DNA from: an uncultured Lachnospiraceae bacterium
GTDB lineage: Bacteria > Bacillota > Clostridia > Lachnospirales > Lachnospiraceae
Direction of reading: 5' to 3'
Length of the DNA: 64,000 bases
Assembly (NCBI GenBank): GCA_947644545.1
Contig: CANRZW010000018.1
Coordinates: 1,266 to 65,265 of the forward strand
The notes beneath the pieces are model-generated. The model was not told the DNA's origin. It saw only the letters and a program-made list of their open reading frames with translations, and did not search any database. Within the stretch, counting starts at the first letter, position 1. Each line of letters begins with the position of its first letter. Of the stretch, positions 1 through 64,000 are shown piece after piece. The position numbers and the translations under genes were made by a program.

Positions 1-1
1 A

Positions 2-1213
2 TCCAACGAAGGTATCAGCAGCACCAAGGATGTCATGATCGAGCGGGATAAGGAAACGGTGTTGGATGTAGGCGATATTGAGATCGTTCAGAATAAAGTG
101 GGTAAGATCCTTTTCTCCGTTACGCCGTCCGAGGCTAAGGTGACCATAGACGGGGAAGAAACAGATATCAGCAAGGCGGTGGAACTTCCTTATGGGATCC
201 ATCAGATTTATCTGGAAGCGGAAGGTTATGACTCTCTCACAAAGTATATTCAGGTCGGTTCGGAATATGCGAAGATAGCATTTACGCTGGAGGAGAGGAA
301 GGAAGAAGAGACACCGACGGTGAGCGATAATACGCTGGATGTAAAAGAACCTGCGCAGCCGGCGCCGGCGCCTTCCATCAGTGAGAATACCATTACACCG
401 ACGCAGACCAATAAGGTCTACATTGATTCACCAAAGGGCGTGGAAGTGTATGTAGACAGTAACTATATCGGAATTGCACCGGTCAGCTTTAAGAAGAATA
501 TCGGAAGTCATACGGTTACGCTGCGAAAGAGAGGCTACAAGACGAAGAGTTATACCATCTATTTGTATAATGATGGAGAAGATATTACGTATTCCTTTGT
601 GGATCTGGAGAAAGAAGACCAGACTGTCAGCGGTAATGGAATTTCTTCTGGCAGTTCTACCAGTAGTAAGAATCCGTCAAGCGGCAGTACAGAAAATCCC
701 TCGAGTGGCAGCACGGAGAATCCGTCGAGCGGCAGTACGGAGAATCCCTCGAGTGGCAGTACGGAAAACCCGTCAAGCGGCAGTACGGAAAACCCATCAG
801 GTGGCAGTACGGAAAACCCGTCAAGCGGCAGCACGGAAAACCCGTCAAGTGGCAGTACAGAGAACCCATCAGGCGGCAGCACGGAGAACCCGTCAGGCGG
901 CAGTACAGAGAATCCCTCGAGTGACAGTACGGAGAATCCTTCGAGTGACAGTACGGAGAATCCGTCCGATGACAGTACGCAGAGTCCTTCTGACGACAGT
1001 ACAGAGAGTCCTTCGAGTGACAGTACACAGAATTCATCGAGCGGCAGTACGGATTCATCCGGCGACGGTACGGATAACTCATCGAGCGGCAGTACAATGA
1101 CGGACCCGGACAAGGGCAGTGAGACGAAGCTCAATAATATGAACGGTATTTTTAAGAGCGAGAACAGGAAGACCGGTGCGGGCAGTAAGTCCGGAGCAAA
1201 GAAGAAGGCTTAA
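2..1213 (+). CDS. PEGA-domain cell-surface protein, 5' end probably outside the window, with a long Ser/Gly/Thr/Glu/Asn/Pro repeat tail
   Basis: The frame is open from base 2, with no stop before the first ATG at 35. Two PEGA-like signatures are present (YLEAEGYDSLTKYIQV and VTLRKRGYKTKSYTIYL). Stop is at 1211-1213. Confidence 0.7.
   Translation, partial: SNEGISSTKDVMIERDKETVLDVGDIEIVQNKVGKILFSVTPSEAKVTIDGEETDISKAVELPYGIHQIYLEAEGYDSLTKYIQVGSEYAKIAFTLEERKEEETPTVSDNTLDVKEPAQPAPAPSISENTITPTQTNKVYIDSPKGVEVYVDSNYIGIAPVSFKKNIGSHTVTLRKRGYKTKSYTIYLYNDGEDITYSFVDLEKEDQTVSGNGISSGSSTSSKNPSSGSTENPSSGSTENPSSGSTENPSSGSTENPSSGSTENPSGGSTENPSSGSTENPSSGSTENPSGGSTENPSGGSTENPSSDSTENPSSDSTENPSDDSTQSPSDDSTESPSSDSTQNSSSGSTDSSGDGTDNSSSGSTMTDPDKGSETKLNNMNGIFKSENRKTGAGSKSGAKKKA
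671..1100 (+). repeat. About 17-18 tandem copies of a 24-nt unit encoding the octapeptide NPSSGSTE
   Basis: Units read directly, e.g. aatccgtcaagcggcagtacagaa / aatccctcgagtggcagcacggag / aatccgtcgagcggcagtacggag. Copies differ mostly at synonymous third positions. The 3' copies degenerate (NPSSDSTE, SPSDDSTE, NSSSGSTD). Confidence 0.9.
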
Positions 1214-1237
1214 CAGCAGATAGGAAAGTCAGACAAA

Positions 1238-1963
1238 GTGAAAGACAAGAATAAGAAGTATACATACGAAGATTTTCTGGAAATTATCAAGACTCTCAGG
1301 GGAGAAAACGGATGTCCCTGGGACAGGGTGCAGACCCATGAGAGTCTGAAACCATGCATGATGGAGGAGGCAGCGGAGCTGCTTGCCTCCATTCGCATCT
1401 ATGACCGGACGGGTAACCCCGAGAATATGAGGGAAGAGCTGGGAGATGTACTCTTGCAGGTAGTGATGCACGCGCAGATCGCGTCGGAAGAGGGACTGTT
1501 TACGATGGAAGACGTGGTGGATGAAGTCAGCCGGAAGATGATCCGCAGGCATCCCCATGTTTTCGGGACAAGCAGCGCCGATACTTCGGAGGAAGCATTG
1601 CAGAATTGGGAAGAGATTAAGAAAGAGGAGAAACAGGGCAAAGAGTGGATCGTCTCTCCGCTGCGGGAAGTACCGCAGGAACTGCCGGCGCTTACCAGGG
1701 CGGCTAAAGTGTTGAAGAAGATAGACAAAACCTATGAAAAAGGCAGTTCCTACGAGCAGAATGTGGAAGCGCTGCAGAAGGCGGTTGACGCCTTGAAAGT
1801 GTGCGGTCATGAACCATATAACAAGGAATTGGAGCAGATTATGGCGAATATTTTGGTTAGATTGTCGGATATTGCCAGAATCACCAAGATTTCGTCAGAA
1901 CAGGTTCTTACAGACAGGATAGAGGATCTGATCGATCAGTACGAGAAAATGGAAAAAGCTTAA
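1238..1963 (+). CDS. mazG: MazG-family nucleoside triphosphate pyrophosphohydrolase (YabN-like, MazG domain only)
   Basis: N-terminus reads YTYEDFLEIIKTLRGENGCPWDRVQTHESLKPCMMEEAAELL, typical of MazG. GTG start lies 9 nt after aggaaag. Position matches Bacillus yabN upstream of yabO-yabP-yabQ-divIC. Confidence 0.85.
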   Translation: MKDKNKKYTYEDFLEIIKTLRGENGCPWDRVQTHESLKPCMMEEAAELLASIRIYDRTGNPENMREELGDVLLQVVMHAQIASEEGLFTMEDVVDEVSRKMIRRHPHVFGTSSADTSEEALQNWEEIKKEEKQGKEWIVSPLREVPQELPALTRAAKVLKKIDKTYEKGSSYEQNVEALQKAVDALKVCGHEPYNKELEQIMANILVRLSDIARITKISSEQVLTDRIEDLIDQYEKMEKA

Positions 1964-2003
1964 AAAATGCCCTAAAATGGCGAAAAAAAAGCAGTCATTC
2001 TGC

Positions 2004-2032
2004 TTGACAACAGAGGGAAAAGCGTATATAAA
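2004..2032 (+). promoter_or_regulatory. Sigma-A type promoter for hup
   Basis: TTGACA (2004-2009), 17-nt spacer, TATAAA (2027-2032), about 70 nt upstream of the hup start. Confidence 0.6.
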
Positions 2033-2100
2033 TAGGTGTAGGCGTTTCAAAAGAGGAACATCTATAATAAAGTGAAGACTCATTTAAGGAGGAGTTTAAG

Positions 2101-2376
2101 ATGAACAAAACAGAATTAGTTGCAGCTATGGCTGATCAGGCAGGATTATCCAAAAAAGACGCAGAGAAGGCATTGAAGGCTTTTACAGATGTTGTTGCTG
2201 ATGAACTGAAGAAAGGCGGCAAAGTACAGTTAGTTGGTTTTGGTACATTCGAGGTTTCCGAGAGAGCGGCAAGAGAAGGCAGAAATCCTCAGAGCGGCGC
2301 AGTTATGAAGATTGCAGCTTCCAAAGCTCCGAAGTTCAAAGCTGGCAAGGCATTAAAGGACATGCTTAACGCATAG
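2101..2376 (+). CDS. hup: HU family nucleoid DNA-binding protein
   Basis: 91 aa. Sequence MNKTELV...GFGTFEVSERAAREGRNPQSG...KFKAGKALKD is the canonical HU/IHF signature. Strong SD aaggagg precedes the ATG. Confidence 0.95.
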   Translation: MNKTELVAAMADQAGLSKKDAEKALKAFTDVVADELKKGGKVQLVGFGTFEVSERAAREGRNPQSGAVMKIAASKAPKFKAGKALKDMLNA

Positions 2377-2392
2377 TTTGATGAGAGAAAGT

Positions 2393-2425
2393 AAAAGCCT
2401 GTATGCAGATGCATATGGGCTTTTT
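2393..2425 (+). terminator. Rho-independent terminator after hup
   Basis: aaaagcc-tg-tatgca-ga-tgcata-tg-ggctttt stem-loop followed by a T-run. Confidence 0.75.
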
Positions 2426-2469
2426 GTTAAGTTAAAGAAGAAAGATGAGACAGGCGTTCAAGGAAAGGA

Positions 2470-2724
2470 ATGGATGACAGAATGAGACTCGATAAATATC
2501 TGAAAGTATCCCGGTTGATCAAACGGCGTACCGTGGCAAATGAAGCATGTGATGCGGGCAGGGTACTGGTGAACGACAAGCCGGCGAAGGCTTCCGTCAA
2601 TGTGAAGGCAGGGGATGTGATCACGATCCAGTTCGGGAATAAAGAAGTCAGGGTGGAGGTTTTAGACGTACAGGAGACGGTACGCAAGGAAGAAGCGAAA
2701 GAGTTGTTTCGTTACCTTCCATAA
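2470..2724 (+). CDS. yabO: S4-domain RNA-binding protein (YabO/Hsp15-like)
   Basis: MRLDKYLKVSRLIKRRTVANEACDAGRVLVNDKPAKAS is an S4 alpha-L motif. An alternative start ATG at 2482 is possible. Synteny with yabP. Confidence 0.85.
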   Translation: MDDRMRLDKYLKVSRLIKRRTVANEACDAGRVLVNDKPAKASVNVKAGDVITIQFGNKEVRVEVLDVQETVRKEEAKELFRYLP

Positions 2725-2789
2725 AACAGGCATATTTGATCAGGATCCGACATACATATAAGAAGTATCATTATTATGGGAGGGCATGT

Positions 2790-3080
2790 ATGGAAGATCT
2801 GAACAGCATTAACAGAAAACCGCACAAATTGATGCTTACCAATAGAAGGACATGTAACATAAGCGGTGTCAATGACGTGCTGTCTTTTGATGTCAACGAG
2901 ATCCTGCTGGAGACGGAACAGGGTATGTTGATGATCAAAGGCAGTGAATTGCATGTAAGCCGGCTGTCCCTGGATAAGGGAGAAGTAGATGTAGACGGCC
3001 GGATCGACAGTTTTACTTATTCGGAGAACGCAGGATTTGGCAGTAAGGGAGAATCGCTGTTAGCCAGATTGTTTAAGTGA
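2790..3080 (+). CDS. yabP: Sporulation protein YabP
   Basis: LMLTNRRTCNISGVNDVLSFDVNEILLETEQGMLMIKGSELHVSRLSLDKGEVDVDG matches the YabP family. I chose ATG at 2790, which has GGGAGGG 5 nt upstream, over the longer track ORF starting at 2736. Confidence 0.85.
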   Translation: MEDLNSINRKPHKLMLTNRRTCNISGVNDVLSFDVNEILLETEQGMLMIKGSELHVSRLSLDKGEVDVDGRIDSFTYSENAGFGSKGESLLARLFK

Positions 3081-3081
3081 A

Positions 3082-3588
3082 GTGGGGGCTTTACCGAATA
3101 TGAGTCAGGACATTGTGCAGGAAATTGTTTTTTTTCTACATTCCATCTTTATGGGACTGGTCATTACGTTTGCCTATGATTGGATATTGGTTTTCAGGAA
3201 GTTATTTGCACATGGCAGATTCCTGATATCGGTGGAAGACTTTTTTTACTGGTTTGTGTGCGGCATCGGTGTTTTCTATATGCTTTACAAGGAGAACAAT
3301 GGCGTTCTGAGATGGTTTGCCGTGGTGGGGGCAGCGCTTGGGATGCTTTTTTATAAAACAACGATTAAAAATTATTTTGTAAACATTATGTCGACTTGCA
3401 TACACAAGATAATGTGGTTAGTACTGCGCATAATACAAATTGTGCTAAAACCTGCCAAATGCGCATTTTTCGGCGCTCGAAGGTTTGTTCGATTCGTTAT
3501 GAGGAAACTGAAAAATGTGAAGGAATTTATAAAAAAACGGTTGACGTGCTGTGTGAAAACAATTAGAATAATTTTATGTAAACAGTAA
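3082..3588 (+). CDS. yabQ: Spore cortex biosynthesis membrane protein YabQ
   Basis: Hydrophobic multi-TM protein immediately after yabP, with a basic C-terminal tail. GTG at 3082 or ATG at 3100. Confidence 0.7.
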   Translation: MGALPNMSQDIVQEIVFFLHSIFMGLVITFAYDWILVFRKLFAHGRFLISVEDFFYWFVCGIGVFYMLYKENNGVLRWFAVVGAALGMLFYKTTIKNYFVNIMSTCIHKIMWLVLRIIQIVLKPAKCAFFGARRFVRFVMRKLKNVKEFIKKRLTCCVKTIRIILCKQ

Positions 3589-3614
3589 AGAGGGAGAGGA
3601 GTATCATTAGCAAC

Positions 3615-3920
3615 ATGGCAAAAAAAGCAGCATATCGTAAGAAGCGCCAGAACAGAACGGGCATGCTTTTGGTTACCACAGTTGTTATAATGATGCTGAT
3701 CGTGGTCACTGTTAAGAGTATAGAGCTTCGGGACAAACGCGCGGCGTATCGGATCAGAGAAGAGGCCTTGATGCAGGAGATTGAAGCGGAGCAGGCCAGA
3801 ACAGAAGAAATCGAAGAGTATGAGAAATACACACAGACCAAGAAGTATGTGGAAGAGATTGCGAAGAGTAAGCTTGGCCTTGTGTATGAGGGCGAGATTA
3901 TATTTAAGGATAAGAATTAA
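3615..3920 (+). CDS. divIC: Septum formation initiator (DivIC/FtsB family)
   Basis: 101 aa with a basic N-terminus, one TM segment (MLLVTTVVIMMLIVVTV), then a coiled coil (EALMQEIEAEQARTEEIEEYEKY) and a conserved ...LGLVYEGEIIFK end. Synteny supports the call. Confidence 0.8.
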   Translation: MAKKAAYRKKRQNRTGMLLVTTVVIMMLIVVTVKSIELRDKRAAYRIREEALMQEIEAEQARTEEIEEYEKYTQTKKYVEEIAKSKLGLVYEGEIIFKDKN

Positions 3921-4028
3921 GCAGGTTTTGGAGAGGTTTCCGAGATTTGCTTTTTTTCTGTTGGAATAATTTGGACAACCCTTTCATATATTGATAGAAA
4001 TCAATATGGAAAGGGGAGGCGTATTTTT

Positions 4029-5267
4029 ATGAGAAAACAGGTAGAAGCCAGAGACGAGAATAAGATCAGGATCATTCCGGAGTATGGCAGGCAGAGGCTT
4101 CTGACTTATGCAGAGTCTTTCAGGGATCTGGCGGATCTGTTTGAGAAAGACGAGGCAGAGAGCAGTGCGGAAGGAAGAGATGACCCGGAGGACAGGCAGG
4201 ATTATCTGTGGCAGCGCAAATTGCAGGAGAATCAGGGGCTTCTGGCAGAACATTTGAAGGAAATGGCGCATATCATGTCGGAGGTGGCCAGGGAGACTTA
4301 TCTGTACCGGCCAATGGGAGAGCGCAAATACAGGCAGATCTCCAAGCTTCTCAGGGAGTCGGGAATCCTGCTAAAGAGCTTCTTTGAACTGGAACGGGAA
4401 GACGGGCATATGGAGATCAGCCTGACGATGAAGACGATCTCCGAGAAGTATACAAAGCTGGGCGAACATGTATGCATAGATGACGTGGCAGATTTCATAT
4501 CGGTGGCTACGAACCGCAGGCTGCGTACAGCCAGGAATACGCCGCAATACCTTACCCCGGAATGGAATACGTATTATTTTGTAGAAGAACCCGATTATCA
4601 TCTGTTGACCGGTGCGGCCAAGGCAGTGAAGGAAATGGAACAGGTGTCGGGTGATAATTATTCCTTCTATGAAGCCGAAACAGGCCGGATGGTGACGATC
4701 CTGTCGGACGGAATGGGATCCGGTGAAAAGGCGTGTGTAGATTCGGAGCGGGTGGTCGAGAAGATGGAACGGCTGCTGGAAGCGGGATTTCGCAAGGAGT
4801 CAGCCGCGCAGATGATCAATGGAGCCTTAGTGGCAGCAGGACAGGAAGAAAATATGTCAACATTGGATGTCTGTGATATCGATATGTATACCGGAAAATG
4901 TGAATTTATGAAGGCGGGAGCCGCCTGCAGTTATATTAAGAGAGGAAGACTGGTGGACAGGCTTTCGGCGCTTAATTTTCCACTCGGCGTTTTCGGGCAG
5001 ATCGAGCCGGAAATCATACAAAGAGTGCTGCAAAGCGGCGACTACGTGATTATGCTGTCCGACGGTATCCTCGATGCGCTTTCTCAGGGGATTGGGGAGG
5101 AGATGCTGCCGGAAGTCATCGGCAGGATAGAATACACGAATCCAAATGAGATCGCCAATCAGATTCTGGCTTATTGCTTAAAGCAGAGCAACGGACAGAT
5201 CAGAGATGATATGACGGTACTGGTGATCGGGATCTGGGAAAGAGAAGAGGACATAAGACAAATATGA
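4029..5267 (+). CDS. spoIIE: SpoIIE-type PP2C protein phosphatase (stage II sporulation protein E-like) lacking the N-terminal polytopic membrane domain
   Basis: PP2C/SpoIIE motifs are present: SGDNYSFYE, ILSDGMGSGEKA, MSTLDVCDIDMYTG, VIMLSDGILDA, DDMTVLVIGI. Position between divIC and tilS is as in Bacillus. No hydrophobic segments are visible. Confidence 0.8.
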   Translation: MRKQVEARDENKIRIIPEYGRQRLLTYAESFRDLADLFEKDEAESSAEGRDDPEDRQDYLWQRKLQENQGLLAEHLKEMAHIMSEVARETYLYRPMGERKYRQISKLLRESGILLKSFFELEREDGHMEISLTMKTISEKYTKLGEHVCIDDVADFISVATNRRLRTARNTPQYLTPEWNTYYFVEEPDYHLLTGAAKAVKEMEQVSGDNYSFYEAETGRMVTILSDGMGSGEKACVDSERVVEKMERLLEAGFRKESAAQMINGALVAAGQEENMSTLDVCDIDMYTGKCEFMKAGAACSYIKRGRLVDRLSALNFPLGVFGQIEPEIIQRVLQSGDYVIMLSDGILDALSQGIGEEMLPEVIGRIEYTNPNEIANQILAYCLKQSNGQIRDDMTVLVIGIWEREEDIRQI

Positions 5268-6778
5268 AGTTTGATACCTACCATAAGATAAAAAGATATG
5301 TGGAAAAGTACCACATGATAGAAAAGGATGACGTGGTAGCGGCAGGTGTGTCGGGAGGAGCAGATTCCGTCTGTCTGCTGCATGTTCTTTGGAGAATGAG
5401 ACAGGAGATGGCGTTCTCACTGCTGGCAATTCATGTGGATCATGGCGTCCGTGAGGATTCGGCGAAGGATGCCGCATATGTAGAGAAGCTGTGCCGGAGC
5501 CTGGAAGTCCCCCTATCTGTCCGTAAGGTGGACATGGCCGGGTACGCGGCGCAAAACAGGCTGTCCCAGGAGGAGGCTGGCAGACAGCTCCGCTATGAGG
5601 CTTTCGAGGCGGTATTGAAGGAGCTGCACGCGGAGGATGGGCATTATAAGATCGCGGTTGCTCATAATTGCAATGACAGGGCCGAGACGATGCTGTTCCA
5701 TATGTTCCGGGGAAGCGGGCTCAAAGGCCTCAGTTCGATACAGCCGGTCCGGGATGCTGTAATACGGCCGCTTCTGTGTCTGGAACGCGGGGAGATCGAG
5801 CAGTATCTTGCAGATCATAATCTGTGTTACTGCCAGGACAGTACGAATGAGGAAGATACCTATACGCGCAACAGGATCAGACACCATATTCTGCCTTATG
5901 CGGAGCAGGAGATTTGTTCCGGTGCAGCAGCGCATATGGGAGATCTGGCGGAGATACTGTCGGAGACGGAGCGTTATCTGGAAGAACAGACGAAACGGCT
6001 GTATAAGATCTATGTGAAAGAGAAAATAGACAACAAAGGGCATAGCGGCGGCATACCCTCAGATAATGCGGTGAGTCTGTGCATCGACAGGCGGCTTCTT
6101 GACGAGGATCCCGTCATGTATAAGCGGGTACTGCTCACCGGGATGGAGCGCCTGACATCGCATAGGAAGGATATTACCGGGCAGCATATCAGCGATCTGG
6201 CAGAGCTGATGACGAAGGATGGCAGTAAGGAGATTAATCTTCCGTACAAAATCAGGGCATATAAGGAATATGACAGGCTGTATCTGAGCAAGGACACAAG
6301 AGGGCTGGTGCAGGCAACAGTACACGAAGCGGTTCCGGGAGTATGTCGGGAGTATGCGATAGCGCCTCCGATGGAGATCAGCGTACCGGGAGAGGGGACC
6401 TATGTCTTTCGAATATTGGAAAAAGGGGACGGATTCTTAGAAAAACAGCAAAATATTCAACGAAATAGATATACGAAATGGTTTGATTATGATAAAATAA
6501 CTAAGTCTTTGGTGCTTCGCGGGCGGCAGCAGGGAGATTATCTGACGATAGACACCGCAATGCACACGAAGTCGGTCAAACAATACATGATCAATGAGAA
6601 AATCCCGAAAATGCGGCGGGACAGTATGCACTTGCTGGCTGACGGTTCCCATGTCCTGTGGATACCGGGTTACCGGATCAGTCAGAATTACAAAGTGGAA
6701 GAAAGTACGGAGCGTATTCTGGAAGTACGGCTCGAAGGAGGAAACGATGGCGGAACGAATCGAAGTGTTGTTGAGTGA
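5264..6778 (+). CDS. tilS: tRNA(Ile)-lysidine synthetase
   Basis: PP-loop VAAGVSGGADSVCLL. The ATGA overlap with the spoIIE stop suggests translational coupling. Synteny tilS-hpt-ftsH. Confidence 0.9.
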   Translation: MKFDTYHKIKRYVEKYHMIEKDDVVAAGVSGGADSVCLLHVLWRMRQEMAFSLLAIHVDHGVREDSAKDAAYVEKLCRSLEVPLSVRKVDMAGYAAQNRLSQEEAGRQLRYEAFEAVLKELHAEDGHYKIAVAHNCNDRAETMLFHMFRGSGLKGLSSIQPVRDAVIRPLLCLERGEIEQYLADHNLCYCQDSTNEEDTYTRNRIRHHILPYAEQEICSGAAAHMGDLAEILSETERYLEEQTKRLYKIYVKEKIDNKGHSGGIPSDNAVSLCIDRRLLDEDPVMYKRVLLTGMERLTSHRKDITGQHISDLAELMTKDGSKEINLPYKIRAYKEYDRLYLSKDTRGLVQATVHEAVPGVCREYAIAPPMEISVPGEGTYVFRILEKGDGFLEKQQNIQRNRYTKWFDYDKITKSLVLRGRQQGDYLTIDTAMHTKSVKQYMINEKIPKMRRDSMHLLADGSHVLWIPGYRISQNYKVEESTERILEVRLEGGNDGGTNRSVVE

Positions 6779-7271
6779 AGAGGAAGTGGATAAGAGGATC
6801 CAGGAGATCGGAGATCAGATCTCCAGAGATTATGCGGGAAAACAAGTGCATTTGGTCTGCGTGCTCAAGGGCGGCAGCTTTTTTATGTGTGAGCTTGCAA
6901 AGCGGATTACGGTGCCGGTATCTTTGGACTTCATGTCGGTGTCCAGTTACGGTGGGGATACGAAGTCCAGCGGAGTGGTTAAGATCGTGAAGGATCTGGA
7001 TGAATCGCTGTTGAATAAGCATGTGCTGGTGGTGGAGGATATCGTCGATTCCGGAAGAACACTCAGTTATCTGTTGGAGATGCTTAAGGACAGAGGACCG
7101 GTGGATGTGAAGTTGTGTACGCTTTTGGACAAGCCGGAAAGAAGAGTTGTGGATGTGAAGGTGGATTATACGGGATTCGAGATTCCCGATGAGTTTGTAG
7201 TGGGATACGGACTGGATTATGACCAGAAATACAGGAATCTGCCTTATATCGGGGTTGTGAAATTTGATTGA
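6747..7271 (+). CDS. hpt: Hypoxanthine phosphoribosyltransferase
   Basis: MAERIEVLLSEEEVDKRIQEIG..., VLKGGSFFMCEL, and the PRPP loop VLVVEDIVDSGRTLS. ATG at 6747 follows ggaggaaacg. The longer track ORF from 6594 overlaps tilS and is unlikely. Confidence 0.92.
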   Translation: MAERIEVLLSEEEVDKRIQEIGDQISRDYAGKQVHLVCVLKGGSFFMCELAKRITVPVSLDFMSVSSYGGDTKSSGVVKIVKDLDESLLNKHVLVVEDIVDSGRTLSYLLEMLKDRGPVDVKLCTLLDKPERRVVDVKVDYTGFEIPDEFVVGYGLDYDQKYRNLPYIGVVKFD

Positions 7272-7341
7272 TCATTGCGGACGCATATGATTGCGTCCGT
7301 ATTGCAATAAGAAAGAATATGCTTTATGAAAGAGGTTTATT

Positions 7342-9195
7342 TTGAACAGAAATAATAAAAGTTTCTACATGTATTTTGTGATCATCATGGGCCTGTTGTT
7401 GTTTACCGTGTGGATCGGGACGATCAGGATTCAGGACAGCAGCTATACGAGAGGGGAATTCGTCAGCCAGTTGGAGAACAGCGAGGTAGCTATTGTCAAG
7501 ATCTGTCCCAACAAGAATACCAATGCCGGCGCGTTGGAAGTGACACTGAAAAGCGGTGAGGAGAGGCATCTCAATGTGACGGACATCACCGAGGCGGAAG
7601 CGCTGGTGCGCAGCTATAATCTGGATCCGGTGGTGGAGAGTGTGCCGGAGGAGAGCTGGTTCTTGAACAGTGTGTTTCCGGTGCTGATCGTCGTGATCGT
7701 CTGCGTTTTCTTTTTCGTGATGATGAACGCGCAGAATGCGGGCGGTGGCGGCGGCAACGGCAAGATGATGAATTTCGGCAGGAGCCGTGCCAAGCTGACG
7801 CTGGGCGGAGAGAATAAGATCAAGCTGGACGGTGTGGCAGGCTTGAAGGAAGAGAAAGAGGAACTGCAGGAGATCGTGGAATTTCTGCGGGAGCCGGGCA
7901 AGTTTACGAAGGTGGGGGCGCGTATCCCCAAGGGCGTTCTGCTGGAAGGTGCGCCCGGTACAGGTAAGACGCTGCTGGCCAAGGCGATTGCGGGAGAGGC
8001 TAACGTGCCTTTCTTTAGTATTTCCGGTTCCGATTTCGTGGAGATGTTTGTCGGTGTGGGAGCTTCCCGTGTACGCGATATGTTCGCGGAGGCGAAGCGG
8101 CATGCACCCTGTATTATCTTTATTGACGAGATCGACGCGGTGGCGAGACGCCGTGGTACCGGTATGGGCGGCGGCCATGACGAACGCGAACAGACGCTGA
8201 ATCAGCTGCTTGTGGAGATGGACGGTTTCGGCGTCAACGAGGGCATTATCGTGATGGCGGCCACCAACCGTGTGGATATTCTTGATCCGGCAATCTTAAG
8301 ACCGGGTCGTTTTGACCGTAAGATTACGGTGGCGGCGCCGGATGTACGGGGCCGGGAAGATATTCTGAAAGTCCATGCCAGGAACAAACCGCTGGGGGAT
8401 GATGTGGATCTTACGCAGATTGCGCAGACGACGGCGGGCTTTACGGGGGCGGATTTGGAGAACCTGCTCAACGAGGCGGCCATCAATGCGGCTATGGAGA
8501 AAAGAGTTTACGTCAAACAGGACGATATCAAGCGCGCTTTTGTAAAGGTAGGGATCGGCGCGGAGAAGAAGAGCCGTATCATCTCCGACAAGGAGAAGCG
8601 GATCACGGCTTATCATGAGGCAGGACACGCGATTCTGTTCCATGTGCTTCCTGATGTGGGGCCGGTGTATACGGTATCCATCATTCCTACCGGGATCGGT
8701 GCGGCGGGCTATACCATGCCTTTGCCTGAAAAGGACGAGATGTTCCTGACCAAGGGCAAGATGCTGCAGGATATTATGGTTTCTCTGGGCGGGCGTATCG
8801 CGGAGGAAATCATTTTCGACGATATCACGACGGGAGCGTCCAGCGATATTAAGAAGGCCACCAAGGTGGCGCGCAGGATGGTAACCCGTTACGGCATGTC
8901 AGACAATATCGGTGTGATCAATTATGATGATGACGACGATGAGGTATTTATCGGCAGGGATCTGGCACATGCCAAGGGTCACAGCGAAGCGGTATCCGGG
9001 GAGATCGACCGGGAGGTGAAGGCCATCATCGACGACTGCTACGAGAAGGCGAAGGCTATGATCTTAGAGCAGGAGAATGTGCTGCATAAGTGCGCCGAGC
9101 TGCTGCTCGAGAAGGAGAAGATCAACCGCACCGAGTTTGAAGCGCTCTTTGATACCGTATATCCGCAGCCGGAAGAACCCGAGATGAAGCTGTAA
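7342..9195 (+). CDS. ftsH: ATP-dependent zinc metalloprotease FtsH
   Basis: Walker [14 protein letters not shown], Walker [13 protein letters not shown] region, and zinc site HEAGHAI. Two N-terminal TM segments. TTG start follows agagg. Confidence 0.97.
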
Positions 9196-9295
9196 GAGGC
9201 TTGCAAAGAGGCTGAAATGAAGTGATTGGGAAGGGTTTTGTGCAAAATAGACAAAAACACATAGTCAAATTTGTAATATTTGTGAATCCTTAGTA

Positions 9296-9324
9296 TTGTA
9301 GACAGGTACATGCTATGCTATTAT
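9296..9324 (+). promoter_or_regulatory. Candidate sigma-A promoter in the ftsH-GH13 intergenic region
   Basis: TTGTAG (9296-9301), 17-nt spacer, TATTAT (9319-9324). Confidence 0.4.
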
Positions 9325-9330
9325 ACTACT

Positions 9331-9426
9331 TGTAACCCCCCAATACATTATATAGTTTTTGCTATACCCCATAAGAAAGAAATACCTTCTCTAAAAAAGG
9401 CAGCGACCGAAAAGCTGCCTTTTTTA
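9331..9426 (+). ncRNA. Candidate small RNA (about 95 nt) with C-rich motifs and its own terminator
   Basis: It lies between the candidate promoter above and the hairpin ggcagc-gaccgaaaa-gctgcc plus T6 (9399-9425). It contains CCCCCC and CCCC tracts. No ORF with an SD is present. Confidence 0.3.
9393..9426. terminator. Rho-independent terminator (A-tract / stem / T-tract, potentially bidirectional)
   Basis: Sequence aaaaaaggcagcgaccgaaaagctgcctttttt read directly. Confidence 0.75.
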
Positions 9427-9573
9427 CTGCGCATTTTTCCGTATTGTTTTATTTGTGCAGCGCCGGTTCCTGCTTTGCCGGTTTAGCGCCGGTCGTTTTT
9501 TGCTTGAACATCGCCCCTATATAGTATAGAATAATCTATATATCTATCGACTGATTAAAGAAAGGCAGAAAGC

Positions 9574-11703
9574 ATGGATATAAGCCAATTTCAGAGAGCA
9601 GAGAAGAATCAGCAGTATATTGCAGGTATGCGTCCGGTGATCAACAAGGAAGCGCTATTCTCAGACACTACGGAAGATTATGTGTATCCGCCGGAGCCCA
9701 GCGCTTATGGGGAAGTCACCATTCGTTTCCGTTCGGCCAGAAATAATATTGACAGAGTGTTTTTCGTGTGCAAAGACGAGAAGCACATTATGATAAAGAC
9801 GGAGACCGATAATTATTTTGATTATTATTCCTATTCTGTACAGCTTGACAATGAGAAGCTGGTCTACTATTTTGAAATACGCGTAGGCAGGATCGACTGT
9901 TACTATGACACGCGGGGCATTTGCAAAGATATCAATGAGTATTATCATTTCCAGATTATTCCGGGTTTTAAGACGCCGGATTGGGCGAAGGGGGCCGTGT
10001 TTTATCAGATCTATGTGGATCGGTTCTACAACGGCGATCCTTCCAATGACGTACTGACGAACGAATACCAGTATATCGGAGACAAGACGGTCAGAGTGGA
10101 AGACTGGAACAAATATCCGGCGGCCATGGGCGTGCGGGAATTCTACGGCGGCGATCTGCAGGGTGTGCTGGATAAGATGGATTATCTGCAGGAACTGGGT
10201 GTGGATGTGATCTATTTCAATCCGCTGTTTGTGTCGCCCTCCAATCATAAATACGATATTCAGGATTATGACTATATCGATCCTCATGTTGGCAGGATTG
10301 TCCACGATGAGGGTGAGCTGCTGCAGCACGATCAGCATGAGAACCGGTTTGCCACCAAATATATCGACCGGGTGTCCAACAAGGAGAATCTGGAGGCCAG
10401 TAACGCCCTTTTTGCCGAGGTGGTGCTGGAAGCTCATCGAAGAGGCATGAAGGTGATACTGGACGGCGTGTTCAATCACTGTGGATCTTTTAATAAATGG
10501 ATGGACAGGGAGCGCATCTATGAACATGCTTCCGGTTATGAGAAGGGCGCTTATGTAGCGCAGGACAGCCCGTATCACACATATTTTCAGTTTCACGACA
10601 ATCACAAATGGCCCTATAATGGTTCCTATGACGGCTGGTGGGGACATGACACGCTGCCCAAGCTCAATTATGAGAACTCCCAGCAGCTGGAGGATTATAT
10701 CCTCTATGTTGCCAGGAAGTGGATTTCCGATCCTTATCATGTGGACGGCTGGCGGCTGGACGTGGCGGCAGATCTGGGGCATACGCCGCAGTACAATCAT
10801 TATTTCTGGAAAGAATTCCGCAAGGCGGTGAAGATGGTGAATCCGGAAGCTATTGTGCTGGCGGAGCACTACGGGAGTCCGAAGGACTGGCTGCAGGGTG
10901 ACGAGTGGGATACGGTGATGAACTACGATGCCTTCATGGAGCCGGTGACCTGGTTTCTGACCGGTATGCAGAAGCACAGCGACGACTATCGGGAGGATCT
11001 GCGGGGCAATGCCGACAGTTTCTGGGGCGCTATGGTGCATCACAGCGCCAGCTTTACGACACCGTCTCTGCAGGTGGCGATGAATGAGCTGTCCAATCAT
11101 GATCATTCCCGGTTTCTGACCAGGACCAACAGGAAAGTGGGCAGGACGAACACTCTGGGGCCGGAAGCGGCGAATACGGGTGTGAATAAGGCGGTCATGC
11201 GGGAAGCGGTGGTGATCCAGATGACCTGGCCGGGAGCGCCTACGATCTATTACGGTGACGAGGCGGGTGTGTGCGGTTTCACCGACCCGGATAACAGGCG
11301 CACGTATCCGTGGGGACATGAGGATCGGCAGATGATCGCCTTTCACAAGGAGATTATCCGCATCCACAAGAGCCACCGAGAGTTCCTGACAGGTTCCATC
11401 AAGCAGATGGAGAGTGATTATAATGTGATCGGTTACGGCAGGTTCACAAGAGAAGGACAGTCCGTGATTCTTATCAACAATAACGACTATGAGATCACGA
11501 AGGAACTGTTCGTGTGGCATTTGGGCGTTCCCAAGGACTGCATGATGAAACAGCTGCTGCTTACCACTGCAGACGGATTTACTACGGAAGAGAAGGAGCA
11601 TCCGGTCAAGTCCGGTAAAGTCACCATAGCGCTTCCGCCTACGTCCGCCATTATTCTGCGGTATGAGGATGAGGAGATCAGCAGTTTTATGGAATACAGG
11701 TGA
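9574..11703 (+). CDS. GH13 alpha-amylase-family enzyme (neopullulanase/cyclomaltodextrinase/alpha-glucosidase type), cytoplasmic
   Basis: GH13 conserved regions are present: VILDGVFNHCG, GWRLDVAADL, LAEHYG, LSNHDHSRF. An N-terminal extra domain is present and no signal peptide is visible. Candidate promoter is TTGAAC-17-TAGAAT at 9504-9532. Confidence 0.9.
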   Translation: MDISQFQRAEKNQQYIAGMRPVINKEALFSDTTEDYVYPPEPSAYGEVTIRFRSARNNIDRVFFVCKDEKHIMIKTETDNYFDYYSYSVQLDNEKLVYYFEIRVGRIDCYYDTRGICKDINEYYHFQIIPGFKTPDWAKGAVFYQIYVDRFYNGDPSNDVLTNEYQYIGDKTVRVEDWNKYPAAMGVREFYGGDLQGVLDKMDYLQELGVDVIYFNPLFVSPSNHKYDIQDYDYIDPHVGRIVHDEGELLQHDQHENRFATKYIDRVSNKENLEASNALFAEVVLEAHRRGMKVILDGVFNHCGSFNKWMDRERIYEHASGYEKGAYVAQDSPYHTYFQFHDNHKWPYNGSYDGWWGHDTLPKLNYENSQQLEDYILYVARKWISDPYHVDGWRLDVAADLGHTPQYNHYFWKEFRKAVKMVNPEAIVLAEHYGSPKDWLQGDEWDTVMNYDAFMEPVTWFLTGMQKHSDDYREDLRGNADSFWGAMVHHSASFTTPSLQVAMNELSNHDHSRFLTRTNRKVGRTNTLGPEAANTGVNKAVMREAVVIQMTWPGAPTIYYGDEAGVCGFTDPDNRRTYPWGHEDRQMIAFHKEIIRIHKSHREFLTGSIKQMESDYNVIGYGRFTREGQSVILINNNDYEITKELFVWHLGVPKDCMMKQLLLTTADGFTTEEKEHPVKSGKVTIALPPTSAIILRYEDEEISSFMEYR

Positions 11704-11709
11704 ATAAGT

Positions 11710-11753
11710 AAAGACCGGCAGGACGTGTGAGCATATCCCGCCGGTCTTTGTTA
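11710..11753 (+). terminator. Terminator after the GH13 gene
   Basis: aaagaccggc ... gccggtcttt forms a 10-bp stem followed by gtt. The loop is large (20 nt). Confidence 0.55.
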
Positions 11754-11834
11754 TGACACAACTTTGACACATCAGGGGGATATACTGATACAAGTAAGAT
11801 CTTTTATTACTTTGGAGATGAGGAGTGGATATCA

Positions 11835-12494
11835 ATGCAGAAAATCCTGATCGTGGAGGACGAAGAGGCCATTGCCAATCTGATCAAGATTAATCTGGAG
11901 GCGGAGGGGTATCAATGTGTTTGTGCTTTTGACGGAAAGACAGGGGCGGATCTGATCGAGGAAGGGACCTTTGACCTGATTCTGCTGGATATTATGCTGC
12001 CGGAGATTAATGGTTATGAGCTGTTGGAATATGTCAGACCGATGGGAACGCCGGTAATCTTCCTGACGGCGAAGGGGAGTGTCGATGACCGCATCAAGGG
12101 ACTTAAGCTGGGAGCGGACGATTATATCGTCAAACCTTTTCAGATAGGAGAATTGATTGCCCGAGTGGAGGCGGTACTGCGAAGATACGGGAAGGCGAAG
12201 CAGAAGCTGGCCTTTGCGGATGTGGAAATTGACGTGATCTCCCGGACTGTGACGAAAGCGAATGTGCCGGTGGAATTGACAGTGAAGGAGTTTGACCTTC
12301 TGGTGGAACTGATACAGAACAAGAATGTGGCACTGTATCGGGAGCGGATCTACGAGAAGGTCTGGGGTGAGGCTTTTATGGGGGATACCCGTACGCTGGA
12401 TTCCCATATCCAACGGCTGCGTAAGAAACTTGGCTGGGAGAATTATATACGGACGGTATTCCGGGTGGGTTATCGTCTGGAGGATGCCACATGA
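11835..12494 (+). CDS. OmpR/PhoB-family response regulator
   Basis: Receiver domain (ILIVEDEE, DLILLDIMLP, phospho-acceptor Asp context) plus a winged-helix C-terminus (LTVKEFDLLVEL, TLDSHIQRLRKKL, VGYRL). Confidence 0.93.
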   Translation: MQKILIVEDEEAIANLIKINLEAEGYQCVCAFDGKTGADLIEEGTFDLILLDIMLPEINGYELLEYVRPMGTPVIFLTAKGSVDDRIKGLKLGADDYIVKPFQIGELIARVEAVLRRYGKAKQKLAFADVEIDVISRTVTKANVPVELTVKEFDLLVELIQNKNVALYRERIYEKVWGEAFMGDTRTLDSHIQRLRKKLGWENYIRTVFRVGYRLEDAT

Positions 12495-13891
12495 AGCTTT
12501 TTCACAAGATATTCCTCTGTTTTGTAGTGATCTTCGGGATCGCTTTTCAGGCGGCAGGCGTGCTGCTGATCGACTATGCTTATGAAAATGCCATCGAGCA
12601 GGAGAAGAAGTACGCGCTGCAGCAGTTTCAATATAACAAGTATATTCTACAGTCCGTTCTCTATTCCGAACCGGATCTTCTGCAGGTGCAGAAAGAAAGT
12701 CCGGGGAGTCTGGGTTCTTTCACGACGCCGGTCGCGTTGTATGATCAGGAGAAAAACTGCATTTATTCCGATTTGTCGATCAAGCCGGCGTATTTGGATT
12801 TTCAGGAAAGGAAAGAAGGACAGTTGGCCTTTCGGATCTATCAAAAGGATAGGAACAGTTGTATTTTCGTGTACGACCATGTGCGGCAAGGGGAAGGGGA
12901 GGCTTATCTGGTGACGCAGACGGATATCAGTTCCGTGGTGGAGACGCAGCGAAATATGACGGCCTATTTTCAGCGGATCTATCTGATTATCGTGTGCATC
13001 GGATTTCCCTTGATCTTCCTGCTGACCAATCTGCTCACCGGTTCTATCAAGAAGGTCAGTAAGGGGGCCAGGAGGATTGCCAGGGGGAAGTATGCCGAGC
13101 GGATAGATGTGGGCACGAAGGACGAGATCGGCCAGCTGGCTGCGGATTTCAACCAGATGGCGGAGAAGATCGAGGAAAAGATGTCACAGTTGTCGGCGGC
13201 AGCCAGGGCCAAGGAAGATTTCACGGCTAATTTTGCCCATGAGTTGAAGACGCCGCTGACATCCGTGATCGGCTACGCGGATATGCTGTACCAGCGGGAA
13301 CTGTCCAGGAAGCAGGTGAAAGAAGCGGCCGGCTATATTCTGCATGAGGGGATGCGCTTAGAAGCGCTTTCGCTGAAGCTGATGGATCTGTTTGTGATGG
13401 ATAAGCAGGACTTTATGCTGGAAAATCAAGAGACGGGGGGGCTGTTTGAAAACATGCTGCCGGGCATGAGACCGGTGTGTGAAAAGCATGGCGTGCAGCT
13501 GCATACAGACATTGAGGAAGGTGAGATCGCGGTGGAGTTCGATCTTTTCAAGACGATGGTGCTCAATATCATCGATAATGCTGTCAAGGCAGAGTGCAGT
13601 GATATCTGGATCACCGGGGAGAAGCAGCAGACCGGCTATCAGATCAGTTTTAAGGATAATGGGAAAGGGATTCCGCCGGCGGAGCTGGGCCGGATCACGG
13701 AGGCCTTCTATATGGTGGATAAGTCCCGGTCGAGAAAGCAGCATGGGGCAGGGCTTGGCATGGCACTGGTGGCTAAGATCGCACAGCTTCACGCAGCAGC
13801 GCTGCGGGTGGAGAGTGACGGCAGATCCGGTACTACGGTTCGCATCGCTTTCGGGCTGACGGAAGGAGGACGGGATGAGCAGAATGTCTAA
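12491..13891 (+). CDS. Sensor histidine kinase (2 TM, HAMP, HisKA, HATPase)
   Basis: H-box FTANFAHELKTPLTSVIGYADML, N-box NIIDNAVKA, G-boxes FKDNGKGI and GAGLGMALV. Overlaps the RR stop by 4 nt. Confidence 0.93.
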   Translation: MKLFHKIFLCFVVIFGIAFQAAGVLLIDYAYENAIEQEKKYALQQFQYNKYILQSVLYSEPDLLQVQKESPGSLGSFTTPVALYDQEKNCIYSDLSIKPAYLDFQERKEGQLAFRIYQKDRNSCIFVYDHVRQGEGEAYLVTQTDISSVVETQRNMTAYFQRIYLIIVCIGFPLIFLLTNLLTGSIKKVSKGARRIARGKYAERIDVGTKDEIGQLAADFNQMAEKIEEKMSQLSAAARAKEDFTANFAHELKTPLTSVIGYADMLYQRELSRKQVKEAAGYILHEGMRLEALSLKLMDLFVMDKQDFMLENQETGGLFENMLPGMRPVCEKHGVQLHTDIEEGEIAVEFDLFKTMVLNIIDNAVKAECSDIWITGEKQQTGYQISFKDNGKGIPPAELGRITEAFYMVDKSRSRKQHGAGLGMALVAKIAQLHAAALRVESDGRSGTTVRIAFGLTEGGRDEQNV

Positions 13892-14744
13892 GTATACCGT
13901 GTTTTGCCTGTTGTTTGCGGCCGCTTTTGTATTCGGAAGTATGGCGGGGATGGATCTCGTCCTGCAGATGCGGGAGAGCCGGCGGTTACAGGAGGGCGGC
14001 AGCGTGGCGGTGGAGTCGCCTATGCCGGCATGGCAGTCGGCAGAGACGGAGGAGGAGTATGCAAAACAGGAGGAAGAGGCCGGAGACAGGGACGAGGAGA
14101 AAGACCGTATACTGACAGAAGAGCAGATAGAACAGGTGGTAACATACAGGAAGAATTGTGAGACGGAGCTGCTGCATGATCCGGTCAGAGGACAGATCAC
14201 CATGGAACAGGCATTTGCTTCCGGCGAAAACTGGCTTGTGGAGATGGGATATTGGGACGGAAACCGGGCGCATTCCGAAACGCTGCTTCACAGAGCCTCG
14301 CTGGGGACGAAAACGGTAAAAGAGGGACTGCCTGTACCGATAGAGCCTTATTACAGCTTCTGGTCGGTTCGGTTTTCCGGTGCAGATCTATATGCGTCAC
14401 TTTCTGTTAACGCGATGACGGGCAGGGTGTGGGATGCGAAAATAACGCTGTATGATACAGAATATGTAAACGGTGACAAGTCGTTTAAAAAACTGGAGCA
14501 GTTTATCAGGCTGGCGGGTATAGAGGCTCCGGTCGAACAATATGTGGAGATAAGCGACAACGGCAGATGGATGAGCATGGCAGTGAAGGAAAGCCCGCTG
14601 TATGCGCAGATGCGGAATTATGATGTCGTGGTGAGCGCTATGGATGGGATCATGGAAAGCGGCGGGAGCAAAGAATATTCCAGCCAGATCGTCATAGAAT
14701 ATCGGCTGATGGTGTACGAGGACAATTCGATGAATGCCGATTAA
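13875..14744 (+). CDS. Membrane-anchored hypothetical protein co-transcribed with the two-component system
   Basis: N-terminal TM segment (YTVFCLLFAAAFVFGSMAG) and an acidic linker. Overlaps the HK 3' end. I did not recognise a domain with confidence. Confidence 0.55.
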   Translation: MSRMSKYTVFCLLFAAAFVFGSMAGMDLVLQMRESRRLQEGGSVAVESPMPAWQSAETEEEYAKQEEEAGDRDEEKDRILTEEQIEQVVTYRKNCETELLHDPVRGQITMEQAFASGENWLVEMGYWDGNRAHSETLLHRASLGTKTVKEGLPVPIEPYYSFWSVRFSGADLYASLSVNAMTGRVWDAKITLYDTEYVNGDKSFKKLEQFIRLAGIEAPVEQYVEISDNGRWMSMAVKESPLYAQMRNYDVVVSAMDGIMESGGSKEYSSQIVIEYRLMVYEDNSMNAD

Positions 14745-14927
14745 TTGTACAGGAGCCAGACTCGTTTTTTACATTTTTGACACAACTTTAACGAAAGTAG
14801 GACGAAACACTCTGATAGGATGAAAATAGTCAGCCTGTCAGGGTGTTTTATTATATGGGAAATCTGCAGGGAGGATTCCTTTATAGATAGATCAGACAGG
14901 TAGAAAATAACGTCAGGAGAAATTTGA

Positions 14928-16004
14928 ATGAGAAATTACGCGCAGAACAGCAGAAGAACGGAACAGCAGATGGAATACAGGAGAAGAAAACAATTGAAAA
15001 AATTACAGAGGAATGTGTTTCTTGTGATTCTGGGAATGATTCTTGCTTTGTATGGAATGCGGATCCGGGAACTGGGCATTTATCTGACAGAAGTGCAGAC
15101 GACTTTGAAACAGATAGAAGCCTTGCAGCAGAAAGCGGCTGAGGACTGGAACGGCTCCGATGCCGCGGAGGTATTAGGAGAGCAGTGGATCGGCGGTCAG
15201 CAGATTGCGGATTTTATCAGCAGCATAAAGTCAGTGCATGTGGAGAGGCCGATAAAGCGGACGCGGGAGGAAGCGGTACGCAGGCTGGAAGAACTGGGCC
15301 GGTCGAATCCGGTGATCGCGCAGATTAGCCAAAACAGTTCCCTTTATCCGGAAAATATGCTGACGGCATTGGCCAATAATCCTGAAATGGCGGATTTTGC
15401 GGCGGGATATTTGGAGAAGGATAAGGTGGCGGCAGGCGGACTGACGGAGGAGGAAAAGAGGCAGGACTTTCCGCTTTTTCTCCAGTGGGATCCGCGGTGG
15501 GGCTATGCTTCCTATGGCGTTGACAGTAATATCGGCCTGTCGGGATGCGGCCCGACTTGTATGTCGATGGTGCTGTATTATCTGACAGGGGATGAGACGC
15601 TGACACCGGACCGGGTTGCCGATTACGCCATGGAGAATGGCTACTATGTGGAAGGAACCGGAACGGCGTGGGCACTGATGCAGGATATGCCGGGTCTGTA
15701 TGGGGTGAGGGTGATCGAACCGGAGATGTCCGAGTACGCCTTTCGGAACGCCCTGTCCAAAGGGCGTGTGCTGATCTGCGCCATGAGTGCGGGAGACTTT
15801 ACGGCAGCAGGACATTTTATTGTGATCTATGGGTATGATCAGGACGGTTTTATGGTGAATGATTCTAATTGTGTGGCGAGAAGCCAGAAGAGATGGACTT
15901 TTGATGAGATCCGCGGACAGATCAAGATGGTGTGGGCCTATGAGCCGCGGGGAAAACAGATTGAGGAAGAGCAGGTGATTACTTTTGTGGATTTTGCGGG
16001 GTGA
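14928..16004 (+). CDS. Membrane-anchored C39-like (papain-fold, YvpB-like) cysteine peptidase domain protein
   Basis: One TM segment (VFLVILGMILALYGM). Candidate catalytic Cys context is SNIGLSGCGPTCMSMVLYYL, with a later GHFIVIYGYD His motif, typical of Peptidase_C39_2. Confidence 0.65.
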   Translation: MRNYAQNSRRTEQQMEYRRRKQLKKLQRNVFLVILGMILALYGMRIRELGIYLTEVQTTLKQIEALQQKAAEDWNGSDAAEVLGEQWIGGQQIADFISSIKSVHVERPIKRTREEAVRRLEELGRSNPVIAQISQNSSLYPENMLTALANNPEMADFAAGYLEKDKVAAGGLTEEEKRQDFPLFLQWDPRWGYASYGVDSNIGLSGCGPTCMSMVLYYLTGDETLTPDRVADYAMENGYYVEGTGTAWALMQDMPGLYGVRVIEPEMSEYAFRNALSKGRVLICAMSAGDFTAAGHFIVIYGYDQDGFMVNDSNCVARSQKRWTFDEIRGQIKMVWAYEPRGKQIEEEQVITFVDFAG

Positions 16005-16146
16005 ATTGCAACCTTACAGGCTCCTTGCGGGTATATAAGACAGAGTCTGTGCTGGCCGGTAAATGTATTATCGTGTATAATAAGAGTCGGCCAGTATTAT
16101 TCCCGCGGGCAGGATGCGGGGTAATTGACTTTGACGGGGGATTTCT

Positions 16147-16653
16147 ATGGCAAAAGGGGAGCGGATAACGACGCAGGCAGCGATTGACCGATATGCGGAT
16201 ATGGTCTATCGGCTGGCTTTGTCGCAGATGAAGAATACAACAGATGCGGACGATCTGTTTCAGGAAGTGTTTATCAGACTTGTGCGCCATGTACAGGATC
16301 TGGAATCGTGGGAGCATGTGAAAGCGTGGCTGATCCGGGTGACGATCAACTGTGCGAAGAAGTACTATGAACAGTACTGGAACCGAAATGTGGATTATAT
16401 GGAGGAGCCGGAGCGTATAGCGGATGAGAATGAGATTTTTGAACTGCCGGAAGAACATCCCGTGCGGGCGGCGGTGCAGAAACTGCCGCAGAAATACGGT
16501 CTGGTGGTCCATTTATTCTATTATGAAGAGCTGTCGGTGGCAGAGATTGCGCAGTTGACGGAACAGAAAGAAAGCACCGTGAAGTCTCAGCTGCACCGGG
16601 CAAGACAGATGCTGCGGGATCTGCTGGGAGAAGAGTGGGAAAACAGCGGATGA
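16147..16653 (+). CDS. ECF-type RNA polymerase sigma-70 factor
   Basis: Region 2 (DADDLFQEVFIRLVRH..., WLIRVTINCAKKY) and region 4 (LPQKYGLVVHLFYYEELSVAEIAQLT...TVKSQLHRARQML). Confidence 0.9.
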   Translation: MAKGERITTQAAIDRYADMVYRLALSQMKNTTDADDLFQEVFIRLVRHVQDLESWEHVKAWLIRVTINCAKKYYEQYWNRNVDYMEEPERIADENEIFELPEEHPVRAAVQKLPQKYGLVVHLFYYEELSVAEIAQLTEQKESTVKSQLHRARQMLRDLLGEEWENSG

Positions 16654-16755
16654 AAAAGTGAAAAAGCAGCGGGTGAAAAGGCAGAAGCAGCTGTGCCATA
16701 AAGCGTTTGCCCTGTCGGGCGGAAACGTGAAAATCATAGAGAAGGTGAAGCCATA

Positions 16756-17976
16756 TTGATGACGGATCAGGAAAAGAAACAAAATAAAAATGTATATAGA
16801 GAAGAGACATCCCAGATTCATGCACCGGTGGATCTGATCCTGAAGACAAAGCAGGCAGTCGCAGAAGAGGAAGAAAGACTGCGCAAGGAGATTCAGATTA
16901 CGCCGGCAGATTTAAGTGGCGCTGGTATGGATGGCGCAGAGTCTGACGGAAAAAAGACGGAATCCAAGTGGAAGAAGTACTATAGAAGAGTGCCCAGGTG
17001 GGTTCTTCCGATGACGGCGGCGGCAGTGTTTCTGCTTGTTATGCGCGTGTCTGTAGTGCAATTCTCCTATCTTCTTGCAGACAGGCGGGGAGGCGCGGAT
17101 TATGCGGCCTCGGCGGAAGATATGTCGGAAAGCGCAGGGGAAGAGGGTTCGATGGAAGGTATGTCGGGAAGTGCGGGCGACGTGGGCCTGGCAGGAGGCA
17201 TATCAGGAAGTGCGGATGAAGCTGGTTTGGCAGGAGGCGTGTCGGAAAGTGCGGATGAAGCTGGTTTGGCAGGAGGCATAGCGGGAAGTACGGGTGATGA
17301 GAGTTCGGCGTCGGGTCGGCCGGGGAACACAGATGGCGGGAGTTTGAGGAAAGGAGAGCTGCTCGAAGATCTGGAAAGAGAGGAGGAGATGGCCTCGTCT
17401 GCAGATATGGCGGAAGCAAGGAAACAAAGCAAACAAGAAGATATGCAGCAAGCTCCTTATGCCCGGGCATATCTGGAGTTTTTGACGGAATATGTGCAGA
17501 ACAGCAAAGACGGCAAAGGACAGGGGGCACGGTTTTCGCTGGCTTTTGTTGATGGTGACGACATCCCGGAGCTGCTGTTGATGGAGGACGACTGTCATGC
17601 CAGAGGGGTAAAAGTTTTTACTTATTATCAGGATCAGGTGGCAGAGCTGGGAGCATTTGGTTCTTTTGGATTGATGCAGTATGTAGAAAGAGCCGGTTTG
17701 ATTTTCAGTCATTACATGGGACATGGTGAGTCTGACAATGATTTTTTTGAAATAAAAGAAGGGCAGGCTGTTCTGATCTGTAACATGCATTCTACGCCGT
17801 ATCGTAAAAACGGCATAGACGCCAATCTGTATGAAATTGACGGTGTTGCCGTGAATGAGAAAACCTACCGGGCCAGGTGGAAAGCCTTATATGAGGATCA
17901 GGACTATGTATTGATTGGGTATAAGGACGGAACTCCGGTAGAGGAAGCAGCGGAAAGTGAGTTGCTGCGGCAGTGA
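16756..17976 (+). CDS. Putative anti-sigma factor / membrane protein with Gly/Ala/Ser/Asp repeat linker
   Basis: Directly downstream of the ECF sigma gene. It has an N-terminal cytoplasmic segment, one TM segment (WVLPMTAAAVFLLVMRV), and an extracytoplasmic C-terminal domain. TTG at 16756 or ATG at 16759. Confidence 0.55.
   Translation: MMTDQEKKQNKNVYREETSQIHAPVDLILKTKQAVAEEEERLRKEIQITPADLSGAGMDGAESDGKKTESKWKKYYRRVPRWVLPMTAAAVFLLVMRVSVVQFSYLLADRRGGADYAASAEDMSESAGEEGSMEGMSGSAGDVGLAGGISGSADEAGLAGGVSESADEAGLAGGIAGSTGDESSASGRPGNTDGGSLRKGELLEDLEREEEMASSADMAEARKQSKQEDMQQAPYARAYLEFLTEYVQNSKDGKGQGARFSLAFVDGDDIPELLLMEDDCHARGVKVFTYYQDQVAELGAFGSFGLMQYVERAGLIFSHYMGHGESDNDFFEIKEGQAVLICNMHSTPYRKNGIDANLYEIDGVAVNEKTYRARWKALYEDQDYVLIGYKDGTPVEEAAESELLRQ
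17167..17285 (+). repeat. Three tandem 39-nt (13-aa) repeats, GSADEAGLAGGVS type
   Basis: agtgcggatgaagctggtttggcaggaggc occurs at 17209 and again at 17248 (period 39), preceded by a degenerate copy. Confidence 0.7.
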
Positions 17977-18000
17977 AAATTGTCGGAGACAGGGAAGCCG

Positions 18001-18513
18001 CTAACTTCCCTGTTTCTTCATCAGTCGATGCTTGAAGGCTCTGATCTTTGCGCCATAGCGGGTTGCGTAGAGCAGGCAGACCAAGAGCAATCCAACTGCA
18101 AGTCCCTGCATAAAATCCAGTGCTGTCATAACGGCCGGATTGTCATAGAGACTCGTGTCTTTGATGAGGGTATAAGATAATACCAGAAATAATGCGATTC
18201 CATTACATATGCGTAGACGTTTGTTATACCGCTCTGTCTCTGCATTTGTATAATCTACGGCCTGTAATACAGTTTCTTTTATCTCTTTATCCATATTGTC
18301 ACTTTTCCTTTCTCCATTCAGGATTTCACGCAGATCAACCTCGTAATAATCGGATATTTCAATCAAAATATCCAGATCCGGCATATTATTGCCATTTTCC
18401 CAACGGGATATTGTTCTGTTTGATACGTTGAATTTTTCTGCGACTTGTTGCTGGGTAAGTCCTTTTTGCTTGCGGAGTTCTTTTAAGAACCCGCCGATTT
18501 TCTCCTGATTCAT
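18001..18513 (-). CDS. XRE-family helix-turn-helix regulator with C-terminal transmembrane segments
   Basis: IGGFLKELRKQKGLTQQQVAEKFNVSNRTISRWENGNNMPDLDILIEISDYYEVDLREIL is a classic HTH_3 motif. Two hydrophobic helices are present near the C-terminus. Confidence 0.88.
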   Translation of the reverse strand: MNQEKIGGFLKELRKQKGLTQQQVAEKFNVSNRTISRWENGNNMPDLDILIEISDYYEVDLREILNGERKSDNMDKEIKETVLQAVDYTNAETERYNKRLRICNGIALFLVLSYTLIKDTSLYDNPAVMTALDFMQGLAVGLLLVCLLYATRYGAKIRAFKHRLMKKQGS

Positions 18514-18820
18514 CTTTTACTCCATTCCGAAGCGCTTTGCGCTGAGGACGCGAGCAGAATTTCAGATTCTGCTCTGCGATCAATAGAATTTGTGACACTT
18601 CGACACAAATTCTTGGTTGAATAAATTGCTCATCAGAGAATTTATTCAACCTTTACCTCCATTTCTTTCGCCTCCTTATGAAAATTGTATCAAAAAAATC
18701 TGACAAAATACACGACACAAAGCGGGAAATGAATAGATTTCTTAGATTTTTCATCCTTTTTCATATTTTTATTATTTTCTGATTGCAACAGACAGTTATA
18801 ATATATGGGGAGGATTTATC

Positions 18821-20620
18821 ATGAAAATGAATCTGGACAGAAAAAGTATCAAAATTAAATTAATAACTGCATTTGTGATTACTTCGATCATCCCGATTTT
18901 ACTTGTCAATATTATATATTTTTACAATTCGTCAAAACTTGTACGTCAGAATATTGAGAGCATGACCAGGGCAAACCTTGAGCAGACCAAGGTGAGCCTT
19001 GATGTGTGGCTGGATTCTTATGAAGATATTTTGTTTCAGGTTTACACGGATGATTATATCGTAGAACTGGTTGACAAGATCAATGATGGTGAAGATGTCG
19101 CCAATAACAGGAAACTGCTCAGAAAAACATTGAGGGGGTTATTCTATACAAAAGATTATGTAAAATCAATCTCTATCATTACTGAAAGCAGAGAGCTTGT
19201 ATTCTATGATCAGTTGACGGCATCCACTACACAGACATCCTGGTTGGACAGCATTGCTTTATCTCAGACGGAATTATATGAAGAAATCAGTGGTGATAAT
19301 AAAACGCATCTTTTTCCTACTGGAGAAAAAGTGATTTTCGGAAGTAATTCCTGCTATTTGTTTCACATGGGACATCGCATCATTGATTACCGGGATGTAC
19401 AGAAAAAATGTGGGATTGTTATCGTAAGCATTGATGTAAAACTTCTGGAAGAAGTCTGCGGGCCTCCTACGGAAAATGGATTGAATTTTATTGTGGACAA
19501 CAGCGGATATTTGGTATCCTGTTTAAATTCAAGCCTGGTCGGCAAGGATATTGCGGCTGAATGCATGAATGAAGAAGAAAAAACAGCTGTCTATCAACAG
19601 ATTGCAAGGGAGACAGAACTTTTGAAAAACAGGGAATTAGCTATTTATTCGGTGCATGATGAAAAAACGGGCTGGGAAATCATTCGTGCAACAGATCAGG
19701 ATGAGCTTGTCCGTGGGCTTCGTGTACAGCAAAAGATACTGGGGTTCATCATATTTCTTTCTCTGCTGGCAGTTTTGCTCATTATGGTCAGTCAAGTGAC
19801 ACGAATGACAGATTCGATAAAAAGAGTAGTGGAAACAATGAGGAAGGCAGGAAAGGGCGACTTAACGGTTCACGTGGTACAGGATGAGGCAAGGCCTACG
19901 GAGATAGAGATTATCGCAGAAGAATTTAATTCAATGATGGATAAACTAAAGCAGTCGATCGAGAAGCAGAAGAACGCGGAAATTACAGCGTTGGAAGCAC
20001 AGATCAATCCGCATTTTCTTTATAATACATTGGATACGATTAACTGGATTGCCATTGATAAGGACGAATATGAGATCAGCAATATGATTGCAACGCTTGC
20101 CCGGATATTGAGATATGGGATATCGGACAGTAATGGAATTGTAAAAATAAGAGATGAAATCGATTGGTTAAAGCAGTATATTTTTCTGCAGCAGACTAAA
20201 TTAAAAAATTCTTTTGAATGTTATATAAATGTGGAACCGGAACTTATGGATTTATCAGTGCACAAGCTGCTTTTACAGCCATTCATTGAGAATGCCATTC
20301 TGCATGGTTTTGAGGGGGTGGACAGGGCGCATCGTTTACAGATGTGTATGAAGAGGGAGGCTGATTTCATCAAAATAGAAATAGAGGATAATGGCTGTGG
20401 AATTTCTCCTGAAAAAGTGCAGGAGATGAATGAAGGAATATTTAAGAAAACGGATGATAAAAACCATATCGGCATGGAAAATGCGGTCACAAGATTACAT
20501 ATGTATTACGGGGAAACTGTAAAGGTTGTAATAGAGAGTGAACAGAGAAAGGGAATGGCGGTACGGATTTGGATTCCGATAGCAGGAGGAGAGAGCATTC
20601 ATGAAGGCAGTAGTAATTGA
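18821..20620 (+). CDS. YesM-type sensor histidine kinase (2 TM, periplasmic domain, HAMP, His_kinase, HATPase)
   Basis: LEAQINPHFLYNTLDTINWIA (His_kinase PF06580-type H-box), FIENAILHG, and DNGCGI. Confidence 0.9.
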   Translation: MKMNLDRKSIKIKLITAFVITSIIPILLVNIIYFYNSSKLVRQNIESMTRANLEQTKVSLDVWLDSYEDILFQVYTDDYIVELVDKINDGEDVANNRKLLRKTLRGLFYTKDYVKSISIITESRELVFYDQLTASTTQTSWLDSIALSQTELYEEISGDNKTHLFPTGEKVIFGSNSCYLFHMGHRIIDYRDVQKKCGIVIVSIDVKLLEEVCGPPTENGLNFIVDNSGYLVSCLNSSLVGKDIAAECMNEEEKTAVYQQIARETELLKNRELAIYSVHDEKTGWEIIRATDQDELVRGLRVQQKILGFIIFLSLLAVLLIMVSQVTRMTDSIKRVVETMRKAGKGDLTVHVVQDEARPTEIEIIAEEFNSMMDKLKQSIEKQKNAEITALEAQINPHFLYNTLDTINWIAIDKDEYEISNMIATLARILRYGISDSNGIVKIRDEIDWLKQYIFLQQTKLKNSFECYINVEPELMDLSVHKLLLQPFIENAILHGFEGVDRAHRLQMCMKREADFIKIEIEDNGCGISPEKVQEMNEGIFKKTDDKNHIGMENAVTRLHMYYGETVKVVIESEQRKGMAVRIWIPIAGGESIHEGSSN

Positions 20621-22133
20621 GGATGAGATATTGATCAGAGAGGGGCTTTGTAAATTGATGGAAAAGATGTTTCCTGAAATTGTGATCACGGGTACTGCCG
20701 GCAATGGACAGGAAGGACTTCTTTGTATCGAAAGAGAGCATCCGGATCTGATCATTACTGACATCAAAATGCCGATCATGGATGGACTGGAAATGATCGC
20801 CAAAGCGCAGGAATCAGGGATCTTCCCGAAGATAATTGTTTTGACCGCTTACTCGGAATTTTCCTACGCCCAGCAGGCTGTCAAACTGGGGGTAAATGAT
20901 TATATCATCAAACCTGTGGTTATTCAGGAATTTGTCCAGACAATTCGGAAGGTACAGAATCTGTATGAGCAGGAACAAAAAAGGACGCCGGATACAATGG
21001 GAAGCCTGGAAAATGTAATATCCGGCGTTTTATATGGAACTTCCTCATTGGACAAGGAAGTGGAAAGTTTTCTGGATAAGAAATATGGAATTGCAAAAGA
21101 TACTCCGCTGATCGAATTGCTTGTCTATCTGGGAGATAGTTATGAGGCAGAGAGGGAAAGAAAACGGAATGAACTGTGTCAGATATTAAGGCAGAAAGAA
21201 GTAAAGTACTGTCTGGCAGACATGGAATATGATAAAGCAATTCTGGCATTGGTCTATGACTATTCGTCCAGACAGGATATAGAACGATGGTATCAAAATC
21301 AGATTCTATTTCAAAGCAGGGGACAGCGGAAGCAGAAAGTCAGCTATGGCATGCTGGAAGTATCCGGAGTGTGTGAGGTCAGGGATGGATATCAGAAGCT
21401 TCTTCCCTATATGGATTGGAATATTATTTTAGGGGCGGATGTTTTAATATCATATCCTCATATAGCGGATATTCAGTCAGAAGTCTGTATTTATCCGGTG
21501 GAACTGGAAACGCAGATCAAGGCGGCAATCTGCATGGGAGAATATGAAAAAGTGAGGGAGATTTACAGGAAGTTCCACAGTTATTTCCTCAACGGACATG
21601 TTTATTCACCGAAAGAGATAAAAGAATCTTATGTACGTTTTGAGTGGTCTGTTTTAAATATTGCAAAAGAGGTTGGCTGCATTGACCATAAAGACATTGA
21701 TCAAAAAAGACTTTTGGATTCTGTCATGAATGCAAAGACAGAAAATGAGCTGGAAAGGACTTTTGAAGAAATACTCTGCCGTATGAATGTCTCTGATCAT
21801 GAAACAGGTGCAGTAAGCCTTGCCGTTAAAAAGGCACAGAGTATGATCCATGAGTTTTATGCGGATGGAATTACATTAAATGAAATTGCCGACAGGTTAA
21901 ATCTGACACAGGAGTATCTTGGCACTCAATTCCATAAGGAATTAGGTGAAAATTTCAGTACTTATATTCGCAGTTACCGTCTGGCAAAAGCAAAAGAGAT
22001 GCTGATAGGAACACAGTTGAAGCAATATGAAATATCGGAAAAAGTGGGATATGCCGATGCGAAGTATTTTGCAAGAGTATTTAAAGAATGTGTCGGTATG
22101 TCGCCTGCAGAGTACAGAAAATCTAATCGCTGA
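20601..22133 (+). CDS. YesN-type response regulator with AraC-family HTH output
   Basis: Receiver domain (AVVIEDEILIREGL, DLIITDIKMPIMDG) and a C-terminal AraC HTH (GYADAKYFARVFKECVGMSPAEYR). Confidence 0.9.
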   Translation: MKAVVIEDEILIREGLCKLMEKMFPEIVITGTAGNGQEGLLCIEREHPDLIITDIKMPIMDGLEMIAKAQESGIFPKIIVLTAYSEFSYAQQAVKLGVNDYIIKPVVIQEFVQTIRKVQNLYEQEQKRTPDTMGSLENVISGVLYGTSSLDKEVESFLDKKYGIAKDTPLIELLVYLGDSYEAERERKRNELCQILRQKEVKYCLADMEYDKAILALVYDYSSRQDIERWYQNQILFQSRGQRKQKVSYGMLEVSGVCEVRDGYQKLLPYMDWNIILGADVLISYPHIADIQSEVCIYPVELETQIKAAICMGEYEKVREIYRKFHSYFLNGHVYSPKEIKESYVRFEWSVLNIAKEVGCIDHKDIDQKRLLDSVMNAKTENELERTFEEILCRMNVSDHETGAVSLAVKKAQSMIHEFYADGITLNEIADRLNLTQEYLGTQFHKELGENFSTYIRSYRLAKAKEMLIGTQLKQYEISEKVGYADAKYFARVFKECVGMSPAEYRKSNR

Positions 22134-22274
22134 ACAGACATGGCAGATTTATGTGATCAGCTTAGATTATTTATCCTTTTTCACTTTTTTACCGTTTTGG
22201 AAAGGAATAGAAAGCAGTATGATGGATGCATCAAGAGGAACATAAACATATAAATGGTTTGAAGGAGGAAAGTA

Positions 22275-23582
22275 ATGAAAAGGAAAAAATTAATCGCATT
22301 ATTTGCAGTTTTAACAATGACTGCAGGTTTGATCACAGGATGTGGAACCTCAGGAAATACCGAAGAGTCCGCAGCATCAGTTGACGAAGGAGCAGCAGGT
22401 GAAGAAACAGCAGTTGATGAAGGAGCAGCTGAGGAGACTGCATCGGAAGCAGAGCCTGCCGGTGAAGCAGAGGCAGTAACGATCTGGTATTATTGGGAGA
22501 CAGAAGGCCATCAGGTTGCATTGGATCAGGTCATCCAGGAATATAATTCGTCACAGAGCAACTATGAAGTTTCGGCTAAGTATGTACCGTTTGCAGATTT
22601 TAAGAAGCAATTATCCATTGGCGCATCAGCAGATGAACTGCCGGATATTGCCATCCTGGATTCGCCGGATCATGCATCTTATGTGGAAATGGGCATCTTT
22701 GAGGATATAACCGGAAAATTCGATGTTGGAAATTATTATGAAGGAACCGTAAACTCCTGTACAGTAGATGATAAGCTGTATGGCGTACCGTTTGGGGTAA
22801 ATTGTCTGGCACTGTACTATAATGAGGATATGCTGAGTGCAGCAGGCTGTGAAGTTCCCACCACATGGGATGAATTAATGACTACGGCAAAAGCACTGAC
22901 AACTGACAGTGTTACGGGACTTGCGCTTTGCAGTGTACAGAATGAAGAAGGAACATTCAACTTTGTTCCATGGCTTTGGTCAACAGGAGCCACTTCTTAT
23001 GATATTAATAATGAAAATGGCATCCGGGCTTTGTCGTTCATTCAGAGTCTGATCAATGAAGGAGTTATGAGCAAGGAATGTATCAACTGGACGCAGGGCG
23101 ATGTTATGAACCAGTTTATCGCGGGGAATGTGGCAATGATGGAGAATGGACCATGGCAGATTCCGACCATGCAGTCAGAGGCTCCGGATCTGAACTGGAA
23201 AGTAACATTGATTCCTAAGGATTCTGAATATTCTTCTGTACTCGGAGGAGAAAACTACGCAGTGATCAGCGGCGGAAACGTAGAAGGAGCCTTGGATTTC
23301 CTGACTTATGCGACATCTGAAGAGCAGGTAAAATTCATGATGGATAAATTCGGGTATATTTCTGCAGACAAGACAATTGCAGCAAATCAGTTTGCAGCAG
23401 ATTCTCCTTACCAGCCGTTTGTTGAAGAACTGAATTACGCAATGCCGAGAGGCCCGCTGGCTGAATGGCCGAGCGTATCTGATGCAATTTCACTGGCATT
23501 CAATCAGGTGATTACGGGAACGGCAACACCAGAAGATGCGGCAGCAGAGGCTCAGGCAACAATTGACGGTATCGTAAAATAA
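22275..23582 (+). CDS. Sugar ABC transporter substrate-binding lipoprotein (CUT1 family)
   Basis: Lipobox LITGCG, an acidic linker, then an SBP_bac_1-like body (WYYWETEGH..., GENYAVISGG). Confidence 0.88.
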   Translation: MKRKKLIALFAVLTMTAGLITGCGTSGNTEESAASVDEGAAGEETAVDEGAAEETASEAEPAGEAEAVTIWYYWETEGHQVALDQVIQEYNSSQSNYEVSAKYVPFADFKKQLSIGASADELPDIAILDSPDHASYVEMGIFEDITGKFDVGNYYEGTVNSCTVDDKLYGVPFGVNCLALYYNEDMLSAAGCEVPTTWDELMTTAKALTTDSVTGLALCSVQNEEGTFNFVPWLWSTGATSYDINNENGIRALSFIQSLINEGVMSKECINWTQGDVMNQFIAGNVAMMENGPWQIPTMQSEAPDLNWKVTLIPKDSEYSSVLGGENYAVISGGNVEGALDFLTYATSEEQVKFMMDKFGYISADKTIAANQFAADSPYQPFVEELNYAMPRGPLAEWPSVSDAISLAFNQVITGTATPEDAAAEAQATIDGIVK

Positions 23583-23593
23583 AAATGCAGGAT

Positions 23594-23645
23594 AGCTGCC
23601 ACGCAGAGGGTTACACGATATATTCTGTGTGGCAGCTGTTTTTAT
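23594..23645 (+). terminator. Stem-loop/attenuating terminator between the SBP and permease genes
   Basis: agctgccac ... gtggcagct forms a 9-bp stem followed by gtttttat. Confidence 0.6.
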
Positions 23646-23666
23646 ACCTTAGAGGGAGGTGTTTTC

Positions 23667-24566
23667 ATGAAGAAAATTAAGAGGATGTTCCGATATGAGA
23701 ACGTAGGAATATTGTTTGTTTTCCCGGCGTTTCTATATATGCTGGTCTTTGTCGGTTATCCGATTATACGTAATATTATTTTAAGTTTTCAGGATGTGAG
23801 TGCAGGTAATCTTGTTCGCGGAACAAAAAGTTTTATCATGTTCGATAATTACTCAGCGCTTTTTCATGACAGTATTTTCAGGACTTCATTATCCAATACT
23901 CTTCGCTATACGATCTTATGTCTGGTTTTTCAGTTTATGATTGGATTTATCCTTGCACTTTTCTTTAATCAGAGGTTTGCATTAGCAAAGCCGATCAGAG
24001 GAATTTTGCTGGCGCCATGGATGATACCGGTTACGGTTACTGCGTTAATGTTTAAACTTTTGTTTGCAACTGACATTGGTGTTATTAATTATATTTTGAG
24101 AAGCCTTCATTTAATCAATAAAAATATTGAATGGCTGACTACTCCGGGAACGGCTATGTTTGCCCTGATCTGTGCAAACGTGTGGATTGGGATACCGTTT
24201 AATATGATACTGATCTCAACCGGTCTCACAACAATTCCAAAAGAGCTGTACGAGAGCGCGTCTATTGATGAGGCCAATAAGGTACAGACGTTCTTTAACA
24301 TTACGCTTCCGTTATTAAAGCCAACGATTGAATCAGTGTTGATTCTTGGCTTCATTTATACTTTTAAAGTATATGATCTTGTATATGTTATGACAAGCGG
24401 CGGCCCGGTCAATTCAACGCATATGTTGTCAACGTACTCTTATAAGCTGTCATTTGAAATGTTTAAGTACAGTAAGGGTTCTGCTGTTGCCAATGTACTG
24501 CTGCTAATATTGCTGGTGGTTGGCATTTTCTATATTAAAGTTACAACAGGCGGGGAGGAAGAATGA
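23667..24566 (+). CDS. Sugar ABC transporter permease (MalF/UgpA-like)
   Basis: Six predicted TM segments and an EAA-type loop (LYESASIDEANKVQTFFNITLPLLKP). Confidence 0.9.
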   Translation: MKKIKRMFRYENVGILFVFPAFLYMLVFVGYPIIRNIILSFQDVSAGNLVRGTKSFIMFDNYSALFHDSIFRTSLSNTLRYTILCLVFQFMIGFILALFFNQRFALAKPIRGILLAPWMIPVTVTALMFKLLFATDIGVINYILRSLHLINKNIEWLTTPGTAMFALICANVWIGIPFNMILISTGLTTIPKELYESASIDEANKVQTFFNITLPLLKPTIESVLILGFIYTFKVYDLVYVMTSGGPVNSTHMLSTYSYKLSFEMFKYSKGSAVANVLLLILLVVGIFYIKVTTGGEEE

Positions 24567-25414
24567 TGGATGGGGAAAAGAGATTAACAAGAAAAAAGAA
24601 TATTTTGTTTAGTGCGGCTTCGGTAGTGATTCTGTGCGTCCTTCTGTTTCCGCTTTACTGGGCGCTTATTACCTCATTGAAAACAGAACAGGAGATATTC
24701 CAGAATCCGCCGACGTTCTATCCGCATATTCTCAATTCAAAATCTTATGCGGCGCAGGTGGAAACCGGAGATTTTAACATGTTTCGTTCCTTTGCGAACA
24801 GTTTTCTGATATCCATCGGCGCAACTGTAATTGCGGTTTTGCTGGCGGTGCCGGCTTCTTATGGGATCGCAAAGTATCACTTTAAGGGCAGAAAAGTCAT
24901 GCTGCTGTCATTTTTGGTCACACAGATGCTTCCGGTATCAGTACTTTTAACACCCATGTTTATCATGTTTAAAAATATGTATGTATATAATACATGGATC
25001 GCGGCTGTACTGGCGGATGCAACAATAGGAATCCCTTTCTCGGTACTGATATTGAAGAATTATTTTTCATCAATACCAAAAGATTTGGAGGAGGCTGCTT
25101 ATCTGGATGGATGTAATAAGTTTACCGCATTTATCAGAATACTGATCCCGATTGCAAAACCGGGTGTTATGGTCTGTGCAATCTTTTCTTTTCTTTATGC
25201 ATGGGGGGATCTGGCCTACGGAATGACATTTATTCTGGATCAGGAAAAACGTCCGATTACGGCTGGAATTTTTAACTTTATGGGTCAGTATGGAACAAAA
25301 TGGAGCTACCTGACAGCTTTTGCAGTAGTGACCATTATCCCGGTGGCATTAATATTTATTTTTATGCAGAAGTATATTGTAAGCGGTATGACAAGCGGTG
25401 CAGTTAAAGGATAA
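24563..25414 (+). CDS. Sugar ABC transporter permease (MalG/UgpE-like)
   Basis: EAA loop DLEEAAYLDGCNKFTAFIRILIPIAKPG. Overlaps the upstream stop by 4 nt. Confidence 0.9.
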   Translation: MMDGEKRLTRKKNILFSAASVVILCVLLFPLYWALITSLKTEQEIFQNPPTFYPHILNSKSYAAQVETGDFNMFRSFANSFLISIGATVIAVLLAVPASYGIAKYHFKGRKVMLLSFLVTQMLPVSVLLTPMFIMFKNMYVYNTWIAAVLADATIGIPFSVLILKNYFSSIPKDLEEAAYLDGCNKFTAFIRILIPIAKPGVMVCAIFSFLYAWGDLAYGMTFILDQEKRPITAGIFNFMGQYGTKWSYLTAFAVVTIIPVALIFIFMQKYIVSGMTSGAVKG

Positions 25415-25503
25415 TGGTGCAACCTTTTCCTTCCCTGAAAGGTATTACAGATAGGAACAATAACTTTGTTGAAGTATCGGGACTTTTCGGAGGAGGAAAA
25501 TTT

Positions 25504-27465
25504 ATGAGAAAAAAAGTTGTGCGGAAGAAAAAGTATGGGGCAGGAGTGGCGGCGGTCTGTCTGACAGGAGTGATCCTGCTGGCCGGCTGCGGCAGCGGCG
25601 GTGAGACAACATCCACGCCGGGTGATTTGGACATGATCGGAGATACAACGGATACGCCGAGTGGTGTAGACGTTACCGGAGAAGCAACGGACACGCCAGA
25701 TGATTCCGGCAATACCGGAGAGGCAGCAGGGGAGTCAGGGAATCCGGATGCCGCTGGAAGAGACGCGGCAAAGTATGAGGCGGGGCAGGAAGATGGCGGA
25801 ATAAGCGGCGGTCTGTCCGGTTCGCCGCAAGAGGAACCGTCTGCAACGGAAAATGCCCGGTCAGCGGAGCAGGAGGATACTGCAGAGAAATCAGAATTCT
25901 CCGCGGCCGATGGAGGCGGGTTCTCTGCCGACATGAAAGAGAAAAGAGCGATGACGGGCGGCTATCTGGAATCCTGTTATTCTTATGAGTGGGAGCCGGG
26001 GCAGTATTCTGCGGAGGAATACAGTCAATGGGAGGAGACGGGCTTTGTCTCCGTCATGGCAGAACCGTTGTCTACGTTTGCAGCGGATGTAGACACGGCT
26101 TCCTACAGTAATCTGCGGCGGCTGATCCGGGAAGGCTATACACTGGAAGGCATTCCGGAAGGCGCGGTGCGTATCGAAGAGCTGCTCAATTATTTTGACT
26201 ACGATCATAAGGGTCCGTCGAAGGAAGAGCCGTTTGGTGTGACGACGCAGATTGGCAGATGCCCCTGGAATGAGAATGCGGATCTTCTGATGATCGGGTT
26301 AAAGACGCAGGAGATTGATTATGCACAGGCGCCGCCTTCTAATCTGGTATTTTTGCTGGATGTGTCGGGGTCCATGGACTCTTATGATAAGCTGCCGCTT
26401 TTGCAGGAGGCCTTCGGACTTCTGGCGGAGCATCTGACAGGCAGGGACAGGATTTCTGTCGTGACCTATGCCGAGGACACCCGGACAGTGCTGGACGGGG
26501 TGCGGGGCAGTGAGACGGAGAAGATTGTGACGACGCTGAACGCTCTTACGGCGAACGGCGGCACTTACGGGAGCAAGGGGATAGAGACGGCGTATGCGCT
26601 GGCGGAGCAGCATTTTATACAGGGCGGCAATAATCGTATTATCCTGGCTACGGACGGCGACCTGAATATCGGGATGACCAGCGAGAAGGAGCTGGAAGAT
26701 CTGATCACGGCCAAAAAGGAATCCGGTATTTTCCTGTCTGTGCTCGGATTCGGTACGGGAAATATCAAGGACAATAAAATGGAGATCCTGGCCGATAAAG
26801 GTAACGGTAATTATGCCTACATAGATAATCTGCAGGAGGCGCGGAAGGTGCTGGTAGAAGAGATGGCCGCAACGCTGCTTACCGTATGCAAGGATGTGAA
26901 ATTTCAGGTGGAGTTTAACCCGGCCGTGGTAGAAAGCTATCGTCTGTTGGGGTATGAGAACCGCGCTCTGGCATCGGAGGACTTCCACGACGACACAAAG
27001 GATGCGGGGGAAATTGGGGCAGGGCACAGCGTGACGGTGCTTTATGAGATCATCAGGAAGGGTGCCGGCAATCACGCCAAATTGGAGAAAGGGATAGAAG
27101 ATCTGAAGTATGGCAGGGAATATAAAGAAGCGTTGGCGGCCGACAGGACTGCCGCCGGGCAGTATCCGTCTGCTTCGATGAAAGAATGGCTGACACTCAG
27201 CATCCGCTACAAGCGTCCGGCGGAGAAATGCAGTTCGATTCTGGAATATCCGGTGGGATATGAGAGTTATACATCCACACCGGATGAGGATTTTGTCTTC
27301 GCGGCGGCGGTAGCGGAGTTTGGTCTGCTGGTATCCCACAGCAGATATCCGGAGAATGCGTCGCTGTATCATGTCGATAAGACGCTGCGGTCTCTGGAGC
27401 TGACGGATGCGTATAGGAAAGAGTTTGTGGAACTGGCGAATACCCTCTATAGTACGGTCAGATGA
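25504..27465 (+). CDS. von Willebrand factor type A (vWA) domain lipoprotein, YfbK-like
   Basis: ATG at 25504 follows ggaggagg. Lipobox LLAGCGSG. The vWA MIDAS motif LVFLLDVSGSMDS is present, with later LATDGDLN and a C-terminal DUF3520-like region. Confidence 0.85.
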   Translation: MRKKVVRKKKYGAGVAAVCLTGVILLAGCGSGGETTSTPGDLDMIGDTTDTPSGVDVTGEATDTPDDSGNTGEAAGESGNPDAAGRDAAKYEAGQEDGGISGGLSGSPQEEPSATENARSAEQEDTAEKSEFSAADGGGFSADMKEKRAMTGGYLESCYSYEWEPGQYSAEEYSQWEETGFVSVMAEPLSTFAADVDTASYSNLRRLIREGYTLEGIPEGAVRIEELLNYFDYDHKGPSKEEPFGVTTQIGRCPWNENADLLMIGLKTQEIDYAQAPPSNLVFLLDVSGSMDSYDKLPLLQEAFGLLAEHLTGRDRISVVTYAEDTRTVLDGVRGSETEKIVTTLNALTANGGTYGSKGIETAYALAEQHFIQGGNNRIILATDGDLNIGMTSEKELEDLITAKKESGIFLSVLGFGTGNIKDNKMEILADKGNGNYAYIDNLQEARKVLVEEMAATLLTVCKDVKFQVEFNPAVVESYRLLGYENRALASEDFHDDTKDAGEIGAGHSVTVLYEIIRKGAGNHAKLEKGIEDLKYGREYKEALAADRTAAGQYPSASMKEWLTLSIRYKRPAEKCSSILEYPVGYESYTSTPDEDFVFAAAVAEFGLLVSHSRYPENASLYHVDKTLRSLELTDAYRKEFVELANTLYSTVR

Positions 27466-27564
27466 TTGGATCAGATTGGATAAAATGATGGAAAAGAAGT
27501 GCAGAAAGCAGTATAGAGTACCATAATCCCAATTAAACTCAAATTTACAATCGATTGAACAGTA

Positions 27565-27597
27565 AAAATCCCTGCTCCGAAAAGGAGCAGGGATTTT
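27565..27597. terminator. Bidirectional terminator between the convergent vWA and hsp20 genes
   Basis: aaaatccctgctcc-gaaaa-ggagcagggatttt forms a perfect 14-bp stem with A/T tracts on both sides. Confidence 0.85.
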
Positions 27598-27628
27598 ATA
27601 AAATAATGGATAAACGGGGAATCAAAGA

Positions 27629-28081
27629 CTACTTCACTTCAATCTTCTTCACTTCTTCTTTCGCGGCAATCTCCTTCTTCGGGAACTTCACTTCCAGAAT
27701 ACCGTTGTTGTAGGAAGCGTCGATATCGCCGGGCTCCACGTCGTTCACGCGGAAACTTCTGGAATATGAGCTGTAATAACGCTCCCGGCGGATATATTTG
27801 TTCTTGTCCTCTTCGTTCTTTTCTTCCTTGTGGGAAGCGGAGATGGTGAGCAGGCTGTCCTTCAAGTCAATGTTGATATCGGATTTGTCGAAGCCGGGCA
27901 GTTCTGCCTGCAGCAGGTAGCTGTCGCCCTGGTCGATCACGTCCGTCTTGAAGGCGTCGAAGGTTGCCAGTTCGTTGTTGCCCCAGAAGTTCTTGAAGGC
28001 GTTGTCAAACATCTGATCGAAGGAATCATCAAAAAACATGGGTTTATAGGTACGATTGTTGAATAATGCTGGTCTTAACAT
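27629..28081 (-). CDS. Hsp20/alpha-crystallin family small heat-shock protein
   Basis: Alpha-crystallin domain (DVIDQGDSYLLQAELPGFDKSDINIDLKDSLLTISA ... ASYNNGILEVKFPK). ATG at 28081 lies 8 nt after AGGAG. The track start at 28090 (GTG) lies inside that SD. Confidence 0.9.
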   Translation of the reverse strand: MLRPALFNNRTYKPMFFDDSFDQMFDNAFKNFWGNNELATFDAFKTDVIDQGDSYLLQAELPGFDKSDINIDLKDSLLTISASHKEEKNEEDKNKYIRRERYYSSYSRSFRVNDVEPGDIDASYNNGILEVKFPKKEIAAKEEVKKIEVK

Positions 28082-28489
28082 AAAAGTCACTCCTCTTTTC
28101 TTATACTATGCGGCCTGCGCTCTGGCGGTGTGCCGCATGCTGCCGGTTTATTTGTTTGTAAATGATGCTGTGACAGCCAGAATATCTGGTCTGTTAACAG
28201 TTACCTGTTATCAGTATGACCGAATTTCACGTTCCGATGCGTATCTGATAACTTGTTTGCTGTTTATAATTGTTATACAACATATATAACATAATATCAA
28301 TTATGGAAATCTAAAGCATTTCTTAAAGAAAAATAAAGCGGGATCTGTAAAAATTATATGGGAAGCAGACTGAGAATATGGTAGCATAGAGGAAGAAATA
28401 AAGAATACTGCACCGGAAAATCATTATGTTAAAAAACTTGTCAGAGAAAAAATAAAACGCGCATACAGCAGCGCAGAAAAGAGGGATTC

Positions 28490-29377
28490 ATGAGACTGGG
28501 AGCATTGGAAGCGGGCGGCACCAAAATGGTATGCGCCGTAGGAAACGAAACGGGGGAAATCTTCGAGCAGATCTCCATTCCCACAGAAACGCCGGAGATT
28601 ACCATGCCGAAGTTGATCGCTTATTTTAAGGATAAGCAGGTGGATGCTTTGGGGATCGGGTGTTTCGGGCCGTTGGAATTGGACCGGCAATCGCCGGAGT
28701 ACGGGCATATCACCACTACGCCGAAACTGGCATGGCGGAATTATGATATTGTCGGTGCTTTTCGGGAGGCGCTTGGCTGTCCGGTGGGTTTTGACACGGA
28801 CGTGAACGGGTCTGTGCTGGGGGAAGTGACCTTCGGGCAGGCCAAAGGAAAGAAATGCGTGATCTACCTGACTATCGGAACCGGCGTTGGCGGCGGCATA
28901 TACATAGACGGAAAGCTGCTGCATGGTATGCTGCATCCGGAGGCAGGGCATGTGCTGATCCGGAAGAAGAGCGATGACGCATACGAAGGCAAGTGTCCTT
29001 ATCATAAAACCTGTCTGGAAGGCCTTGCGGCGGGCCCGGCCATTGAAGCGCGCTGGGGACAGAAGGCGGTGGAGCTGAAAGACCGGCCGGAGGTGTGGGA
29101 TCTGGAGGCGGACTACATCGCGCAGGCGCTGGTAGGATATATTCTGACGCTCTCACCGGAGATGATTATTTTAGGCGGCGGCGTGATGCATCAGGAACAG
29201 CTTTTCCCATTGATCCGGGAAAAAGTGACCCAGATGCTGGGCGGCTATATCCAGACGGAAGAGATGGCGGATATGGAGCACTATATCGTGCCTGCAAGCC
29301 TGCACGACGATCAGGGAATTATGGGTTGTCTGGAGCTGGCAAGAAGAGAGAAAGCAGGTTGTGCATACCCTGCATAG
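28490..29377 (+). CDS. ROK-family sugar kinase (fructokinase/Mak-like)
   Basis: N-terminal ATP motif LGALEAGGTKMVCAV, then GIGCFGPLE, and the zinc motif HPEAGH...CPYHKTCLEGLA. Confidence 0.85.
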   Translation: MRLGALEAGGTKMVCAVGNETGEIFEQISIPTETPEITMPKLIAYFKDKQVDALGIGCFGPLELDRQSPEYGHITTTPKLAWRNYDIVGAFREALGCPVGFDTDVNGSVLGEVTFGQAKGKKCVIYLTIGTGVGGGIYIDGKLLHGMLHPEAGHVLIRKKSDDAYEGKCPYHKTCLEGLAAGPAIEARWGQKAVELKDRPEVWDLEADYIAQALVGYILTLSPEMIILGGGVMHQEQLFPLIREKVTQMLGGYIQTEEMADMEHYIVPASLHDDQGIMGCLELARREKAGCAYPA

Positions 29378-29590
29378 TTGAGTGAAATTAAGACGGAAAA
29401 GAACGGGAACAAAGCAAAAGAAACGAACAGAAGGAAAACGAAAGAAAGCAAAATAAGGGAAAGCGAAGTAAAGAAAATAAATCAAGTAAGCAAAAGCAAA
29501 TCGGGCAGAACAAAGTCAAATGAAACAAAGTCGGACAAAACAAAACCAAACGAAACAAAGAACGGCAACATGACAGGAGATGACGGAATT

Positions 29591-30079
29591 ATGAGTATGA
29601 TCGGATATTATTACAAGGCGAATGATTTTTTTGTAAAAAGGCTGCAGAAGGGAAGCGCTGAGGAGATTCTTTTTGAGGAAGATGTGGAGAAGGATCTTAT
29701 GTGTGTCGATAAGGCGTGGCATGCGATCCACTTTGTGCTGACGGGGCGCGTATGGGATATACCGGAGGACAATGTTCTGGGGCAGATGGTGCTTGGCGGG
29801 GAGCCGGTCAGCGAGGAAGACTTGGGATATGGGCCGGCGAGGCTGCTCTCCAAAGAAATCGTAGCGCAGATCGCAGAGGCTCTTAAGACATGGGACGAAG
29901 CCGCTTTCCGGGACGGATTTAATATGAAAGATCTGGTCGCCAACGAGGTATATCCGGTAATGGATGGTGAGGACGAAGGAGACTTTCTTACTTATGTCTG
30001 GGAGAACTTTGTTGTCTTAAAGAAATATTTTGAAGAAGCGGCAGAGGAAGGCGCTGGTATGGTCACATTTCTTGCATAG
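29591..30079 (+). CDS. YfbM/DUF1877 family protein
   Basis: MSMIGYYYKANDFF...VDKAWHAIHFVLTG is typical of DUF1877. ATG at 29591 lies 12 nt after aggag. The track ORF extends to a TTG at 29378 through a polypurine tract (see findings). Confidence 0.75.
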   Translation: MSMIGYYYKANDFFVKRLQKGSAEEILFEEDVEKDLMCVDKAWHAIHFVLTGRVWDIPEDNVLGQMVLGGEPVSEEDLGYGPARLLSKEIVAQIAEALKTWDEAAFRDGFNMKDLVANEVYPVMDGEDEGDFLTYVWENFVVLKKYFEEAAEEGAGMVTFLA

Positions 30080-30477
30080 TGTGCGAGGCACCCTTTTTAG
30101 TGCAGATTCTTTCAATGAGGCTGTTGTTGAACCCGGCAATTTTCCGAGAGGTGGCCGAGGCGGCAACAGCTTTATTGCTTTTTCATCTTAATAGGAAGTG
30201 TCTTTGCCTGTTTTTTCATATTTTTTAATAGTAATTTAATTGTACTATAGGCGGAAATGGAATAAGATACGTATAGTAAACTTACATCATGCTCAGCCTG
30301 CCGTCGGGCGGGCCGCATGGCCATCCATGCTGTGAAAGTCGAAGACTTTCATAGTAAACAGCATAACAAAATATGAGGAATACAGTACGAAGAAAGGTGT
30401 AATTATAGGTTGAATATATTTTTTGATGGGCAATTTACTCAACCAAGAGTTTGTGACGCTTCGGATTGGAGGAAAAG

Positions 30478-30870
30478 ATGAGAGAGAAATTACAGCGTTT
30501 TATGTGGGGACGTTACGGGAGCGATCGTCTCAGTCAGGTATTGATGGTGTGTGCCCTTGTGTTGATGGTTCTTTCTTTTCCGATAGGGAGCAGATTCTAT
30601 CTGCCGGCGCTGGCGTTGATGGGATATGTGTATTTCCGCATGTTTTCCCGCAATATCGCGAAGCGGTCGGCGGAGAATCAGTGGTATCTCGCCAGAGAGA
30701 TGAAAGTCAGAAGATGGTTTCAGAACCGGAAAAGGGATTTCGCCGGGCGTAAGGAGTATAAGATCTTTAAATGCCCGGATTGCGGTCAGAGGCTTCGCGT
30801 GCCCAGAGGAAAAGGGCGCATTGCGATCCGGTGCAGGAAATGCAATCATGAGTTTATCAGGAAGAGCTGA
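30478..30870 (+). CDS. Small membrane protein with C-terminal zinc ribbon
   Basis: Two hydrophobic helices, then KCPDCGQRLRVPRGKGRIAIRCRKCNHEF (CxxC...CxxC). ATG at 30478 follows ggagga. Confidence 0.75.
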   Translation: MREKLQRFMWGRYGSDRLSQVLMVCALVLMVLSFPIGSRFYLPALALMGYVYFRMFSRNIAKRSAENQWYLAREMKVRRWFQNRKRDFAGRKEYKIFKCPDCGQRLRVPRGKGRIAIRCRKCNHEFIRKS

Positions 30871-30893
30871 GTGCCGGAAAGGGTTGACAGGCT

Positions 30894-31769
30894 ATGTTCG
30901 GGTATATCAGGATCAATAAGGCGGAAATGAAGTTCAGGGAATTTGATGTCTATCAGTCCTATTACTGCGGAATCTGCCGTGACCTGAAACGCAAATACGG
31001 TGCGGCGGGGCAGTTTTCCTTAAGCTATGATATGACCTTTGTGGCCATGCTTCTGACGGGATTGTATGAACCGGAGACGAGGACCGGAACCTGCAGGTGT
31101 ATGGTGCACCCTTTGGAAAAGCATGAGACAAGAAATAATATTTTTACCGAATATGTGGCGGATATGAATGCGCTGTTTGCCTGTTATAAATGCCGGGACG
31201 ACTGGAAGGATGAGAAGAAACTGCACCAGTTACTCTATGGCAGGATTCTGGAGGGCAGAAGCAGGCGGCTGCAGGAAACCTACGGTGAGAAACTGCGGAG
31301 GATCGAACGTCTGATGCAGGATTTCGAGGAGGCGGAGCAACAGCAGGAGCCGCAGACCGGGCCGGGAACACAGGACTCCGGGTACTCCCGGCTGGATACG
31401 CTGGCCGGCCTGTTCGGCAAAGTGATGGCGGAGATCGTGACGGTGCGGGAGGATGAATGGGCGAATCACCTGAGACGTTTCGGCTTTTTCCTGGGAAAGT
31501 TTATCTATCTTATGGATGCCTATGAGGATGTAGAGACGGATATCAGGAACGGAACGCCCAATCCTCTGAAAGGAAGATACGGTTCGCCGGACTTCGAGGA
31601 AGCGTGCAGGACCATGCTCACGATGATGATGTCGGAGTGCTGCAGCGCTTTTGAGATACTGCCCATACTGGATAATGTGGAGATACTGCGCAATGTGCTG
31701 TATTCCGGTGTCTGGTGCAGATACGAAGCCATACATGAGAAAAGGCGGAAGAAGGAGCAGGACGGATGA
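30894..31769 (+). CDS. DUF5685-like protein of unknown function
   Basis: N-terminus [36 protein letters not shown] matches my memory of DUF5685. Its stop overlaps the next gene's start (ATGA). Confidence 0.6.
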
Positions 31770-32473
31770 CAGATCCATACAGTATATTGGGAGTGGCGAG
31801 AGGCGCTTCCGAGGAAGAAATCAAGAAAGCATACAAAACATTGAGCCGGAAATATCATCCGGATGCCAATATCAACAATCCCAACCGGGATCAGGCGGAG
31901 GAACGGTTTAAAGAGATTCAGGCAGCTTATCAGCAGATCATGAAGGAGAAGACTTCCGGCTATGGTGGGCACGGCTACAGCGGCGGGACGGATTCTCAGG
32001 GCAGCTACGGTGGCTTTGGCTATGGGCCGTTCTGGTCCTTTGGCTATGGCGGCTTCGGGCAGAGCCAGGAAACGGGCTATGAAGAGGAGGCCCATCTGCG
32101 GGCGGCAGGCAACTATATCCGGAACGGCTATTACAGGGAGGCGCGCACGACGCTGGACAATATGGCGGAGCGGGAGAGGAACGCCAGATGGTACTATTAC
32201 AGCGCGGTGGCTCACTCCGGGCTTGGCAGCAACGTGGCGGCGCTGGAACATGCGAGAAGGGCGGCGGCGCTGGAGCCGGATAATATCAGTTATCGCAGTC
32301 TGGTACAGCAGCTGGAGAGCGGCGGCAGCTGGTACAGACAAAGGCAGGCTTCCTACGGGTATCCGACTTTTGGCGGCGGGGATCTGTGTATGAAGCTCTG
32401 CTGTCTGGAAATGATGTGCAATCTGTGCTGTTGCGGCGGCGGATACGGTGTGCGGGGAATGGTCTGCTGCTGA
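31766..32473 (+). CDS. J-domain protein with Gly/Tyr/Phe linker, TPR-like segment and Cys-rich C-terminal tail
   Basis: J domain [33 protein letters not shown] with the HPD tripeptide. The tail is [28 protein letters not shown]. Confidence 0.85.
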
Positions 32474-32683
32474 TTGTGTAAAGGCTGCATAAATTCTCTG
32501 ATGGGCAATTTATCCGAACAGGAATTTGGGATGCTTCGGCATGGCGGTAAATGTGATGATTTATGCTTGTACTTTTCTTTCTTTGTGATAGAATAGCCGT
32601 AATGTATTGTATGAAATACAGACCGGAATGACCGGCGGCAGAGGATACATTGCCGACAGCGAAAGAAAAGGACGAGCTGAGAG

Positions 32684-34099
32684 ATGAACGATCAGAACAT
32701 GTACGGGAAATTTGACTGGCACTATTTTTTAAGACATATTGCGATCATAGCGGTGCCTGTGGCTCTGCAGAACCTGCTGACCACCACGGGCAGTATGGTG
32801 GATACGATGATGCTGGCGTCCCTGGGAGAGCAGACGGTGGGTGCGGTAGGGCTGTGCGCCCAGTTTTCCAGCCTGATGTTTGCGGGTTATTGGGGCTTTG
32901 TGGGAGGCGGTATGCTGTTTTTCGCGCAGTATTGGGGTGCGAAAAATGACGACGGGATTAACCGTTCTTTTGGCCTGACCCTTTCCTTTATGATGGCGGT
33001 GGCGGTCATCTTCAGTTTTCTGGCGTTGGGTGTGCCGGAATTTATCATGAATATCTATACGGATAAGCCGGAGATCCAGCAGATCGGTATTTCCTATCTG
33101 AGAATCGTTGGTTTTGCCTATATTCTGCAGATTCTGGCCATGGCAGTGAGCGCCCTCCTGCGTTCCATCGAGCAGGTTAAGATTCCTCTTTACGGAGGGA
33201 TTGCGTCGGTGTTTGCCAACTGTTTCTTTAACTATCTGCTGATTTTCGGTAAGTTCGGACTGCCGAAGATGGGCGTGCGCGGGGCGGCGTTGGGTACGGT
33301 GCTTGCAGGCGTGGTGAATCTGGGCATCCTGCTGTTTTTTATCTTGAAGAATAAGATTCCTTATGTGCTGGAGTTTTCCAGACATTTTCGGTGGGATCGG
33401 GCGTTTGTGGGCCAGTATCTGCAGAAATGTTTTCCGATTCTGTGCAACGAGATCCTCATCGGCGTGGGTAATATGATGATCAATATCGTACTCGGGCATC
33501 AGAGTGAGAAAGCGATCGCGGCCGTGGCGGTGTTCCGGACACTGGAAGGACTTGTCATTGCCTTTTTCAGCGGCTTTTCCAATGCGGCTACGGTGCTGGT
33601 GGGCAAAGAAGTGGGGGCAGGAAACCACGAGGTGGCTTTCCAGCGGGCCAAACGGCTGGTATATCTGTGCAGCGCCCTGATCGGAACGGCCTGTCTGGGT
33701 ATTATTGTGGTTCACAATCCTCTGCTCCATGCCATGGGACTTAGCGGCGAATCCTACGGGATCGGTACGGGTATGCTGCTGATCTACAGTGTGGCAGCCC
33801 TCATCCGTATGGGGAACTGGACGCAGAACGATACTTACCGGTCGGCGGGAGACGCATCTTTTGGCTCGATCATGGAGATTACCTTTATGTATCTGATGGT
33901 GCTGCCGTGTGTGTATCTGGCCAACTATGTGTTCCATGCGCCGTTTTTGCTTATTTTTGCGCTCTGCTATGTGGATGAGCCTGTGCGGTATATCATCATG
34001 CAGTGCCATATGTATTCCGGCAAATGGATGAAGCCGGTATCTGAGGAAGGAATCAGGACGATCGGAGAGTTTCGGCAGCGGCATGGGATTAGACAGTAG
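32684..34099 (+). CDS. MATE-family efflux transporter
   Basis: 471 aa with about 12 TM segments. N-terminal PVALQNLLTTTGSMVDTMMLASLGEQTVGAVGL is typical of MatE. Confidence 0.88.
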   Translation: MNDQNMYGKFDWHYFLRHIAIIAVPVALQNLLTTTGSMVDTMMLASLGEQTVGAVGLCAQFSSLMFAGYWGFVGGGMLFFAQYWGAKNDDGINRSFGLTLSFMMAVAVIFSFLALGVPEFIMNIYTDKPEIQQIGISYLRIVGFAYILQILAMAVSALLRSIEQVKIPLYGGIASVFANCFFNYLLIFGKFGLPKMGVRGAALGTVLAGVVNLGILLFFILKNKIPYVLEFSRHFRWDRAFVGQYLQKCFPILCNEILIGVGNMMINIVLGHQSEKAIAAVAVFRTLEGLVIAFFSGFSNAATVLVGKEVGAGNHEVAFQRAKRLVYLCSALIGTACLGIIVVHNPLLHAMGLSGESYGIGTGMLLIYSVAALIRMGNWTQNDTYRSAGDASFGSIMEITFMYLMVLPCVYLANYVFHAPFLLIFALCYVDEPVRYIIMQCHMYSGKWMKPVSEEGIRTIGEFRQRHGIRQ

Positions 34100-34183
34100 A
34101 CAGTAACTGTCAATTCCTGCCTGCATAAATCGGAACGGATCGGAAATCCTTATTCTATAAAAAATAGAAAAGGAGAGAGAACG

Positions 34184-34504
34184 ATGAAAGAAGACCGATC
34201 GATTGGGCCGGAACTGGCCATGAGCGCACTTGATGAGATTCCCGAAGTAAAAAGCGACGCCAGGGATATTGTGGGGCTGGTCAAAAGCAGCGGCCGCATT
34301 ACCGGGTATCAGCTTTCAGACGGTAACACCGTCTCGAAAGAGGATGGCGTGGCAATGGCTAAAAACGGTGAGATCAAGGGTGTCGGCATCGCCCACCGCA
34401 ATGACAGTGAATATTTGAAGTCCCTTCCCGACGGAGACGAAGGGAATAATTTAAGTAACCTGCCTTCTGTCAGTCAGGGGCGCGTTGACAAGGATCTTAT
34501 GTAA
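34184..34504 (+). CDS. DUF3892-like small protein
   Basis: 106 aa. The ITGYQLSDGNTVSKEDGVAMAKNGEIKGVGIAHRN pattern resembles DUF3892. SD aaggagag is present. Confidence 0.5.
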   Translation: MKEDRSIGPELAMSALDEIPEVKSDARDIVGLVKSSGRITGYQLSDGNTVSKEDGVAMAKNGEIKGVGIAHRNDSEYLKSLPDGDEGNNLSNLPSVSQGRVDKDLM

Positions 34505-34835
34505 CTATATTGCGATATCAAGTTTATATTATTAGTAGATTAAATTATTAAGATTGATATTATTGAGATAAATATCGAATCACCTGCTGCATTGGATCCT
34601 CTTTTGATCCGGCATGATTCCGCCTGACAGAGCAGAGAAACCGGCTTGTTGAAGCTTCAATAACCAATATGCGGATGAGTGGATCACGGATCCTTTGGCA
34701 GTTGTGATGATCAAAGATATTGACCGATCAGAGGTGATGGGGATGTATACGATTGAAAGGATGGAGCCATATTTACAGGCAGTCATGAACGTGATGGAAG
34801 GCGTGGAAAATTGAGACAGGAGATGACGCGACAGT

Positions 34836-36584
34836 ATGGCAAGGACGATAGGTATCGGTAACCAGGATTTTGAGACGATCAGACGGGAAGGCTATTTCTA
34901 TATTGACAAGACCGATCTGATACGCCAGTGGTGGGAAAGAGGGGACGGCGTGACGCTGATCACTAGGCCGAGAAGGTTTGGAAAGACCTTGAATATGAGT
35001 ATGCTGGAGAAATTCTTTTCTGTGGATTATAAGGACAGAGGGGATCTGTTTTGTGGTCTTAAGATCTGGGAAAGTAAGAAATACATAGATTTGCAGGGCA
35101 CTTATCCGGTGATCTTTCTCAGTTTTGCCGGTGTCAAAGAGGGCACTTATGCGGATGCAAGGGAAAGCATGTGCAGAACTATCGAGGAGCAGTACAATAA
35201 ATATGACCGTCTGATTAACGGAGATCTGCTCAATGAGAGAGAAAAAGCGTTTTGCCGGAGCATTTCTGCGAATATGTCAGACAGCATGGCGGCGGCATCG
35301 CTGAGGGCGCTTTCTGATTTTCTCGGCAGATATTATGGAAAGAAAACGATCATCCTTCTGGATGAATATGATACGCCCATGCAGGAGGCGTATGTCAATG
35401 GGTATTGGGGGGAGATGGTCGCTTTTACCAGAAGCCTGTTTAACGCGACATTTAAGACGAATCCGTATCTGGAGCGCGCTATTATGACAGGGATCACGAG
35501 GGTCGGCAAAGAGTCAATCTTTTCTGATCTGAATAATCTTGAGGTAGTGACTACAACCTCAGAGAAGTATTCCGATTGTTTCGGGTTTACAGAGGAGGAG
35601 GTCTTTGCAGTATTAGAGGAATACGGTCTGTCTGATCAGAAGCAGAAGGTAAAGGACTGGTATTACGGTTTTTCTTTTGGAAAAAGAAAGGATATCTACA
35701 ATCCGTGGTCTATCATTAATTTCCTGGATGAAAGAAGAGTCGGTGCGTACTGGGCCAATACCAGCGCCAATCGTCTGGTGGAAAAACTGATCAGAGAGGG
35801 TAAACCGAAAGTCAAGCAGGCTTTTGAAGATCTGCTGGACGGCGGAACGCTTCATATGGAAATAGATGAACAGATCGTCTATGACCAGTTATCGGCGAAG
35901 AAGAATGCGGTCTGGAGCCTTTTTCTTGCCAGTGGTTATCTGAAAGTAGCCGGCACTGTATTTGAGGAAAGAACAGGGCGCATGTATTATGACCTGACGT
36001 TGACCAATAAAGAAGTGCATATCATGTTTGCCAATATGGTTCAGGACTGGTTTGCGTGGAATGATGATTACAATGATTTCATCAAGGCATTGCTGCTTGG
36101 AGATGTGAAAGCGATGAACCTGTATATGAACCGTGTGACAACGGAAATGTTCAGCTTCTTTGATACGGGCAAAAGCCCGCAGGGAGAGCCGGAGCGCTTC
36201 TACCATGGGTTTGTGTTGGGACTGATGGTGGAATTGGAAGACAGGTATGTGATCACGTCCAACAGGGAAAGCGGTTTCGGCAGATATGATGTGATGTTAG
36301 AACCCAGAAGCCTGGCGGCAGCGGCGGCATTGCAGGGAAAAGACGCTGCACCGCACAAGGACATTCCGTTGGATGCCATTATCATAGAGTTTAAGGTACA
36401 GGACACGGAGGAGACAGAACTGACCGAAACGGTACGCAGCGCCTTAAAACAGATCGAGGAGCGGGATTATCAGGCATCCCTGATCGCCAGAGGGATTCCG
36501 GAGGAACGGATCAGGAAGTATGGTTTTGCTTTCTGCGGCAAGAGAGTGCTGATAGCGCAACAGGATCCGGCGTGCCTTCAATAA
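34836..36584 (+). CDS. AAA-ATPase-like (PF09820-type) protein with C-terminal PD-(D/E)XK (PDDEXK_9-type) nuclease domain
   Basis: N-terminus IGIGNQDFETIRREGYFYIDKTDLI...ITRPRRFGKTLNMSMLEKFF. C-terminus GFGRYDVMLEPR...AIIIEFKV. Confidence 0.8.
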   Translation: MARTIGIGNQDFETIRREGYFYIDKTDLIRQWWERGDGVTLITRPRRFGKTLNMSMLEKFFSVDYKDRGDLFCGLKIWESKKYIDLQGTYPVIFLSFAGVKEGTYADARESMCRTIEEQYNKYDRLINGDLLNEREKAFCRSISANMSDSMAAASLRALSDFLGRYYGKKTIILLDEYDTPMQEAYVNGYWGEMVAFTRSLFNATFKTNPYLERAIMTGITRVGKESIFSDLNNLEVVTTTSEKYSDCFGFTEEEVFAVLEEYGLSDQKQKVKDWYYGFSFGKRKDIYNPWSIINFLDERRVGAYWANTSANRLVEKLIREGKPKVKQAFEDLLDGGTLHMEIDEQIVYDQLSAKKNAVWSLFLASGYLKVAGTVFEERTGRMYYDLTLTNKEVHIMFANMVQDWFAWNDDYNDFIKALLLGDVKAMNLYMNRVTTEMFSFFDTGKSPQGEPERFYHGFVLGLMVELEDRYVITSNRESGFGRYDVMLEPRSLAAAAALQGKDAAPHKDIPLDAIIIEFKVQDTEETELTETVRSALKQIEERDYQASLIARGIPEERIRKYGFAFCGKRVLIAQQDPACLQ

Positions 36585-36603
36585 TACATAAGATACGCTT
36601 CGT

Positions 36604-37272
36604 CTAAGAGATTTCCACACAATGGATGGCGGGATCGTCCACCAGTTTGACGGCTGTCGTTGGCTGTTCAATACCGAGATCATGAAGAAGGCACTGCAGA
36701 TCATGCAGTGCTTTTGTTGCCGTTTGAGAACAGACAGCGTATTTCCTTGGTAGAATATCGACAATATCGCCGTGACGGATGCAGTCGATGTCCGCAGGGA
36801 CGTCAGGGATTCCCATTTCTCTTAGGGTGGGTGCTAATCCCGCATTGCCCCTCAAGGCATCGTGCACGCTTTTAAACTGGAGGTAACCGTAGATCGGCAC
36901 TTCCATCATCTGCTCCGTCCCCCAGATCTGTTCATAGAAATCCGTAAAGGACATATGCTCCGGCACGGGAGTTTGCATTTTCTGCAGTATTTCATCCAGC
37001 ATTTTCTGCAGCTGGTCCAACGTTTCGTCCTGTCCTGCATATTTCCAGAGGCTTACCGCAAATCTGTTTACCAGCAGTTCCTGTTTCAGACCGATGATAT
37101 CCGATCCATAAAAATCGCATAGACAGTGGCCGTACTCATGCGCGATATTGTACCAGTGAAAATAGAGATCGAATCGGTACTGAGCATTTTCGGCTCCAAA
37201 TATCTGAATAAAGGCGGCCTGCTGTTTTCCTGTACCCTTTTCTAATTGTCCGGTAGTGATTGTATAGATCAT
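36604..37272 (-). CDS. Hypothetical protein with HExxH zinc-metallopeptidase motif
   Basis: 222 aa. It contains NIAHEYGHCL (HExxH). I did not recognise any other family signature. Confidence 0.5.
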   Translation of the reverse strand: MIYTITTGQLEKGTGKQQAAFIQIFGAENAQYRFDLYFHWYNIAHEYGHCLCDFYGSDIIGLKQELLVNRFAVSLWKYAGQDETLDQLQKMLDEILQKMQTPVPEHMSFTDFYEQIWGTEQMMEVPIYGYLQFKSVHDALRGNAGLAPTLREMGIPDVPADIDCIRHGDIVDILPRKYAVCSQTATKALHDLQCLLHDLGIEQPTTAVKLVDDPAIHCVEIS

Positions 37273-37553
37273 TGCTTTCCACTCCTCACTTCCACAAATA
37301 ATATATGATAAAAAAGTTTCTCAATGATAGGACAGGGTTTTGCTCTATCTATATTTTAATCCGGCAATTTGAGACGGTCAAGTAAAAGTAAATCTCAATA
37401 TTTATTATCACAGAAAAGATATTGTTTCATAAAAGATTGTCTGGTATATTATGTATAAAGACAGAAAAAACAATCTAAAAAGAGAGCATGTATTGACGAT
37501 TTCATGATAAACATTATACTGAAATACAACAGTAGTTTACAAAGGAGGATACT

Positions 37554-38483
37554 ATGAGATTTGTCAATACACCTTATGATGACGTATTCCGTACATTGAT
37601 CAATGAAGTTTTCGGTGAGCGGTATTCGGGGAAGGAAAAGATCGTCTTTTCACCAAATGAACACTTTATGAACCGTCAGGACGGGGAAGAAGGAGAACGG
37701 GTATCGGATACGAGTTTTAAGATAATAGCAGGGACAGAGACAAAGAAGTACCATTGGGAATGCCAGAGCAGTGCAGACAGCAGTATGCTGGTCAGGTTTT
37801 TTGAGTATGATACCCAGATTGCATTGGATGAAGGAGAGATAAAGAAAGATGTCCTTACTGTGACATTACCGAATTCTGCGGTATTGTTCCTGCGATGTGA
37901 TGATGCGACACCAGACCGGATGAAGATAGAAATCGTCACACCCGGCGGCACGGTTAGTTATCCTATCCCTGTTATGAAATCGCAGCAGTACGGCATAGAT
38001 GAGATCTTTGAGAAAGGGCTGCTGTTCCTGATCCCGTTCTATATCTTTTCTCATGAGAGCCGTTTTAAAGAATACGATGGAGATAAGGATAAGTTAAGAG
38101 AATTACAGAGAGAATATAAGGATATAACAGACAGGATCGAGCAGTTGTTAAATGCCGGGGAGATCAGTGAGTATACAAAATGTACTATTATGGATATGTC
38201 GAATAAAGTACTGGTACATATCGCCAGGAAATATGAAAATGTCATGGAAGGAGTGAAACAGGTCATGGGTGGAAAAGTTCTTGATTATGAGGCAAAGCGG
38301 ATAAAAAATGAAGGTATAGAGGAAGGTATAAAAGAAGGTATAGTAGAGGGCAAAGCGGCCGGTATCGTTGAAACAGGTGTTGACGTTGGCCTTTCAGACA
38401 AAGAGATTCTGGATAAACTTCAGATTAAATTGAATATATCTTTGCAGATGGCGCAGGAGTATTTCTCCAGATATGGAAAATAA
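37554..38483 (+). CDS. Rpn/YhgA-like PD-(D/E)XK nuclease (putative transposase-like) family protein
   Basis: Core pattern ...SDTSFKI...YHWECQSS...RFFEYD. The C-terminal repetitive IEEGIKEGIVEGKAAGIVE segment is typical of this family. Confidence 0.5.
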   Translation: MRFVNTPYDDVFRTLINEVFGERYSGKEKIVFSPNEHFMNRQDGEEGERVSDTSFKIIAGTETKKYHWECQSSADSSMLVRFFEYDTQIALDEGEIKKDVLTVTLPNSAVLFLRCDDATPDRMKIEIVTPGGTVSYPIPVMKSQQYGIDEIFEKGLLFLIPFYIFSHESRFKEYDGDKDKLRELQREYKDITDRIEQLLNAGEISEYTKCTIMDMSNKVLVHIARKYENVMEGVKQVMGGKVLDYEAKRIKNEGIEEGIKEGIVEGKAAGIVETGVDVGLSDKEILDKLQIKLNISLQMAQEYFSRYGK

Positions 38484-38593
38484 AGTGCGAAGAGAAAACC
38501 GGTTATGCAGTCAGAAGAAATTTTGGTCGTATTAGTTGGTTTGGCAGTTGTCGAAATAACCTTAGTTGACACTTTAGACGCTTTCAATAATTT

Positions 38594-38626
38594 GCCCCGG
38601 TGACTTAAATCACCAGGGCATTTTTT
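38594..38626 (+). terminator. Terminator between the Rpn-like gene and the convergent ABC permease gene
   Basis: gccccggtga-cttaaa-tcaccagggc stem (one mismatch) followed by atttttt. Confidence 0.7.
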
Positions 38627-40760
38627 AGTCAGACAGGGGGTTCTTAAGATATATGCCCAACTTCTGTCTGATCCCGGCAACAGTAACCCGGTAAACCCCG
38701 TAGATCAGTATGCTAAGCGCCGCCTCGATTCCCAGGCACGCCCCCAGCGATACGATCTCGCTGTATACGAGCTGCCCGTCATTGCCGTACAGCAGCAGAA
38801 TAAAAAACAGGTAGACAGCGATCAGCGCCACCACAGCCGGCACCTTGAAGACACTGCCGCACTGGCTTCTCACTTCCCTGTCCAGGAAGCCGGGAGATGC
38901 TCCCAGTTTCTTTAGATCGTCGAAGATGTAGCGGTTGTTTAAGGCGATGGTCTGACAGCGGGTATAACAGATGATCAGAACCGTCAGAATGCATACGATG
39001 AAAATAAACAGGAACATCATCAAAAATACGGACGTGGACAGCAGGAAATCGTTCATGCTTAAAATACGGAACCGGGGGATATATTCCCAGCTTTGGCGAA
39101 AGGTGAGGGAATCTGCTTCGGCCGGATCGATATGCATAATGGGATCGGACGCCTGCCAGTCTGCGATACCCTGTTCTTCGGCCCTGATGGTGGTGATCCG
39201 ATCGTGGTACACGGAAGTAAAGCAATTTTCATCAAAGCACGAAACCATGTGGTGAAAAAGGGCGTCGGCAAAGGGATAGTTGTCTTTGCCGTCCACATTA
39301 AAGGATACGATCCTGCCTTTCCAGTCATCGGTCAGGCCTTCCGAGAGCAGTGCGTAATCCGTATTGTCCACTACACAATAGCCGCGCACGTCTGCCATCA
39401 GGTCGTAATGGAGAAGTCCCGCATATTGGGTGGAGATCTGTGTGCGTGTGACCATATTGGTGATGTGTTTCGTGCTGTTGATCATGGAGAGGGCTGTTTC
39501 CTCCTGATTGGTGATACACAGGTAAGTGCCGGGGAGGACATCTATATTCTCGCCGGTGAGCGTGTTCCACGTGTCTTCGGAGATGACTCTTTTTTCCATG
39601 CATATGGGGACGTATTCATCATGCCAGTGTTTGCCGTCTTCCTCCATTATGCTGGAGAGGGCGCCGAACGCCAGCGTGATATAGTCGAATTCGCCCCAGT
39701 CTTTTAAGGACAGGCCGTATTCTGCGGCGAGCGTTTCTATGGACTCCCTGTCCGGCAGGGTCTGGTCGGCCCGGTAGTGATAGAAATAATCGTAGGGCTG
39801 GGCATGATATCCCATGATCGTGCCGATGGACATGATGGGGATATAGAAGATGCCGAAACAGGCGCTGGCAATCAGCAGCGTAACGACGATCATATTGTTT
39901 ACGGTCTGTTTTCCCTGAAATTTCATCATGCTTCGGGCAATAATATTCTTGTAGGGAGCATGTTTACGGCGTCCAAACCCGTGGACCACGGTATGGAGCA
40001 TGATCATATAAAGCCCTGCAAATGCCGGCGCATAGAGGAGGTTCATCCAGACAGGCGGCAGAGCTTGAACCTTATAATAATAGAAAATGGGCGTGCAGTA
40101 TCCAAGAAGAAGCCCGGCGGCAAGAAGGATACAACCCGCCGGTGCGCACCATTTTCCAGGCTCCTTTACGGGTTCGTTGATGTGTTCTTCCCGTATGACC
40201 TCCATGATATTGGTCCTGCGCAGATAGTGCCAGGCGAGGAGGCAGGAAAAAGCGGCCACCGCCAGCAGGAATGCAAAGGAGATCAGCAGGCATACAGGAT
40301 CAAAGGAAAGTCTCATATCCGAGCTGTCAATGAGGAGCAGCCGGAAGAGCGACCAGATAATCCAGATAAAAGGAAATCCGGCCAGAATGCCCGCCGTGCA
40401 GGAGAAGCCGCTTAAGAACAGGACTTCCCGGAATAAGCCCGGCATCAGCCTCTTCCTGGAAGCGCCCAGCGCCATCAGGATGCCCAGCTGCCTTGATTTA
40501 TGCCGGAAAAAGAGGCCGGCGGCATAGATGGTAAACACAACGCAGCCGATCAATGTCAGTATGAAGATGGCGTTCATCTGTTTGCGGCTGTCCCCGCCCG
40601 GCGGGAAAGTGGTCTGTACCGTCGGCGACAGCATCATGCCCGAGTAGGCGGAAATGATCATCAATGCGGTAAAATTACAGAACAGATACAGATGCGCGTG
40701 CTTCCGGTCCGCCCGCTGCAGCTTCTGCTCCATTTTTTTCATGGTTAAAGTCTGTGACAT
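38625..40760 (-). CDS. FtsX-domain ABC transporter permease, BceB-like (10 TM with large extracytoplasmic loop)
   Basis: 711 aa. TM clusters lie at both ends and a soluble region of about 220 aa lies between them. It sits directly downstream of the ATPase gene. Confidence 0.8.
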   Translation of the reverse strand: MSQTLTMKKMEQKLQRADRKHAHLYLFCNFTALMIISAYSGMMLSPTVQTTFPPGGDSRKQMNAIFILTLIGCVVFTIYAAGLFFRHKSRQLGILMALGASRKRLMPGLFREVLFLSGFSCTAGILAGFPFIWIIWSLFRLLLIDSSDMRLSFDPVCLLISFAFLLAVAAFSCLLAWHYLRRTNIMEVIREEHINEPVKEPGKWCAPAGCILLAAGLLLGYCTPIFYYYKVQALPPVWMNLLYAPAFAGLYMIMLHTVVHGFGRRKHAPYKNIIARSMMKFQGKQTVNNMIVVTLLIASACFGIFYIPIMSIGTIMGYHAQPYDYFYHYRADQTLPDRESIETLAAEYGLSLKDWGEFDYITLAFGALSSIMEEDGKHWHDEYVPICMEKRVISEDTWNTLTGENIDVLPGTYLCITNQEETALSMINSTKHITNMVTRTQISTQYAGLLHYDLMADVRGYCVVDNTDYALLSEGLTDDWKGRIVSFNVDGKDNYPFADALFHHMVSCFDENCFTSVYHDRITTIRAEEQGIADWQASDPIMHIDPAEADSLTFRQSWEYIPRFRILSMNDFLLSTSVFLMMFLFIFIVCILTVLIICYTRCQTIALNNRYIFDDLKKLGASPGFLDREVRSQCGSVFKVPAVVALIAVYLFFILLLYGNDGQLVYSEIVSLGACLGIEAALSILIYGVYRVTVAGIRQKLGIYLKNPLSD

Positions 40761-40775
40761 ATCAATACCTCCGAA

Positions 40776-41513
40776 TTATTTAGTCATCTCTTTGATCGCA
40801 ATAAGCAGCTGGTCCTGAAACTGCCCGCGCTCACCCTGCCGCTCCAGCTGGCGGTAGATGGAACCGTCTTTTAAAAGGATCACGCGGTCGCAGAAGGAAG
40901 CGGCAAAGCTGTCGTGGGTTACCATAAAGATCGTAGCGTCCATGCGTTTCTTTACCTCTCCGAAGCTCTCGATCACGGCGCGGCTGGACTTGGAATCCAG
41001 ATTGCCGGTAGGTTCGTCCGCAAGGATGATCAGGGGATTGTTGATCAGGCTGCGCGCCACGGCCGCCCGTTGTTTCTCGCCGCCGGAGATCTCGGCCGGG
41101 TATTTGGCTGCGATATGCTGGATGCCGAAAAGAGCCGTCAGCCTGTCGGCAAGCTCCTCCGCCTCTCTGGACACTTCGCCCTGTACGATTCGCGGCACCA
41201 GAATATTTTCACGGATGGTCAGCCCGTCTAAGAGCATGAAATCCTGAAAGACAAAACCGAGCTGTGTATTCCGAAAGTGCGCCAGTCCGGCATCGTCAAG
41301 GCCCGCCAGATTGGTGCCGCCGATGGTGATCTCTCCCTTATCGAAGGGGATATAGCAGGAAATACAGTTGAGAAGAGTGGTCTTTCCCGAGCCGGAAGGT
41401 CCCATGACAGCCACGAATTCCCCCTTTTCCACACAGAAATCGACACCGTTTAACACCTGATATTTGTTCTTTCCCGTCTGATAGGATTTGTATAGATTCT
41501 TGACATATAACAT
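40776..41513 (-). CDS. ABC transporter ATP-binding protein (BceA/MacB-type)
   Basis: Walker A GPSGSGKTTLLN, signature ISGGEKQRAAVARSL, Walker B ILADEPTGNLD. ATG at 41513 (MLYVKNLYKSY). Confidence 0.93.
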   Translation of the reverse strand: MLYVKNLYKSYQTGKNKYQVLNGVDFCVEKGEFVAVMGPSGSGKTTLLNCISCYIPFDKGEITIGGTNLAGLDDAGLAHFRNTQLGFVFQDFMLLDGLTIRENILVPRIVQGEVSREAEELADRLTALFGIQHIAAKYPAEISGGEKQRAAVARSLINNPLIILADEPTGNLDSKSSRAVIESFGEVKKRMDATIFMVTHDSFAASFCDRVILLKDGSIYRQLERQGERGQFQDQLLIAIKEMTK

Positions 41514-41855
41514 ATAGATACCTCGCTTTCCCTGTAATCTGTTAAAAGAATAGCACGCGGCATACCGGTCCGGTCTGCAGGGTGTCAAAAACGGTGGGTC
41601 TGATTGTCATTTTTGGAGAGCGGAAGCGGGTTTTGTAAAGTTTGGCGGTATTCTCCGTAAAGTTTGGAGCAGAGGAAAAGAGTGGACGTGTACTTTGGGG
41701 ATTGGGTTATGGTAAGATGTAGACACGGGAAATGATTCCCCGGGTGATGCCGGATAGCGTGACGGGAACAGGGACTTGTCTGGATGCCGTAAATCCCGGA
41801 TTGTTACAGAACGATATGACTGACCGGATCTTCATGGAAGAGGGAGGAGAATTGC

Positions 41856-42566
41856 ATGTTACGGATCGCGATATGTGACGATGAGGCGGATGCGAGAGAC
41901 GCGCTGCGTTTTCAGCTGGAAAAGGCACTTATGGAGAAGTCGGAAGAGATCGTATATGAGTTTTCCGCCGGAAGTAATGCCGTATCGTGGCTTGGAAAGC
42001 ATCCGGGAGAGGTGGATTTACTTTTTCTGGATATTGAGATGAAGGGTTTAAACGGCATGGAGACGGCAAAGCAGATCAGGACATTTGATGAGCGGATCAT
42101 GATCGTTTTTCTGACGGGCTACAGCGAGTTTGTATTTGAGGGCTACAGTGTGGGTGCGCTGGATTACATGCTCAAACCGGTCACGGCGCAGAAGCTGATG
42201 GAAGTGCTTTGCCGGGTGCGGACGCGGTTGGAGCAGGAGGAAGATAAGGCTTTTTCTTTCAAAAATGCGGACGGAACGTGGCGGTTTTTGCTGCAGGATA
42301 TCCTCTGTTTCTGTTCTGACAAACGTATAGTCACGCTGGTCACAGAGCAGGGGGAATATTATTTCTATGCGAAGCTGGACGAGATCGAAGCGCGGCTGGG
42401 CGGCCGGTTTGTGCGGATCCATCAACGTTATCTGGTGAATCCGGCCCGGGTGGATCATCTGGGCAGCGATGCGGTCATGGTGGGCGGCCGGCAGCTGCCG
42501 TGCAGCAGAAACCACAGGGAAGAGGCCATGAAGAAGATTGCCAGATCCATGCTGGGTGGCTGTTAG
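41856..42566 (+). CDS. LytTR-family response regulator
   Basis: Receiver domain (RIAICDDE, DLLFLDIEM, MLKP) plus a LytTR output (ILCFCSDKRIVTLVTEQGEYYFYAKLDEIEARL...FVRIHQRYLVN). Confidence 0.9.
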   Translation: MLRIAICDDEADARDALRFQLEKALMEKSEEIVYEFSAGSNAVSWLGKHPGEVDLLFLDIEMKGLNGMETAKQIRTFDERIMIVFLTGYSEFVFEGYSVGALDYMLKPVTAQKLMEVLCRVRTRLEQEEDKAFSFKNADGTWRFLLQDILCFCSDKRIVTLVTEQGEYYFYAKLDEIEARLGGRFVRIHQRYLVNPARVDHLGSDAVMVGGRQLPCSRNHREEAMKKIARSMLGGC

Positions 42567-42604
42567 GACAGCACATAGAGAGGAATGGACAGAAGGAACG
42601 GGAA

Positions 42605-43894
42605 ATGATTATAAATTGTTTTTTTATCATAATAAATGGAATAAATGGAGCGGCGGCTTATCTGCTGCTGCAGGGAATGAAGAAATTGATCGCCGTACCG
42701 AAGAAGCGGTGGAAGCAGGCTGTCCTGTGGGGAAGCTGCTGGCTGCTGTTGGCGATGATTATTTATATGGGGGACTGGGCAAATATTCTGCCGACAGTTC
42801 TTTTCTTCCTGCTTGTGATCAGGGCTGTCTGTGAGGGAAGTATCTGGAAGAAAGCGACCATCGGGCTGATGTATTCCAGTACCATTCTGTCTTTTAATGT
42901 GCTGCGGGATAATTTTATCTTAACGCCTGAGGTCAGGTGTAATCATCCGGCATCATGTATGATTATCGAAGGGCTTTTGTCGCTGTTTGTGGCCCTGTGT
43001 CTGTATCTGGTGATCGGAAAATATGCGCCGGACAGAGAGTATCATCTTTCCGACAGCCTGTGGAAACTGCTTTTGCTGCTGAATGCTACGCCTTTTGGGA
43101 TTGTCCTCAGTGTGGTTCTGCTGACGACGGGGGAGGAGAGGATTTGGATGGAGATGCCGGATGGTTTTAAAGGGTATAATATTCTTGGACTGCTCCTGCT
43201 GTCACTGCTGTCTTTCATCGGTCTGTTCCAGGCGGTCATCGTGCTGGCGCGGCAGCAGCAGCTGGAAGAACAGAATATGCTGGCAGAGGTGAACCAGAGT
43301 TATTATGCGGCCATGGAACAGCAGCATTTCGCCATAAGGCGGCTGAAACATGATCTGGCCAATCATCTGGCGGTGGCGGTCACGCTGCCGGAAGCGCAGC
43401 GGGAAGATTATATCAAAAGTCTGATGGAGGACAGCGCATTTAGCCGTTCCCTGCGGTACTGTGCGGATCCGGTCGTCAATGCGGTGCTCACGGTCAAGGA
43501 AGAGCAGATGAGCCGTTACGGTATCCGGCTGGAGGCCAGGATTGATATTCCGAAAGAGCTACCCTTTGAGAAGACGGATATCTGCGCGCTTTTCTCCAAT
43601 GCGCTGGACAATGCGGGGGAGGCATGCAGACGGCTGCCGGAAGCGGAAAGAGAAGTTAGTGTGAAAAGCCGGGCACAGAAAGGGTTGTTCTGCCTGGAAG
43701 TCACCAATCCGGTGGCAGGCGAGCAGAAGAACCTGCGGCTGCAAACCTCCAAGGCGGATAAGGAAAATCATGGATTTGGTCTGAGGAGCATGAAGGAGGT
43801 CGTGGAGCGGAATCACGGAGCGATGGAGATCAGGGCGGAAGGGGAGCGCTTTGAGGTGTTTCTGTATATGCCGCTGGAGTTTTGCGGCCGATAA
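42605..43894 (+). CDS. AgrC/GHKL-type membrane sensor histidine kinase (HATPase_c_5-like)
   Basis: ATG at 42605. About six N-terminal TM helices. H-box IRRLKHDLANHL, then FSNALDNAGEA and HGFGLRSMKEVVERNHG. Confidence 0.85.
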   Translation: MIINCFFIIINGINGAAAYLLLQGMKKLIAVPKKRWKQAVLWGSCWLLLAMIIYMGDWANILPTVLFFLLVIRAVCEGSIWKKATIGLMYSSTILSFNVLRDNFILTPEVRCNHPASCMIIEGLLSLFVALCLYLVIGKYAPDREYHLSDSLWKLLLLLNATPFGIVLSVVLLTTGEERIWMEMPDGFKGYNILGLLLLSLLSFIGLFQAVIVLARQQQLEEQNMLAEVNQSYYAAMEQQHFAIRRLKHDLANHLAVAVTLPEAQREDYIKSLMEDSAFSRSLRYCADPVVNAVLTVKEEQMSRYGIRLEARIDIPKELPFEKTDICALFSNALDNAGEACRRLPEAEREVSVKSRAQKGLFCLEVTNPVAGEQKNLRLQTSKADKENHGFGLRSMKEVVERNHGAMEIRAEGERFEVFLYMPLEFCGR

Positions 43895-44024
43895 CCCAAA
43901 ACAACCGGCTGTCACTGGCGGGCTGTACATTTTGAGAAAGCTGTTGCTTTTTATATCGTACTGCGATATACTAACTATATCGAAGTACAATGTATCGCAC
44001 TGAAATAGGTGGGAGGTATGTAAA

Positions 44025-44339
44025 ATGGATCAACATATTAAAAAAGTGTACGTTCCTATGACGGAAACTGCTTTTTTCATTTTACTGTGTCTACGAAAAC
44101 CTAATCATGGATATGGTATTGTTCAAATGGTTGAAAAAATGACAGACGGAGCTATCAGACTTACACCCGGCACGATGTACGGGAGTTTATCAAAAATGGA
44201 AAAAGACAATGTAATCCGTTTTATTCGTGAAGAAGATAAGCGAAAAATCTATCAAATCACGAATTTAGGGCTAGAAGTCTTACAGCTTGAACGGAAACGA
44301 ATTGAACGCTTATATAAGATAGCTCAGGAGGAAATGTAG
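44025..44339 (+). CDS. PadR-family transcriptional regulator
   Basis: LLCLRKPNHGYGIVQMVEKMTDGAIRLTPGTMYGSLSKMEKDNVI is a PadR winged helix. Confidence 0.88.
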   Translation: MDQHIKKVYVPMTETAFFILLCLRKPNHGYGIVQMVEKMTDGAIRLTPGTMYGSLSKMEKDNVIRFIREEDKRKIYQITNLGLEVLQLERKRIERLYKIAQEEM

Positions 44340-44340
44340 A

Positions 44341-44877
44341 ATGGAAATCAAAAATCAATTCAAATGGTTTACAATATTTGAATATGAAAAAGAACAGGAT
44401 TATTTGCGGGAAATGCACAAGTCAGGTTGGAAATTTGGTAAGGTAACGGGCCTGGGAATGTACCATTTTGAAAAATGCCTTCCGCAGGATGTGGTCTATC
44501 AACTGGATTATAACAAAGACGGACTTGCAAATAAAGATGAGTATTTGAAAATGTTTGATGACTGCGGTTGGGAATACATACAGGATTTTTTTGGTTACAG
44601 TTATTTTAGAAAAGCTGTTTCTGACGATGGTATAGCAGAAGAAATTTTTTGCGATGATGAATCAAGACTTCAGATGATGCAACGGGTATTAAGAGGAAGA
44701 ATGTTGCCGCTGTTAATTATATTTTTTCTCATACTATTGCCGCTGTTGATTACCAACTTGTTTGACACGCACAATTATTTTATAGCTGCATTTGTTGGTG
44801 GTGTTTTAACCATGTACATTATGATATTCGTTACATTCTTTGTGAAATATAGTCAGTATAAGAGCAACAGAAAATAA
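44341..44877 (+). CDS. DUF2812-like membrane protein (usual PadR partner)
   Basis: FEYEKEQDYLREMHKSGWKF plus two C-terminal TM helices, adjacent to padR. Confidence 0.65.
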   Translation: MEIKNQFKWFTIFEYEKEQDYLREMHKSGWKFGKVTGLGMYHFEKCLPQDVVYQLDYNKDGLANKDEYLKMFDDCGWEYIQDFFGYSYFRKAVSDDGIAEEIFCDDESRLQMMQRVLRGRMLPLLIIFFLILLPLLITNLFDTHNYFIAAFVGGVLTMYIMIFVTFFVKYSQYKSNRK

Positions 44878-44888
44878 TTTAAGGAAGA

Positions 44889-44913
44889 GAGGACAGGCAT
44901 AAAGCCTGTCCTC
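44889..44913. terminator. Hairpin between the convergent DUF2812 and rubredoxin genes
   Basis: gaggacaggc-ataaa-gcctgtcctc forms a perfect 10-bp stem. The flanking T-runs are weak. Confidence 0.55.
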
Positions 44914-44943
44914 TGATCGTAATACACCTGGTGGCGTATTCTT

Positions 44944-45117
44944 TTAGTTAAAGTTGTCGATGCAGGGCTGGAACATATCCTTGGTTACGCCGCAAAGAGG
45001 GCAGCACCAGTCAGCCGGCAGATCTTCAAATGCTGTGCCGGGCTTGATGCCGTGCTCCGGATCACCCTTTTCAGGATCATATGTATAACCACAGGGATTG
45101 CAGAAATATTTATTCAT
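44944..45117 (-). CDS. rd: Rubredoxin (57 aa; absent from the supplied ORF track because it is under 60 aa)
   Basis: My translation is [57 protein letters not shown]. It carries CxxCG and CPxCG knuckles. SD GGAGGA lies 8 nt upstream. Confidence 0.9.
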
Positions 45118-45300
45118 GAGTAGTATCCTCCATTTTATGATATAGTCTGTTCGTATCTGTCTGTAATTTTGTCAATGTAACTGCGCATCTGATCATTCGG
45201 CCAAACGTAAATGGCCGTTAACATGGCAGTTATATAGAAGTGAGCAGACAGTCATTGAGACTTACCGGAACAATAACTGCCTGCTGTTCCTGCCTGATGA

Positions 45301-45840
45301 TTAGCCGAAGTATCTCTTTAAGAGACCTGCAAAAGCCTTGCCATGACGAGCCTCGTCGCGGGCCATCTCATGAACGGTGTCATGGATCGCATCAAGGTTA
45401 GCAGCTTTAGCGCGCTTAGCCAGATCGAACTTGCCTGCCGTAGCGCCGTTCTCAGCTTCTACTCTCATCTCCAGATTCTTCTTGGTGGAATCTGTTACAA
45501 CTTCGCCGAGCAGTTCTGCAAACTTAGCAGCATGCTCTGCCTCTTCCCATGCAGCCTTCTCCCAGTACAGACCGATCTCAGGATAGCCTTCTCTGTGTGC
45601 AACTCTTGCCATTGCAAGATACATACCTACCTCTGTGCACTCGCCGTTAAAGTTAGCGCGAAGGTCAGCCATGATGTCCTCGCTGACACCCTTAGCAACG
45701 CCTACAACGTGCTCAGCAGCCCATTCCATCTCGCCGCCCTGTGCAGTGAACTTCTCAGCAGGCGCATTACATACCGGACATTTCTCCGGAGCAGCATCTC
45801 CCTCGTGTACATAGCCACATACCTGACATACAAATTTCAT
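45301..45840 (-). CDS. rbr: Reverse rubrerythrin (N-terminal rubredoxin-like CxxC...CxxC, C-terminal ferritin-like diiron domain)
   Basis: [14 protein letters not shown]...CPVCNAP, followed by ExxH diiron motifs ([20 protein letters not shown]). The start is likely ATG at 45840, after aggaga. Confidence 0.88.
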
Positions 45841-45974
45841 AATCATGTTCTCCTTTTCTTTTTGAAATATATTGTAAGACATTACATAGAAAATATGCTT
45901 GTCTTAGTTCGCAATCTTATAATTTATAATACGACCTGGCAGGAGGTTAGCCATAAGTCAATTTGCCTTGCAAA

Positions 45975-46358
45975 TTAACTTTCCCTGCAGTCACCACAGA
46001 TTCCGTGGAAATAAGTGACATGTCCCCGGATCTCTCCGTCAAAACTTCGACCTGCCAGATCCATGATATGATCGAGGCTGTCCATTCTCAAGTCGATGAT
46101 CCGCCCGCACTGGGTGCAGACAAAATGGTAATGAGCGGAAGTATCCGCATCAAAATGATCAACACCGTCGTCGAAACGCAAACGCTGTATCTCACCGATA
46201 TCCGCAAGTAAAGAAAGATTGCGGTATACAGTGCCGAGACTGATATTAGGATATTCATTTCGGACATTCATATATACCGTATCGGCAGTCGGATGATCTT
46301 TGCGAGTCATCAGGAAGTCCTTGATCACTTGTCTTTGTCTGCTGTATTTGAGTGCCAT
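45975..46358 (-). CDS. perR: Fur-family regulator, PerR-like
   Basis: HPTADTVY...ISLGTVYRNL...HYHFVCTQCGRI...CGDC. It lies directly upstream of the rubrerythrin and rubredoxin genes. Confidence 0.85.
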   Translation of the reverse strand: MALKYSRQRQVIKDFLMTRKDHPTADTVYMNVRNEYPNISLGTVYRNLSLLADIGEIQRLRFDDGVDHFDADTSAHYHFVCTQCGRIIDLRMDSLDHIMDLAGRSFDGEIRGHVTYFHGICGDCRES

Positions 46359-46517
46359 TTCAACTCCTTAAAAATAGGAATCATTACTATTTATGAAATA
46401 AATATATCAAATATGGAAGAATCTGTCAACCATGAAAGAAATATTATTATAAACAAAGAACAGGAAGAAAATGTAGTTAGCCCCATTGATTTTAAAGCGT
46501 GGGATGAACTGTTACAA

Positions 46518-47723
46518 CTACTTAGAGTCTTCAAACTGAGATGCCATTGTGTATTTAAGTGATATCAAGGAAGTTAGTAGTAGCAAACATCCCAATACAA
46601 AAAATATTTTGTTAAGACTAACATACTCTCCAAGATAACCTACAATAATAATTCCTATAGGTCCTGATGCATAAGAAACACAACGAAATGCACTAAAAAC
46701 TCTTCCCATCATTTCTTTCGGAGTATTTATCTGCAATAAGACACCATTCATGATTGAAACAAAGCCATTTGAAATCCCATATAAAAAACCTGCTACGACA
46801 GAGAACATAATATTATGGTGAAATAGCAGTAATGCAACACCAACTCCACCAAAAGCAAATCCCATTGCCAAAAGTAAATTCATAGCTATCTTATCTTTTA
46901 GCTTTGTAAGAAGCCAAGTCCCAATTATCCCACCAATTGCTATTACTGCCATAAACACAGAATAAACATATTTATCTGCAAAGAAATTTGTAAAGTAAGC
47001 TACTGACAGAGAATCAACTGGAGAAGCAAAAAAATTTCCTAAAAAAGTTACAACCATAATGGCAGCTATTATTTTACTTGTAAAGATGAAGTGGAATCCT
47101 TCTTTCACTGTCTTAGAGAAATTCATTTTTTTTCTACTTCGTTCAAATGTCTCCGAATACTTTATAAAAAGCATTAAAAAACCTGCCACAAAAAATGTAA
47201 AAATGTCAATGATTATAGCACCGGAAATACCAATAGCAGTTATTAATGCACCAGAACCAACATAGGAAAATATTTGGATAAATTGCTGAAACATGCTATG
47301 AGATGCCCTTGCCACAATTGCATCATCATCAAAAATAAGCAATGGTAAAAGAGCGTTTTGGGCTGGTATGCTTAATGTACTAAATATTGTCTGGGCAGTA
47401 ACAAATATAATCAGTATCGGTATCGAAATATGCCCTCCTAAGTATATCAGAAGCAATATTGACAACAAAATACCCTGTCCAAATGATGTAATGATCAAAA
47501 TGTTTTTCTTATTATTGTAATCAACTATTGAGGATGTAAACATACTCACAAAGGAAAGAATCATTTTGATCGCAAAAACGTAACTGGTGATAAGGGTCGA
47601 TTCACTTACCGTATAAATAAGCATGGCAAAAGCAATATCGTCAACATAGTCACCAATTGCGTTAATGCAAGATGCTTTCCAGAAAATCCGAAAATTTCTA
47701 TTTTTCTTTAAAAGATTAATCAT
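46518..47723 (-). CDS. MFS transporter, MFS_3 (EntS/secretion-effector-like) type
   Basis: ATG at 47723 lies 7 nt after ggag. About 12 TM helices. N-terminus is NRNFRIFWKASCINAIGDYVDDIAFAMLIY. The codon usage is very A+T-rich. Confidence 0.85.
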   Translation of the reverse strand: MINLLKKNRNFRIFWKASCINAIGDYVDDIAFAMLIYTVSESTLITSYVFAIKMILSFVSMFTSSIVDYNNKKNILIITSFGQGILLSILLLIYLGGHISIPILIIFVTAQTIFSTLSIPAQNALLPLLIFDDDAIVARASHSMFQQFIQIFSYVGSGALITAIGISGAIIIDIFTFFVAGFLMLFIKYSETFERSRKKMNFSKTVKEGFHFIFTSKIIAAIMVVTFLGNFFASPVDSLSVAYFTNFFADKYVYSVFMAVIAIGGIIGTWLLTKLKDKIAMNLLLAMGFAFGGVGVALLLFHHNIMFSVVAGFLYGISNGFVSIMNGVLLQINTPKEMMGRVFSAFRCVSYASGPIGIIIVGYLGEYVSLNKIFFVLGCLLLLTSLISLKYTMASQFEDSK

Positions 47724-47844
47724 ATAAATACTCCATTCTTGCAAAAAAAGCGCAGACGAACAAACAATCAAAGAAGAGTTACATCCATCATGTCCACATG
47801 AAGCTATCCGGTCGTAATAAAGTTACTTCCGGATAGAACATCTG

Positions 47845-48873
47845 TTAACCTATATTTTTCTTTATCTTTTCTGTTATTCCATCATAGAGGCCATTATTTA
47901 TAGCTTTTTTCATAGAACAGTAATCTTTCAAATGATTTTTCCCTGTAAGATTATTATTTTCTCCATCAAAAAACCATAACCACTTAATTATTTTACAATC
48001 TTCATACCAGTCACATTCCATATTAGGACAGTCATACTTTTTATAACTTTTTCCTAATTTTTCAAATAACACCGGCGCGATTTCTTCAACATTTGATTGA
48101 TTGATTCCTATAGTATTTTCAATGTCAAGTTCGTTAAGATAATTCTTTTCTCCGCTTGCATATAATTCAGGTGAAATATATGGAAAAATCCTTATTGGAG
48201 ACACACCATAGTATTCCTTTGCTATATTCTTAACATTTTCATACAATGACTTAAGCTGATCTTCTGTAGGCGATTGAAAAGCATGGAAGGTTAATTCTGA
48301 AATAACTGGTAACATTTCAATTTTGCTATAAAAATAATCGCATATTTCTTTGAGTTTATGAAAGTATTCATTTTTGACTACTACTACAGCTGGTAATACT
48401 CTTACGTCATTATTATCAAGTGCTGCAATTTTATTGAGTGTTTCATTTGTACTTGGAACCCCCTCAGATTCATCAAAAGGATTTTCAACTGATACTAAAA
48501 AGGCTGAAATATTAGCTTTTTTAGCTTTTTCAATGATTTCGTTGTTAAGTGCCTTTCCGTTTGTTAAAACGTATGGTTTTAAACCTGTCTTAGAATGTAA
48601 ATAATTACTATAATCAAATAACTTGTCACCTATAACAAGCGGTTCTCCACCACTAAATCGAACCTGTAGTTTTTTGTGGTATTTTTGTTGAATAATTTTT
48701 ATAAGATGTACATAATTTCTAAATAATTCTTCTGGCATATCAAAATTATATTCTTGTCTGTCACGATATGCGTAATAATGACAGTATGAGCAATAACAAT
48801 TACATCTACCTGTAATAGTGATACTTAATGCCCATATATCTTCCTCTTGTAAAAAACTGTCCATATTTTTCAA
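47845..48873 (-). CDS. Radical SAM enzyme with C-terminal Cys cluster (possible SPASM/twitch-like auxiliary cluster); candidate peptide maturase
   Basis: ITGRCNCYCSYCHYY contains CX3CX2C. The GGEPL motif is present (FSGGEPLVIG). The C-terminal cluster is CPNMECDWYEDC ... C. TTG at 48873 or ATG at 48864. Confidence 0.85.
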   Translation of the reverse strand: MKNMDSFLQEEDIWALSITITGRCNCYCSYCHYYAYRDRQEYNFDMPEELFRNYVHLIKIIQQKYHKKLQVRFSGGEPLVIGDKLFDYSNYLHSKTGLKPYVLTNGKALNNEIIEKAKKANISAFLVSVENPFDESEGVPSTNETLNKIAALDNNDVRVLPAVVVVKNEYFHKLKEICDYFYSKIEMLPVISELTFHAFQSPTEDQLKSLYENVKNIAKEYYGVSPIRIFPYISPELYASGEKNYLNELDIENTIGINQSNVEEIAPVLFEKLGKSYKKYDCPNMECDWYEDCKIIKWLWFFDGENNNLTGKNHLKDYCSMKKAINNGLYDGITEKIKKNIG

Positions 48874-49112
48874 TTTTGATGTTTTGAAAACATCTGTATT
48901 CCTTTCTTTTTTTGTATTTTAGGCGTTTATGAAATGCTAGCTTTCGTAGAAATGTAGGTTTCCTTTGGATACAGAATAAAACAAATTATCACTGACCTAT
49001 GGTAAATTCGAAATATTAAAAACCAATAAACTAATATCTATCAGTAATGAGCTGTTTTTATATGGTACATACCACTCATTTTCTTTAACAGATGCTTTAG
49101 CCAATTGTCAAA

Positions 49113-49150
49113 GAAGCATCATAAGATGCAAGGCATCTTATGATGACTTC
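49113..49150 (-). other. Long hairpin between the small ORF and the radical SAM gene
   Basis: Plus strand reads gaag-catcataagatgc-aag-gcatcttatgatg-a-cttc, giving 17 paired positions with one bulge. Confidence 0.7.
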
Positions 49151-49205
49151 GTTCAATCTTTTTCTAAATACATGAATTCATACATATTAAAGGTTATAGC
49201 TATAA

Positions 49206-49295
49206 TTAAACTGTAACCTTCAAATCAAAAGAATATGCCATATATACCCGGCTATCCTGCTTTTTCATATAATTCTTTAAAAGCTGTGATTTCAT
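49206..49295 (-). CDS. Candidate 29-aa peptide ORF (MKSQLLKNYMKKQDSRVYMAYSFDLKVTV) upstream of the radical SAM gene
   Basis: GGGAGGTG lies 7 nt before the ATG. However, the ATG overlaps a near-consensus -10 box (see the next feature), so translation is uncertain. Confidence 0.3.
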   Translation of the reverse strand: MKSQLLKNYMKKQDSRVYMAYSFDLKVTV

Positions 49296-49322
49296 TATAC
49301 CGCACCTCCCTTCTTATGCCAA
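49294..49322 (-). promoter_or_regulatory. Near-consensus sigma-A promoter reading toward the radical SAM/MFS genes
   Basis: On the minus strand: TTGGCA (49322-49317), 17-nt spacer, TATAAT (49299-49294). Confidence 0.5.
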
Positions 49323-49370
49323 GGAATGTTTCGTTACCGAAGCCCCTTAACGATTGACGCGTCTTTGGCA

Positions 49371-49401
49371 TATTGACATCAAACTACATTTGATGTCAAT
49401 A
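49371..49401. promoter_or_regulatory. Perfect 13-5-13 inverted repeat (candidate operator)
   Basis: TATTGACATCAAA-ctaca-TTTGATGTCAATA read directly. It is the largest perfect palindrome I found in the window. Confidence 0.6.
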
Positions 49402-49745
49402 GTTTTGATTATTTTTTTAGTCGACATTAGAACTCGTGAAATTCTTATTTATCAAATTGTTCCTTTGTTCACTGAGGGCGTCTTCAGTTTCGCTTAATAT
49501 CCTTCTGAAAAGATGGAAAGATGAACTTTTTCACAAGGAAATATAGTCATTTTCAATATATTTTATAAATTTTTTATAAGATTATCGGATATGTTTTATT
49601 CCTTACAGCAGAAAATATGATATATTAGTTATGTATAAAAGCTTTTCTAATTTTATAGAGTTTGTTTTATATCGGGACAGAAAGGATCAACGGACTGCCG
49701 TCAGAAGCAGGCGGGAGTACTCTCGAAGAGAAAAGGGGTATTTTT

Positions 49746-51224
49746 GTGAAGTTTAAAACAAGACTTATGGTCACATCGGTTGTCATCGTGTTGCTGCCGC
49801 TGATGCTGACGTGTGCCGCCTTTCTTCTGGTGGGAAGCCATATCGAGGATGCAGAAGGGGAATTGGGGCTTTTGGATATGAATAAGGTTCCTTTTACCTA
49901 TACGATCGAGAATTACAGCCGGATTTCGGAGGATCTTCTGAATGAGGTGAAGAAACAGATCGCCAGCGATTCTGTCAGACTCGAGGATAAAAAATATCTC
50001 GAAGAGATCAGCGCACATCTGAACAGCAAATTTTCCTATATTATTGTAAGAAAAGAGGGCGGCATCTATTATACGAGTAATCTCAATGCCGCAAAGAAGA
50101 TTTTTGACACGCTTCCTGAATATGGGTTTGAGATGCCGGATATGGAGACAGGCTATTATTATAATGACATGAAGAAACTGGTCAAGCAGGCTGATTTTAC
50201 TTTTGCGGACGGAGACAGGGGCAGTTTCTTTATCGTGTCGGGGGTAAGTTCTCTGATTTCCAAGAAGGTACTGCGGAATATGATCATCGCTTTTATCCTG
50301 GTGCTTGTTTTTACCAGCCTGGTGCTGACGCAGTGGATCCAGAAAGGGATCTTTACGCCGATCAACCAGCTGGATATCGCGATGCAGAATATCGCGGAAG
50401 GCAATCTGGAATATATGCTGACGACGGAGGAGAAGGGCGAGATCGGGGAGCTTTACCGCAACTATGAAGACATGCGGCTGCGCTTGAAGGAATCGACGGA
50501 CGAGAAGTTCGAGCATGAACAGAAGAACAAGGAGCTTGTCAGCAATATCTCCCATGACTTGAAGACGCCGATCACGGCGATCAAGGGTTACGTGGAGGGT
50601 ATCATGGACGGCGTGGCGGATACGCCGGAGAAGATGAACAAATATATCAGGACGATCTATGATAAGGCGAATGACATGGATCGGCTGATCAACGAGCTGA
50701 CAACGTACTCCGGTATTGACAATAACAGGATCCCGTATACGTTCCGCAGGATCAATGTGGCGGATTATTTCGGGGACTGTGTGGAGGAAGTGGGCCTGGA
50801 TCTGGAATCCAAGAGCATCCAGCTCAATTATGACGATCTGGTGGAGCCGTCCACGCAGATCATAGCGGATCCGGAGCAGCTTAAGCGGGTCATCAATAAT
50901 ATTATCGGCAACAGTGTGAAGTATATGGATAAGGAGCAGGGCGTGATCGATATCCGCATTCTGGATGAGGTGGATTCCATCCGGGTGGAGATAGAGGACA
51001 ACGGTATGGGGATCGCTGCCAAAGACCTGCCAAACGTGTTTGAGCGTTTTTACCGAACGGACGCTTCCCGCAATTCATCCAAAGGAGGAAGCGGCATAGG
51101 CTTATCCATCGTGAAGAAGATCATAGAGGATCACGGCGGGTATATCTGGGCAACCAGCAAGGAGAAGGAAGGCACATGTATGCATTTCGTGATCCGAAAG
51201 TACCAGGCGCCGCCTGAGAATTAA
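49746..51224 (+). CDS. Sensor histidine kinase (2 TM, HAMP, HisKA, HATPase)
   Basis: GTG at 49746 lies 7 nt after aagggg. H-box ELVSNISHDLKTPITAIKGYVEG, N-box VINNIIGNSVKY, then DNGMGI and GSGIGLSIV. Confidence 0.9.
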   Translation: MKFKTRLMVTSVVIVLLPLMLTCAAFLLVGSHIEDAEGELGLLDMNKVPFTYTIENYSRISEDLLNEVKKQIASDSVRLEDKKYLEEISAHLNSKFSYIIVRKEGGIYYTSNLNAAKKIFDTLPEYGFEMPDMETGYYYNDMKKLVKQADFTFADGDRGSFFIVSGVSSLISKKVLRNMIIAFILVLVFTSLVLTQWIQKGIFTPINQLDIAMQNIAEGNLEYMLTTEEKGEIGELYRNYEDMRLRLKESTDEKFEHEQKNKELVSNISHDLKTPITAIKGYVEGIMDGVADTPEKMNKYIRTIYDKANDMDRLINELTTYSGIDNNRIPYTFRRINVADYFGDCVEEVGLDLESKSIQLNYDDLVEPSTQIIADPEQLKRVINNIIGNSVKYMDKEQGVIDIRILDEVDSIRVEIEDNGMGIAAKDLPNVFERFYRTDASRNSSKGGSGIGLSIVKKIIEDHGGYIWATSKEKEGTCMHFVIRKYQAPPEN

Positions 51225-51248
51225 GGAATAAAAAGCAAGTGAGAAAGG

Positions 51249-51947
51249 ATGAAGGTCATGAGTAAAATTTTAATCGTGGAAGACGAAGAGGCGATCGCGG
51301 ATCTGGAGAAAGATTACCTGGAACTTAGTGATTTCGAGGTTACGATCGAGAATACCGGGGATAAAGGACTGGAAACGGCAATGGCCGGGGACTTTGATCT
51401 GGTGATTCTGGATCTGATGCTGCCAGGCATGGATGGGTTCGAGGTGTGTAAGAAGATCCGCGAGGAGAAGAATATACCGATCATCATGGTATCTGCCAAG
51501 AAAGACGATATTGATAAGATCAGGGGGCTGGGTCTTGGCGCCGATGATTATATGACGAAGCCTTTCAGTCCTTCGGAGCTGGTGGCCAGGGTGAAGGCGC
51601 ATATGGCGCGTTATGACAGACTGGTAGGCAGCAGCCAGAAGGTCAATGATATCATAGAGATCAGAGGGCTTAAGATCGACAAGACGGCCAGAAGAGTTTA
51701 TGTGGACGGGGAGGAGCGGATTTTTACGACGAAGGAATTCGACCTGCTGACATTCCTTGCGGAGAACCCCAATCACGTATATTCCAAAGAAGAATTGTTC
51801 CGCGAGATCTGGGATATGGATTCCATCGGGGATATTGCCACAGTCACGGTGCATATTAAGAAGATCCGGGAAAAGATCGAATTCGAAACCGCCAAACCGC
51901 AGTATATCGAGACAATCTGGGGTGTCGGGTACCGGTTTAAGGTATAG
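51249..51947 (+). CDS. OmpR/PhoB-family response regulator
   Basis: ILIVEDEE, DLVILDLMLPGMDG, TKEFDLLTFLAENP, and VWGVGYRF. An alternative start ATG at 51258 is possible. Confidence 0.93.
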   Translation: MKVMSKILIVEDEEAIADLEKDYLELSDFEVTIENTGDKGLETAMAGDFDLVILDLMLPGMDGFEVCKKIREEKNIPIIMVSAKKDDIDKIRGLGLGADDYMTKPFSPSELVARVKAHMARYDRLVGSSQKVNDIIEIRGLKIDKTARRVYVDGEERIFTTKEFDLLTFLAENPNHVYSKEELFREIWDMDSIGDIATVTVHIKKIREKIEFETAKPQYIETIWGVGYRFKV

Positions 51948-52015
51948 AGAGACTAAGCTCTGAAATATCAGCCGGAAAGGCATAAAATATTCGGAAGCAG
52001 GAAAGCAGAGATCAT

Positions 52016-52870
52016 ATGAATCAGAAAAGGATTCTGTACGAGGATCAGGATATCATAGTGTGCCACAAGGCGGCCGGAATTGCCACGCAGACTGCCAGGG
52101 TCGGACAGGCGGACATGGTGAGCGAAGTCAGGAATTATCTGTCTCGTTCCGGAGGGGGCGGGATGCCGTATGTTGGCGTCGTTCATCGCCTGGATCAGCC
52201 GGTGGAGGGGATTCTTGTATTTGCTAAGAATAAAAAGGCCGCCGCCGGGTTGAGCCGTCAGATCACCGAAGAGCAGACGGAGAAATATTATTATGCGGTT
52301 GTCTGTGGCCATAGCTTTGCCAGGCAGGGAGATCTGGAGGACTATTTATGGAAGGATGGCAGGACAAATACTTCTTCGGTGGCGCCTCCCGAGATAAAGG
52401 ATGCGAAACGTGCGTTTCTTCATTACGAGATCATAGCACAGAGAGAACCGGAGGCATTCACGGGGATGGAAGGATACGGAATGTATCAGGGAAATGAGGA
52501 CACTGGCGGTGAGTCGGAGCGTGTGGAAACCGTCGTCGGGGGCTGTAAGCTTGCGCTTGCCAGGATTCGGCTGTATACCGGCAGGCACCATCAGATCCGT
52601 GTGCAGATGAGCAATGCGGGCATGAGCCTTTTGGGGGACTATAAATATGCCGATGAAGAGGCGGTCGCGATCTCGAAGCAGATGCACGTCAAAGAAGCGG
52701 CCCTGTGTGCGTATCGGCTTTCGTTCCTTCATCCAGGGACCGGCAGACGAATGGAGTTCCGGATCAGACCGGAAGGAAAGTGTTTCCGGATTGCGGAATT
52801 TTGGGAAACATTTGACAGGCTCGACGGGACAGAAGAAGTTAATATCGAAAGCGGCGGATTCGTGGTATAA
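52016..52870 (+). CDS. RluA-family pseudouridine synthase
   Basis: ILYEDQDIIVCHKAAGI, catalytic-Asp context VVHRLDQPVEGILVFAKN, and later GRHHQIRVQM. Confidence 0.75.
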   Translation: MNQKRILYEDQDIIVCHKAAGIATQTARVGQADMVSEVRNYLSRSGGGGMPYVGVVHRLDQPVEGILVFAKNKKAAAGLSRQITEEQTEKYYYAVVCGHSFARQGDLEDYLWKDGRTNTSSVAPPEIKDAKRAFLHYEIIAQREPEAFTGMEGYGMYQGNEDTGGESERVETVVGGCKLALARIRLYTGRHHQIRVQMSNAGMSLLGDYKYADEEAVAISKQMHVKEAALCAYRLSFLHPGTGRRMEFRIRPEGKCFRIAEFWETFDRLDGTEEVNIESGGFVV

Positions 52871-52912
52871 TGATTGCGAAATGAAACATAATAAAAGAAA
52901 GATACGAGACTA

Positions 52913-52945
52913 AGAAGCAGAGATAGAAAATTCTGCTTCTTTTTA
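52913..52945 (+). terminator. Rho-independent terminator after the pseudouridine synthase gene
   Basis: agaagcag-(12 nt)-ctgcttct followed by ttttt. Confidence 0.75.
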
Positions 52946-53012
52946 AATGTTTTGGGCAGAAAGAAACAGATGCTGCTATAAGAAAAATACTGGCAAAGAA
53001 AGGTACATCAGC

Positions 53013-54053
53013 ATGGGAAAGGAAGGAAACGCATTTTGGGAAAATAAACTGATTCGGATGAGCATCATCTGTGTCGGCGTCTGGTTTTTCTTCCGGTATC
53101 TCTTTACGCTGTTGGCGCCTTTCATCCTCGCTTTTCTGCTGATCACCTTGTGCTACCCGCTGCTGGAGCGTATCCAGAAGAGAATTCCTGTCAAAAAGAA
53201 GTTTCTGGCGATCGGCATCATCCTTCCCCTTTTTATATTGGCGGCAGCCTTGTTATGGTTTGTGGTTTTGTTTGGCGGCAGACAGTTAGAAGGGCTTCCG
53301 GCATTCTGCACCCAGGTAGGACAGCAGCTGGAGTTTTTCTTTCGCAGGTGCTGCGGCGGTCTGGACGGGAAATTTGGCTGGGACGGGCAGCAGATCGAGA
53401 CTTATCTGATCGAGCAGATGACGGTCGTTATGGAGAATGTTCAGATACAGGTAGTGCCGCAGATCCTGTCTTCTTCCTATAATTGTTTCAAGGGAATCTT
53501 TGCGGCAGTCGGCTTTCTGGCGATCACGTGCATCGCGGCATTCTTGCTGGAAAAGGAGTATGCGGGGCTGGTGGAACGATTGAAGAGATCGAAGGAACTG
53601 AGTCTGGTCTGGTCCGTAGTGGAAGGTATCCTGTCTTATATCATAACCTTTATCAAGGCGCAGGGGGTAATCCTGTTTATTATCAGTGTTTTGTGCGGCG
53701 CGGTTCTGGGAATCGCGGGTATTCCAGGCGGGGTTTTGCTCGGGCTGCTGGCCGGGTTTCTGGATATGCTGCCTTTTATCGGCACGGGAATCGTGCTGGT
53801 ACCGCTTTCTGTCTGGCAGCTGTTGGGCGGACAGTATGTGCAGATGATGGTATGTCTGGTGCTGTATGGCGTCTGTATCGTGACCAGAGAACTGCTGGAG
53901 CCGAAGTTGATCGGGAAACAGATCGGTATTGCGCCTGTCTTCATGCTGCTTGCTGTATATGCGGGGGTGAAGCTGTTTGGCGTGAGCGGGATCATCAAAG
54001 GGCCGTTAGCGCTGATTGCGATCTATGAGATATGGAAGAAAGACTGCGGTTAA
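53013..54053 (+). CDS. AI-2E family transporter (PerM/YtvI-like)
   Basis: ATG at 53013. Polytopic membrane protein. C-terminal LDMLPFIGTGIVLVP...EPKLIGKQIGIAPVFMLLAVYAG is typical of the family. Confidence 0.75.
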   Translation: MGKEGNAFWENKLIRMSIICVGVWFFFRYLFTLLAPFILAFLLITLCYPLLERIQKRIPVKKKFLAIGIILPLFILAAALLWFVVLFGGRQLEGLPAFCTQVGQQLEFFFRRCCGGLDGKFGWDGQQIETYLIEQMTVVMENVQIQVVPQILSSSYNCFKGIFAAVGFLAITCIAAFLLEKEYAGLVERLKRSKELSLVWSVVEGILSYIITFIKAQGVILFIISVLCGAVLGIAGIPGGVLLGLLAGFLDMLPFIGTGIVLVPLSVWQLLGGQYVQMMVCLVLYGVCIVTRELLEPKLIGKQIGIAPVFMLLAVYAGVKLFGVSGIIKGPLALIAIYEIWKKDCG

Positions 54054-54169
54054 CGACAGAAGTTTGACGAATCGGAAACGTTGGATTATGATAGGATAAA
54101 TGGTCGGAAAATACAGGTATCGTTTATTGTGGTTATGAGCCGATGTCTTAAACGGAATGTCAGTGAAAT

Positions 54170-55870
54170 TTGGCAGGGAAATGGGCGGGAAAATTGGACA
54201 GGGAAAAGATTTGTAAGAGTGTACTTAGGGCGTACTTTTTTGTAATGGCAGTCGTTTATCCTCTGTATGCGCCGGGAGGGTATCTGCGGATCGGTGAGGT
54301 CAAGTTCTTTTTCTTTCGGAATGTGACGCTTGTTACGCTGGCAGTATTGGGCGGTATTCTTGTGCTATCGGCTGTGATAAGCCGGGATAAGGACTGGATC
54401 TTACGGCATTATCTGCAGATGTCGGTTACGGACTGGTTTGTATATGGTTACTGCCTGGTGGTGATGCTGTCCTATCTGTGTTCTCCTTATAAAGAAGATG
54501 CGCTGTGGGGAGCGGAAGGCTGGTATATGGGCGTAATCAGTCAGATGATGTTTGCGCTTCTCTATTTCTTCTTTTCGCGATACTTTTGCAATAGCGATGC
54601 AGGTCTGTACGCGACGGGAGCCGATGCGGAAGGGACACAAAACAAAGGTTCCGGTGTAAGTAAATGGCTGGGCATCTGGCTTGCGGCATCGGCAGTCGTA
54701 TTTTTGCTGGGTGTCTGTAACCGGTACTCCCTGTATCCGATTGCGATGGAGGGACAGACGGAGACATTCATCTCTACATTGGGTAATATCAACTGGTTCT
54801 GCGGGTACTGGTCAATCGCGGCTCCGGTCGGGATCATGCTTTACTGGTGCAGCGAAAAGGGTGTGAAACGGGCAGCCTTGGGTGCATACAGTTTCCTGGC
54901 GATGCTTTCGGGAGTGACGCAGGGGAGCAACAGCGCCTACCTTGTTTTTCTGGCGATGCTGTTTGTGCTGCTCTTTTTATCTTTGCAGAGCGATTGCAGG
55001 TTATTCCGGTTTCTGGAGTTGTGCATACTCTTTACTGCTGCCTGTCTGACGGGACGGCTTATGCAGGAGCTGCCGGGATTATCCTTTAATTATCACAATT
55101 ATTATCCGGGGGAATGTTCGGTTATTACGGGGATCTTGATCAGCAGCGAGGTCATAGTATGGGCGCTTGGTATTTTGTTGTGCTGTTACATAGGATTCCG
55201 CGTGCTGGGAAAGCATGGCCGCCTCCATATCGAGCGTCATAAATGGCTGTGGTGCACGTTAACGGTAGCAGCCTGTCTGACAGCCTGTATCATTGTCTTT
55301 TTGATGATGCTTGACGATGAAGTAATCCGCTTTCGGGAAGTGATGTCGATGGAAAAGGGCACCTACCTGGAAGTGGTTATTGACGAAGATCTGGGAAACG
55401 GCAGGGGCGCTGCCTGGATGTGCAGTGTGGATGGCTACCGGAGGATGGATCGTGTACATAAACTCGTCGGGATCGGACCGGACTGCTATGCGGATTATAT
55501 TTATGATGTGACGGAGATTGCTGAGAAAGTAGTGGATAGGTTTGGCGATCATTTAAGACTGACCAACGCCCATAATGAGTGGCTGACGGTACTCGTCAAT
55601 ACGGGATCCCTGGGGTTATTCTGCTATGCGGGAATCTTTGCGACGGCTTTTGTGCGTTTCATGAGGAGGGCTAAAGAACAGGCATTGCTTTATGTCTGTG
55701 CGATGGCGCTTTGTACCTATACGGCCCATAATATGGTCAGTTTTCAGCAGATTCTGAGTACCCCCTATATCTTTATGGTACTTGGAATCGGCGAGGGACT
55801 GGTCAGAGTATACAGGAAGGAAAAGAAACTGCCTGAGAGCAGGGACGGCGGAGCAGGTGAGAGTGGTTGA
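54170..55870 (+). CDS. O-antigen ligase/polymerase-like (Wzy_C domain) polytopic membrane protein, paralog 1
   Basis: More than 10 TM helices. Conserved motif TNAHNEWLTVLVNTGSLGLFCYAGIF. The start is uncertain (TTG at 54170). Confidence 0.7.
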   Translation: MAGKWAGKLDREKICKSVLRAYFFVMAVVYPLYAPGGYLRIGEVKFFFFRNVTLVTLAVLGGILVLSAVISRDKDWILRHYLQMSVTDWFVYGYCLVVMLSYLCSPYKEDALWGAEGWYMGVISQMMFALLYFFFSRYFCNSDAGLYATGADAEGTQNKGSGVSKWLGIWLAASAVVFLLGVCNRYSLYPIAMEGQTETFISTLGNINWFCGYWSIAAPVGIMLYWCSEKGVKRAALGAYSFLAMLSGVTQGSNSAYLVFLAMLFVLLFLSLQSDCRLFRFLELCILFTAACLTGRLMQELPGLSFNYHNYYPGECSVITGILISSEVIVWALGILLCCYIGFRVLGKHGRLHIERHKWLWCTLTVAACLTACIIVFLMMLDDEVIRFREVMSMEKGTYLEVVIDEDLGNGRGAAWMCSVDGYRRMDRVHKLVGIGPDCYADYIYDVTEIAEKVVDRFGDHLRLTNAHNEWLTVLVNTGSLGLFCYAGIFATAFVRFMRRAKEQALLYVCAMALCTYTAHNMVSFQQILSTPYIFMVLGIGEGLVRVYRKEKKLPESRDGGAGESG

Positions 55871-57540
55871 GTAATAAATTAAGAAATAAGGACAGGGGAA
55901 GAGGAAACGGCAGAGGTTATAAGGCAAAAGAGCAGGCAGGGATAGTTCATGCAGATTCCGGGTTACTTCAAAGGATCATCGAATATCTGCTGACCGCAGT
56001 GCTGTTTGTCCTGTGTGTGGTGGTGCCATTATATGCCAGGGATGGGTATCACCAGATCGGAAATGCGAAGTTTGAAGCTTACCGCCGGATCATGCTTGGC
56101 GGTTTCGGGGGACTGCTGATCCTGGCTGTTGTATATTTAATATGGCGGACGGCAGAGCATAGGGCTATCGACAAACAGAAATTGAATCTACGGTTATCCG
56201 CTACAGACCTGTTTGTGATTGCGTATCTGGCGTTGACGGCGGTCTCTGTCGTGTCAGGCGGGTTCTATGAGGATGCGCTTTGGGGAGCATACGGCTGGAA
56301 TATGGGATTCTTGTCACAGCTTGGTTTTGTGTTGTTGTACTTGTTCTTGTCCCGCTTTGGCAAATATTATCGGACAGTGCTTGGCGTGTTATGTCTGGCG
56401 GCGACGGTCGTATTCTGCATCGGTATCCTGCACAGGCTGATGTTTGATCCCATCGGGTTCTATGACGGACTGACAAATGAACAGAAGGCGCAGTTTCTGT
56501 CTACGCTTGGGCAGGCTACATGGTACGCCTCCTTTCTGATCGTGCTGTTGCCGGTGGGAATGGGCGTGTTTCTCTATGCCAAACAGAGGACGTGGAGAAT
56601 ACTTTCCGGTATTTATATGGTGATCGGATTTGGTACGTTGGTAACACAGAACAGTGACAGCGCTTATTTTGCGCTGGCGGGTATGCTGATCGTCTTTTTT
56701 ATGGTATCCTGTGAAAAGAGAGAACTGTTGTGTCGGTTTACGGCGATGCTTACGGTGTTCTTCGGGATAGGAAAGTTGATGTATTTTCTGATGCAGATGC
56801 GGCCTAATCCGGATTTGGAACCGGATCTTATCACGGAGATTGTCTGGACTTCCGGGCTGACCTGGGGGATGTTGGTATTGTGTCTGCTTCTGACGCTGGC
56901 GCTGTATCGAACCGGGGGAGCCGGACAGAGTTTCGGATATCCCGGGACTGTGATTTCCCTGGTTCGTACAGGAGTGCTGGGACTGGCGGCGGTCTTGCTT
57001 ATCACGGCGGTGCTTGTCATTTACCTGCAGGCTCATGACCGGCTGCCGGCGGGCATTGCAGATAAAGTGGCGGCAGTCGGCTATCTGAACTGGAGCGGAG
57101 ATTGGGGCAACGGCAGAGGAAGGATCTGGGAGTTTGCCGGCAGAGTAATTTCACAGGAAAGTCTGTTACACAGGATCTTCGGGGTAGGGCCAGACTGCTT
57201 TAACAGTTATGTGACCGCTTATCACGGTGAGGAGGCGGCTCTTTTCTGGGGTAATAAGCTGCTCACCAATGCCCATAACGAATGGCTGACTATCCTGATC
57301 AATGGCGGGATTCTCGGAGCGGCGGCTTATCTGGGTATCTATGTGTCGGCAGTATATAGATTTATGCGTGGCAGAAACAATAATTATATTTTGATCGGGA
57401 TCACGGCAGCGGTCGCGGCGTATATGTGTTATAATTTTTTCTGTTATCAGCAGGTGTTGTGTACGCCCTTCGTTTTTATTTTAATGGGAATGGGAGAGTA
57501 TATTCTAAGGAATCAGAGTAATATAGAGAAAAGCAGATAG
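55867..57540 (+). CDS. O-antigen ligase/polymerase-like (Wzy_C domain) polytopic membrane protein, paralog 2
   Basis: Same architecture as paralog 1, with TNAHNEWLTILINGGILGAAAYLGIY. It shares DALWGA.GW.MG..SQ..F.LLY.F.SRF with paralog 1 and overlaps that gene by 4 nt. Confidence 0.7.
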   Translation: MSNKLRNKDRGRGNGRGYKAKEQAGIVHADSGLLQRIIEYLLTAVLFVLCVVVPLYARDGYHQIGNAKFEAYRRIMLGGFGGLLILAVVYLIWRTAEHRAIDKQKLNLRLSATDLFVIAYLALTAVSVVSGGFYEDALWGAYGWNMGFLSQLGFVLLYLFLSRFGKYYRTVLGVLCLAATVVFCIGILHRLMFDPIGFYDGLTNEQKAQFLSTLGQATWYASFLIVLLPVGMGVFLYAKQRTWRILSGIYMVIGFGTLVTQNSDSAYFALAGMLIVFFMVSCEKRELLCRFTAMLTVFFGIGKLMYFLMQMRPNPDLEPDLITEIVWTSGLTWGMLVLCLLLTLALYRTGGAGQSFGYPGTVISLVRTGVLGLAAVLLITAVLVIYLQAHDRLPAGIADKVAAVGYLNWSGDWGNGRGRIWEFAGRVISQESLLHRIFGVGPDCFNSYVTAYHGEEAALFWGNKLLTNAHNEWLTILINGGILGAAAYLGIYVSAVYRFMRGRNNNYILIGITAAVAAYMCYNFFCYQQVLCTPFVFILMGMGEYILRNQSNIEKSR

Positions 57541-57556
57541 AGGAGGAAACAAGGTA

Positions 57557-58630
57557 ATGGAGGCAGGAATCAGAGAAGTTTTACAGCAATTCTTTCCGGG
57601 AGAGGATATCGTGTCTGTCGGATCCCATGGGAGCGGGCATATCAATCACACCTTTGCCGTGGAGACGGCAGGCGGGAAGAAATATGTTCTGCAGAAGATC
57701 AATACCGACATTTTCAAGGATGTGGAGGGGTTGATGGAGAATGTGGTAAACGTAACGGCTTATCTTCGCAGACAGATCGCACAGGAGGGCGGTGATCCCG
57801 AGAGAGGAACGATGCGGGTTGTTCCGGCCGTTGACGGGAAATATTATTATAAGGACGCGGAGGGCGGCTGTTGGCGGGTTTATCTGCTGATCGACAATGT
57901 GATCTCCTTAGATCAGGCGGAGAATGAGGAAGCATTATATGCCAGTGGATTGGCGTTTGGCAGATTTCAGGCACAGTTGGCGGATTATCCGGCACAGACA
58001 CTGCATGAGACGATCCCTGATTTCCACAACACGCCAAAGCGCTATCAGGCTTTTGAGAAGGCGGTGGAGGAAGATTGCTGTCACAGGGCGGCGTCTGCTG
58101 CAGGGGAGATTGCGTTTATCAGAGAGCGCAAGGCAGAGACGGAGATACTCACCGATCTGCTTAAAGAAGGAAAGCTGCCGCTGCGGCTTACCCATAATGA
58201 CACGAAGCTGAACAACGTTCTGCTGGATCCGGAGACTTATGAGGCAGTCTGTATCGTGGATTTTGACACGATCATGCCGGGTCTGACGGCTTATGATTTC
58301 GGGGACGCGATCCGTTTCGGCGCCAACACGGCGGTGGAAGACGAGCCGGACACGAGCAAGGTTTCCCTGTCGCTGCCTTTGTATAAAGCTTATGTGAAAG
58401 GTTTTATGGAGGGATGCGGCGAGCGCATGACCGCGAAGGAGATAGAGACGCTGCCCGTGGGTGCGAAGACGATTACATTAGAGCAGGGAATCCGTTTTCT
58501 GACGGATTATCTGCAGGGAGATACTTATTATCAGACTTCCCGCGAAGGACAGAATCTGGATCGTTGCCGCACGCAGCTTGCGCTTGTCGCCGATATGGAA
58601 CGAAAGTGGGAACAGATGCAGATTTCATGA
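57557..58630 (+). CDS. APH-fold sugar kinase, N-acetylhexosamine 1-kinase (NahK)-like
   Basis: GSGHINHTFAVE (nucleotide loop), catalytic loop HNDTKLNNVLLD, and DFDT metal-binding motif. The size of about 357 aa matches NahK. Confidence 0.6.
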   Translation: MEAGIREVLQQFFPGEDIVSVGSHGSGHINHTFAVETAGGKKYVLQKINTDIFKDVEGLMENVVNVTAYLRRQIAQEGGDPERGTMRVVPAVDGKYYYKDAEGGCWRVYLLIDNVISLDQAENEEALYASGLAFGRFQAQLADYPAQTLHETIPDFHNTPKRYQAFEKAVEEDCCHRAASAAGEIAFIRERKAETEILTDLLKEGKLPLRLTHNDTKLNNVLLDPETYEAVCIVDFDTIMPGLTAYDFGDAIRFGANTAVEDEPDTSKVSLSLPLYKAYVKGFMEGCGERMTAKEIETLPVGAKTITLEQGIRFLTDYLQGDTYYQTSREGQNLDRCRTQLALVADMERKWEQMQIS

Positions 58631-58640
58631 CTTTTTGCGG

Positions 58641-58669
58641 TTGACAAAATCCGGCTGTACGGCTAGAAT
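58641..58669 (+). promoter_or_regulatory. Sigma-A promoter of the proS leader
   Basis: TTGACA (58641-58646), 17-nt spacer, TAGAAT (58664-58669). Confidence 0.7.
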
Positions 58670-58671
58670 GA

Positions 58672-58935
58672 ATAAAAAGTTACAGCAGTAACTTTGGTGA
58701 AATAAGGAGTAACGTGACGAAGAAGAGAATAGTACGAACAGGGAACGTGACAGAGAGAGGATGGATGGTGGAAGATCCTTACGGGAGATGTTCGGAACCG
58801 GCCTCGGAGTCCTGTGTGAGGAGCACAGCGTAGCACCGGCGATAACGGTAGGAGAAGTGGAGCGCGTAAGCGCTAATTAGGGTGGTACCGCCGAGATTTC
58901 GGTCCCTTTCGGGATGGAAATCCCGGCGTTTTTTG
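58672..58935 (+). promoter_or_regulatory. T-box leader (tRNA-sensing transcription attenuator) for proS
   Basis: AGAGA-type stem I elements (gacagagagagg, ggtggaa). Conserved T-box AATTAGGGTGGTACCGC at 58875-58891. Terminator ccgagatttc...ggaaatcccgg plus T6 (58891-58934). Pro codons (CCG, CCU) lie on the 3' side of stem I. Confidence 0.85.
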
Positions 58936-59002
58936 TTGTATTTTGGCGGTCTGCCTGTCCGCCCGGAAAGAAAGAGAGAAAAGGAAGAAAGGATGAGGAA
59001 AA

Positions 59003-60433
59003 ATGGCTGACAAGAAATTAGTTGAAGCGATCACTTCCATGGAAGATGATTTCGCGCAGTGGTACACAGACGTGGTCAAGAAGGCGGAACTTCTGGACTA
59101 TACGAGCATCAAAGGATGCATGGTGTTTAAGCCGGCGGGATATGCGATCTGGGAATTGATTCAGAAGCAGATGGATGATATGTTTAAGGCGACGGGAGTG
59201 CAGAACGTCTATCTGCCCATGTTTATCTCGGAAAGCCTCTTGAATAAGGAGAAGGATCATGTGGAAGGATTTGCGCCGGAAGTGGCATGGGTGACGCACG
59301 GCGGTATGCAGCCTCTTCAGGAGCGGCTTTGTGTGAGACCTACGTCCGAGACGCTTTTCTGTGATTATTACAAAAATGTGGTGCAGTCCTATCGCGACCT
59401 GCCCCAGGTATGTAACCAGTGGTGTTCCGTTGTGCGCTGGGAGAAGGAGACGAGACCTTTCCTGCGCAGTCGTGAGTTCTTATGGCAGGAGGGCCATACC
59501 GCTCATGCAACGGCCGAGGAAGCGGAGGAAAGGACAGTGCAGATGCTGAATGTCTACGCTGATTTCTGTGAGCAGGTGCTGGCAATCCCCGTGATCAAGG
59601 GACAGAAGACGGAGAAGGAGAAGTTTGCCGGCGCTACGGCAACGTATACTATTGAAGCGTTGATGCATGACGGTAAGGCGCTGCAGTCCGGTACCAGCCA
59701 TAACTTCGGCGACGGTTTTGCGAAGGCATTCGGCATTCAGTTTACGGATAAGGACAATACGTTAAAATATGTGCATCAGACTTCCTGGGGCGCCTCTACC
59801 CGTCTGATCGGTGCGCTGATCATGGTACACGGTGACAACTCCGGCCTGGTGCTGCCTCCCAGAATCGCACCGGTACAGATTATGATTATTCCCATCCAGC
59901 AGAAGAAGGAAGGCGTGCTGGACAAGGCGTATGAACTGCGAGACAGGCTGAACGGTTTCCGTGTAAAAGTGGACGATGCGGACAAGAGTCCCGGTTGGAA
60001 GTTCTCCGAGCAGGAGATGCGAGGAATTCCGATCCGTGTGGAGATCGGGCCTAAAGATATCGAGGCGAACAAGTGCGTGATCTGCCGTCGTGATACGAGG
60101 GAGAAGATCGAGGTATCTCTGGATGAGCTGGAGACGAAGGCAGGAGAGATCCTGGAGAAGATGCAGACGGAAATGCTGGAGCGCGCCCGGGCGCACAGGG
60201 ATGCCCATACCTATACGGCAGAGAATATGGAGGAGTTCCGCAGACTGTTTACGGAGAAGTCCGGATTCGTGAAGGCGATGTGGTGCGGGGATCAGGCATG
60301 TGAGGATAAGATCAAGGAGGAGCTTGCGGTTACCAGTCGGTGTATGCCTTTTGAGCAGGAGACGATCGAGGATGTGTGTGTCTGTTGCGGCAAGCCTGCC
60401 AAGAAGATGGTTTATTGGGGAAGAGCATACTAA
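59003..60433 (+). CDS. proS: Prolyl-tRNA synthetase (short, archaeal/eukaryote-like type without the INS editing domain)
   Basis: 476 aa. Class II motifs are present ([31 protein letters not shown]) along with a C-terminal zinc-binding-like segment and a terminal ...YWGRAY. Confidence 0.93.
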
Positions 60434-60520
60434 GCGTTTGTATTTTTGTACGGATTGGATTAAAATGATATAAACTGCATGTTTTTGTATAAAATATAAA
60501 GTAAAGGGGTTGAAGTTGAA

Positions 60521-61714
60521 ATGAATGTTTTGGTGATTAACTGCGGTTCTTCTTCCTTGAAGTATCAGCTGATCAACAGCGATTCGGAGGAAGTGCTGGC
60601 AAAAGGGTTATGTGAGAGAATCGGAATTGACGGGAGCGCGATCGTGCACCAGCCTGCGGGTGGTGAGAAGATTAAGAGTGAGGTAGACATGCCGAATCAC
60701 ACGAAGGCAGTGCAGCTGGTGATCGAGAAGTTGACAGATCCCCAGGTGGGTGTGATCTCCTCACTGGATGAGATCGATGCGGTGGGACACCGTATCGTAC
60801 ATGGCGGTGAGAAATTCGCCACTTCGGTAGTATTGGATGATGAGGTTCTGGCTGCAATCGAAGAGTGTAACGATCTGGCGCCTCTCCACAATCCGGCCAA
60901 CCTGATCGGGATCAATTCCTGTAAGGAGATCATGCCGAATGTGCCGATGGTGGGCGTATTCGATACGGCATTTCATCAGACGATGCCGAAGAAGGCATAT
61001 CTGTATGGCCTGCCATTATCCTATTATGAGAAATACAAGGTACGCCGTTACGGGTTTCACGGTACCAGCCACGATTTTGTTTCCAAACGGGCTGCGCAGC
61101 TGCTTGGTAAGGACATTAAGGATCTGAAGATCATCGTATGCCATCTGGGCAATGGCGCTTCCGTATCCGCGGTGCAGTATGGTAAGTCCGTGGATACGTC
61201 CATGGGACTGACGCCGCTTGAGGGACTGATCATGGGTACACGGTCCGGCGATCTGGATCCGGCGATTGTCACTTTTATCGCGCAGAAAGAAGGCATCAGC
61301 GCAGAAGAAGTAATCAATATCTGCAATAAGAAGTCTGGCGTGCTGGGACTGTCCGACGGTGTTTCCAGTGATTTCCGTGATCTGGGCGACGCGGCGCAGG
61401 CAGGGAATGAGGCGGCCAGGACCGCATTGGAAACATACGGTTATCGTGTGGGAAAATATATCGGTGCTTACGTGGCGGCCATGAACGGTGTTGACGCGAT
61501 CGTGTTTACGGCCGGTGTGGGAGAAAATAACGCTATGGCGAGAGAAGAAGTCGGAAAATATATCGGCTATCTGGGAACGAATATCGATCCCGAGAAGAAT
61601 AAACTGCGTGGGGAAGAAGTGATCCTGTCCGACGAAGGGGCGAAGGTCACCGTGATGGTGATTCCGACGAACGAAGAGCTTGCAATCGCGAGGGAGACCG
61701 TGCGTCTGGTATAG
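60521..61714 (+). CDS. ackA: Acetate kinase
   Basis: [34 protein letters not shown], and VFTAGVGEN. Confidence 0.96.
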
Positions 61715-61736
61715 AAAATAAGGGGACTTTTATTGT

Positions 61737-62198
61737 ATGGGAAGACGGAGAAAAAAGAAGAAAGGCATCGGGAAAATTATTTTTCTCAGCTTACTGATAG
61801 TGGTATGCCTGGTGGTATTGATCGGTCTGGTAAGCGGCGTTTTCCCGACAGATAAATTGACAGGGCAAATAAAATCCGCAGTGACCAAAAAGGTGACGGA
61901 AACGGTTATGGAGCAGGCCGTTCAGAAGGCATTGGAAAGTTCCGGTGATTCCCAGGCGGCGAAGAAGGCAAAGGAAATCGTAGGGAATATGGAGGAATCG
62001 GACAAGAAAGAGGCGGAGGAGATCCTTGAGAAATATGCCGACAGCGAGACTTTGTCCGATTGTCTGGAGATCGTTGGCGACGGAATCAACAGCGAGTCTA
62101 TTGCAGAAGTTCAGCAGTATCTCAAAGAGAGCGTTTCCGACGAGGACATTCAGAAACTGCAGGAATTGTACAGGAAATACGGAGGAGCCATACCGTAG
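61737..62198 (+). CDS. Membrane-anchored hypothetical protein
   Basis: Basic N-terminus, one TM segment (IIFLSLLIVVCLVVLIGLV), and an acidic helical C-terminus. Confidence 0.5.
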   Translation: MGRRRKKKKGIGKIIFLSLLIVVCLVVLIGLVSGVFPTDKLTGQIKSAVTKKVTETVMEQAVQKALESSGDSQAAKKAKEIVGNMEESDKKEAEEILEKYADSETLSDCLEIVGDGINSESIAEVQQYLKESVSDEDIQKLQELYRKYGGAIP

Positions 62199-62270
62199 TT
62201 AAACTCCGATCATGCTTAAGCTTAAGAGTGGAATACGGGGCCGGAAACGGCCGCACAATGTAAGAGGGTT

Positions 62271-62298
62271 GTCGCAGAGCGCTGCGACGCCTTTTTTT
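62271..62298 (+). terminator. Rho-independent terminator
   Basis: gtcgcag-agcg-ctgcgac followed by gccttttttt. Confidence 0.8.
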
Positions 62299-62431
62299 GC
62301 ATGGCGCAGTTCTGCCTCAATAAAGCGGTTGACATATGTATACCTATGGTGTAACATGCGCTTATAGAGGTAAACGATTGTATACCAAAATTTGGAAGAT
62401 TATCTGCATAGAGATTAGGAGGAGGAGCTAT

Positions 62432-62803
62432 ATGGTCAGTCTATCGGACGGAGAATGGAAGATCATGAACAGGCTGTGGGAGAGCGGCGGAAGTACAATC
62501 ACCGAACTGACGGCTTATTTGGAGAAAGAAACCGGATGGGATAAACATAGCATCATCACCATGCTGGGGCGGATGGAGCGGAAAGAGGCGGTGGCACACA
62601 GACAGGGCGGCAGGGCCAAGGTGTTCTATCCTCTGGTGTCAAGAGAGGAAGTCTCCATGCAGGAGACGCGTGGTTTTCTGCAGAAGGTATATCGGGGAAG
62701 TCTGGGCATGATGGTGAATGCCATGGTGGCGGACCAGGTTCTTTCGGAGCAGGAGATTCAGGAGTTGTATGATATTTTGGATCAGGCAAGAAAGAAGGGA
62801 TAG
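62432..62803 (+). CDS. blaI: BlaI/MecI/CopY-family transcriptional repressor
   Basis: LSDGEWKIMNRLWESGGSTITELTAYLEKETGWDKHSIITMLGRMERKEAV. ATG at 62432 follows aggaggagg. Confidence 0.88.
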   Translation: MVSLSDGEWKIMNRLWESGGSTITELTAYLEKETGWDKHSIITMLGRMERKEAVAHRQGGRAKVFYPLVSREEVSMQETRGFLQKVYRGSLGMMVNAMVADQVLSEQEIQELYDILDQARKKG

Positions 62804-62812
62804 GTTTATACT

Positions 62813-64000
62813 ATGAAAGAGATCATTATTACGTCTTCGGTGTTGATTCTATGTGTTATGTTGATCAGGCACTTTTTCAAGGGCAGGATCAGCAACAGGC
62901 TCCGGTATGCACTGTGGCTGCTGGTGGCGGTGCGGCTGCTTGTTCCGGTGTCTGCACAGCTTTATCTTTCCCTGGGCGGGATAGATGGATTCTGCATTAT
63001 GGATCTGGTGAAAAGGCTGGAGGGAGATTTCGGGGATATCACGGAGCGTCTGGAGCGGCCGGTCAGTTTTGTAATGAATCTGGATTCTCTGGGTGGTCAG
63101 CGGATCGCGGAGAATATGCTGGGAGAGGATCTGACGTACGTGGGCGGGGCAGATGGGCCGACAAGTGTTTTCCTTGCCGGGTCTGTCGGCTTTACGTGGC
63201 TGGATGTTCTGCGGTGGATCTGGTTTGGCGGTATGGGTGTCATGGCGGTATGGATGGCAGCCGTTAATCTGCGGTTTTGCCGTAAGCTGCATAGAGAGCG
63301 CCGAGAATTTCGGCTGCCGGAAGGGGTGACGGAGAGGCTGCATCCGAAGGTGGTGGCCAGCCTTGGCAGAAGCAGAATTTATACGGTGGAGGAACTGGTG
63401 TCTCCCTGTCTGTATGGGATGCTTTGCCGGGAGGCCGTTTACCTGCCGGAGTCGGTTACACAGGAGGAAGACCGGCTGTGTCATGTGCTTACTCATGAGA
63501 TCTGCCACAAACGGCACGGTGACGGAGTCTGGTCGCTGCTTCGCAATGTACTTTTGACAGGGTACTGGTTTCATCCGTTGGTGTGGGCTGCCGCGGTGTT
63601 GTCAAAGAGAGACTGTGAGCTTGCCTGCGATGAAGGTGCGCTGCTGTTGTTAGGAGAACAGGAACGGATCGGTTATGGGAAGACCCTGCTTTCTATCATT
63701 GCCGGCAGGGGTAAGATCTCGGATATTGCCTGTACGGCGACCACCATGACCGGATCGGGCAGGAGTGTAAAGGAACGGATCCGCTGTATTGCCGAGAAGC
63801 CAAGAGTGCTTGGCGCGGCCGTGGCAGCAGTGTTAGTTCTGATCATGATCGTATCGGTGCTCGTCTTTACAGAGAGTCCGCAGTTTGTCGGCGGCATATG
63901 GGACAGCGGTACGATCTATGTGATGACGGAGGATAAGCGGATCATGCTGCCCGATTCCATAGCCGGGATCAGTGGCTATATAGGGGAAGAGGGGAACAAT
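62813..64000 (+). CDS. blaR1: BlaR1/MecR1-like M56 peptidase signal transducer (3' end outside the window)
   Basis: Not in the ORF track because there is no stop within the window. I read the frame through to base 64000 without a stop. N-terminus MKEIIITSSVLILCVMLIRHFFKGRISNRLRYALWLLVAVRLLVP. HExxH is at LTHEICHKRHGD. Confidence 0.85.
   Translation, partial: MKEIIITSSVLILCVMLIRHFFKGRISNRLRYALWLLVAVRLLVPVSAQLYLSLGGIDGFCIMDLVKRLEGDFGDITERLERPVSFVMNLDSLGGQRIAENMLGEDLTYVGGADGPTSVFLAGSVGFTWLDVLRWIWFGGMGVMAVWMAAVNLRFCRKLHRERREFRLPEGVTERLHPKVVASLGRSRIYTVEELVSPCLYGMLCREAVYLPESVTQEEDRLCHVLTHEICHKRHGDGVWSLLRNVLLTGYWFHPLVWAAAVLSKRDCELACDEGALLLLGEQERIGYGKTLLSIIAGRGKISDIACTATTMTGSGRSVKERIRCIAEKPRVLGAAVAAVLVLIMIVSVLVFTESPQFVGGIWDSGTIYVMTEDKRIMLPDSIAGISGYIGEEGNN

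Follow-up and report, generated by a model that had tools for sequence, protein, structure and literature searches.

Radical SAM RiPPs are a main source of new peptide chemistry. In a 64,000-nt stretch of the Lachnospiraceae contig CANRZW010000018.1 (assembly GCA_947644545.1), which is called the window here and to which all coordinates refer, a preliminary description had singled out a radical SAM gene and an exporter gene and had read them as a RiPP-like cassette. The locus thus raises the question of whether such a cassette is present, which peptide serves as its substrate, and what the enzyme does to this peptide.

The Cassette Lies on a Low-GC Island

The composition profile of the window revealed a 3.13-kb island with a GC content of 0.29–0.34, which is embedded in flanks of 0.42–0.53. 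The following features were located in this region:

46431..49557, no strand: low-GC island of 3.13 kb (composition profile)
46518..47723, minus strand: MFS_3/DHA-type transporter gene, 401 aa from ATG, 417 aa from TTG at 47771 (Pfam)
47845..48864, minus strand: predicted radical SAM maturase gene, 339 aa (motifs, Pfam, alignment, AlphaFold model)
49117..49145, minus strand: 13-bp stem-loop, CATCATAAGATGC-CTT-GCATCTTATGATG, 60 nt past the precursor stop codon
49206..49295, minus strand: precursor peptide gene, 29 aa, MKSQLLKNYMKKQDSRVYMAYSFDLKVTV (translation, homologous ORFs)
49371..49401, no strand: perfect 13-bp inverted repeat, TATTGACATCAAA-5 nt-TTTGATGTCAATA, with a TTGACA hexamer in each arm

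The island contains the genes for the precursor, the radical SAM enzyme, and the MFS transporter and nothing else, in agreement with the earlier statement that other biosynthetic genes are missing. It is inserted between a histidine-kinase gene on one side and a Fur-family gene on the other side. In the related strain L172, the island is missing and the same two flanks are joined with 78 nt between them. Because of this empty site we regard the cassette as mobile, and the best explanation for the locus is a minimal RiPP cassette that was acquired horizontally. Terminal repeats, an integrase, or transposon-like ends were not found on the window island, and no phage carriage of the cassette was found. 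A single plasmid match was obtained, namely Caballeronia pNK84, in which the core has Trp (IMWSSDSF) and genes for a pump or an aaRS are missing from the vicinity. The exact sequence of the window enzyme recurs in 144 contigs of public origin, for the most part from ENA and Logan assemblies, and since the carrier is a gut Lachnospiraceae, the product may matter in the gut ecosystem.

From the evidence given below, it is very probable that the window carries a peptide-maturation cassette that acts on the 29-aa precursor. For the interpretation as a cassette in general, irrespective of the chemistry, we estimate a probability of about 0.75, whereby it counts against this reading that the island encodes no protease.

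The Enzyme Is a Radical SAM Protein Outside the Named Families

The radical SAM ORF had been described as 342 aa long with a CX3CX2C and a GGEPL motif. Both motifs are present; the ORF lies on the minus strand and comprises 342 aa from a TTG at 48873 or 339 aa from an ATG at 48864, the latter being the start that is used by the homologues and by public gene calls. The sequence contains ITGRCNCYCSYCH (CX3CX2C), RFSGGEPLV, and YDCPNMECDWYEDC...DYC and matches the Pfam families Radical_SAM PF04055 with 49.3 bits (cutoff 29.5) and Fer4_12 with 24.0 bits (cutoff 22). Together with a confident AlphaFold model (pLDDT 89.6, pTM 0.88) that matches radical SAM structures, this places the protein in the radical SAM superfamily. 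An N-terminal RiPP-recognition domain is missing. Alignment with homologues (34 sequences) showed that C24, C28, and C31 (numbered from the TTG start) as well as GGEPL are invariant, and the same is true for C282, C287, C293, and C319, which are spaced as CX4CX5CX25C. Because of this invariance, the C-terminal CX4CX5C...C cluster of the preliminary description can be taken as a genuine site of four conserved Cys rather than a fortuitous arrangement. SPASM-class enzymes are defined by seven Cys and two auxiliary [4Fe-4S] clusters, whereas only four conserved C-terminal Cys occur here, and up to E = 0.01 there was no SPASM match (PF13186/TIGR04085). The site had been described as twitch-like, for which it is a candidate at most. 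Twitch domains (BtrN, MoaA, and SkfB type) hold one auxiliary cluster, the equivalent of auxiliary cluster I, in a shortened SPASM-like domain. A single four-Cys site is present here as well, but it shows weak alignment to the C-terminal CX2CX5CX3C part (auxiliary cluster II) of the anSME SPASM motif, and BtrN and MoaA are only distant matches in sequence and fold. The enzyme had also been called unusually small, which does not hold, as the NCBIfam profiles of PapB, ACGX, ScmE, AmcB, and anSME comprise 330–363 positions.

No model of NCBIfam release 20 matched the enzyme above its cutoff; the best score was about 49 bits compared to cutoffs of 180–720. The top match was prokaryotic viperin (NF038283, 49.4 bits vs. 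180), which covers the N-terminal 110 residues only, followed by the cyclophane-forming YhhB (NF041707, 46.9 bits vs. 445). The models of the anaerobic sulfatase maturase anSME (TIGR03942) and of AmcB (NF041718) reached 39.8 bits (cutoff 349.45) and 29.2 bits (cutoff 425), respectively. A prokaryotic viperin was rejected on account of the score and of the four invariant C-terminal Cys, since viperins are defined by having no auxiliary cluster. An anaerobic sulfatase maturase was rejected as well, whereby the score was below the cutoff and a sulfatase gene was found beside the enzyme gene in 0 of 65 loci. The same applies to a sactipeptide or ranthipeptide maturase, which needs core Cys residues as donors of the thioether sulfur, as there is no Cys in the core or leader of the window peptide and the CteB, PapB, and SCIFF models stayed far below their cutoffs. 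Among solved structures, the closest relative by sequence is anSME (E = 6.7e-9, radical SAM core only). The best Foldseek PDB matches are the peptide maturases CteB, anSME, ChlB, SkfB, SuiB, TigE, and PqqE with query-normalised TM values of 0.43–0.67 (0.63–0.67 for anSME), and these fit better than the viperins. With all NCBIfam scores below cutoff and peptide maturases as fold matches, the profile check that had been proposed earlier thus yielded no characterised non-peptide family with which the enzyme clusters.

The enzyme family is rare and sharply bounded, with 68 clusters among 5.8 billion and 28 representatives below 1e-30 among 1.84 billion. It occurs in Clostridia, CPR bacteria, Bacteroidota, Proteobacteria, and on one plasmid. 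The hosts range from free-living Firmicutes, predatory Proteobacteria, and Bacteroidota to CPR bacteria, in whose reduced genomes one would not expect a biosynthetic cassette. The cassette family matches no curated specific model, the two Pfam models Radical_SAM and Fer4_12 being generic, and was found described in no paper that can be read without a subscription; it is new in this sense. In the same literature, nothing relevant turned up on YSTDL, on YSTD in connection with radical SAM enzymes, or on tyrosyl-tRNA synthetase in connection with RiPPs or radical SAM enzymes.

A Short Peptide With a Conserved Tyr-Ser-Thr-Asp Motif Precedes the Enzyme

The RiPP-like reading gained support from the short ORF at 49206–49295 (minus strand), which turned out to be the actual precursor gene. 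The encoded 29-aa peptide consists of a Lys-rich leader, the core Tyr-Ser-Phe-Asp, and a short tail (MKSQLLKNYMKKQDSRVYMA-YSFD-LKVTV). A Shine-Dalgarno sequence (GGGAGGTG) is located about 7 nt before the ATG, and public gene callers annotate the ORF in L170, L173, and L174. Homologous ORFs, each with a Shine-Dalgarno-like site, were found in 14 of 14 close-clade loci, and further ones in the distant clade and on the plasmid. The preliminary description had proposed to ask whether homologues have a conserved adjacent short ORF, and this was indeed found upstream of the enzyme gene on the same strand in 50 non-redundant homologous loci, with a nearly invariant Tyr-Ser-Thr-Asp. RiPP loci are characterized by a short precursor gene of their own that encodes a leader and a core, adjoins the maturase gene, and is conserved with it, and this is what the YSTD loci show. 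Further support for the RiPP reading comes from L018, in which the cassette also includes a gene for YcaO, a hallmark RiPP enzyme.

The common motif of the precursors, which are 24–62 aa long, is [LIMCV]-[AGSQ]-Y-S-T-D, whereby Tyr is conserved in 46, Ser in 49, Thr in 38, and Asp in 40 of the 50 non-redundant loci. The sole replacement of Ser is Cys. The aromatic position is occupied by Y, W, or F only, apart from one Met, and the third position (X3) by T, S, F, V, I, H, N, M, or W and never by Gly or Pro. Eight peptides terminate at the Asp, and many have one Tyr codon only. The candidate substrate had been said to lack Cys, which is true for the window core and for most family cores; a PCQYSTD subgroup has one Cys ahead of the motif. 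By our estimate, a YSTD tetrapeptide would occur by chance in the approximately 450 upstream codon positions with a frequency of roughly 2e-3 per locus. Eight precursors were compared to Pfam without a match and to NCBIfam with one chance-level match (SctY, E = 0.048, 14.2 bits vs. 70).

A Hairpin Follows the Peptide Gene and a Presumed Exporter Gene Follows the Enzyme

Upstream of the enzyme gene, a short ORF, a palindrome, a hairpin, and a promoter had been reported. The first three are present, whereas the promoter is not established, since the 23 promoter-like hexamers compare to 19.2 expected in shuffled sequence and are not above chance. The palindrome is the inverted repeat at 49371..49401, which is situated about 75 nt upstream of the precursor ORF and is a candidate operator or promoter region. 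A strong hairpin between the peptide stop codon and the ribosome-binding site of the enzyme gene was found in 20 of the 21 loci checked, with differing sequences. The window hairpin at 49117..49145 is likely a partial terminator or an RNA-stability element that sets the precursor-to-enzyme ratio. No riboswitch or T-box was detected upstream of the cassette (window positions 44000–52000, E up to 1); a single T-box was located in the window, 10 kb from there and ahead of proS.

The transporter gene follows the enzyme gene on the same strand, as stated before, and has a GGAG 7 nt upstream of its start. The protein belongs to the MFS transporters according to Pfam (MFS_3: 2e-20, 73.1 bits, cutoff 27; MFS_1: 3e-19, 69.7 bits, cutoff 33.4). 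It reached no specific NCBIfam equivalog; the 2A0121 H+ antiporter (1e-45), EntS (3e-23), and ryptide exporter (3e-12; 46.5 bits, cutoff 575) models all remained below their cutoffs. The pump presumably exports the cassette product. Each of the 13 non-redundant close-clade loci whose flanking sequence is long enough has an adjacent MFS gene, which often overlaps or abuts the enzyme gene. The pairing with an exporter noted before thus stands for the window clade (at least 52% identity) and one distant locus but not for the whole family, most other members being located beside tyrS. Seven close-clade loci (five of them non-redundant) harbor a helix-turn-helix regulator gene beside the cassette, whereas such a neighbor is missing from the window island. 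Four loci (L001/L002 and L011/L013) contain GNAT genes.

The order of precursor, radical SAM enzyme, and exporter (MFS or ABC) is shared with streptide, the ryptides, and related streptococcal radical SAM RiPPs, and the weak similarity of the pump to the ryptide exporter as well as the helix-turn-helix regulator fit this comparison. However, the enzyme described here has neither a SPASM nor an N-terminal recognition domain, the core motif is unrelated, and the window island lacks the regulator.

A Cyclophane Is the Tentative First Choice for the Modification

According to the mechanism that we propose, the 29-aa precursor would be transcribed at a high level and the hairpin behind its stop codon would dampen read-through to the genes for the enzyme and the pump. 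The Lys-rich leader would be bound by the radical SAM enzyme, and the 5'-deoxyadenosyl radical would take a hydrogen from the [A]-Tyr-Ser-X3-Asp core, which reads Y-S-F-D in the window, whereby the single auxiliary [4Fe-4S] cluster would accept the electron that is freed on product formation. Cleavage from the leader would take place immediately before Tyr by a protease encoded elsewhere, and the MFS_3 pump would export the product. By analogy with triceptides, the modification might be a three-residue cyclophane that connects a ring carbon of Tyr with the beta-carbon of X3 (-2 Da), to which we give somewhat less than even odds.

Characterized triceptide motifs are of the type aromatic-X2-X3, such as Y-S-K, H-A-S, and F-T-K, with cleavage just before the first motif, and Y-S-K is a proven cyclophane site (PMC12912966). 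The YSTD cores have this form (Y/W/F-S-X3, with X3 never being Gly or Pro), and the restriction of the aromatic position to Y, W, and F speaks for ring chemistry. Further features in common with the triceptide systems (XyeB, YhhB, ChlB, PauB, and MicB) are a short precursor, a lone radical SAM maturase, and an expected cleavage right before the aromatic residue; moreover, ChlB is among the best folds and YhhB is the second NCBIfam match. In contrast to triceptides, the YSTD peptides have a single motif that is followed by a conserved Asp, and the enzyme has one four-Cys site instead of a seven-Cys SPASM domain. Every triceptide and SPASM model (including YhhB, AmcB, and XyeB) stayed far below its cutoff. 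It also speaks against a Tyr-X3 cyclophane that Ser at X2 is the most conserved residue although it is not obviously required for this reaction; it would fit an anSME-like reaction at Ser. Since the conserved core motif comprises four residues only and one small enzyme is apparently enough, the YSTD family should be easy to test and is a possible source of very small constrained peptides. A Tyr/Phe cyclophane, which ranks first among the chemistries here, had also been suggested in the preliminary description.

The Cassette Is Linked to tyrS in Many Lineages

Unexpectedly, in 25 other non-redundant loci the pair of peptide and enzyme genes adjoins tyrS, and the pump is not there. These loci come from no fewer than five lineages at the phylum level and show four gene orders as well as five types of TyrRS sequence. 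In some CPR loci genes overlap, L117 has two tandem TyrRS genes, and in three lineages the adjacent TyrRS is devoid of the tRNA-binding C-terminal domain. Pump and tyrS appear as alternative partners of the cassette. To our knowledge, the tyrS linkage has no counterpart in triceptide loci. The adjacency suggests the hypothesis that the product is functionally tied to tyrosyl-tRNA synthetase. The association is strong and points to a so far undescribed connection of an aminoacyl-tRNA synthetase with a ribosomal peptide. The lack of the exporter in most family members counts against the explanation as a minimal RiPP cassette, and so does the tyrS link, for which the mostly ordinary adjacent TyrRS offer no rationale.

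It is conceivable, if unlikely, that the YSTD products are the first ribosomal peptides acting on tyrosyl-tRNA synthetase, whereby the radical SAM step and leader removal would leave a modified Tyr at the free N-terminus, ahead of Ser-Thr-Asp, that would imitate tyrosine or tyrosyl-adenylate and would inhibit or otherwise tune TyrRS. If so, the tyrS linkage with its truncated copies, tandem duplicates, and CPR operon fusions would reflect self-protection or co-regulation, and the efflux pump would have the same protective role in the gut Lachnospiraceae clade.

A dedicated TyrRS resistance paralogue found no general support, as the adjacent TyrRS are mostly ordinary for their lineage and have relatives without the cassette. 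The CPR-type TyrRS (HxGR/KMSSS) is the CPR norm, with KMSSS in 117 of the 120 closest homologues and with relatives that are not linked to a cassette, and B3_4-TyrRS fusions are widespread in Lachnospiraceae without the cassette. No substitutions were found that are common to the cassette-adjacent TyrRS and rare in relatives. Nor do the data support the idea that the aromatic residue of the core changes together with the type of synthetase, since the Trp cores of L106 and L176 are without TrpRS, whereas the TrpRS-linked L015 has a Phe core. In a second TrpRS locus (L120), no convincing peptide was found.

These data bear on a different reading of the same cassette, in which the peptide would serve as the scaffold from which a small molecule is made out of Tyr, similar to PQQ or mycofactocin. 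After cross-linking or cleavage at Tyr by the enzyme, proteases of the cell would set free a modified Tyr or a Tyr-X dipeptide mimic that acts on TyrRS as an inhibitor, antimetabolite, or regulator, whereby the pump (in the window), an acetyltransferase, or the linked tyrS would protect the producer. The breadth of the tyrS linkage, the gene overlaps, the tandem and truncated TyrRS, the GNAT genes, the alternation of pump and tyrS, and the minimal core of four residues are consistent with it. However, the adjacent CPR-type and B3_4-fused TyrRS are normal for their lineages and usually have no cassette beside them, the cassette-linked TyrRS have no distinctive residue in common, no tRNA-Tyr linkage to the cassette was found, and the Trp and Phe cores do not follow the synthetase. 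As in the mycofactocin and PQQ pathways, the short peptide has a conserved Tyr close to its C-terminus, tailoring would begin with a radical SAM reaction, and PqqE is a fold match. In contrast to these pathways, the Tyr is not C-terminal, in which MftA differs, there is no Glu-X3-Tyr as in PqqA, a PqqD/MftB chaperone and further pathway genes are missing, and the family models are unmatched. Altogether, we consider such a scaffold role unlikely.

Alternative Chemistries and a Regulatory Peptide Fit Less Well

A rather improbable alternative to the cyclophane within the same cassette is that the enzyme oxidizes the invariant Ser via its beta-hydrogen in an anSME-like manner to a formylglycine-type aldehyde (-2 Da), which could react on, e.g., by cyclizing with the alpha-amine of Tyr after leader removal. 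This would agree with the conservation of Ser, whose only substitute Cys is the other anSME substrate residue, and with anSME as closest solved relative and top fold match. Both enzymes are of similar size and lack an N-terminal recognition domain; the target of anSME is a Ser or Cys in a short motif, as it would be here. YcaO enzymes are hallmark RiPP enzymes that act on Ser, Thr, or Cys, and in L018 a YcaO gene joins the cassette between the radical SAM gene and tyrS. On the other hand, the anSME likeness is that of a generic radical SAM core only, and the score of the anSME model is far below its cutoff. Furthermore, anSME has two auxiliary clusters instead of one Cys site, and its substrate is a sulfatase protein with a C/S-X-P/A-X-R motif and not a dedicated 24–62-aa peptide; a sulfatase gene is found in none of the loci examined here. 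Ser oxidation would also leave the retention of Y/W/F at the aromatic position unexplained.

The enzyme might also be a peptide epimerase like YydG/EpeE or PoyD that introduces a D-residue and yields an isobaric product, an option that the preliminary description had named. Epimerases of comparable size and locus layout exist, and a small radical SAM enzyme, a short precursor, and a Cys-free core would suit them. However, we consider this quite improbable, as no epimerase is among the solved-structure sequence matches (E up to 0.01), the 50 Foldseek PDB matches listed, or the 25 NCBIfam matches listed, and the aromatic residue is kept as Y/W/F.

Finally, it is highly improbable that the short ORF is a regulatory leader peptide, with the hairpin as a ribosome-dependent attenuator that senses Tyr-tRNA, and that the enzyme acts on a small molecule (free tyrosine or, viperin-like, a nucleotide) exported by the pump: the hairpin behind the ORF, the tyrS linkage, the viperin model as best NCBIfam match, and a P-loop kinase and an NDK-like gene in L008/L009 could be taken to favor it, but in many peptides Tyr is encoded only once, the conservation of Ser, Thr, and Asp equals that of Tyr, the motif lies at the C-terminus, where attenuation leaders do not need it, and the viperin score is far under its cutoff, with peptide-maturase folds fitting better. 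The T-boxes of L008/L009 precede tyrS and not the cassette, and the NDK-like gene accompanies B3_4-TyrRS even where there is no cassette.

The Cassette and Its Precursor Peptide

The cassette is composed of a precursor peptide gene, a radical SAM enzyme gene and an MFS_3 transporter gene, and comprises the following features:

46518-47723, minus strand: MFS_3 transporter gene, following the enzyme gene
47845-48873, minus strand: radical SAM ORF with CX3CX2C as ITGRCNCYCSYCH, RFSGGEPLV and C-terminal YDCPNMECDWYEDC...DYC
49117-49145: 13-bp hairpin, upstream of the enzyme
49206-49295, cassette strand: precursor ORF of 29 aa with a strong Shine-Dalgarno site upstream
49371-49401: perfect 13-bp palindrome, upstream of the enzyme

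Translation of the ORF confirmed the CX3CX2C site, the GGEPL-type motif and the C-terminal Cys cluster that the preliminary description had ascribed to the enzyme, and the transporter gene follows on the same strand as described there. Public gene calls and homologues place the enzyme start at the ATG at 48864, which yields 339 aa. From the proposed upstream features, the short ORF, the palindrome and the hairpin are present; only the promoter is not established, as promoter-like hexamers are not more frequent than in shuffled sequence.

The precursor, which public gene callers annotate in three contigs, reads MKSQLLKNYMKKQDSRVYMA-YSFD-LKVTV. The survey covers 65 loci of the family, drawn from genomes and metagenomes. 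In 14/14 loci of the close clade (at least 52% identity), an ORF of 24-31 aa on the enzyme's strand, preceded by a Shine-Dalgarno-like site, is located ~140-420 nt upstream of the enzyme start codon; an equivalent short ORF recurs across the distant clade (32-44% identity) and is also carried by a Caballeronia plasmid. Common to the 50 non-redundant peptides are a Lys-rich leader and a [LIMCV]-[AGSQ]-Y-S-T-D motif, within which Tyr is found in 46/50 (W twice, F once, M once), Ser in 49/50, Thr in 38/50 and Asp in 40/50. The third core position (X3) is highly variable yet never Gly or Pro. Eight peptides end directly after Asp, so that the conserved core motif consists of just four residues. 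Neither Pfam nor NCBIfam recognises the precursors. Between the peptide stop and the ribosome-binding site of the enzyme, a strong stem-loop of unconserved sequence occurs in 20 of the 21 loci checked. Such stem-loops are the usual means by which RiPP operons produce precursor in excess of enzyme. The conserved adjacent short ORF with its YSTD-type motif, its Shine-Dalgarno-like site in the close clade and the stem-loop behind it support the initial proposal of a RiPP-like cassette. In the Micavibrio locus L018, where the precursor ends in ...VFYSSGITPLEPR, the radical SAM gene and tyrS are separated by a YcaO cyclodehydratase gene (6982-8364).

The Cassette Is Located on a Mobile Island

GC content is 0.29-0.34 across ~46.4-49.6 kb, compared to 0.42-0.53 in the adjoining flanks and ~0.5 in most of the window. 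Alignment with the related strain L172, in which the histidine-kinase and Fur genes adjoin, mapped the insertion to 46431-49557, in place of 78 nt at the empty site. The island is mobile; terminal repeats or an integrase were not found at it. Directly downstream and on the cassette's strand, a Fur-family regulator, rubrerythrin and rubredoxin are encoded in a row (44944-46358, minus strand). This row is a host oxidative-stress cluster, and its Fur gene lies just downstream of the point of insertion. The names attached to identical ProRS clusters assign the host to the Lachnospiraceae. A PadR-family regulator followed by a DUF2812 membrane protein (44025-44877, plus strand, GC ~0.35-0.37) is missing from L172, which has other genes in that place.

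The Enzyme Belongs to a Small Family

Pfam analysis of the enzyme yielded Radical_SAM (49.3 bits, cutoff 29.5) and Fer4_12, and no SPASM domain. C24/C28/C31 and C282/C287/C293/C319 are invariant among 34 aligned family members, and these seven Cys residues account for one radical SAM cluster and one four-Cys auxiliary site. Since the CX3CX2C site begins at residue 24, the enzyme is devoid of an N-terminal peptide-recognition domain. The family is small and sharply bounded: 68 clusters, all ~320-380 aa in length, were found among 5.8 billion proteins, and only 28 representatives below 1e-30 among 1.84 billion, beyond which the matches are generic radical SAM proteins. The exact window sequence is present on 144 public contigs.

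No NCBIfam model came near its cutoff; the best matches were viperin (49 bits vs 180) and the cyclophane synthase YhhB (47 vs 445), together with HxsC and anSME. The nearest solved structure by sequence is anSME (E = 6.7e-9, core region only), and the four auxiliary Cys residues give a weak alignment to the final portion of the anSME SPASM motif. The confident AlphaFold model (pLDDT 89.6, pTM 0.88) best matches the folds of CteB, anSME, the triceptide cyclophane synthase ChlB, SkfB, SuiB, TigE and PqqE, all of them peptide-modifying enzymes, with viperins ranking below. Membership tests for the SPASM, triceptide-maturase, sactipeptide, anSME and viperin families were all negative, and the cassette lies outside every named family. 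The cassette functions in the manner of a radical SAM RiPP system, and triceptides are its closest likeness. A description of the cassette was not found in the literature searched, which left out most subscription journals. Enzyme and precursor together make up a new family, and the gene found beside it is unusual.

Predicted Modification of the Core

The enzyme would abstract a hydrogen within the Y-S-X3-D core, with the electron going to the auxiliary cluster. As modification we rank first, with a probability of roughly 0.35-0.4, a three-residue cyclophane joining the Tyr ring to the X3 beta-carbon (-2 Da). This ranking is based on the aromatic position, whose aromatic residues are only Y, W and F, on the wide variation of X3 that excludes Gly and Pro, on ChlB and YhhB being among the nearest relatives, and on the proven triceptide motifs, Y-S-K among them, and the cleavage of triceptides immediately before the motif (PMC12912966). 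Oxidation of the core Ser would fit its near-invariance and anSME as nearest relative by sequence, but seems unlikely beside the cyclophane, and epimerisation of a core residue is less likely again. That the short ORF is instead a regulatory leader is very improbable, since many peptides contain just one Tyr codon and conservation of Ser, Thr and Asp is as strong as that of Tyr.

Neighbouring Genes and Linkage to tyrS

The MFS_3 gene adjoins the enzyme gene in all 13 non-redundant close-clade loci with enough flank, usually overlapping it or within ~20 nt (121 nt in the window), and also occurs in one distant locus (L104); the distant clade is otherwise devoid of a pump. Five non-redundant close-clade loci (seven in total) encode a ~600-aa helix-turn-helix protein, which is split into two ~300-aa ORFs in two of them. 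About ten loci have neither pump nor aminoacyl-tRNA synthetase partner. A phosphoribosyltransferase-like gene occurs in three loci (two non-redundant) and a GNAT gene in four (two non-redundant). The former encodes a ~200-aa protein and immediately follows the radical SAM gene in L012 (1192-1815, with an apparent N-terminal membrane helix) and L108/L109 (5990-6592), all without pump or synthetase.

In the distant clade, tyrS adjoins the cassette in 25 non-redundant loci (TIGR00234 above cutoff), trpS in two, and tyrS followed by trpS in one; L117 has two tandem tyrS genes. The hosts are CPR bacteria, Clostridia, Larkinella (Bacteroidota), Micavibrio and a Bdellovibrio relative. Among the tyrS-linked loci, the genes are ordered or oriented in four ways and the TyrRS sequences fall into five types. 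Several CPR loci have tyrS overlapping the enzyme gene. The association is real and far above chance. It is doubtful that the cassette product acts on TyrRS. No residue was found that is common to cassette-linked TyrRS yet rare in relatives, no tRNA-Tyr is linked to the cassette, and the aromatic core residue does not convincingly co-vary with synthetase type. The tyrS duplicate in L117 and the missing tRNA-binding domain in three lineages of adjacent TyrRS (below) point the other way.

The CPR-type TyrRS (L016, L019, L102, L117, L123; proteins P0217-P0336) has HxGR for HIGH and KMSSS for KMSKS, so that both class I signature motifs are incomplete, one missing its second His and the other its second Lys. 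It is the ordinary CPR (Patescibacteria) enzyme; KMSSS is found in 117 of 120 closest homologues, and the cassette is absent beside its close relatives. B3_4-TyrRS fusions occur in six cassette loci (L008, L009, L096-L098, L125; see also proteins P0380-P0499), four of them non-redundant, and are found widely in Lachnospiraceae with no cassette. The B3/4 domain has the editing-domain fold of PheRS beta. As an N-terminal domain on TyrRS it is common in Lachnospiraceae and other Clostridia. Almost every one of the 120 closest homologue clusters carries it, and one cluster was found on 372 contigs. An NDK/ClpS-like gene often accompanies the fusion, as in L008/L009 and one cassette-free species (L177-L179, L182-L185). 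In L009 (Butyribacter intestini), group II intron domain fragments (8287-8955; RF02001 150.8 bits, RF01998 44 bits) sit between the T-box leader and the start of the fusion gene. In three lineages the adjacent TyrRS is devoid of the C-terminal tRNA-binding domain. It ends after the catalytic domain (303-335 aa) in L021/L022 (7142-8110), L094 (5443-6405), L124 (5987-6994) and L110 (3780-4691), and an S4-like tRNA-binding domain is encoded nowhere in these loci.

Other Features of the Window

A T-box leader (58711-58910, plus strand; 97 bits, gathering score 93) immediately precedes a prolyl-tRNA synthetase gene (59003-60433, plus strand), which is followed by an acetate kinase gene (60521-61714). 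Two tandem paralogous membrane proteins of ~560 aa each (54170-57540, plus strand) show weak matches to Wzy_C (O-antigen ligase-like), and an APH-family phosphotransferase gene comes after them. GC content is also lowered at 18000-25000 (0.39-0.45 vs ~0.50), which may be another acquired region.
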